From Micrococcus luteus NCTC 2665 (GTDB lineage Bacteria > Actinomycetota > Actinomycetes > Actinomycetales > Micrococcaceae): 32,000 nt of DNA. The translations under genes and the position numbers were made by a program. The DNA is taken from the NCBI RefSeq assembly GCF_000023205.1, contig NC_012803.1, forward strand, positions 2,070,001 through 2,102,000, given 5' to 3'. Positions within the stretch are counted from its first letter, which is position 1. Every line of letters begins with the position of its first letter. This document shows positions 1 to 32,000 of this stretch, piece by piece. The notes beneath the pieces are model-generated. The model searched no databases. It was not told where the DNA came from and worked only from the letters and a program-made list of their open reading frames with translations.

Positions 1-152
1 TCCACGGCCAGCCAGCCCGGGATCGAGACCTTCTCGCCCTTCTTGACCTGGGCGGTGAACACCTCGAAGAGGGCGTCCAGCACATCGCTGACGGCGGCCT
101 GGGTGTTGCCGGAGCGCTCGGCGACGGCGGCGACGAGTTCCTTGCGGTTCAT
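1..152 (-). CDS. hup: HU family nucleoid-associated DNA-binding protein (N-terminal part only; gene runs off the left edge)
   Basis: Reverse translation from the ATG at 152-150 gives MNRKELVAAVAERSGNTQAAVSDVLDALFEVFTAQVKKGEKVSIPGWLAV, a typical HU N-terminus. GGAGG lies at 167-163. An in-frame ATG two codons upstream (158-156) is an alternative start. Confidence 0.85.
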   Translation of the reverse strand, partial: MNRKELVAAVAERSGNTQAAVSDVLDALFEVFTAQVKKGEKVSIPGWLAV

Positions 153-313
153 GGCCATGGGTCCTCCCTATGGGACGTCGGTTACGGTTCCCGGGCCGTT
201 CGGACCGGGCTGCCAGTTGTGAACGTACCACCTCTGCGCGGGCGAATCGCCCCCTGAACCGCGAGAATCCGCGATTTCCCGTGACCTGGGCGGCCCTGAT
301 CCCCGAGGCACGA

Positions 314-352
314 CGACGGCGGCGCCCCTCCTGAGGAGGGACGCCGCCGTCG
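314..352 (-). terminator. GC-rich hairpin downstream of rpsN (11 bp + 1 mismatch + 6 bp stem, 3-nt loop); no clear U-tract
   Basis: cgacggcggcg (314-324) pairs with cgccgccgtcg (342-352). The inner ccctcc (326-331) pairs with ggaggg (335-340). It lies 36 nt after the rpsN stop and upstream of hup. Confidence 0.5.
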
Positions 353-387
353 CGGTGGTGCCGAGCGCCCGGAGACCGGGCCTCAGG

Positions 388-693
388 TCACCAGGAGGAC
401 TTGGTCACGCCGGGCAGCTCGCCACGGTGCGCCATGTCGCGGAAGCGCACGCGGGAGATGCCGAAGCGCTGGAAGGTGCCGCGGGGGCGACCGTCGATGG
501 CGTCGCGGTTGCGCACGCGGACCGGGGAGGCGTCGCGGGGCAGCTTCTGCAGGCCCAGGCGGGCGGCCTCGCGGGCCTCGTCCGACGCGTTCGGGTCCAC
601 GAGGGTCTTGCGCAGCTCGAGACGCTTCTCGGCGTAACGGGCCACGATGGCCTTGCGCTGCTCGTTCTTGGCGATCTTGGACTTCTTGGCCAT
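388..693 (-). CDS. rpsN: 30S ribosomal protein S14, long (101 aa) Cys-free form
   Basis: The ORF translates to [24 protein letters not shown]...[21 protein letters not shown], the canonical S14 N- and C-termini. There are no CxxC motifs. It starts 1 nt after the rpmG stop. Confidence 0.95.
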
Positions 694-694
694 C

Positions 695-862
695 TCAGCG
701 CTCCTCTCGGAAGTCGACGTGCTTGCGGACCACCGGGTCGTACTTCTTCAGGGTGATGCGGTCCGGGTTGTTCCGGCGGTTCTTGCGGGTCACGTAGGTG
801 AACCCGGTGCCGGCGGTGGACTTCAGCTTGATGATCGGACGAACGTCCTTGTCCTTGGCCAT
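695..862 (-). CDS. rpmG: 50S ribosomal protein L33 (55 aa, Cys-free form); absent from the ORF track because it is under 60 aa
   Basis: Manual reverse translation gives [55 protein letters not shown], ending in TGA at 697-695. Gaps to rpsN and rpmB are 1 nt each. Confidence 0.9.
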
Positions 863-863
863 G

Positions 864-1100
864 TCAGAGCTTCACTCCCTTCGCGATCAGGTCCGCCACG
901 ACGGCGTCGATACCGCGCACGTCGATGGTCTTGATGCCCTTGGCGGACAGCGTCAGGGTGACGTTGCGGCGCAGGGAGGGGACCCAGTAGGTCTTCTTCT
1001 GGATGTTCGGGTCGAACCGGCGCTTGGTGCGACGGTGCGAGTGGGAGATGCTGTGGCCGAATCCCGGCCCAGCCCCGGTTACCTGGCAGTGAGCTGCCAT
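864..1100 (-). CDS. rpmB: 50S ribosomal protein L28 (78 aa)
   Basis: The internal ATG at 1100-1098 of ORF 864..1211 gives [36 protein letters not shown]..., a typical L28 start. GGAG lies about 7 nt upstream. The N-terminal extension in the ORF track is not L28-like. Confidence 0.92.
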
Positions 1101-1568
1101 GATCACTCCTCGTGGCAAGTAGTAGTAAAAGGACGGGCGGAACCCGCATGGCGGCGAGCCGCGGACCTGTCCGCGGACACCTGTTGTGAGCCCCGCCCCG
1201 GGTGTGGACACCGCACTCTTACTGCGACTTCTCGAAAAGGGGGACCAGGCTGGGTGAGAGCCAACCGAAGTTCCTTATGGGATCGCTGGTGTGGACGGTG
1301 AGCCCCGGTCCGTCCTGAGGACGTCCCGGGATCCGGTCTGCGGGAGCGCGTTGCTTTTCCGACCCGCCGTCCGCCCGGTCACCTGACCGATGGAACGACG
1401 AGAACAACGCGGCGTGCGCCGTCCCACCTTACGCGAACCGTGGGCGTCGCTTCAACTCGACGGGGGGCGCCTGTGGTATGCGCACGGTCCTCGGCCCCCA
1501 GGGCCGCTCCGCTCGCCACGGCTCGGCGCGGCCACGGGCGCTGGGCCGGCCCACCCCTCCGGCATGGA

Positions 1569-2325
1569 TCAGGCGACCGACGCCCCCAGCAGGGAGCCCA
1601 CCGCGAAGGTCAGGCCGAGCGCCAGGGCGCCGCCGAGGACGACGCGCACGGCCGCCCGCAGCGCGGGCGCGTCGCCGAGCCGGGCCCCGACCCAGCCGGT
1701 GACGGCGAGGGCCACGAGGGTGACGCCGAACGTGAACGGGACGGCGGAGGCCCACCGGCGCCAGGACGACCGTCAGGAAGGGCAGCAGCGCACCCACGAG
1801 GAACGCGAGGAAGGACGCTCCGGCGGCGGCCCACGGGCTGACGACGTCCTCCTCCGCCATGCCCAGCTCCATGCGCAGATGCGCGGCGAGCGCGTCCTTC
1901 TCGGTGAGCTCCCGCGCGGCGGCCTCGGCCGTGGCCCGGCTCAGGCCGTCCGCCTCGAAGAGCTGTACGAGCTCCTCCAGCTCGCCCTCTGGATCCTCCT
2001 CGAGCTCGCGGCGCTCCTTGGCGATCAGCGACTTCTGCGAGTCGGAGGACGAGGAGACGGACACGTACTCGCCCAGCGCCATGGAGAAGGCGCCGCCGAC
2101 CACGGCGGCGGCGCCGGCCAGCAGGATCGGGGTGAGCGCCGTCGTCGCGCCGGCGACACCGACGACGGTGGCGGCGACGGACACGATGCCGTCGTTGGCG
2201 CCGAGCACGCCCGCGCGGAGCCAGTTGAGGCGGGCATGCACGCCGCCGGTGGCGTGCGGCTCGTCGGGACCGCCCGGCGGGACCTGATCTGCGAGGGGCG
2301 AGGACTGTTCAGACGTGTGCGACAT
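1569..2325 (-). pseudogene. VIT1/CCC1 family Fe/Mn exporter with an apparent 1-nt insertion frameshift near 1743
   Basis: From the ATG at 2325 the protein reads MSHTSEQ...NWLRAGVLGANDGIVSVAATVVGVAGA...GEYVSVSSSSDSQ...LPFLTVVLAPVGLR, then becomes Arg/Pro-rich junk. The neighbouring frame continues VPFTFGVTLVALAVTGWVGARLGDAPALRAAVRVVLGGALALGLTFAVGSLLGASVA and stops at 1571-1569. From the first base of the ATG (2325) to the first base of that TGA (1571) is 754 nt, which is not a multiple of 3. Confidence 0.75.
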
Positions 2326-2418
2326 GTCGCCATGGTCGCGGCGCGGGGCGGGGCGCGCCAGGCAGGTGAGGCGTTCCTTCGGACGGGGATGCCACGACAC
2401 CCGGTCTCGCTGTTGCCA

Positions 2419-2432
2419 GGATTGTTCAACAA
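2419..2432. promoter_or_regulatory. Candidate GntR-type operator, GGATTGTTCAACAA (core palindrome TTGTTcAACAA), nested in a GCTGTTG/CAACAGC inverted repeat (2409-2436)
   Basis: The 14-mer is identical to 9667-9680, upstream of pxpA. It lies 62 nt upstream of the permease start (2494), in the divergent region shared with the VIT1 gene. Confidence 0.55.
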
Positions 2433-2493
2433 CAGCTACCGTCTCCCCAGCGCCTCGTGACGCCCGTCACCTCGCCTGGCGCCCTCGACGAAG

Positions 2494-3777
2494 GTGACCA
2501 CCGTGTCCCACGCAGACATCCCCCACGCCGGACCGGACGGCTCGACCCCCTCGGGCACCGCGCCGAAGACCGACTCCCGCGCTGCGAGCGCCACCCGGCG
2601 CACCGCACTGCTCGGCGCCATGTTCCTCATGGCCACCTCGGCCATCGGCCCCGGCTTCATCACGCAGACCGCCACGTTCACCGTCCAGATGGGCGCCGCA
2701 TTCGCGTTCGCCATCCTGGTCTCGATCCTCATCGACATCGCCGTCCAGATGAACGTGTGGCGCGTCATCGGCGTCTCCGGCATGCGCGCCCAGGAGCTGG
2801 CGAACAGCGTCCTGCCCGGCCTCGGCTGGGTCCTCGCCGCGCTCGTGTTCCTCGGCGGCATGGTCTTCAACATCGGCAACATCGCCGGCACCGGCCTCGG
2901 CGCGAACGCCATGCTCGGCGTCGACCCCCTGATCGGCGGCGCCGTCTCCGCCCTCATCGCGCTGCTGATCTTCCTCTCCAAGCGCGCCGGTGTGGCCCTG
3001 GACCGGATCGTGGTGGTGCTCGGCGCCGTCATGATCCTGCTGATGCTGTACGTGGCCATCACCTCCGCCCCGCCCGTGGGTGAGGCCCTGCGCCAGTCCG
3101 TGATGCCGGAGGAGGTCGACTTCTTCGTGATCGTCACCCTCGTGGGCGGCACCATCGGCGGCTACATCACCTACGCGGGCGCCCACCGCATGATCGACTC
3201 CGGAGTGAAGGGCGTGGACGACGTCCAGGACATCACCCGCAGCTCCGTGGCCTCGATCCTCGTGACCGGCCTGATGCGTGCCCTCCTGTTCCTGGCGATC
3301 CTCGGCGTCGTCGCCTCGGGCGCGGTCCTGTCCAAGGACAGCCTGGCCGCCTCCGCCTTCCAGGCCGCCGCCGGCGACATAGGGCTGCGCATGTTCGGCA
3401 TCGTCCTGTGGGCCGCCGCCGTGACCTCCGTGATCGGCGCGTCGTACACCTCGATCAGCTTCGTCACCCGCTCCACCACGAGCGTCCGCACCCGCAACCT
3501 GCTGACCGTCGCGTTCATCGTGGTCTGCACCGCCCTCTACCTGGCGCTGCGCCAGGCCCCGCAGACGCTGCTCGTGTTCGCCGGCGCGTTCAACGGCATG
3601 ATCCTGCCGGTCGGCTTCGCGGCCCTCCTCTACGTGGCCTGGCGCCGCCGCGACCTGCTGCACGGCTACCGCTACCCCCGGTGGCTGCTCGTGATGGGCG
3701 CGCTCGCGTGGCTCGTGTCCGTGTTCATCGCGGTGCGCGGGTTCGTCCCGATGGTCACGATGATCACCGGTGCCTGA
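2494..3777 (+). CDS. NRAMP-fold membrane transporter, YcsG-like subfamily (canonical metal-site motifs not seen)
   Basis: 427-aa multi-TM ORF ([24 protein letters not shown]...) resembling NRAMP TM1, but with GPGF in place of DPGN. An in-frame GTG at 2503 is an alternative start. The DUF1445 gene follows immediately. Confidence 0.8.
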
Positions 3778-3778
3778 G

Positions 3779-4582
3779 ATGACCACGACGACGCCGCTGC
3801 CGCCGCTGGACGGCGCCACGACCCCCGCGCAGGCCCGCGAGCGCTTCCGCGCGGGGCTCGTGCGGCCGACCTCGGGGATCGCCGACGGCTACGCCCAGGC
3901 GAACCTCGTCTCGATCCCGCAGGACCACGCCTACGACGTCCTGCTCTTCGCCCAGCGCAACCCCAAGGCCCTGCCGCTGCTCGGCGTGTTCGAGGCCGGC
4001 GAGGTCAACGGCCCCGCACTGGACGGCGACGTCCGCACGGACGTGCCGCAGTACGTGGTGTACCGCGACGGCGTCGAGACGGACCGCCCCACGGATCTGC
4101 TCGACGTGTGGCGGGACGACCTCGTGACGTTCGTGATCGGCTGCTCGTTCACCTTCGAGTCCGCCCTGGTGGCCGAGGGCATCCGGATGGCCCACCAGGA
4201 CGCCGGCGTGAACGTGCCGATGTACCGCACCACGCGGCGCTGCGCCTCGGCGGGCCGCCTCTCGGGCCCGCTCGTGGTCTCGATGCGCCCCATCCCCGCC
4301 GACCGCGTGGCCGACGCCGTGCGCATCACCTCCCGCTACCCCGCCGTGCACGGCGCGCCCGTGCACGTGGGCGACCCGGCCGGCCTGGGGATCACGGACC
4401 TGTCGGCACCGGACTTCGGCGACGCCGTCGAGGTCCCGCAGGGCCACCTGCCCGTGTTCTGGGCGTGCGGGGTGACGCCGCAGGCGGCGATCATGGAGTC
4501 CCGCCCGCCGCTGGCCATCACGCACGCGCCCGGGCACATGCTCATCACGGACCTGCCGGACCGGATGTTCCAGGTCCCGTGA
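3779..4582 (+). CDS. DUF1445/UPF0317 putative hydro-lyase (YcsI / D-glutamate cyclase family)
   Basis: Translation reads ...[52 protein letters not shown]...[12 protein letters not shown]...NVPMYRT...VVSMRP...[14 protein letters not shown]...[10 protein letters not shown], matching the family as I recall it. The ATG at 3779 lies 1 nt after the permease stop. A GTG at 3770 is an alternative start with an 8-nt overlap. Confidence 0.8.
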
Positions 4583-4604
4583 CCGCCCGGGCCCGGGGAG
4601 GCGA

Positions 4605-5312
4605 TCAGTCCCCCGCGGCGGCGAGGTGCGCCAGGACGAAGTGCTCCGCCTCGTCCAGGTAGCCGCCGAACATGGCGTGCACCGCGGGCAGGTCGCCGAC
4701 CAGCAGCCGCTCCACGATCCACCGGTTGCGGTCCGCGAACTGCACGTGCAGGCGCGTCTGCTCGTCCATCGGATGGAACGCCAGGCGCACGCGGGCCTGC
4801 ACCGACGCCATGAGCCGCGTGAGCTCGGGGGCGCCGGCCAGGTCCACGATGCCGACGTGGACGCGATGGTTGGCGTCGCCCAGGACCCGCGCGGGGGTGT
4901 CCGGGCCGCCGGAGAGCAGGTCCTGGGCACAGCGCAGGTGGCGCGCCGCGCCGGGGGTGAGCTCTCCGTGCTCGAGGGCGCCGAGCTGGATCACCCGACG
5001 CGTGCGGTACAGCCCGCGCACGTCCTCCGGCCCCGGCGCCGCCACGAACACCCCGCGGTGCGGCCGGCGCTCCACGAGGCCCTCCGAGGCCAGCATGGTG
5101 AACGCCTCGCGCAGGCTGTTGCGGCTGACCTGGAGCTCGGCGGCCAGCGCCACCTCCCCCAGCCGCTCCCCCGGCACGAGCCCGGCCGCCGCGATCCGCT
5201 GCCGCAGCTGCGCGGCCGCGGCCACGGGAGCCGGCGCCGGGGCGGACTCCCCGTCACCGGCGCCGGGCGCGAGGTCCTCCCCGGTGACACCGCCGCGCGC
5301 CGGCACCCTCAC
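4605..5312 (-). CDS. GntR family (FadR-like C-terminal domain) transcriptional regulator
   Basis: The winged-helix region reads [55 protein letters not shown], followed by a helical effector domain. The proposed GTG start at 5312-5310 overlaps the upstream TGA (GTGA). An in-frame GTG at 5306 is an alternative. Confidence 0.85.
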
Positions 5313-7084
5313 GCCCCCAGCCGGGCGATCGCCTGGCCGCGCGTCACCGAGGCCGGGGTCTCGGCCACGAGGAGCTGGATCCGGCCCGCACGCGGGGCAC
5401 GGATCGGCGTCTCCATCTTCATCGCCTCGACGATCGCGACCGTGTCGCCCTCGGCCACCTCGGCGCCGTCCTCGACCTTCCACGAGGCCAGGGTGCCGGT
5501 GACCGGCGAGGCCACGGCGCCGTCGTCGTCGGGCTTCCCGGCGCCCGCGGCGCCGGCCGGGGCCGCGGCACCCGGACCGCCGCCTCCGAGGAGGGCCGCG
5601 TAGAGATCGGCGGGCAGGCCCAGGCGCACGGCGCGGCCGTCCAGCTCCACGGTGACGGCGGTGCGGCCGCCGGCGGGCACCTCGGCGCCCAGGTAGGGGG
5701 ACTCGGCCAGCGGCTCGGCGAACTCGGACTCGATCCACGTGGTGTAGACGCCGAGGCGGTCCCCCGAGGTGAAGGCGTCCTGCTCGAGCACGGCGCGGTG
5801 GAACGGCACCACGGTGGGCACGCCGTCGATGCGCAGCTCGGCCAGGGCGTCGCGGGCGCGGGCGACGGCCTGGGCGCGGTCCTCGCCCCACACGATGAGC
5901 TTGGCGAGCAGGGAGTCGTACTCACCCGGCACCACGGAGCCGGTGCGGACGCCGGAGTCCATGCGGACCCCGGGGCCGGTGGGGGCCTCGAACGCGTCGA
6001 TCGGGCCGGGCACGGGCAGGAAGCCGTACGCCGGCTCCTCGGCGTTGAGGCGGAACTCGAGGGCGTGGCCGCGCGGCGTCGGGTCCTCGGGGATGCTCAG
6101 CGGCTCGCCGGCGGCGACGCGGAACTGCTCGCGCACCAGGTCCACACCGAAGACCTCCTCGGTGACCGGATGCTCCACCTGCAGGCGGGTGTTCACCTCC
6201 AGGAAGCTGATGAGGCCGTCCGGGGCCACGAGGTACTCGACCGTGCCGGCCCCGGTGTACCCGGCGGCGCGGCAGATCTCGCGGGCGGAGGTGTGGATGC
6301 GCTCGCGCTGCTCGTCCGTGAGGAACGGCGCCGGGGCCTCCTCCACGAGCTTCTGGTTGCGGCGCTGCAGGGAGCAGTCGCGGGTGCCGAGCACGGCCAC
6401 GTGGCCGTGCTCGTCGGCGAGGACTTGGGCCTCCACGTGGCGGGGGCGGTCCAGGAAGCGCTCCACGAAGCACTCGCCGCGGCCGAATGCGGCCACGGCC
6501 TCGCGGACGGTCGCCTCGAACGCGTCCTCGACGTCGCCGAGCTCACGCACCACGCGGATGCCGCGGCCGCCGCCGCCGAAGGCCGCCTTGATCGCGATCG
6601 GCAGGCCGTGCTCCTCGGCGAACGCGCGCGCGGCGGCGGCGTCCGGCACGGGGCCGTCCGAGCCCGGCACGAGCGGGGCGCCCGCCTGCTGGGCGAGGGA
6701 GCGGGCGGTGATCTTGTCGCCGAGGGCGCGGATGGCGTCCGGCGACGGGCCGATCCAGGTCATCCCGGCGTCGATCACGGCCTGCGCGAAGTCGGCGTTC
6801 TCGGAGAGGAAGCCGTAGCCCGGGTGCACGGCGTCGGCGCCGGCGCGGCGGGCGACGTCGAGGACCGCGTCGATCTTCAGGTAGGTGTCCGCCGAGGACG
6901 CGCCCGGCAGGTGGAAGGCCTCGTCCGCGACGGCCACGTGCAGGGCGTCGGCGTCCGGATCCGAGTAGACGGCGATCGAGGCGATGCCGTGGTCGCGGGC
7001 GGCGCGGGCCACGCGCACGGCGATCTCGCCGCGGTTGGCGATGAGCACCCGCGTGACGGGGCGGGCGGCGGGGGTGGTGGTCAT
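5309..7084 (-). CDS. Biotin carboxylase fused to biotin carboxyl carrier domain (acyl-CoA carboxylase alpha-subunit architecture, BC+BCCP)
   Basis: [14 protein letters not shown], the ATP-grasp region ([28 protein letters not shown]) and a C-terminal lipoyl/biotinyl domain with EAMKME. The ATG at 7084 overlaps the pxpB::pxpC stop (ATGA). Confidence 0.93.
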
Positions 7085-8838
7085 GCGGGGGTCTCCTCGG
7101 AGGGCGATGCGGAGTCGACGACGGTCTCGGCGCCGGGGCGGGGATGGGGGACGAAGCGGACGCGGGCGCCCGGCGGCAGCTGGGCCGCCAGGCTGAGGTC
7201 CGCGCGGGCCACGACGCCGATCACCGGGTAGCCGCCGGTGACCGGATGGTCGGAGAGGAACAGGACGGGCTCACCCGAGGGCGGCACCTGCAGCGCGCCG
7301 CGCACGGCGCCCTCGGACTTCAGCTCACCCTCGCGCACGCGCTCGAGCGGCGCGCCGCCGTCGGGGGCCGTGAGGCGCACCCCGATCCGGTCGGTCTGCT
7401 GGCTCACATCCCAGTCCTGCGTGAACAGGCGCTCCAGGCCCGCCGCGCCGAACCAGTCGTCGCGGGGGCCGGGGACCACGCGCAGCACGGCCACCTGTCC
7501 GGGCGCGGGCATGGGGCGCAGCGAGGTCTCCGGGTCCCCCACCAGCACGACGCCGGCCTCCTCCGAGGCGGGGGCGCCGGCGGCGGCCGGGCTCGCGGCC
7601 GAGGCGCCGGCGGCGCCCCTCGCATCCGGGCCGACGCGGCGGGCGAGGCGGTCCCCCGCCGCCAGCGGGGCGGGGCCGAGCCCGGACAGGGTGTCGGTCG
7701 AGCGGCTGCCGAGCACGCGCGGCACGTCGAGCCCGCCCCGGAGGCCCACGTACACGCGCAGGCCGCCGGCCGGCTCGTCCACCGTCAGCGTCTGGCCGTC
7801 CAGCACGACGAACGGGGTGCGGGCGGGCACCCGGCGCGTGGCGCCGTCGGCCGCGGTAATCGTCCCTCCGGCCTCGGCGCCGGCCAGGGCCATCACCTGG
7901 TGGCCGTGCGCGGTGAGGGTGAGGCCCCCCAGGACGGTCTCCAGCACCGCCTCGCGTGAGCGGTTGCCCACGAGCCGGTTCGCCTGGCGCGCCGCGTCCC
8001 GGTCGGCCGCGCCGGACGCGACGACGCCGAGGTCGCCCAGGCCCGGGCGGCCCAGGTCCTGGACCAGGGTCAGGAGCCCCGGGTCGACGACGGTGACACC
8101 GCGGCGGCCGGCCACGGGCGGGAGGCCGGCCGCGGCGTCGGCGGGCGTGTCCTCGACCGCCGCGTCCGTGCCGGAGGTGACGGACGCCGTCGGGCGCACG
8201 GGGACGTAGCGGACACGGTCGCCGGGCTGCAGCAGGGCGGGCTGCTCGCGGCCGAGGTCCCACAGGGCCGCGGTGGTGTGGCCCAGCAGCTGCCAGCCGC
8301 CGGGCGAGGTGCGCGGGTAGACGGCGGAGAAGGCCCCGGCGACGGCGACGGCGCCCGCGGGGACGGCCGTGCGGGGCGAACTGCGGCGGGGCGCCTCGAA
8401 CGGGGCCGCCTCGGAGGCGCAGTACATGAACCCCGGCGCGAAGCCGCCGAACGCGGCGAACCAGTCGGCCTCGCTGTGGGCCCGGATGACGCCGTCGACG
8501 CCGAGCCCGGTGAGCCGGCCGACCTCGGCGAGGTCCTCACCGTCGTAGACCACGGGGATCTCGACGATGCGGCCCCCCGTCAACTCACCGGCGTCCGGGG
8601 TGAGGGTGCTGACCCGCGGTGCGGCATGCTCGGCGGCGGCCTGCGAGGTGAAGGTCACCAGGACGGTCGCGGCGGCGGCCATGACCTGGCGCTGGCCGCG
8701 CTCCGGGTGGGCCGTGAGATGGGCGTGGACGGCCATGACGTCCTCGAGCGAGGCGCACTCGACGAGGAAGCCCTGTGTGCCGACCCAGCGGATCGGGCGG
8801 GCCGGCGGTGTGGTGGCGGAGTGACGTGGGTCGCTCAT
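7081..8838 (-). CDS. Fused 5-oxoprolinase subunits PxpB (KipI/AHS1-like, N-terminal) and PxpC (KipA/AHS2-like, C-terminal), 585 aa
   Basis: The N-terminal half reads GFLVEC...[16 protein letters not shown]...[14 protein letters not shown]...[31 protein letters not shown]. An Ala/Thr/Asp-rich linker follows. The C-terminal half reads [18 protein letters not shown]...[18 protein letters not shown]...DRIGVRL...[12 protein letters not shown]. Both ends overlap neighbouring genes as ATGA. Confidence 0.88.
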
Positions 8839-9602
8839 GCGAAGGCCTTGACGGCCACGCCCGCGCCCTCGAGCGCGCGGCGCACGGCCGCGGCCATGGC
8901 CACGGCGCCGGGCGTGTCGCCGTGCAGGCAGATGCTCTCGGCGTCGACGCGCACGTCCGTGCCGTCCACTGCTGTGACGACGCCCTCGGTGGCCAGGCGC
9001 ACCATGCGGGCGGCGACGGCGTCCTCGTCGTGGAGGACCGCGCCGGGCTCGCGGCGGGAGACGAGCGTGCCGTCCGGGTTGTAGCCGCGGTCCGCGAAGG
9101 CCTCGGCGACGCCGCGCAGCCCCGCGGCGGCCGCCTTGTCCAGGGCGACGGAGCCGGGCAGGAGCAGCAGCGGGAGGTCGGAGCCGAACGCCTTGACGCC
9201 GTCGACGACGGCCTGGGCGTGCGCCTCGTGACGGACGATCGTGTTGTAGAGGGCGCCGTGCGGCTTCACGTAGCGGACCTGGCCGCCGGCCGCGCGGGCG
9301 AGCGCGTCGAGGGCGCCGATCTGGTAGTGGACGTCGTCGGCCAGCTCGGTGGGCGTGCAGTCCAGGAAGCGGCGGCCGAAGCCGGCGAGGTCGCGGTAGC
9401 CCACGTGCGCGCCGATCGTGACGCCGGCGGCGACCGCGTCACGGCAGGTCTGGGCGATCCCCGAGGGATCGCCCGCGTGGAAGCCGCACGCGACGTTGGC
9501 GGAGGAGACGGAGGGCATGATGGCGGCGTCGTCCCCCATCGTCCACGAGCCGAAGGACTCGCCGACGTCGGAGTTCAGGTCGATCTGCGGCGCGTGAGAC
9601 AC
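8835..9602 (-). CDS. pxpA: 5-oxoprolinase subunit A (LamB/YcsF family)
   Basis: [12 protein letters not shown]....[62 protein letters not shown] start at 9602-9600 with AGAGGA about 8 nt upstream. Confidence 0.93.
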
Positions 9603-9666
9603 AGTGGAGTCCTCTCGGATCGGGCCCGGCTGAGGTGCCGGTCACACAATCTTGAGGCATGAGGGG

Positions 9667-9683
9667 GGATTGTTCAACAATCC
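9667..9683. promoter_or_regulatory. Perfect 17-bp palindrome GGATTGTTcAACAATCC, candidate operator of the local GntR regulator
   Basis: It lies 65 nt upstream of the pxpA start and shares GGATTGTTCAACAA with 2419-2432. On the pxpA strand it contains TTGAAC, followed 17 nt later by CAAGAT, a weak -35/-10-like arrangement. Confidence 0.6.
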
Positions 9684-9721
9684 TCGGCGCGCCCTCCAGA
9701 CGCTCACCCGGTCCGCTCGGT

Positions 9722-9782
9722 AACGCGGGTTGAGTTATCGCGGGTGTCCGAGCCCGAGACCTGCGATAACTCAACCCGCGTT
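9722..9782. repeat. Perfect 20-bp inverted repeat (AACGCGGGTTGAGTTATCGC / GCGATAACTCAACCCGCGTT) with a 21-nt spacer
   Basis: Arms at 9722-9741 and 9763-9782 are exact reverse complements. It lies 20 nt downstream of the yqjG-like stop and upstream of the pxpA promoter region. No U-tract on either strand. Confidence 0.85.
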
Positions 9783-9802
9783 GCAGGCCGAGCCGGGCGG
9801 CC

Positions 9803-10954
9803 TCACCGCAGCGGCGTGTGCTCCGGGTCCACGCGCTCGCCCTCGCGCACGGGCCCGGGTGCGGTGCCGCCGCCCCACGGGTCGCCGCCGAACTCCTCGC
9901 GCCCGTGCTCGCTCAGCCAGCTCGCCAGCTCCGGGCCCGCGGGCACGATGCGCGTCGGGTTGATGTCCTCGTGGACCACGTAGTAGTGCTCCTTGATCTG
10001 CGCGAAGTCGATCGTGTCGCCGAAGCCCGGGGTCTGGAACAGGTCGCGCGCGTAGCCCCACAGCGCCGGCATCTCGGTCAGCTTGTTCCGGTTGCACTTG
10101 AAGTGCCCGTGGTACACGGGGTCGAACCGCACGAGCGTGGTGAACAGCCGCACGTCGGCCTCGGTGATCCGCTCCCCCATCAGGAAGCGGCGCGTCGTCA
10201 GGCGCTCCTCGAGCCAGTCCATCGCGGCCCACAGCCGCTCGTACGCGGCGTCGTACGCCTCCTGCGAGCCCGCGAAGCCGCACCGGTACACGCCGTTGTT
10301 CACCTCGGTGAACACGCGCTCGATCACCTCGAACATCTCGTCCCGCTCCGGTCCGGCGTCTGGGATCAGCTGCGGGGCGCCGTCGCGGTGGAACGTGGTC
10401 CACTCCGTCGAGAGGTCGAGGGTGATCTGCGGGTAGTCGTTGGTCACGACGCCGCCCGTCGGCACGTCGACGATCGCCGGCACCGTGATGCCCCGCGGAT
10501 AGTCGGGGAACCGCGTGAAGTAGTTCTCCTGGATCCGCTCGGTGCCGAGCACGGGGTCCTTCCCGCCCTCGTCGAGGTCGAAGGTCCAGGAGCGCTCGTC
10601 GTGGGTCGGCCCCGGGGTGCCCAGCGAGATCGCGTCCTCCAGGCCGAGCAGGCGCCGCACGATGATCGTCCGGTTCGCCCACGGGCACGCCCGCGCCGCC
10701 ACGAGCCGGTAGCGGCCCGCCTCGACGGGCCACGCCTCCGCCCCCTCGGTGAGCCCGCCGCCCACGCGGCCGACCGTGGACGGCTCGGCCACGGGCAGGG
10801 CCCGCACGGCCTCCGGGTCCGCCACGATCCGGTCCGCGATGTAGTTCGTGTCCCGCGTGAACTCCGCCCCGGACTGCACGTAATTGCCCGTGAGCCCCTC
10901 GCGCGTGTCGATGGTGCCGCGGTCCGCGGCCTGGCCGGTCTGCTGGTTCTCCAT
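9803..10954 (-). CDS. Xi-class glutathione S-transferase / glutathionyl-hydroquinone reductase (YqjG/ECM4 family)
   Basis: From the ATG at 10954, MENQQTG...GRYRLVAARACPWANRTIIVRRLLGLEDAISL carries the CPWA active-site motif. The C-terminal GST domain includes GERITEADVRLFTTLVRFDPVYHGHFKCN. The longer 654-aa ORF would overlap the divergent MBL gene. Confidence 0.9.
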   Translation of the reverse strand: MENQQTGQAADRGTIDTREGLTGNYVQSGAEFTRDTNYIADRIVADPEAVRALPVAEPSTVGRVGGGLTEGAEAWPVEAGRYRLVAARACPWANRTIIVRRLLGLEDAISLGTPGPTHDERSWTFDLDEGGKDPVLGTERIQENYFTRFPDYPRGITVPAIVDVPTGGVVTNDYPQITLDLSTEWTTFHRDGAPQLIPDAGPERDEMFEVIERVFTEVNNGVYRCGFAGSQEAYDAAYERLWAAMDWLEERLTTRRFLMGERITEADVRLFTTLVRFDPVYHGHFKCNRNKLTEMPALWGYARDLFQTPGFGDTIDFAQIKEHYYVVHEDINPTRIVPAGPELASWLSEHGREEFGGDPWGGGTAPGPVREGERVDPEHTPLR

Positions 10955-10966
10955 ACACTCGAGCCT

Positions 10967-11782
10967 ATGACGACGACCACCGCCACACCCGGCCCCACGC
11001 CCGCCCCGCTGGTGCGCTGCGTGACCGCCCAGAACCCCTCCCCGATGACCCTCGCGGGCACCAACACGTACGTGGTCGCCGCACCGGACTCGGACGCGGC
11101 CGTCGTGGTGGACCCGGGCCCGGAGGACGACGTCGCCGCCCACCTCGAGCGCGTCCGTGCGGCGGCCGAGGGGCGCCGGATCGCGCTCATCCTGGTGACG
11201 CACCGGCACGCCGACCACACCGGCGGGGTGGACGCGTTCCACGCGGCCACGGGCGCCCCCGTGCAGGCCGCGGACCCGGACTGGTGCCGCGGCGGGGCCG
11301 CCGTCCTGACGCCGGACGAACGGATCGACGTCGCCGGCACCCCGGTGCTGGCGTGGCACACCCCGGGCCACACCTCGGACTCCTACTCGTTCGCCGTCCC
11401 GGACGCCGGCGCGCACGGCGCGGTCCTCACGGGCGACACCATCCTCGGCTCGGGCACCACCATGCTCGACCACCCGGACGGCATCCTCACCGACTACCTG
11501 GCCAGCCTGCGCCGCCTCGAGGCGGCGGGCCCGCTCACGGTGCTGCCCGCGCACGGGCCCGTGCCGGAGCCGCTGGACGTCGTCGCCCGCGACTACCGGC
11601 ACCACCGCGAGGGCCGCCTGGAGCAGATCCGCGCCGCCCTGGCCGCGTTGCCCGAGGCCGAGGCGGCGACGATCACGCCCGAGGACCTGGCCCCGCGCAT
11701 CTACCCCGGCCTCACCGGCACCGTGGCCCGCGTGGCCGTCCAGACGGTGGCCGCGCACCTGCGCCACCTGCGCGAGGGCTGA
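10967..11782 (+). CDS. MBL-fold metallo-hydrolase (glyoxalase II-like)
   Basis: From the ATG at 10967: TNTYVV..., the LVTHRHADHTGG (HxHxDH) motif, WHTPGHTSDS, LTGDTILG and LPAHGP. Confidence 0.88.
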   Translation: MTTTTATPGPTPAPLVRCVTAQNPSPMTLAGTNTYVVAAPDSDAAVVVDPGPEDDVAAHLERVRAAAEGRRIALILVTHRHADHTGGVDAFHAATGAPVQAADPDWCRGGAAVLTPDERIDVAGTPVLAWHTPGHTSDSYSFAVPDAGAHGAVLTGDTILGSGTTMLDHPDGILTDYLASLRRLEAAGPLTVLPAHGPVPEPLDVVARDYRHHREGRLEQIRAALAALPEAEAATITPEDLAPRIYPGLTGTVARVAVQTVAAHLRHLREG

Positions 11783-11855
11783 GCCCCTCCGCCGCGGGCC
11801 CGGCCCGCACTACGCTGACCTCAGACCCGTCCCCTCGACCCCGCGGAGGCACCCC

Positions 11856-12392
11856 ATGACCATCCTCGTCGGCTACGCCCCCTCGAAGGCCGCGGACGCC
11901 GCTCTGGACACCGCCCTGGACATCGCCCGCTCCACCGGCGAGCGCGTGGTGGTGGTCAACGCGGGCCCCGGCGGCGAGCACCGCACCAAGTCCCTCGTCA
12001 CGGAGGAGCAGCAGCGCGGCGTGCAGTCCCGGTTGGACGCCTCCGGCGTGACGGCCGAGTTCCGCCAGTACGCGCGTGGCCGGTCCACGGTGGAGGAGAT
12101 GAAGGACGTGGCCGCGGAGCTGGACCCGTCCATCGTGGTCATCGGCGTGCGCCGCCGCGGCGGCTTCGGCCGGTTCGTCATGGGTTCGGTCTCGGACGAG
12201 CTGCTGCAGGAGATCGATCAGCCCGTGCTGTGCGTGAAGGAGTACCGGCAGTACGGGGACCACACGCCCGAGGCCGTGAGCCACGTCGCCGAGACGGACC
12301 CGGCCGCCCACGGCCTGCCCGCGTCCGAGCCGATGGCCGAGCGGCGCCGGCTCACGCCCGTCGACCCCGAGGACCCGACGCTCGAGCGCTGA
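11856..12392 (+). CDS. Universal stress protein (UspA family) with an approximately 45-aa C-terminal extension
   Basis: MTILVGYAPSKAADAALDTALDIA..., IVVIGVRRRGGFGRFVMGSVSDELLQEIDQPVLCV (the G-x2-G-x9-GS-like Usp motif). GGAGG lies 7 nt upstream of the ATG. Confidence 0.75.
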   Translation: MTILVGYAPSKAADAALDTALDIARSTGERVVVVNAGPGGEHRTKSLVTEEQQRGVQSRLDASGVTAEFRQYARGRSTVEEMKDVAAELDPSIVVIGVRRRGGFGRFVMGSVSDELLQEIDQPVLCVKEYRQYGDHTPEAVSHVAETDPAAHGLPASEPMAERRRLTPVDPEDPTLER

Positions 12393-12408
12393 GCGCTCCC
12401 GCCGGGCC

Positions 12409-13986
12409 TCAGTCCTCGTCGTCCTGACGGCGGCGCGTGACGGCGTCGTCGAGGAGGCCGTCCGCGAGGGAGCCGGCGCCGCTGCGCCGCCCGGCCTCGT
12501 CCGCCGCCGCGGCCTCCGCCGCCTGCTTGGCCTGCTGGGCGCGCCGCTCGGCGAACGCCTCCTCGCCCGGGCCGGCGAGTTCGCGGTTGCGCTGCACCGC
12601 CGTCATCGAGCCGGTGTACAGGCCGGAGTGGTCGCCCACGCGGGTCAGCGGTGTGGTGAGGGTGTCCGGGCGCGGATCGGCGCCGTCGACGCGCGGCAGC
12701 GGGGCGGTGCGCGGGCGCGGCTCGCGGGCCGCCACCCCGGAGCCGTCCGGGCCCGGCTCACCCGTCCGGTCGCCACCACGGGCCCCCGCGTCGGAGCCTT
12801 CGGAGGCGGGCGCCGCGTCGTCGTGGGCGGGGTGCCGGACCACCATGCGCTGCACCACGATGCCCTCGGGGTGCTCGTGGCGCAGGAAGGCCACGAGGTC
12901 CTCGCGCACGAGGCAGCGCAGGTCCCAGAGGTCGCCGGAGTTGCGGGCGGAGACCACGGCGCGGATGCGCACGACGCCGCCGGTCGCGTCGGTCACCTGC
13001 AGCGCGTGCTCGCGTCCGTCCCACAGGTCCGTGGACTCGAGCAGCTGGGCGAGGCGCTCGCGCAGCGCGTCCATGGGCACGCGCCAGTCCACGTCCAGCT
13101 CCACGACGCCGGAGACCTCGGAGCCCACCCGCGTCCAGTTCTCGAACGGCTGGGTGGTGAAGTGCGAGGACGGGTAGACCATGCGGCGACCGTCCCAGAG
13201 CTAGAGCACCACGTTGGACAGGGTGATCTCCTCGACGGTGCCGAACACGCCCTCCATGTCCACCACGTCGCCCACCCGGATCGCGTCCGTGAAGGCGAGC
13301 TGGAAGCCGGCGAACACGTTGGTCAGCGTGGACTGCACGGCCAGGCCGGCGATCACCGAGATCACACCGGCGGAGGCGAGCAGGCCGGCCCCGAGCGAGC
13401 GCACCTCGGGCACCCCCAGCAGGACCACGGCGACGGCCACCACCACGATCACCGCGTTGAGGATGCGCCGGAACAGGATGGTCTGCGTGCGGATGCGTCG
13501 CTCGCGGCGGTGCTCGACGCCGGTCTCCTGGTAGCGGCCGAGGATCCCCGCCTCGATCACGCCGACCAGGCGCCACGCGGCCCACGCGCCCGCGGCGGCC
13601 ACGGCGATGAGCATCAGGAACGACGCCGGCCGGTACCAGGTCTGCTCCTCGGCCATGACCCCGAGCCAGATCCGGGAGGCCAGCAGGCCGGCGGCGACGG
13701 CGGCCGGCAGACTCAGCCGCGCGGCGCCGTGCTGGAACGCGGGGCGGCGCACGAGCACGACGCGTGCCACCTGCAGGGCCAGGTACACGACCGCCGCGCC
13801 GATGGCGAACACCATCAGCACGGTCAGCAGCGTCCCCCATTCCACGCCGAAGGCCCGCGTGGTGGCGGCCGCCCTGTCCTGGATGTCCCCCTCCACCCCG
13901 TTCGGCACGGTCTCGCCCGCCAGGAGGCGGTCCAGTGTGGTCAGCAGGGGCGGGGTCGCGAGGGCGGGCAGGGTGGGGAGGACCAT
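12409..13986 (-). pseudogene. MscS-family mechanosensitive channel interrupted by one in-frame TAG (13203-13201)
   Basis: The upstream ORF ends ...GLAVQSTLTNVFAGFQLAFTDAIRVGDVVDMEGVFGTVEEITLSNVVL*. The same frame continues LWDGRRMVYPSSHFTTQPFENWTR..., which is the MscS TM3/beta-domain continuation. The two ORFs in the track (13201..13986 and 12409..13182) are in the same frame. Confidence 0.8.
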
Positions 13987-14120
13987 GACGACAGTCTGAC
14001 ACCCGCCCCCGGACGCACCCCGGAGAAGAGCACAATGGAGCCTGACCGTCCGCGCGGTCCGGGCCCGGCCGTCGTCGCGCCCCGTCCCGCCGGCCCGCCG
14101 CCGCCCCTCTGGAGGAATCC

Positions 14121-15437
14121 ATGCTCTCCGTCACCGACCTGCGCCCGCTCGACACCGCCACCGCGGACCTGTCCCGCATCATCCCGCGGGCGAACGTGGA
14201 CGTGTCCTCCGTGGTGCCGGTGGTCGCCCCGATCATCGAGCAGGTCCGCCACGGCGGCGAGCAGACCCTGCTGGAGCTGGCCGAGCGGTTCGACGGCGTC
14301 CGTCCGCCCGCCCTGCGCGTGCCCGCGGAGGCGCTCGAGGCCGCCCTGGCCGGGCTCGACCCTCGGGTGCGCGCCGCCCTGGAGGAGTCGATCCGCCGGG
14401 CCCGGCTCGTGCACGACGCCCAGCACCCCCAGGACTCCACGGTCGAGCTCGGCGAGGGCGCCGTCGTGGAGAACCACTGGACCCCCGTGGGCCGCGTGGG
14501 CCTGTACGTGCCCGGCGGCCGCGCCGTGTACCCCTCCTCGGTGGTGATGAACGTGGTGCCCGCGCAGGCGGCCGGCGTGGGGAGCCTCGCGGTGACCTCG
14601 CCCCCGCAGCGGGACCACGGCGGCCTGCCCCACCCCACCGTGCTCGCCGCGTGCGCGCTGCTCGGCGTGGACGAGGTCTACGCGGCCGGCGGCGCCCAGG
14701 CCGTCGCCATGCTGGCGCACGGCGTCCAGGACGACGACGGCGGGTGGCTCTGCGCGCCCGTCGACCTGGTGACGGGGCCCGGCAACGTGTACGTGGCCGC
14801 CGCGAAGCGCGCCCTGCAGGGCGTGATCGGCGTGGACGCCGAGGCCGGGCCGAGCGAGATCGCCGTGATCGCGGACGGCACCGCCCGCGCCGACTGGGTG
14901 GCCGCGGACCTGATCAGCCAGTCCGAGCACGACCCGCTGGCCGCCTCCGTGCTCATCACGGACTCCGAGGACCTGCTCCGGGACGTGCTGGCGGCGATCG
15001 AGGCGCAGGTGCCCGGGGCGTTCCACGAGGACCAGATCCGCGAGGCCCTCACCGGCCCCCAGTCCGGCGTGCTGCTGGTGCGGGACATGGACCAGGCCGT
15101 GGAGGTCTCCGACCGCTACGCCACCGAGCACCTGGAGATCCAGACGCGCGACCCCGAGGCCCTCGTGGGGCGCATCCGCAACGCCGGCGCCGTGTTCGTG
15201 GGCCCGCACGCCCCCGTGCCGCTGGGCGACTACTCGGCCGGGTCCAACCACGTGCTCCCCACCTCGGGGACGGCCCGGCACTCCTCCGGCCTGAACACCG
15301 TGACGTTCCTGCGCCTGCAGCAGCGCATCTGCTACACGGAGACCGGGCTCGAGGAGGTCGCGGACGGGATCGGCGTGCTGGCCGAGGACGAGCGCCTGCC
15401 CGCGCACGCCGCCGCGATCCGCGCCCGCTTCGCGTGA
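14121..15437 (+). CDS. hisD: Histidinol dehydrogenase
   Basis: [58 protein letters not shown] lies 6 nt upstream of the ATG. Confidence 0.95.
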
Positions 15438-15447
15438 GGGGGCGGGC

Positions 15448-15816
15448 GTGAGCGGCGTCCGCATCGACGCGTGGCTGTGGGCCGTGCGGCTGTACAAGAC
15501 CCGGTCCGCCGCGACGGCGGCGGTGCGCGCAGGCCACGTGCGCATCGACGGCGAGCCCGTGAAGGCGGCGACGCCCGTCGTCGTCGGGAACCGGGTGCGG
15601 GTGCGCCAGGACGGACGCGAGCGGATCCTCGAGGTCACGGGGCTGATCGCCAAGCGGGTGGGTGCCCCCGTGGCCCGGCAGCAGTATGTGGACCGCTCCC
15701 CGCCGCCCGTGCCGCGGGAGCTGCTCGCCGTGCCGTACCGCGAGCGCGGCGCGGGCCGGCCCACCAAACGGGACCGCCGGCAGCTGGACGCGCTGCGCGG
15801 CCGCGACCGACGCTGA
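15448..15816 (+). CDS. S4-domain RNA-binding protein (Hsp15/HslR-like)
   Basis: RIDAWLWAVRLYKTRSAATAAVRAGHVRIDGEPVKAATPVVVGNRVRV. GTG start preceded by GAGGGGG. Confidence 0.8.
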   Translation: MSGVRIDAWLWAVRLYKTRSAATAAVRAGHVRIDGEPVKAATPVVVGNRVRVRQDGRERILEVTGLIAKRVGAPVARQQYVDRSPPPVPRELLAVPYRERGAGRPTKRDRRQLDALRGRDRR

Positions 15817-15821
15817 GCGTC

Positions 15822-16517
15822 TCAGTCCTCCCCGATCCGAACGGCCCGGTCGACGGCCGCGTGGACGAGAGGGTCGTGGCTTGCTACGAGTACCGCTGCC
15901 CCGGCATCGGCGTGCTCGCGCAGCAGAGCGATGGCCTCACGCGCCGTGACGCCGTCGAGGTGACCGGTGGGCTCGTCGGCCACGATCAGCTGCGGTCGCT
16001 TGGAAAGGGCTCGGACGAGGGCCACCCGCTGGGCCTCGCCCCCGGACAGCCGGCAGGCGGGCATGCCGAGCCGGTGCCCCAGTCCGAGCCGCTCGAGCTG
16101 GCCCCGAACCGTCTCCTGCGCCTCGCGCACCGACCCCGCCAGGCGCCCGCCGTGGATCCACACCCCCGCGTTGTCGAGCGCGGAGAGTTCCCCGATGAGT
16201 TCGCAGGACTGGTCCACGTAGCCCAGGTGCTCGCGTCGGTACCGGGCGAGGTCCCCGGCCGAGAGGTCCGCGACCTCCCCCTCCAGGGTTCCGTCGGAGC
16301 TGCGGTAGGCGATCCGCCCGGCCAATGGCCGCGACAGCCCGGCGAGGTGGCGGATCAGGGAGGACTTCCCGGTGCCGGAGCGGCCCCACAGCCCCACGAC
16401 GTCACCGGGCGCGAGGGTCAGGTCCAGGGATTCGATGAGCACGCGAGTAAAGCCGTCGGAGTGGCGGTAGCCGACCTGCACGCGGTCAAGGGTGAGCACG
16501 GGCGCGATCACTCTCAT
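15822..16517 (-). CDS. ABC transporter ATP-binding protein (MacB/LolD-like)
   Basis: Walker A GRSGTGKSS, signature LSGGEAQRVALVRAL and Walker B LIVADEPTGHLD. The ATG at 16517 overlaps the permease stop (ATGA). Confidence 0.9.
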   Translation of the reverse strand: MRVIAPVLTLDRVQVGYRHSDGFTRVLIESLDLTLAPGDVVGLWGRSGTGKSSLIRHLAGLSRPLAGRIAYRSSDGTLEGEVADLSAGDLARYRREHLGYVDQSCELIGELSALDNAGVWIHGGRLAGSVREAQETVRGQLERLGLGHRLGMPACRLSGGEAQRVALVRALSKRPQLIVADEPTGHLDGVTAREAIALLREHADAGAAVLVASHDPLVHAAVDRAVRIGED

Positions 16518-25496: not shown

Positions 25497-26078
25497 TCAT
25501 CCTCGCCGCACTGTGTCGAGGTCCCACGCGTGGGGCAGGGGCGTCCGGGTCGACGGCAGGGCCACGCTGCGCCGCCACTCGTGCAGCCACTCCGGCAGCG
25601 TCGGCTCCCCCGCGAGGTCGTGGCCGGCCGCCGCCGCGATCGCCCGGATCTCGTCGTTCTCCACGGGGCGGCCGTCCTTCTTGCGCAGGCGCGTGCAGAT
25701 GTACGCGCGCACCGCGACGTCGCCGTCGACCACCACGCGCTGCTCGAACCACACCGCGCGCTCGTCCAGGCCGATCAGCCGCGTCTCCACGTCGAACCGC
25801 TGCCCCAGGGTCACGGAGCGGCGGAACGCGATCTGCTCGGCCTGCACCACGGGCGTCCAGCCGCGACGGCGGATCTCGTCCCAGAGACCGGTGCGGACCA
25901 TCGCGTCGAAGCGGCCGAGGTCGAACAGCCCGAAGTACTGGCCGTTGTTGACGTGCAGGGCGATGTCCACGTCCGTGGGCAGGGCGCGCATCGGCAGCGT
26001 CGTCGGCTCCCAGAGCCCGACGCGCGGGCGGCGGCGGGCGCGGGCGACGACCCAGATCGTGCGGGGGATCAGATGCAT
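25497..26078 (-). CDS. Hotdog-fold acyl-CoA thioesterase-like protein
   Basis: DVDIALHVNNGQYFGLFDLGRFD...VVQAEQIAFRRSV is a 4HBT-like pattern. GAGGAGG lies 7 nt upstream of the ATG, and the gene starts 19 nt after the putA stop. Confidence 0.7.
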   Translation of the reverse strand: MHLIPRTIWVVARARRRPRVGLWEPTTLPMRALPTDVDIALHVNNGQYFGLFDLGRFDAMVRTGLWDEIRRRGWTPVVQAEQIAFRRSVTLGQRFDVETRLIGLDERAVWFEQRVVVDGDVAVRAYICTRLRKKDGRPVENDEIRAIAAAAGHDLAGEPTLPEWLHEWRRSVALPSTRTPLPHAWDLDTVRRG

Positions 26079-26097
26079 GGGATGTTCCTCCTCGGGG

Positions 26098-29000
26098 TCA
26101 CAGGACCCCCTCGGTCAGATGGTCCGGCGTGCCGAACCGGTGGGCGGTCACGGACACGGCCTGTTCGTGCAGGAACGGCAGCAGCTCCACCTCACCGGCG
26201 CTCACCACGGGGCCAGCGTAGACCGCCACGTCGGGGGTGTCGCCGAGCGCCGCGTGGAGCGCGGTCCGCGCCGCCTCGGCCGCTTCCCGGTTGCCGGTCC
26301 AGTCGGCGACGAGCCGGATCCGTGCGTCGCCGCCGCCCTCCGTCGCGGGCGGGACCAGGGCCAGCCGCCGGGCGCGGTCGTGGAACACGGCGTCGTCCTC
26401 GACGACGACGTCCACCGGCGCGGCCGTGCCGGCACCCTCCGTGCGGACGGACCGGACCAGCTCCTCCACCCGGCCGCGCACGGCCTCGGCCGAGAGCCTG
26501 TCCGCGTCGGGCCCCTCCGCGGTGGGGGTCGGGCGCAGGCTCACGGTCATGGGCGCCCCGGCGCGCAGGCCGGCGGAGACGATGCGCAACAGGTGGTCGG
26601 CGGGCCCCGAGTGCCGGCGCACGAGGACCGGGGTGGGGACGTGACGCATCACGTTCCGCTCGGCCTCGAGCGCGGAGACGTCCGTGGCCACCCCGAACAC
26701 GGTGGTCCACGCGTGGGTGTCGAGGGCGCGGGCGGTCTCGAGCCAGGACGCTCCCGCACCGTCGGCCTCGGACCCGGGCCGTCCCTCTCCCCCGGCCCAC
26801 GTGGGCGCGTCCTCCCAGTCCACGAGGCCGTGCAGGTAGTGCGGCCCGCCGGCCTTCGTGGTGGGGCCGACGACGGAACGCTTCCAGCCGCCGAAGGGCT
26901 GGCGGCGCACGATGGCCCCGGTGATGCCGCGGTTCACGTAGAGGTTGCCGGCGCGCACGCCGCGCAGCCACACGTCGATCTCCTCCCGGTCCAGCGAGTG
27001 CAGCCCGGAGGTGAGGCCGTAGTCCACGGCGTTCACGATCCCGATCGCCTCCTCGAGCGTCTCGGCCGTCATCACGGCCAGCACGGGGCCGAAGTACTCG
27101 GTGAGGTGGGCGTCGGCGCCGGGGCGGACGCCGGAGCGGATGCCCGGGCTCCACAGGCGACCCGTCTCGTCCAGCTGCCGCGGACGCAGGGCCCACCGCT
27201 CCCCCGGGCCGAGCTCGGTGAGCCCGCGGCGCAGCTTCTCGCCGGGGGCCTCGATCACGGGGCCCATCTCGGCGCGCGGGTCCGCGGGGTGCGCCACGTG
27301 CAGGGACGAGGCGGCGTCCAGCAGCTGCCGGTGGAAGCGCTCGGAGGTGGCCACGGAGCCGACGAGCACCACGAGGGAGGACGCCGAGCACTTCTGGCCG
27401 GCGTGACCGAACGCGGACTGGACCACGTCCTTCGTGGCCAGGTCCAGATCCGCGGACGGGGTCACGATCACGGCGTTCTTGCCGGAGGTCTCGGCGAGCA
27501 GGTGCAGGTCGGGGCGCATCCCCTTGAACAGCCGTGCGGTGTCCCAGCCGCCGGTGAGGATGAGCCGCTCGACGGCCGGGTCGGTCACGAGCACCGCGCC
27601 GACCTCCGCCTCGTCCTCGTCCGCCAGCGTCACCAGGCGCACGAGGTCCGCGGGGTCGTGCCCGGCGAGCGGGCCGCCGTCGTCGAACAGGCCCGAGTCC
27701 CGCAGCCCGGCCACGATCAGCTCCCACGCGACCGCGCCCGTCCGCTCGGACTGCGGGGCCGGCTTGAACACCACGGGCGAGCCGGCGCCGAGCGCGGCGA
27801 GGACGCCCCCGACCGGGATGGCCACGGGGAAGTTCCACGGCGGGATCACCAGGGTCAGGCGGACGGGCACGGCGCGAGCGCCCTCCACCGCGTCCAGGCC
27901 GCGGGCCAGGCGCGCGTAGTAGTGCGCGAAGTCCACGGCCTCGGAGACCTCGGGGTCGCCCTGGTCCAGGGTCTTGCCGGTCTCGGCGGCGGCCACCTCC
28001 AGCAGACGGGCCCGGCCGGCGTGCAGGGCCCGGCCGACGGCGTCCAGCGCGTCGGCGCGCTCGTGGCCGGTGAGCGCGCCCCAGCGGGCGCCGGGGTCGG
28101 CGGTGGCGGCGATGGCGGCGCGGGCGTCGTCGGCCGTGGTGGCGCGGTGGGCGCGGACGGTGTCCGTCCCGAGGTCCGAGCCCGGGACGGCCGTGAGGAT
28201 CCGGCGGGCCCACTCCCGGTTGCCGGGCAGCGCGGGGTCCGTGTCCGGGGTGTTGGCGAAGCCGTCCACGGGGGCGGGGGTCGGCCCGTCCTCCCCGCGG
28301 GACCGGTCCTGGACGCGGTTCGGACGGGGCACGGCCGCGTCCAGGTGGCGCAGCGAGGCGCGGAAGCGCTCCTCCTCGCGGGCGAACAGGTCCGCGTCCG
28401 CGCCCAGGTCGAACACGGCGGACATGAAGTTCTCCGGGGAGGCACCCTCCTCGAGGCGGCGCACGAGGTAGGAGATCGCCACGTCGAACTCCTCGGGCCG
28501 CACCACGGGCGTGTAGAGCAGCAGGGCGCCGACGTCGGCCCGGACGGCGGCGGCCTGGCCGGTGGCCATGCCGAGCAGCATCTCGAACTCCACCGCGGCC
28601 GAATCGAGGCCGCGGCGCTCGATCAGCCGGTGGGCCAGGGCCACGTCGAAGAGGTTGTGCCCGGCCACGCCGATGCGCACGTGGGCCAGATGCTCCGGGG
28701 TGAGCGCGTAGTTGAGCACGCGCTTGTAGTTGGTGTCCGCCTCCTGCTTCGAGCCCACCGTGGCCAGCGGCCAGCCCGTCAGGGAGGCCTGCATCCGCTC
28801 CATGGGCAGGTTGGCGCCCTTGACCACGCGTACCTTGACCGGGGCGCCGCCGGCGGCGACGCGGCGCGCGGCCCACTCCTGCAGGCGCACCATGGCCGCG
28901 AGCGCGTCCGGCAGGTAGGCCTGCAGCACGATGCCGGCCTCGTAGTCGCGCAGGCCCGGCTGCTCGAGCAGGGCGGTGAACACGTTGAGCGTGAGGTCGA

Positions 29001-29742
29001 GGTCGCGGTACTCCTCCATGTCCAGGTTGATGAAGGTGTCCCGGTCCCGGGCGAGCTCGAACAGCGGGGTGAGCCGCTCGGTGATGTCCGCGACGGCCTC
29101 GTCGAACGCGTAGGGCGCGTGCGGGGCGGTGGCGGCGGAGACCTTCACGGACACGTAGTCGACGTCGTCGCGGCGGATCAGCGCGGCGATGCCCTCGAGC
29201 CGGCGGTCCGCCTCGCCCTGACCGAGGATCGCCTCGCCCAGCAGGTTGATGTTCAGCCGGGTGTGCTCGTCGCGCAGGGCCGTGATGGCCTTGCCGAGCT
29301 GCCGGTCCCGCGCGTCGACGATCAGGTGGGAGACCATGCGCCGCAGCACGCGGCGGGCCGTGGGGACGGCGATGCGCGGCACAAGCGGGGCCGCGCGGCC
29401 GCCGGCGCCGAGGACGGCGCGCAGTGCCGGGGGCAGGAAGCCGGGGGCGCGGCCGGCGAGCTCCCGCAGCGCCCGGGCGGCGATCGCGGGGTCCTCGGGG
29501 CGGACCACGTGGTCCACGAAGCGCACGATGAAGTCGAGGCCGCCCGGCTCCTTCAGGGCGCCCGCCAGCTGGCGGGCCGCGAAGTCGGCCTCATGGTCGC
29601 GGGACTCGGCGAGCCAGCGCCTCACCTGCGCGACGGCGTCGTCGGCGAGGGCGTGCAGGTCGGCGGGGTCGGGGATCCCGCCGGTCGCGCCGAGGACCCG
29701 GTCGAGATCGTCGTGGTCCTGGGCGGAGAACGTCGCGGTCAT
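26098..29742 (-). CDS. putA: Bifunctional proline dehydrogenase / L-glutamate gamma-semialdehyde (P5C) dehydrogenase
   Basis: From the ATG at 29742 (MTATFSAQ...): a PRODH barrel region (VSVKVSA, LDMEEY, VVKGAN) followed by an ALDH domain (PWNFP, ETSGKNA, FGHAGQKCSASS). About 1214 aa, with no N-terminal RHH DNA-binding domain evident. Confidence 0.92.
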   Translation of the reverse strand: MTATFSAQDHDDLDRVLGATGGIPDPADLHALADDAVAQVRRWLAESRDHEADFAARQLAGALKEPGGLDFIVRFVDHVVRPEDPAIAARALRELAGRAPGFLPPALRAVLGAGGRAAPLVPRIAVPTARRVLRRMVSHLIVDARDRQLGKAITALRDEHTRLNINLLGEAILGQGEADRRLEGIAALIRRDDVDYVSVKVSAATAPHAPYAFDEAVADITERLTPLFELARDRDTFINLDMEEYRDLDLTLNVFTALLEQPGLRDYEAGIVLQAYLPDALAAMVRLQEWAARRVAAGGAPVKVRVVKGANLPMERMQASLTGWPLATVGSKQEADTNYKRVLNYALTPEHLAHVRIGVAGHNLFDVALAHRLIERRGLDSAAVEFEMLLGMATGQAAAVRADVGALLLYTPVVRPEEFDVAISYLVRRLEEGASPENFMSAVFDLGADADLFAREEERFRASLRHLDAAVPRPNRVQDRSRGEDGPTPAPVDGFANTPDTDPALPGNREWARRILTAVPGSDLGTDTVRAHRATTADDARAAIAATADPGARWGALTGHERADALDAVGRALHAGRARLLEVAAAETGKTLDQGDPEVSEAVDFAHYYARLARGLDAVEGARAVPVRLTLVIPPWNFPVAIPVGGVLAALGAGSPVVFKPAPQSERTGAVAWELIVAGLRDSGLFDDGGPLAGHDPADLVRLVTLADEDEAEVGAVLVTDPAVERLILTGGWDTARLFKGMRPDLHLLAETSGKNAVIVTPSADLDLATKDVVQSAFGHAGQKCSASSLVVLVGSVATSERFHRQLLDAASSLHVAHPADPRAEMGPVIEAPGEKLRRGLTELGPGERWALRPRQLDETGRLWSPGIRSGVRPGADAHLTEYFGPVLAVMTAETLEEAIGIVNAVDYGLTSGLHSLDREEIDVWLRGVRAGNLYVNRGITGAIVRRQPFGGWKRSVVGPTTKAGGPHYLHGLVDWEDAPTWAGGEGRPGSEADGAGASWLETARALDTHAWTTVFGVATDVSALEAERNVMRHVPTPVLVRRHSGPADHLLRIVSAGLRAGAPMTVSLRPTPTAEGPDADRLSAEAVRGRVEELVRSVRTEGAGTAAPVDVVVEDDAVFHDRARRLALVPPATEGGGDARIRLVADWTGNREAAEAARTALHAALGDTPDVAVYAGPVVSAGEVELLPFLHEQAVSVTAHRFGTPDHLTEGVL

Positions 29743-29873
29743 GGCCGCACTCTGCACGTGTGCCGGGTCACAGGTCAAACCGCCGCGGCTTCCTGTCAGA
29801 CGCCTATGCTCGATGGACATCCCCTCGCCGCGCGCCCGCGCGTCGCCGCCGTCTTCCCAGGAGCCCGTCCGCC

Positions 29874-30923
29874 ATGGCCGCCGCCGACCCCGTCCCCACC
29901 GACGCGCGGGAGCGCCGGGACGTCGTCGTGCCCGTGCCCGGACCCGAGGACCCGCCCGAGCGGGCCTGGCTCGTCCTGCCCCACCGCCACCCGGTGCGGA
30001 CGCTGCTGGACGAGACGCGGGACGCCGTCGTCGGCCTGGCCGAGACGCTCGCCGCCGTACTGCCGGTGACCGTGCTCGCCCACCCGCGCGACGCCGGGGC
30101 GGCGCGGCTGGTGCCCCCGGAGGTGGACCTGCTGCGCGCGCCCGTGGGCTCGCCGCTGCTGGGCCGCACCGGGCCGAGCTTCGTCCGGCGCCCCGAGGGC
30201 CTGGCCGCCGTCGCCTGGCGCAGCGCCGCGGGCCTGACCGGGACCGGGCCGCTCGACGGAGCGGCCGCGACGGCCGTGGCGGAGGCGGCGGGACTGCCGC
30301 TGCTCACGCCCCTGCTGTGCGCCCCGCGCGGGGCCTGGGTGACCGACGGCGAGGGGACGGCCGTGGTGGCCGCGGACCCCTTGCTGGACGGGCGGATCAA
30401 CGGCGCGTGGACCCCCGGCCAGGTGGCCGCCGAGTTCGCCGCCCTGCTGGGGATCACCCGGGTGCTGTGGCTGCCGCCGGCACCGCGGCCGGACACCGGG
30501 CCGTGGGGCGGGCCCGGCCACCTGGCCTCGTGGGTGCGGCTGCGGGGCGACGGCGAGGCCGCCGTGCACTGGCGCGGCGACCGGTTCCACCCCGAGCACC
30601 CCTACGCCGCGGCGGTGCTGCGCTTCCTGCAGGGCGCCGACGACGCCGCCGGACGGCCCCTGCGCGTGCGCACGGTGACCGGGGCGGCGCAGCCCGCCGC
30701 GTACGACCCGGCCGAGCGGGGCCCCCGCTCCCTCCTGGACACTCTGCCGCTGGGCGCGGCGGTGCTGCGCCCGGCGTTCGAGGACGCCGCGGGCGAGGAG
30801 GCCGCGGCCGCCGCGTGTGCGGCACTGCACCCGGGGCTGCCCCAGCTGTCGTTCCCCGCCCCGCCGCTGCTGCGGCTGGCCGGCGCGCTCAACGACCTGG
30901 TGCTGCTCCAGCCTCGCCCGTGA
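29874..30923 (+). CDS. Agmatine deiminase / PAD_porph-fold protein with non-canonical residues at expected catalytic positions
   Basis: From the ATG at 29874 (AGGAG 9 nt upstream): AWLVLPH, PVTVLA, GRTGPSFV, VTDGEGTAVV, LGITRVLWL, DAAGRPLRV. The C-terminus reads LAGALNDLVLLQPRP where the family normally has GGG..HC.TQQ.P. Confidence 0.6.
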   Translation: MAAADPVPTDARERRDVVVPVPGPEDPPERAWLVLPHRHPVRTLLDETRDAVVGLAETLAAVLPVTVLAHPRDAGAARLVPPEVDLLRAPVGSPLLGRTGPSFVRRPEGLAAVAWRSAAGLTGTGPLDGAAATAVAEAAGLPLLTPLLCAPRGAWVTDGEGTAVVAADPLLDGRINGAWTPGQVAAEFAALLGITRVLWLPPAPRPDTGPWGGPGHLASWVRLRGDGEAAVHWRGDRFHPEHPYAAAVLRFLQGADDAAGRPLRVRTVTGAAQPAAYDPAERGPRSLLDTLPLGAAVLRPAFEDAAGEEAAAAACAALHPGLPQLSFPAPPLLRLAGALNDLVLLQPRP

Positions 30924-32000
30924 CCTCGTCCGCCGCGGGGCCGTCCTCGTCTCCACCGTCCGCCGGGGCGCGGTCCTCGTCTCCACCGTCCGCCGGGGCG
31001 CGGTCCTCGTCTCCCCCGTGCGCGTCGGACCGCCAGGCCGCCGGGCGCAGCCGTTCCAGGAGCGAGGACTGACGGCGCTCCATGCCCTTCAGATCCGAGG
31101 CGATGAGCGCGTTGATCCAGCGGGCGTTCGGGTCGGCGTCGATCAGCACGGCCTTGGCCAACAGCGTGCAGGGCAGCGCGAGGATGGCGCCGAGCGGGCC
31201 CAGGACCCAGGCCCAGAAGAGCAGGGAGAGGAAGCTGACGGTGGGGATCACGCCGATCGCGTCGCCGGCCACCTTGGGCTGGATCACGGACTGCAGCACG
31301 AAGTTCAGCACCGAGTAGCTGACCACCACCCACAGGAAGTCGGACCAGCCGCCCGCCGCCAGGCCCAGGACGGCCGGCGGCAGCAGGCCGATGATGAAGC
31401 CGACGTTCGGGACGTAGTTGGTGAGGAAGCTGAGCACGCCCCACACGAGCGCGAGTGGGACGCCGATCAGCATGAGGGCGATCACGTCCAGCACCGCCAC
31501 GATCAGGCCGAACACCGTGGTGACCACCCAGTAGCGGCGCACGCCCTGGGCGAACTCGACCAGGGCGTGGCCGAACTCATGGCGGGCGGTGCTGAGCAGG
31601 CGGACGCGGCGTTCGACGTCCATCGAGTCCATCGCCAGGAAGAACATGCCCATGATCACGGTGACGAGCAGGCCGAAGACCGCGTAGACGTTCGTGGCGA
31701 TCTTCGTGACGGCGCTGACGGCCGTCCCGGTCACGGCGCTCATGTCGATCGAGGCCAGCTGCTGGGACACCATGTCCGGGGTCACGCCGCGCTCGCTGAG
31801 CCAGTGCGAGACGTCCAGGACGATCTGCTGGAAGCGGTCCGTGTACTTCGGCAGCTCCGCCACCAGCTCGAGGCCGGACCACACCATCATGCCCCCGAAC
31901 ACGCCCATCACCGCGACGATCAGCAGGACGGTGGTGGTGGCGCCGAGCACGGGGTGCAGGCCCCGGCGGATGAGCCAGGCCTGCAGCGGGTAGGCCACGA
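30889..32000 (-). CDS. AI-2E family transporter (PerM/UPF0118), N-terminus beyond the right edge
   Basis: Multi-TM protein with FLTNYVPNVGFIIG, IQPKV.GDAIG..P and LGP.GAILA.P motifs. The acidic repeat tail overlaps the convergent upstream gene by 35 nt. Confidence 0.85.
   Translation of the reverse strand, partial: VAYPLQAWLIRRGLHPVLGATTTVLLIVAVMGVFGGMMVWSGLELVAELPKYTDRFQQIVLDVSHWLSERGVTPDMVSQQLASIDMSAVTGTAVSAVTKIATNVYAVFGLLVTVIMGMFFLAMDSMDVERRVRLLSTARHEFGHALVEFAQGVRRYWVVTTVFGLIVAVLDVIALMLIGVPLALVWGVLSFLTNYVPNVGFIIGLLPPAVLGLAAGGWSDFLWVVVSYSVLNFVLQSVIQPKVAGDAIGVIPTVSFLSLLFWAWVLGPLGAILALPCTLLAKAVLIDADPNARWINALIASDLKGMERRQSSLLERLRPAAWRSDAHGGDEDRAPADGGDEDRAPADGGDEDGPAADEVTGEAGAAPGR
30943..31024. 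repeat. 30-bp tandem repeat: two perfect copies (30943-30972, 30973-31002) plus a degenerate third
   Basis: gtcctcgtctccaccgtccgccggggcgcg occurs twice, then gtcctcgtctcccccgtgcgcg. It encodes GGDEDRAPAD repeats in the AI-2E transporter tail. Confidence 0.9.

Follow-up and report, generated by a model that had tools for sequence, protein, structure and literature searches.

Organization of the locus

The window analyzed here is a stretch of 32,000 nucleotides from Micrococcus luteus NCTC 2665 (NC_012803.1, positions 2,070,001 to 2,102,000), with 99.99% identity to that chromosome. It contains two convergent operons, one encoding a PxpT-type NRAMP-like importer and a DUF1445 protein, facing another composed of pxpA, a fused pxpB::C, a biotin carboxylase-BCCP gene (BC-BCCP), and pxpR. 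Their features, numbered from the first letter of the window, are the following.

2419..2435, no strand: PxpR-type operator, box 1, GGATTGTTCAACAACAG, ~68 bp upstream of the importer start codon
2494..3777, plus strand: NRAMP-like secondary transporter (PxpT/YcsG type), probable 5-oxoproline importer (Pfam Nramp, 73 bits)
3779..4582, plus strand: DUF1445/D-glutamate-cyclase-family "putative hydro-lyase" (Pfam D-Glu_cyclase, 223 bits)
4605..5312, minus strand: GntR-family repressor, putative PxpR orthologue, last gene of its operon (Pfam GntR, 61 bits)
5309..7084, minus strand: AccA3-like biotin carboxylase plus BCCP, 591 aa (Biotin_carb_N, CPSase_L_D2, Biotin_carb_C, Biotin_lipoyl)
7081..8838, minus strand: fused PxpB::PxpC, one 585-aa chain (CT_C_D plus CT_A_B)
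8835..9602, minus strand: PxpA (LamB/YcsF), presumed metal-dependent lactam hydrolase subunit, first gene of its operon (Pfam LamB_YcsF, 341 bits)
9667..9683, no strand: PxpR-type operator, box 2, perfect palindrome GGATTGTTCAACAATCC, centered 72 bp upstream of the pxpA start

The six open reading frames described in a first-pass annotation were recovered by an ORF check and in the public M. luteus gene calls, and a profile-HMM search placed every protein in its named family, above the Pfam gathering cut-off. The four-nucleotide start/stop overlaps that link pxpA, pxpBC, BC-BCCP, and the GntR gene (ATGA at 8835-8838, ATGA at 7081-7084, and GTGA at 5309-5312) are likewise present, and the public calls give the same boundaries and overlaps. 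The last of these, between the BC and GntR genes, is confined to Micrococcus, the other genomes compared having gaps of 2 to 136 nt. Alternative starts exist for the importer (2494 or 2503), the GntR protein (GTG 5312 or GTG 5306), and the DUF1445 protein (GTG 3770 or ATG 3779). The importer and DUF1445 genes are tightly coupled, with a 1-nt spacer or, from GTG 3770, an 8-nt overlap. In M. luteus the divergent neighbor on the upstream side is a VIT1-family metal-efflux gene. The DUF1445 protein scores 397 bits against NCBIfam PRK05463 (cut-off 324), and its nearest PDB entries, 2PIF and 3DB9, are both unassigned in function. Of the 80 related loci, 25 pair such a gene with an NRAMP-like one.

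The operator and its regulator

The palindrome reported for both promoter regions holds up: its 13-bp core, GATTGTTCAACAA, occurs at 2420-2432 and 9668-9680, two copies in the window against 0.04 expected by chance. Box 2 is a perfect 17-bp palindrome, while box 1 (GGATTGTTCAACAACAG) is perfect in the left half and core only. The M. luteus palindrome is essentially the operator AGATTGTTCAACAATCT of the GntR repressor PxpR of Corynebacterium glutamicum, with an identical 13-bp core. That system was characterized in 2026; its site is centered 65 bp upstream of pxpT and was validated by mutation and deletion (PMC13274462). The KD of PxpR for 5-oxo-L-proline is 726 nM, no binding is seen with Glu, Gln, Pro, or Asp, and growth on 5-oxoproline requires both pxpT and pxpABC (PMC13274462).

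Allowing at most one mismatch, the operator occurs 83 times in the 1.44 Mb of 80 related loci (~0.1 expected from base composition), and in 72 of these cases pxpA, an NRAMP-like gene, or a GntR gene starts no more than 200 bp downstream. The loci bearing it include Corynebacterium, Cryobacterium, Xenorhabdus, and Pelomonas, and a homologous GntR regulator accompanies the box in 46 of the 80. Box 2 is invariant across 13 aligned pxpA upstream regions, and a homolog of box 1 is kept upstream of NRAMP-like genes. Arthrobacter-type loci show a conserved TGnGCATnCT (-10-like) element ~15 nt after box 2, so that the box occupies the -35 position. The GntR protein itself has an HTH domain and a weak FCD match, below the Pfam cut-off for FCD; operator identity, family, and synteny suggest that it is a functional PxpR orthologue.

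Given this match to a validated operator, the locus is very probably a PxpR-type 5-oxoproline (pyroglutamate) utilization regulon. Since PxpR binds 5-oxo-L-proline, this compound is most likely both inducer and substrate in M. luteus. The earlier proposal of uptake, ring opening, and possibly carboxylation of an oxoproline-like lactam is favored, and the PxpR box leaves the substrate less open than was claimed.

Proteins of the ring-opening operon

PxpA scores 367 bits against the NCBIfam PxpA subfamily NF003814 (cut-off 226) and has homologs of solved structure (1V6T, 2DFA, 2XU2, and 1XW8). The fused PxpB::C comprises CT_C_D (aa 16-203, nt 8230-8793) and CT_A_B (aa 270-564, nt 7147-8031) domains and has the fold of a urea-carboxylase-type carboxyltransferase. 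Its AlphaFold model (mean pLDDT, 71) matches best the solved fused homolog TTHA0988 (E = 7e-38; TM, 0.78), followed by MSMEG_0435/0436, YbgJK, and urea carboxylase. By sequence it is nearest to Mycobacterium smegmatis MSMEG_0435/0436 (187 and 144 bits); Escherichia coli YbgK/J follow at 127 and 116 bits, and urea carboxylase at 116. It does not reach the NCBIfam equivalog cut-off of PxpB, PxpC, or urea carboxylase. Such fusions form a large family, named by NCBI "5-oxoprolinase subunit B/C family protein." No second M. luteus PxpBC was found among the best 120 PxpBC homologs (down to ~49% identity), and the protein probably also handles endogenous 5-oxoproline.

The BC-BCCP protein (BC, aa 10-452; BCCP, aa 524-589) has intact BC catalytic motifs, including EFRLNAE, and an intact biotinyl-lysine motif, EAMKME, with the predicted biotinyl-Lys556 at nt 5417-5419. 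Its nearest PDB match is the mycobacterial AccA3 (748 bits, full length), and both its annotation and its scores are those of an AccA-type alpha subunit. According to Pfam families and public gene calls, the operon contains no other carboxyltransferase gene.

Distribution of the operon

A survey of 80 genomes with fused PxpBC showed that the layout is common and not peculiar to M. luteus: pxpA, pxpBC, and BC/BCCP recur in the same order in ~50 of the 80, BC directly following pxpBC, with the GntR regulator included in the recurring arrangement. Among the 70 loci with enough downstream sequence, 46 or 47 have pxpA, pxpBC, and BC-BCCP colinear, and a looser adjacency criterion labels 52 loci BC+. 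Between pxpBC and BC, 19 of 46 loci show a 4-nt overlap, and the junction spans 20 nt or less in the majority. The module extends to Proteobacteria (Xenorhabdus, Pelomonas, and Paracoccaceae), and in the 80 loci BC never occurs without pxpA and pxpBC. The fused PxpB::C, the BC/BCCP gene, the GntR regulator, and the palindrome, which had been singled out as differences of this locus, are therefore all real, but none is peculiar to this genome.

A putative biotin-assisted 5-oxoprolinase

The best explanation of the whole, to which we give a probability of about 0.55, is a PxpR-type 5-oxoproline regulon with biotin-assisted ring opening. The GntR repressor would bind one palindromic box before each of the two convergent operons and let go of both when 5-oxo-L-proline accumulates. 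The first operon would provide a PxpT/YcsG-type importer that has lost the Nramp metal-binding residues, together with the putative DUF1445 hydro-lyase; the second would provide the ring-opening enzyme (PxpA, PxpB::PxpC, and the AccA3-like BC-BCCP) and its own repressor. The enzyme is best read as a split, urea-amidolyase-like, biotin-assisted 5-oxoprolinase. With ATP and bicarbonate, the BC domain would carboxylate the biotin carried by the BCCP domain of the same chain. PxpB::C would dock this BCCP and pass the carboxyl group on to the nitrogen of the 5-oxoproline lactam. The activated N-carboxy-lactam would then be hydrolyzed by PxpA, and the carbamate would lose CO2 to yield glutamate. The net reaction (5-oxoproline + ATP + 2 H2O -> glutamate + ADP + Pi) would have the stoichiometry of known 5-oxoprolinases and follow the logic of urea amidolyase (urea carboxylase plus hydrolase). 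In urea carboxylase, BC, a KipA/KipI-like CT, and BCCP are joined in one polypeptide (PDB 3VA7). Also in favor of this reading, MSMEG_0435 of M. smegmatis holds the biotin of an AccA3 BCCP domain, "positioned to participate in a carboxylation reaction" (PMC13012033). We consider it fairly probable that BC-BCCP binds PxpB::C and works with it, and we propose the N-carboxylation of the lactam more tentatively, at somewhat less than even odds.

Alternative explanations

Another possibility, though an unlikely one, is that PxpA/PxpB::C is an ordinary ATP-dependent, biotin-free 5-oxoprolinase, and that BC-BCCP is an acyl-CoA carboxylase alpha subunit modulated by PxpB::C or serves some other carboxylation. 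As an alpha subunit, which is how it is annotated and scores, its biotin would be sequestered by PxpB::C, coupling glutamate/5-oxoproline status to lipid synthesis. The canonical PxpABC of Bacillus subtilis, E. coli, and C. glutamicum, unlike the M. luteus system, lacks a dedicated BC-BCCP; descriptions of it assign the ATP dependence to PxpABC alone, and co-purified PxpB/PxpC shows ATPase activity (PMC8453981, PMC13274462). [quoted passage not shown] The authors of the structure take the BCCP binding to be inhibitory to acyl-CoA carboxylase; they observed no activity as a urea carboxylase and remark that the catalytic residues of that enzyme are absent (PMC13012033). Several comparisons also argue to some extent against an obligatory role of BC-BCCP. 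A tree built from 77 fused PxpBC proteins interleaves BC-adjacent and BC-less ones; of the alignment columns, none separates the two groups, and 79 reach 95% conservation or more in each. Where BC is missing, the locus is just a pxpA-pxpBC pair among unrelated genes. In Frigoribacterium sp. Leaf263 the BC homolog has lost its catalytic motifs and the BCCP domain while pxpA and pxpBC are intact. Against the biotin-free explanation, the BC catalytic and biotinyl-lysine (MKM) motifs are intact in 46 or 47 of 48 orthologues (46 for MKM), evidence of purifying selection, and none of ~50 loci has an AccD-type acyl-CoA carboxyltransferase gene beside BC-BCCP. It would make little regulatory sense to translate BC-BCCP together with a protein that inhibits it, under a repressor responding to 5-oxoproline, and the same module occurs in the three proteobacterial groups, whose housekeeping AccB and AccC are separate.

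A lactam other than 5-oxo-L-proline (2-pyrrolidinone/butyrolactam, 5-oxo-D-proline, or a substituted pyroglutamate) is very unlikely as the real substrate; the BC variant would then be a lactamase paralogue distinct from a housekeeping 5-oxoprolinase. In Aspergillus nidulans, use of 2-pyrrolidinone needs the urea-carboxylase-like LamA and the PxpA homolog LamB, which speaks for such a role. So do the Pseudomonas putida paralogues, PP_4575-7 acting on 5-oxoproline and PP_2920-2 on butyrolactam (bioRxiv 10.1101/2021.12.09.472016), the PxpB::C scores under the PxpB and PxpC equivalog cut-offs, the D-glutamate-cyclase-family gene in the regulon, and the presence in Nesterenkonia natronophila of one BC-linked and one bare pxpA-pxpBC set. 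However, the operator is that of a 5-oxo-L-proline-specific PxpR and, within Corynebacterium, controls BC-less (C. glutamicum) and BC-containing (C. jeikeium and C. minutissimum) versions alike; the importer is 65 to 67% identical to those of Corynebacterium loci with PxpR boxes; and the single M. luteus PxpBC among the best 120 homologs also counts against a paralogue. For the importer alone, it is improbable that the NRAMP-like protein is an MntG-type Mn2+ importer feeding metal to PxpA. This would fit its Pfam Nramp match, the VIT1-family neighbor, and the B. subtilis YcsG, renamed MntG, whose overexpression raised cellular Mn and whose mutation could not be combined with those of both mntH and mntA (PMC10448178). 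Yet the sequence carries neither the DPGN (TM1) nor the MPH (TM6) metal-binding motif, as defined in PMC6398981, but IGPGF and GGTIGGY, invariant throughout the subfamily, and scores 27 against the NCBIfam Nramp metal-transporter equivalog (cut-off 50). Moreover, the gene lies under a 5-oxoproline operator, the VIT1 neighbor is found in 0 of 80 related loci, and a C. glutamicum pxpT deletion mutant does not grow on 5-oxoproline unless complemented in trans (PMC13274462).

Implications

The fused PxpBC, the gene order, and the GntR/palindrome system are already known beyond M. luteus, from the NCBI family, ~50 of 80 genomes, and PMC13274462, respectively. The BC-BCCP gene is the part of the locus that still calls for an explanation; the rest is very probably a PxpR-type 5-oxoproline regulon. 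The set is one of repressor-controlled pyroglutamate import and ring opening, unusual only in the putative dedicated biotin carboxylase within the enzyme operon.

Gene content and organization of the locus

The locus consists of two convergent operons, one for import on the plus strand and one for the enzyme and its regulator on the minus strand. The six open reading frames lie at the coordinates claimed in the first-pass annotation, public M. luteus gene calls give the same boundaries, and a profile-HMM check with Pfam placed all six proteins in the families named there, each above its gathering cut-off.

Genes of the locus: position in the window, strand, and Pfam-supported identity (all above the gathering cut-off)
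2494-3777, plus strand: NRAMP-like permease (Nramp)
3779-4582, plus strand: DUF1445/D-Glu_cyclase protein
4605-5312, minus strand: GntR regulator
5309-7084, minus strand: biotin carboxylase plus biotin carboxyl carrier protein (BC-BCCP), 591 aa
7081-8838, minus strand: PxpB::PxpC protein (PxpB::C), 585 aa, CT_C_D then CT_A_B
8835-9602, minus strand: LamB/YcsF protein (PxpA)

The joining of pxpB and pxpC in one 585-aa polypeptide held, since Pfam finds CT_C_D and CT_A_B on a single chain. The three 4-nt overlaps (ATGA, ATGA, and GTGA) are present in the sequence, and the common palindrome, GATTGTTCAACAA, occurs at 2420-2432 and 9668-9680, against 0.04 expected matches. The same annotation had presented the fusion, the BC/BCCP gene, the GntR regulator, and the palindrome as peculiarities of this locus; the comparison of 80 loci described below revealed instead a common conserved variant. 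We put the probability that the locus is the M. luteus 5-oxoproline utilization regulon at about 90%. The regulon, importer, fusion, and operator are of kinds already known, and the enzyme module with BC-BCCP is an uncharacterized widespread variant.

The G+C content of the window ranges from 65 to 81%. Next to the locus, at 9803-11782, 654-aa open reading frames occur on both strands, each with real Pfam matches. Two divergent genes account for these matches: the minus strand encodes a GST_N_2/GST_C_2 (Xi-class-like) protein (about 9803-10954) and the plus strand a protein with a metallo-beta-lactamase fold (about 10967-11782), a case illustrating that long antisense frames in this G+C-rich DNA are not to be taken for genes. 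Farther away, the minus strand encodes a Glu_synthase-domain protein (23471-25774) and a bifunctional PutA with proline dehydrogenase and aldehyde dehydrogenase (26098-30303). As they share the same 32 kb with the 5-oxoproline genes, several glutamate-producing functions are loosely grouped in this stretch.

A PxpR-type operator precedes both operons

The GntR-type regulator PxpR of Corynebacterium glutamicum represses pxpTABC by way of a 17-bp inverted repeat, AGATTGTTCAACAATCT, centered 65 bp upstream of pxpT, and mutation or deletion of this site derepressed the promoter 6.5-fold (PMC13274462). PxpR binds 5-oxo-L-proline (KD of 726 nM) and does not bind glutamate, glutamine, proline, or aspartate; growth on 5-oxoproline needs both the NRAMP-like PxpT and PxpABC (PMC13274462). 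In M. luteus, box 2 (GGATTGTTCAACAATCC, 9667-9683) is a perfect 17-bp palindrome 72 bp before the pxpA start codon, and box 1 (GGATTGTTCAACAACAG, 2419-2435) lies 68 bp before that of the importer gene. Both contain the whole 13-bp core of the C. glutamicum site, and the pxpA box is identical to it at 15 of 17 positions, the mismatches being the two outermost, symmetric ones. The identity of the core and the distances of 68 and 72 bp to the start codons thus identify the palindrome as a PxpR-type operator. From operator identity, family, and synteny, we infer that the last gene of the enzyme operon, the GntR one, encodes a PxpR orthologue. Its product matches Pfam GntR with 61 bits (aa 32-90), and its C-terminal domain matches FCD with 20 bits (aa 118-213), below the cut-off.

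The operator is conserved well beyond M. luteus. The motif ATTGTT[C/G]AACAAT (at most one mismatch) was found 83 times in the 1.44 Mb of the 80 loci, where base composition predicts about 0.1 matches, and in 72 cases the distance from the match to a pxpA, NRAMP-like, or GntR gene lying downstream is at most 200 bp. When the upstream regions of 13 pxpA genes are aligned, the box is also the sole invariant block. Arthrobacter-type loci have a conserved, -10-like TGnGCATnCT about 15 nt after the box, which would place the box at the -35 position, as for a repressor site. No consensus sigma-70 promoters or intrinsic terminators turned up when the two promoter regions and the gap between the converging operons were scanned, as expected of a 72% G+C actinobacterium.

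Some related loci carry additional boxes. Loci of the Arthrobacter/Sinomonas type have a pair of PxpR boxes in front of the NRAMP-like gene, spaced by 23-25 bp (10886/10910 in locus L001, 16420/16444 in L002, 9118/9142/9165 in L003, 18511/18535 in L004, and others), with three boxes in one divergent intergenic region, while the M. luteus importer gene has a single box. The pairing at the importer promoter suggests cooperative repressor binding. Matches distant from the pxpA, importer, and regulator genes (near 6307 in locus L029, 7782 in L030, and 1305 in L056) may mark further regulon members. In the M. luteus window, an inverted repeat at 9707-9797 (42-nt arms, 81% complementary, 7-nt loop) sits between the pxpA operator and the 3' end of the minus-strand GST-like gene, whose stop is near 9803. 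The repeat probably acts as a terminator lacking a T-tract, or as an insulator, and bars read-through into the pxp operon.

The probable importer and its DUF1445 partner

The importer matches Pfam Nramp (73 bits; profile positions 10-350 of 357), and sequence and profile searches found no PDB relatives of it. It scores 27 against the cut-off of 50 of the NCBIfam model Nramp_1, and the strings DPGN (TM1) and MPH (TM6) are absent from it. Across 12 importer orthologues two other motifs do not vary, IGPGF at aa 51-55 and GGTIGGY at aa 218-224, and from the E. coli MntH sequence we take them to occupy the DPGN and MPH positions. DPGN in TM1 and MPH in TM6 are the canonical metal-binding motifs of Nramp proteins (PMC6398981). 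Renaming of the related B. subtilis YcsG as the Mn2+ importer MntG (PMC10448178) raises the alternative that the M. luteus protein transports Mn2+. We judge this unlikely, as the subfamily lacks the canonical motifs and falls short of the NCBIfam metal-transporter model, and as the NRAMP-like PxpT is genetically required for 5-oxoproline use in C. glutamicum (PMC13274462). Conservation of a divergent VIT1 metal-efflux gene as a neighbor would have favored a metal role, but the gene is absent from all 80 related loci.

In the window itself, a VIT1-family Fe/Mn efflux gene (about 1570-2325, minus strand) is divergent from the importer gene. Near 1743 the window has one extra G relative to the M. 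luteus NCTC 2665 chromosome (LS483396.1), the sole difference in 8.4 kb (99.988% identical) and outside the locus. It frameshifts the VIT1 gene, whose reading frame extends as far as 1429, ending in an Arg-rich nonsense tail, and whose Pfam match ends at 159 of 214. The extra base may reflect either strain variation or an error in sequencing.

The DUF1445 gene is a conserved partner of the importer gene. Its product matches PF07286 with 223 bits and PRK05463 ("putative hydro-lyase") with 397 bits (cut-off of 324). A literature search found no description of a function for bacterial DUF1445 proteins, and a tie to D-glutamate or 5-oxo-D-proline is our guess.

A divergent, fused PxpABC-type enzyme

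PxpA matches LamB_YcsF in Pfam with 341 bits and the PxpA subfamily model NF003814 in NCBIfam with 367 (cut-off of 226); it falls below the NCBIfam PxpA equivalog models. The fused protein scores 131.7 against the cut-off of 145.55 of the PxpB equivalog TIGR00370, 167 against the 500 of the PxpC equivalog NF045499, and 229.1 against the 230.2 of the generic TIGR00724. By these profile scores, PxpB::C represents a divergent subfamily. Its Pfam domains are those that make up the carboxyltransferase of urea carboxylase, subdomains A-B and C-D, and its halves are nearest in sequence to MSMEG_0435 and MSMEG_0436 of Mycobacterium smegmatis (187 and 144 bits), ahead of E. coli YbgK/J and urea carboxylase. 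The AlphaFold model (mean pLDDT of 71) best matches Thermus thermophilus TTHA0988 (E of 7e-38, TM of 0.78 over the target), followed in order by MSMEG_0435/0436, E. coli YbgJK, and the K. lactis urea carboxylase/amidolyase; matches to the urea carboxylase structures 3VA7 and 5I8I have an E of about 1e-16, and the predicted fold matches KipI as well. As a PxpABC-type enzyme, it would convert 5-oxo-L-proline to L-glutamate in an ATP-dependent reaction.

Each known system resembles the M. luteus locus in part. The C. glutamicum pxpR-pxpTABC system (PMC13274462, 2026) shares the GntR repressor, the NRAMP-like importer, the PxpA, PxpB, and PxpC families, and an actinobacterial host. It differs in several respects: in M. 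luteus, PxpB is joined to PxpC, a BC-BCCP gene lies between pxpBC and the regulator gene, the regulator gene ends the enzyme operon rather than being divergent, the importer gene is in a separate convergent operon with DUF1445, and there are two operators rather than one. As cited from Niehaus et al. 2017 (in PMC13274462 and PMC10448178), B. subtilis pxpA-ycsG-ycsI-pxpB-pxpC-kipR clusters the same PxpA, NRAMP-like (YcsG), DUF1445 (YcsI), PxpB, and PxpC families, but in one operon with an IclR-type KipR, with unfused PxpB and PxpC, and without BC-BCCP. TTHA0988 (3OEP, 3OPF, and 3ORE) is likewise a KipI-KipA (PxpB::PxpC) fusion in one chain, although with only 32% sequence identity to PxpB::C.

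Distribution of the BC-BCCP variant

A profile of the fused PxpBC protein, searched against a collection with one genome per species, had relatives in at least 574 stretches (among the 600 matching stretches listed). We retained 80 loci with 10-kb flanks and annotated them using the six window proteins. This gene-neighborhood check of BC/BCCP with fused PxpBC revealed that pxpA, pxpBC, and BC-BCCP are colinear, in this order, in 46-47 of the 70 loci that extend far enough downstream, usually with a GntR gene next; a looser adjacency criterion labeled 52 loci as BC+. The NRAMP-like and DUF1445 pair is nearby in about 25 of the 80. The loci come from Micrococcaceae (Arthrobacter, Paeniglutamicibacter, Sinomonas, and Nesterenkonia), Microbacteriaceae (Cryobacterium and Frigoribacterium), Corynebacterium (C. 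jeikeium, C. minutissimum, C. mastitidis, and others), Bifidobacterium, and Proteobacteria (Xenorhabdus, Pelomonas, and a Paracoccaceae MAG). Overlaps of 4 nt join pxpA to pxpBC in 39 of 71 loci and pxpBC to BC in 19 of 46 (at most 20 nt in most), and the BC-GntR overlap is special to Micrococcus among the loci compared. The fused family already has a name at NCBI, "5-oxoprolinase subunit B/C family protein," and PMC10448178 states that Niehaus et al. 2017 had M. luteus on their list of genomes with pxpABC plus ycsG clusters.

Two sets can occur together. Nesterenkonia natronophila (locus L052, 2728-13756) has two pxpA-pxpBC sets within 12 kb, one accompanied by BC-BCCP, GntR, NRAMP-like, and DUF1445 genes and the other bare. 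The bare copy clusters in the tree with BC-less Nesterenkonia proteins, so that two paralogous lineages coexist.

BC and BCCP genes that may offer parallels have been recorded elsewhere. In Pseudomonas aeruginosa, the homologues PA0494 (BC) and PA0493 (BCCP) belong to the operon PA0492-PA0496, together with hypothetical proteins; transcriptome papers describe these two homologues as having no known function. BC and BCCP are separate genes there, unlike the single M. luteus chain. We take PA0492, PA0495, and PA0496 to be homologues of PxpA, PxpB, and PxpC. In Lactiplantibacillus pentosus, extra BC, BCCP, pxpB, and PxpC-like genes are species-specific additions, and the paper is silent on their adjacency.

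A possible role for BC-BCCP in ring opening

The catalytic motifs of the BC are intact and the biotinylation motif is EAMKME (K556); these motifs are kept in 46-47 of 48 BC-BCCP orthologues, and by them the protein looks functional. Its nearest solved relative is mycobacterial AccA3 (748 bits, full length), and in public databases it is annotated as [quoted passage not shown] No AccD-type carboxyltransferase gene lies beside BC-BCCP in any locus, the sole carboxyltransferase-like partner being PxpB::C. That BC-BCCP serves M. luteus as its housekeeping AccA is unlikely, given that the gene is under repressor control and has no AccD partner, and for the proteobacterial copies such a role is impossible.

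We propose that the ring-opening enzyme is a split, urea-amidolyase-like machine. The BC would use ATP to load a carboxyl from bicarbonate onto the BCCP biotin, and PxpB::C would move it to the lactam nitrogen. PxpA would then hydrolyze the activated N-carboxy-lactam, and the resulting carbamate would lose its carboxyl to leave glutamate. This scheme would give the known 5-oxoprolinase stoichiometry and, by analogy, parallels urea carboxylase acting with allophanate hydrolase. Domains, synteny, coupling, motifs, and homology to biotin-contacting proteins make it probable that BC-BCCP and PxpB::C are partners; the lactam N-carboxylation chemistry and the catalytic interaction are put forward more tentatively, at somewhat below even odds. 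The papers searched contained no description or test of a biotin-dependent 5-oxoprolinase, a biotin-dependent lactamase, or a biotin-linked Pxp enzyme.

All the domains of urea carboxylase (K. lactis; 3VA7 and 5I8I), namely, BC, CT A-B/C-D, and BCCP, are present in M. luteus, and as in urea amidolyase a hydrolase partner would finish the ATP-driven amide cleavage. In contrast to urea carboxylase, the M. luteus domains are on two polypeptides, C-D precedes A-B, and LamB/YcsF (PxpA) replaces the amidase-signature allophanate hydrolase as the partner; Pfam and public gene calls reveal no amidase-signature hydrolase at the locus. The BC-BCCP and PxpB::C chains score 528 and 159 bits with TIGR02712, both far below the cut-off of 1304, and the operator points to 5-oxoproline, not urea. 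The enzyme resembles a urea carboxylase in parts and is not filed as one, and we rejected a urea or guanidine carboxylase on these grounds.

[quoted passage not shown] The PxpC-like MSMEG_0435 contacts the BCCP biotin directly in a catalytic-like position, no urea carboxylase activity was detected, and binding was read as inhibitory (PMC13012033, 2026). Such a hold on biotin lends indirect support, by analogy, to carboxyl transfer from carboxybiotin to a substrate nitrogen. The complex with AccA3 (3MML and 9YX5) comprises the nearest solved relatives of the PxpB::C halves and of BC-BCCP. There, the two proteins are unfused and BCCP comes from the housekeeping acyl-CoA carboxylase, whereas in M. 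luteus a dedicated BC-BCCP gene is co-translated with PxpB::C and PxpA. The genes for the relatives of the MSMEG interactors overlap, and a 5-oxoproline operator governs them along with pxpA. It is also possible, at slightly lower odds than the chemistry itself, that PxpB/PxpC-type proteins of this actinobacterial clade are carboxybiotin-using lactam N-carboxyltransferases, PxpA then hydrolyzing the product. M. luteus would have a dedicated BC-BCCP, BC-less M. smegmatis would borrow the BCCP of housekeeping AccA3, and the MSMEG_0435-0436:LCC complex would be a catalytic encounter instead of, or besides, a regulatory one.

Several observations weigh against the proposed mechanism; its main competitor, that BC-BCCP is accessory or regulatory to the 5-oxoprolinase, seems to us rather unlikely. 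Canonical PxpABC has no dedicated BC-BCCP and is described as ATP dependent by itself, with ATPase activity in PxpB/PxpC (PMC8453981; PMC13274462). BC-linked and BC-less proteins intermingle in a tree built from 77 fused PxpBC sequences, and BC linkage is not a clade marker; no alignment column splits the two groups, and 79 columns show at least 95% conservation in each. Loci that lack BC have just a pxpA-pxpBC pair amid unrelated genes, N. natronophila has one set of each kind, and in Frigoribacterium sp. Leaf263 (locus L058) pxpA and pxpBC are intact beside a BC homologue without catalytic motifs or BCCP. That homologue (11713-13257) is an open 515-aa frame in which GGGGRG and other catalytic motifs are altered (EFGTALAVEH). 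All these observations fit both a borrowed housekeeping BCCP and an accessory or regulatory BC-BCCP. Borrowing by BC-less enzymes is something that the M. smegmatis structure would allow, and since housekeeping accBC is essential, genetic screens would be blind to such a requirement. Another lactam as the target of the BC-containing variant has a precedent in the Pseudomonas putida paralogues, one butyrolactam specific and one 5-oxoproline specific (bioRxiv 10.1101/2021.12.09.472016), but within Corynebacterium one operator governs BC-less and BC-containing versions alike, and we hold this to be quite improbable.

Implications

5-Oxoproline arises spontaneously from glutamate and glutamine in every cell. 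The ordered, coupled pxpA-pxpBC-BC/BCCP module under a 5-oxoproline operator amounts to a natural experiment, indicating that a biotin carboxylase can or must join the 5-oxoproline machine in many Actinobacteria and some Proteobacteria. In Aspergillus nidulans, LamA (urea-carboxylase-like) and a LamB/YcsF protein serve lactam use, with 2-pyrrolidinone as a substrate and AmdR as a regulator. In this eukaryotic host, lamA/lamB would be the fully fused counterpart of BC-BCCP, PxpB::C, and PxpA; a literature search for lamA/lamB found nothing relevant. Should the proposed mechanism be wrong, M. luteus simply has its own copy of a pyroglutamate regulon that is by now well described. If it is true, it would explain the old fungal lamA/lamB pairing, correct the blanket acyl-CoA carboxylase annotation of BC-BCCP proteins, and offer an alternative to the 2026 view of the mycobacterial homologues Rv0263c/Rv0264c as mere long-chain acyl-CoA carboxylase inhibitors. 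It would also establish a biotin-dependent route of 5-oxoproline ring opening, a new reaction type for biotin-dependent carboxylases, and make lactams the third substrate class of urea-carboxylase-type enzymes, after urea and guanidine.

Follow-up and report, generated by a model that had tools for sequence, protein, structure and literature searches.

The window analysed here (the whole stretch of 32,000 nt from Micrococcus luteus NCTC 2665) holds on its minus strand four genes in the order pxpA, a pxpB::pxpC fusion, a gene for a biotin carboxylase plus BCCP (BC-BCCP) and a regulator gene, all four being joined by 4-nt start/stop overlaps. The first (8835..9602) encodes a 255-residue protein of the LamB/YcsF family, a predicted metal-dependent lactam hydrolase subunit, the second (7081..8838) the 585-residue fusion and the third (5309..7084) an AccA3-type BC-BCCP of 591 residues. 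These three ORFs lie at the positions given by an earlier note on this DNA, and the two junctions between them are both ATGA overlaps. The coupling goes one gene further than described there, since the start of a 235-residue, PxpR-like regulator (4605..5312; Pfam GntR and FCD) overlaps the BC-BCCP stop in a GTGA. Convergent with this operon, on the plus strand, are the genes for a YcsG/MntG-like Nramp-family transporter (2494..3777, 427 aa; Pfam Nramp) and for a YcsI-like "putative hydro-lyase" of the DUF1445/D-glutamate cyclase family (3770..4582, 270 aa). Domain searches of the ORFs in the window revealed neither an allophanate hydrolase nor urea-carboxylase-associated genes, and none of the plausible ORFs gave a Pfam Carboxyl_trans match, so that the lack of an AccD/PccB-type gene in these 32 kb, already claimed before, is borne out.

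The pxpA product matches Pfam LamB_YcsF (E 5.5e-102) and passes the NCBIfam PxpA subfamily model NF003814 (score 366.9, cut-off 226), and its gene immediately precedes pxpBC at almost every related locus. In the fusion, Pfam recognises a PxpB/KipI-like CT_C_D domain (residues 16-203, nt 8230-8793) followed by a PxpC/KipA-like CT_A_B domain (residues 270-564, nt 7147-8031); the protein scores under the NCBIfam PxpB and PxpC equivalog cut-offs and far under that of the urea carboxylase model TIGR02712. The closest solved relatives of its two halves are MSMEG_0435 and MSMEG_0436 from M. smegmatis (187 and 144 bits), to which an AF2 model of the fusion (pLDDT 85.7, pTM 0.83) is aligned by Foldseek with target-normalised TM-scores of 0.87 and 0.90, respectively. 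The best whole-chain structural match is TTHA0988 from Thermus thermophilus (0.83-0.85; PDB 3oep/3opf/3ore), a fused KipI-KipA protein with the same architecture and domain order at 32% identity, and E. coli YbgJK reaches about 0.8. It had been proposed that the fusion and the BC-BCCP recreate the domain set of urea carboxylase, and a structural comparison with its CT domains had been suggested. Once run, this comparison supports the idea in part: the modelled fusion shares the fold of the urea carboxylase CT domain, but the subdomain order is permuted (C/D then A/B in M. luteus, A/B then C/D in urea carboxylase), and the low TIGR02712 score does not fit either.

The third protein contains the Pfam domains Biotin_carb_N, CPSase_L_D2, Biotin_carb_C and Biotin_lipoyl, its BC domain covering residues 10-452 (nt 5729-7057) and its BCCP domain residues 524-589 (nt 5318-5515). 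The EAMKME motif recognised earlier is part of VEAMKMET (residues 552-559), in which Lys556 (codon at 5417-5419) is the expected biotinyl-lysine. Judged by its sequence, this is an AccA3-type protein, which among solved structures comes closest to M. smegmatis AccA3, with 748 bits across the whole chain and about 61% identity. Furthermore, it retains the linker β-hairpin (about residues 475-492) through which AccE is bound in the LCC complex, and mycobacterial AccA3 nests within the pxp-linked BC-BCCP clade in the tree. Nearly every pxp-linked BC-BCCP retains intact BC catalytic motifs and the MKM/EAMKME biotinylation motif; exceptions are two Frigoribacterium loci, where the motifs of the linked BC are degenerate and a BCCP is missing.

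As for the regulation, the palindrome GGATTGTTCAACAATCC (9667..9683) lies in front of pxpA, about 70 nt from its start codon, and the 13-nt core of this palindrome (9669-9681) was a perfect match in a pattern search for which 0.01 matches are expected by chance. This core is identical to AGATTGTTCAACAATCT, the validated site of PxpR from Corynebacterium glutamicum, a repressor that senses 5-oxoproline and was shown to bind 5-oxo-L-proline but none of proline, glutamate, glutamine and aspartate. A second copy (2419..2435), whose core ATTGTTCAACAAC has one mismatch, precedes the Nramp start by about 60 nt, and the convergent Nramp-DUF1445 operon is predicted to belong to the same regulon. Due to the identity with the validated operator, the inducer is most likely 5-oxoproline, rather than urea or an exotic lactam, and, since both operons carry this operator, 5-oxoproline is also the most likely substrate of the module. 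The earlier note, which had suggested an activity other than that of a plain 5-oxoprolinase, thus pointed in the wrong direction as far as the substrate is concerned. Both accessory genes of the convergent operon have counterparts in the B. subtilis ycsF-ycsG-ycsI-kipI-kipA operon: YcsG, encoded in that pxp operon, is a Mn2+ importer, and the M. luteus DUF1445 product matches Pfam D-Glu_cyclase (E 1.9e-66) and NCBIfam NF003969 (396.5, cut-off 324). The D-glutamate cyclase family makes 5-oxo-D-proline.

The conservation of this arrangement was assessed in an unbiased scan of species-representative genomes, with 76 assessable loci. The BC-BCCP gene lies directly 3' of the fusion in 53 of them, keeping the order pxpA-pxpBC-BC-BCCP, and is absent from the other 23 related pxpA-pxpBC loci. 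Given this frequency, the linkage is not due to chance, and the partnership of the BC-BCCP with PxpBC and PxpA that had been put forward holds: it is a conserved, co-transcribed gene and no accidental neighbour. The BC-linked set is found in Micrococcaceae, Microbacteriaceae, Corynebacterium, Bifidobacterium and proteobacteria, and an AccD-like gene appears in none of the BC-linked neighbourhoods. Within this locus set, the palindrome precedes pxpA in 36 of the 53 BC-linked loci versus none of the 23 unlinked ones, and a GntR homologue is present in 46/59 BC-linked loci. The same genes also occur as a mobile module on plasmids: the fused gene is carried by 95 Klebsiella plasmid records (the module was read in one of them), the Pseudomonas aeruginosa module sits between IS elements, and further copies of the set reside on plasmids of Pantoea, Sinorhizobium meliloti and Paracoccus. 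Four of five plasmid modules have the palindrome; on the Klebsiella, Pseudomonas and Pantoea plasmids, the DUF1445 gene is placed within the operon and separates pxpA from pxpBC, and an Nramp gene belongs to the module on those of Klebsiella. A DUF969/DUF979 pair is found at some BC-linked loci.

The interpretation that we favour, with a probability of about one half, is that the enzyme of this 5-oxoproline-responsive regulon is PxpABC, the prokaryotic 5-oxoprolinase, in a biotin-linked variant, which would reopen 5-oxoproline, a damaged amino acid. Because the operator is the same as the one validated in C. glutamicum, the PxpR-like repressor, encoded by the last gene of the operon, would bind the palindromes upstream of pxpA and of the Nramp-DUF1445 operon and leave the DNA when 5-oxoproline builds up. 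PxpA, the fusion and the BC-BCCP would then be made in coupled amounts, and Mn2+ would probably be supplied by the Nramp protein. With ATP and bicarbonate, the BC domain would attach a carboxyl group to the biotin of the BCCP domain in the same protein, and this BCCP domain would in turn swing into the PxpBC fusion, a docking suggested by the predicted urea carboxylase CT fold and by the closest solved relative, which grips BCCP-biotin. The carboxyl would be handed to the ring nitrogen of 5-oxoproline, much as urea carboxylase does with a urea nitrogen; this N-carboxylation would activate the lactam carbonyl, PxpA would hydrolyse the ring and the resulting N-carboxyglutamate would shed CO2 spontaneously. 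The net reaction would be 5-oxoproline + ATP + 2 H2O -> glutamate + ADP + Pi, bicarbonate being catalytic, in a parallel to the conversion of urea to allophanate and its hydrolysis by urea amidolyase. The gene set, spread from soil actinobacteria to Klebsiella plasmids, would thus point to a putative biotin-dependent route of lactam ring opening. In line with what had been stated before, no paper was found in which the chemistry of such BC-linked pxp clusters is worked out.

This proposal of a biotin-dependent 5-oxoprolinase is supported by the translational coupling of all four genes, from pxpA to the regulator, by the conserved order without an AccD-like neighbour, by the mobility of the set on proteobacterial plasmids, by the restriction of the operator to the BC-linked loci of this set and, at the sequence level, by the nearly always intact BC and biotinylation motifs. 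By analogy, it also agrees with the cryo-EM structure (PNAS 2026) of the MSMEG_0435/0436 complex, which binds two AccA3 BCCP domains, one biotin being "positioned to participate in a carboxylation reaction". Here, a PxpC-like protein physically contacts BCCP-biotin, and the partner is precisely the closest solved relative of the M. luteus BC-BCCP. MSMEG_0435/0436 are, in addition, induced by nitrogen limitation. However, the mycobacterial genes are split and unlinked to accA3, whereas in M. luteus these functions are co-transcribed with pxpA; and the mycobacterial complex, on an AccD4/AccD5 core, is read as regulatory, while no AccD is encoded near the M. luteus cluster. Urea carboxylase and urea amidolyase (K. 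lactis, PDB 3va7, 5i8i) share the domain set (BC, KipA-like A/B, KipI-like C/D and BCCP) and the proposed logic of amide N-carboxylation followed by hydrolysis, but M. luteus has these parts on two chains, at 29-37% identity, with a separate LamB hydrolase instead of an amidase-signature allophanate hydrolase and with a regulator that points to 5-oxoproline. From the known PxpABC systems (B. subtilis YcsF/KipI/KipA, E. coli YbgL/J/K and C. glutamicum Cg1141-1139 with PxpR, which recognises the same operator), with which the LamB/YcsF, KipI-like and KipA-like families are shared, the cluster differs in the fusion of PxpB and PxpC (the PxpC domain shares only about 37% identity with its E. coli counterpart) and in the coupled BC-BCCP gene. 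According to PMC10448178, Niehaus et al. 2017 had already listed the M. luteus cluster as pxpABC plus ycsG.

Against a role for biotin, PxpABC systems that stand alone need no BC-BCCP encoded with them: pxpTABC lets C. glutamicum grow on 5-oxoproline, an ATPase activity has been reported for PxpB/PxpC, and Niehaus and colleagues reportedly reconstituted the activity in 2017 from the three B. subtilis proteins in recombinant form. Taken together, the fold can apparently couple ATP without biotin. Moreover, BC-linked and unlinked fusions interleave in their tree, no clade-specific "biotin" signature was found, and the linked BC of the two Frigoribacterium loci is degenerate in its motifs and has no BCCP.

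Would the BC-BCCP then serve elsewhere? Because it is AccA3-type at about 61% identity and keeps the AccE-binding hairpin, it may double as the M. luteus housekeeping α subunit. In an alternative that we consider unlikely, albeit to be taken seriously, it is the general acyl-CoA carboxylase α subunit, with AccD/AccE encoded elsewhere, and PxpBC docks on its biotinyl-BCCP so as to restrain or monitor the synthesis of fatty-acid precursors; co-transcription would balance binder and target, and the 5-oxoprolinase activity would be biotin-independent. Regulatory sequestration is indeed how the cryo-EM authors see the MSMEG_0435-0436/AccA3 contact (PNAS 2026). The nesting of mycobacterial AccA3 in the pxp-linked clade points the same way, as does the finding that the best 120 homologues, all at least 67% identical, include no second M. 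luteus protein; besides, unlinked pxpA-pxpBC loci must draw any BC-BCCP in trans. Nonetheless, the protein lacks the basic 511-517 segment by which AccD4 is contacted, and the third place in an operon behind a substrate-responsive repressor site would be an odd one for an essential gene. The decay of the linked BC tolerated in Frigoribacterium implies other BC-BCCP copies in that family. Klebsiella, Pseudomonas and Pantoea use AccABCD for fatty-acid synthesis, and the actinobacterial-type α subunit, which travels with the module on their plasmids, would lack a β partner in these hosts.

Somewhat less probable still is a biotin-dependent carboxylase/hydrolase for urea, 2-pyrrolidinone, 5-oxo-D-proline or another cyclic amide, 5-oxo-L-proline being a mere regulatory look-alike. 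The homology to the urea carboxylase CT domain, the scores under the PxpB and PxpC equivalog cut-offs and the D-glutamate-cyclase-family hydro-lyase always present in the module would fit it. So would the P. putida PxpABC paralogues specific for butyrolactam rather than 5-oxoproline; that lactams other than 5-oxoproline are already handled by PxpABC paralogues also lends support to the biotin-dependent 5-oxoprolinase. In Aspergillus nidulans, γ-lactam use involves lamA/lamB, a urea-amidolyase-like biotin protein and a LamB/PxpA homologue, although LamA is eukaryotic and single-chain and its substrate is 2-pyrrolidinone; to our knowledge, its chemistry is likewise not worked out. However, the operator core is that of a regulator binding 5-oxo-L-proline, the window lacks the urea-specific genes, the urea carboxylase model scores stay far under the cut-off, MSMEG_0435/0436 have no urea carboxylase activity and lack its key residues, and the DUF969/DUF979 pair at some BC-linked loci is linked to 5-oxoproline uptake. 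Finally, that the BC-BCCP is a functionally unrelated passenger of a plain PxpABC, by genomic accident or selfish co-transfer, seems very improbable: stand-alone systems and the 23 loci without it do dispense with the gene, but it has start/stop overlaps on both sides, the same gene order recurs in 53 genomes from two phyla as well as in IS-flanked plasmid modules, purifying selection acts on its catalytic and biotinylation motifs, and the trees of BC and PxpBC broadly agree.

The genes pxpA, pxpBC, BC-BCCP and GntR/FCD form a single unit on the minus strand of the window (G+C content of ~75%), and the best-supported reading of this module is that of a 5-oxoprolinase that would depend on biotin. 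The product of pxpA (9602-8835) contains a LamB_YcsF domain (Pfam E-value of 5.5e-102) and scores 366.9 with the NCBIfam PxpA subfamily model, whose cut-off is 226. Downstream of it are encoded a 585-aa PxpB::PxpC fusion (PxpBC; 8838-7081), in which a CT_C_D domain (PxpB/KipI-like) precedes a CT_A_B domain (PxpC/KipA-like), a 591-aa protein combining a biotin carboxylase and a biotin carrier protein (BC-BCCP; 7084-5309) and, as an addition to the gene list of the earlier note, a GntR/FCD regulator (5312-4605) that is the fourth gene of the unit. Each gene overlaps the next by a 4-nt start/stop sequence (ATGA, ATGA and GTGA, respectively). The coupling of a BC-BCCP protein with an EAMKME motif to the fusion, which had been noticed from the sequence alone, is thereby borne out by the ATGA overlap and the sequence VEAMKMET, and the same applies to the absence of an AccD-type gene, since no Carboxyl_trans domain is found in the plausible ORFs of the 32-kb window. 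No allophanate hydrolase was found in the window either. Convergent to the pxp operon are the genes of an Nramp transporter (2494-3777) and of a “putative hydro-lyase” of the DUF1445/D-glutamate-cyclase family (3770-4582).

The regulatory regions provide the connection to 5-oxoproline. A palindrome, GGATTGTTCAACAATCC, lies ~70 nt upstream of pxpA, and a second copy with one mismatch precedes the Nramp gene by ~60 nt. Only 0.01 such operator matches are expected by chance in the window. According to a 2026 study, the GntR-type repressor PxpR of C. glutamicum has a KD of 726 nM for 5-oxo-L-proline, and mutation or deletion of the site AGATTGTTCAACAATCT results in the derepression of pxpTABC. This validated site and the one upstream of pxpA in the window have a 13-nt core entirely in common. 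The 17-bp inverted repeat through which PxpR acts on PxpABC is thus represented by two copies in the window, together with a GntR/FCD gene in the operon. Based on this operator identity, the GntR protein of the window is most likely a PxpR orthologue, and the pxp and Nramp-DUF1445 operons would constitute a single 5-oxoproline regulon, with a PxpR-like control by 5-oxoproline probably operating in M. luteus. In an unbiased genome set, the palindrome precedes pxpA in 36 of the 53 loci with a BC-BCCP gene after the fusion (BC-linked) versus none of the 23 loci lacking it (unlinked), and it is also found in four of the five proteobacterial plasmid modules examined. The conserved PxpR operator is, in addition, a genetic handle that can be directly used in experiments.

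The main rival explanation, which may hold in M. luteus, is that BC-BCCP serves, exclusively or additionally, as the housekeeping AccA3 (the α subunit of actinobacterial acyl-CoA carboxylases), the binding of PxpBC being regulatory. The protein does belong to the AccA3-type α subunits, with the BC, the linker β-hairpin and the BCCP, intact motifs and full-length similarity: it reaches 748 bits with M. smegmatis AccA3 over residues 6-589 (494 bits with the best non-AccA3 chain), and is ~61% identical to the latter in a trimmed alignment. Furthermore, in the phylogeny the “dedicated” pxp-linked BC-BCCPs are not cleanly set apart from housekeeping AccA3, as the mycobacterial AccA3 nests within the former in a neighbour-joining tree without support values. 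Literature searches on the carboxylase genes of M. luteus gave nothing useful. The 120 best homologues of BC-BCCP are all at least 67% identical to it and all from Micrococcaceae, and the four contexts checked among them are all pxp-linked. The AccD β and AccE ε subunits are usually encoded near an AccA3-type α subunit; no AccD-type gene appears within 10 kb in any of 59 BC-linked loci, no AccD-like family was recovered when all neighbouring ORFs were clustered, and nothing coding is left in the last 330 bp of the contig beyond the Bifidobacterium locus. The EAMKME and BC catalytic motifs are kept in almost all linked copies, and the linker β-hairpin (5608-5661 in the window, residues ~475-492) in every pxp-linked BC-BCCP, even in those of Xenorhabdus, Pelomonas, Paracoccaceae and the Klebsiella plasmid, whose hosts are not known to have AccE. 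The mycobacterial LCC complex has this hairpin wrapped around a helix of AccE, and in the module its partner may be a helix from one of the other proteins; the basic segment contacting AccD4 in the same complex is not conserved in BC-BCCP.

What weighs against housekeeping AccA3 as a general explanation is, besides the substrate-responsive operator, the existence of plasmid-borne modules. An alignment-based scan with the fusion against one genome per species yielded 80 loci, whose gene order was mapped by tblastn, and the order pxpA-pxpBC-BC/BCCP is observed in 53 of the 76 with sufficient downstream sequence. Most of these loci also contain a GntR gene, and Nramp and/or DUF1445 genes lie near about half of them. 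The BC-linked loci belong to Actinobacteria (Micrococcaceae, Microbacteriaceae, Corynebacterium, Bifidobacterium and Bowdeniella) and Proteobacteria (Xenorhabdus, Pelomonas and a Paracoccaceae MAG). Moreover, the fused gene is carried by 202 plasmid records, 95 of them from Klebsiella. In the five plasmid regions inspected (Klebsiella IncFIB, P. aeruginosa, Pantoea, S. meliloti and Paracoccus), the annotation lists, in this order, GntR, (Nramp or MFS), PxpA, (hydro-lyase), PxpBC fusion and a BC protein of ~580 aa annotated as “biotin carboxylase N-terminal domain-containing protein”. For instance, the K. pneumoniae IncFIB plasmid pKleb8A7 (region L091, 3139-10299) encodes GntR, Nramp, PxpA, the DUF1445 hydro-lyase, the PxpBC fusion and BC-BCCP, the Klebsiella plasmid BC-BCCP being 55% identical to the window protein over its full length, with the MKM motif kept, and in a P. 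aeruginosa plasmid (L088, 905-9359) the module is flanked by two IS elements. For malonyl-CoA synthesis these proteobacterial hosts rely on AccABCD; in them, at least, BC-BCCP belongs to the module as a dedicated component. The presence of Klebsiella IncFIB plasmids among the carriers implies that the function bears on the nitrogen/damage metabolism of clinical strains.

A biotin-dependent 5-oxoprolinase would be a variant of PxpABC, for which ATPase activity of PxpB/C and lactamase activity of PxpA have been reported. The LamB/YcsF protein of the window is a PxpA subunit; the fusion, although it contains CT_C_D and CT_A_B, does not reach the equivalog level of PxpB (131.7 with TIGR00370, cut-off of 145.55) or PxpC (167 with NF045499, cut-off of 500), and falls just short with TIGR00724 (229.1 versus 230.2). 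The point of difference from PxpABC is the coupled BC-BCCP gene, which is also what the window adds to the otherwise matching gene set of the B. subtilis ycsF-ycsG-ycsI-kipI-kipA operon, where YcsG is a Mn2+ importer. [quoted passage not shown] Its AlphaFold (AF2) model (pLDDT of 85.7, pTM of 0.83) gives target-normalised Foldseek TM-scores of 0.90 with MSMEG_0436, 0.87 with MSMEG_0435, 0.83-0.85 with the fused TTHA0988 (3opf/3oep) and ~0.8 with E. coli YbgJK, and the predicted fold matches the TTHA0988 type, with a KipI-like half followed by a KipA-like half in one chain. MSMEG_0435 is the sister to the entire fused family, with 46% identity to the M. luteus PxpC domain, equal to that of the most distant members of the family. 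BC-linked and unlinked fusions do not split cleanly but interleave in the tree (neighbour-joining, without support values).

Another possibility is that the substrate is a different amide or lactam, as in the P. putida PxpABC paralogues specific for other lactams. The D-enantiomer is suggested by the presence of the DUF1445 hydro-lyase, but in view of the operator 5-oxo-L-proline is the likelier substrate. As a separate observation, this hydro-lyase (3770-4582 in M. luteus, under the same operator as the pxp operon) is encoded between pxpA and pxpBC on plasmids (L088, 5188-5994; L089, 5178-5975; L091, 6152-6958), and one possible role for it in a 5-oxoproline system concerns 5-oxo-D-proline.

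The identity proposed in the earlier note, a split urea-carboxylase-like enzyme, does not hold as the main reading. Urea carboxylase is a single chain with BC, CT (A/B then C/D) and BCCP, whereas in the window the parts are on two chains and the subdomain order of the fusion is permuted (C/D then A/B); in phmmer and Foldseek only its A/B half aligned to urea carboxylase, and not the PxpB-like C/D half onto which the catalytic CT lysine (e.g., Lys1605 of the K. lactis urea amidolyase) would map. The TIGR02712 scores (527.7 for BC-BCCP and 159.2 for the fusion) are below the cut-off of 1303.85, the M. smegmatis relatives have been reported to lack both key urea carboxylase residues and the activity, and the PxpR site points to 5-oxoproline. 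A merely fortuitous neighbourhood of BC-BCCP and the pxp genes can be rejected, given the order conserved across loci and plasmid modules.

For a biotin-dependent 5-oxoprolinase, the following sequence of events is the best supported: BC would load the BCCP-biotin with CO2, PxpBC would transfer it to the lactam nitrogen, PxpA would hydrolyse the activated ring and the resulting carbamate would be decarboxylated. BCCP would have to contact PxpBC physically, presumably as at the biotin site of structure 9yx5. MSMEG_0435-0436 were found bound to the LCC complex, where they hold two AccA3 BCCP domains, one biotin being “positioned to participate in a carboxylation reaction”; urea carboxylase activity was absent, and a regulatory role was proposed (Liang and Rubinstein, bioRxiv 2025; PNAS 2026). 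MSMEG_0435/0436 are, besides, induced by nitrogen limitation. A bolder extension, which we consider rather improbable, is that the PxpBC-type proteins of this clade, including the mycobacterial Rv0263c/Rv0264c, are lactam N-carboxylases dependent on carboxybiotin from an AccA3-type BC-BCCP, donated either in cis (Micrococcus, Klebsiella plasmids) or in trans by the fatty-acid carboxylase (mycobacteria, unlinked loci). MSMEG_0435-0436/LCC would then be a catalytic, not a regulatory, assembly for 5-oxoproline/lactam opening, and AccA3 a carboxybiotin donor common to carbon and nitrogen metabolism. This would offer a reason for the grip of MSMEG_0435-0436 on the AccA3 biotin, and Rv0263c, the M. 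tuberculosis orthologue, is required for survival during transmission. More generally, the variant with its own BC suggests a testable mechanism for the ATP coupling of PxpABC (N-carboxylation, hydrolysis and decarboxylation), which, if true, would add a second case to the urea-amidolyase strategy and give biotin enzymes a reaction class of a new kind.

There is precedent for the gene families, for the fused architecture and for the pxp cluster of M. luteus, previously cited as a pxpABC + ycsG cluster (PMC10448178), and public annotation already shows BC-BCCP as a neighbour. Literature searches found no paper on a BC-BCCP partner of pxp clusters, and its recognition as an integral and mobile component, under probable PxpR control, of one variant of the system appears to be new, as does the link to the AccA3/MSMEG_0435-0436 complex with the resulting mechanistic hypothesis.

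Several minor observations concern individual loci. Nesterenkonia natronophila (L053) has two adjacent pxpA-pxpBC copies in the same genome (2716-9869 and 11280-13759), one with BC-BCCP, GntR, Nramp and DUF1445 and the other with none of the four. In Frigoribacterium (L059, 11713-13260, and L065), the pxp-linked BC lacks the BCCP domain and its catalytic motifs are degenerate (e.g., EFGTALAVEHAATE, in one of the set), which suggests that the linked copy is decaying. In three BC-linked loci (L014, 14338-16019; L017, 16748-18423; L060, 1026-2747), a DUF969/DUF979-like membrane protein pair, judged by eye, replaces Nramp; DUF969/DUF979 proteins are associated with the uptake of 5-oxoproline. In the window itself, a perfect inverted repeat (9722-9782) with 20-bp arms (AACGCGGGTTGAGTTATCGC and GCGATAACTCAACCCGCGTT) and a 21-nt loop lies between the stop codon of a GST-like gene and the PxpR-type operator, and may act as a terminator or represent a repeat element. 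Finally, 14-20 kb from the module there are more genes of proline/glutamate metabolism, encoding a protein with a glutamate-synthase FMN domain (23471-25774, minus strand) and a 1401-aa PutA-type proline dehydrogenase/aldehyde dehydrogenase (26098-30303, minus strand), which are possibly there by coincidence.
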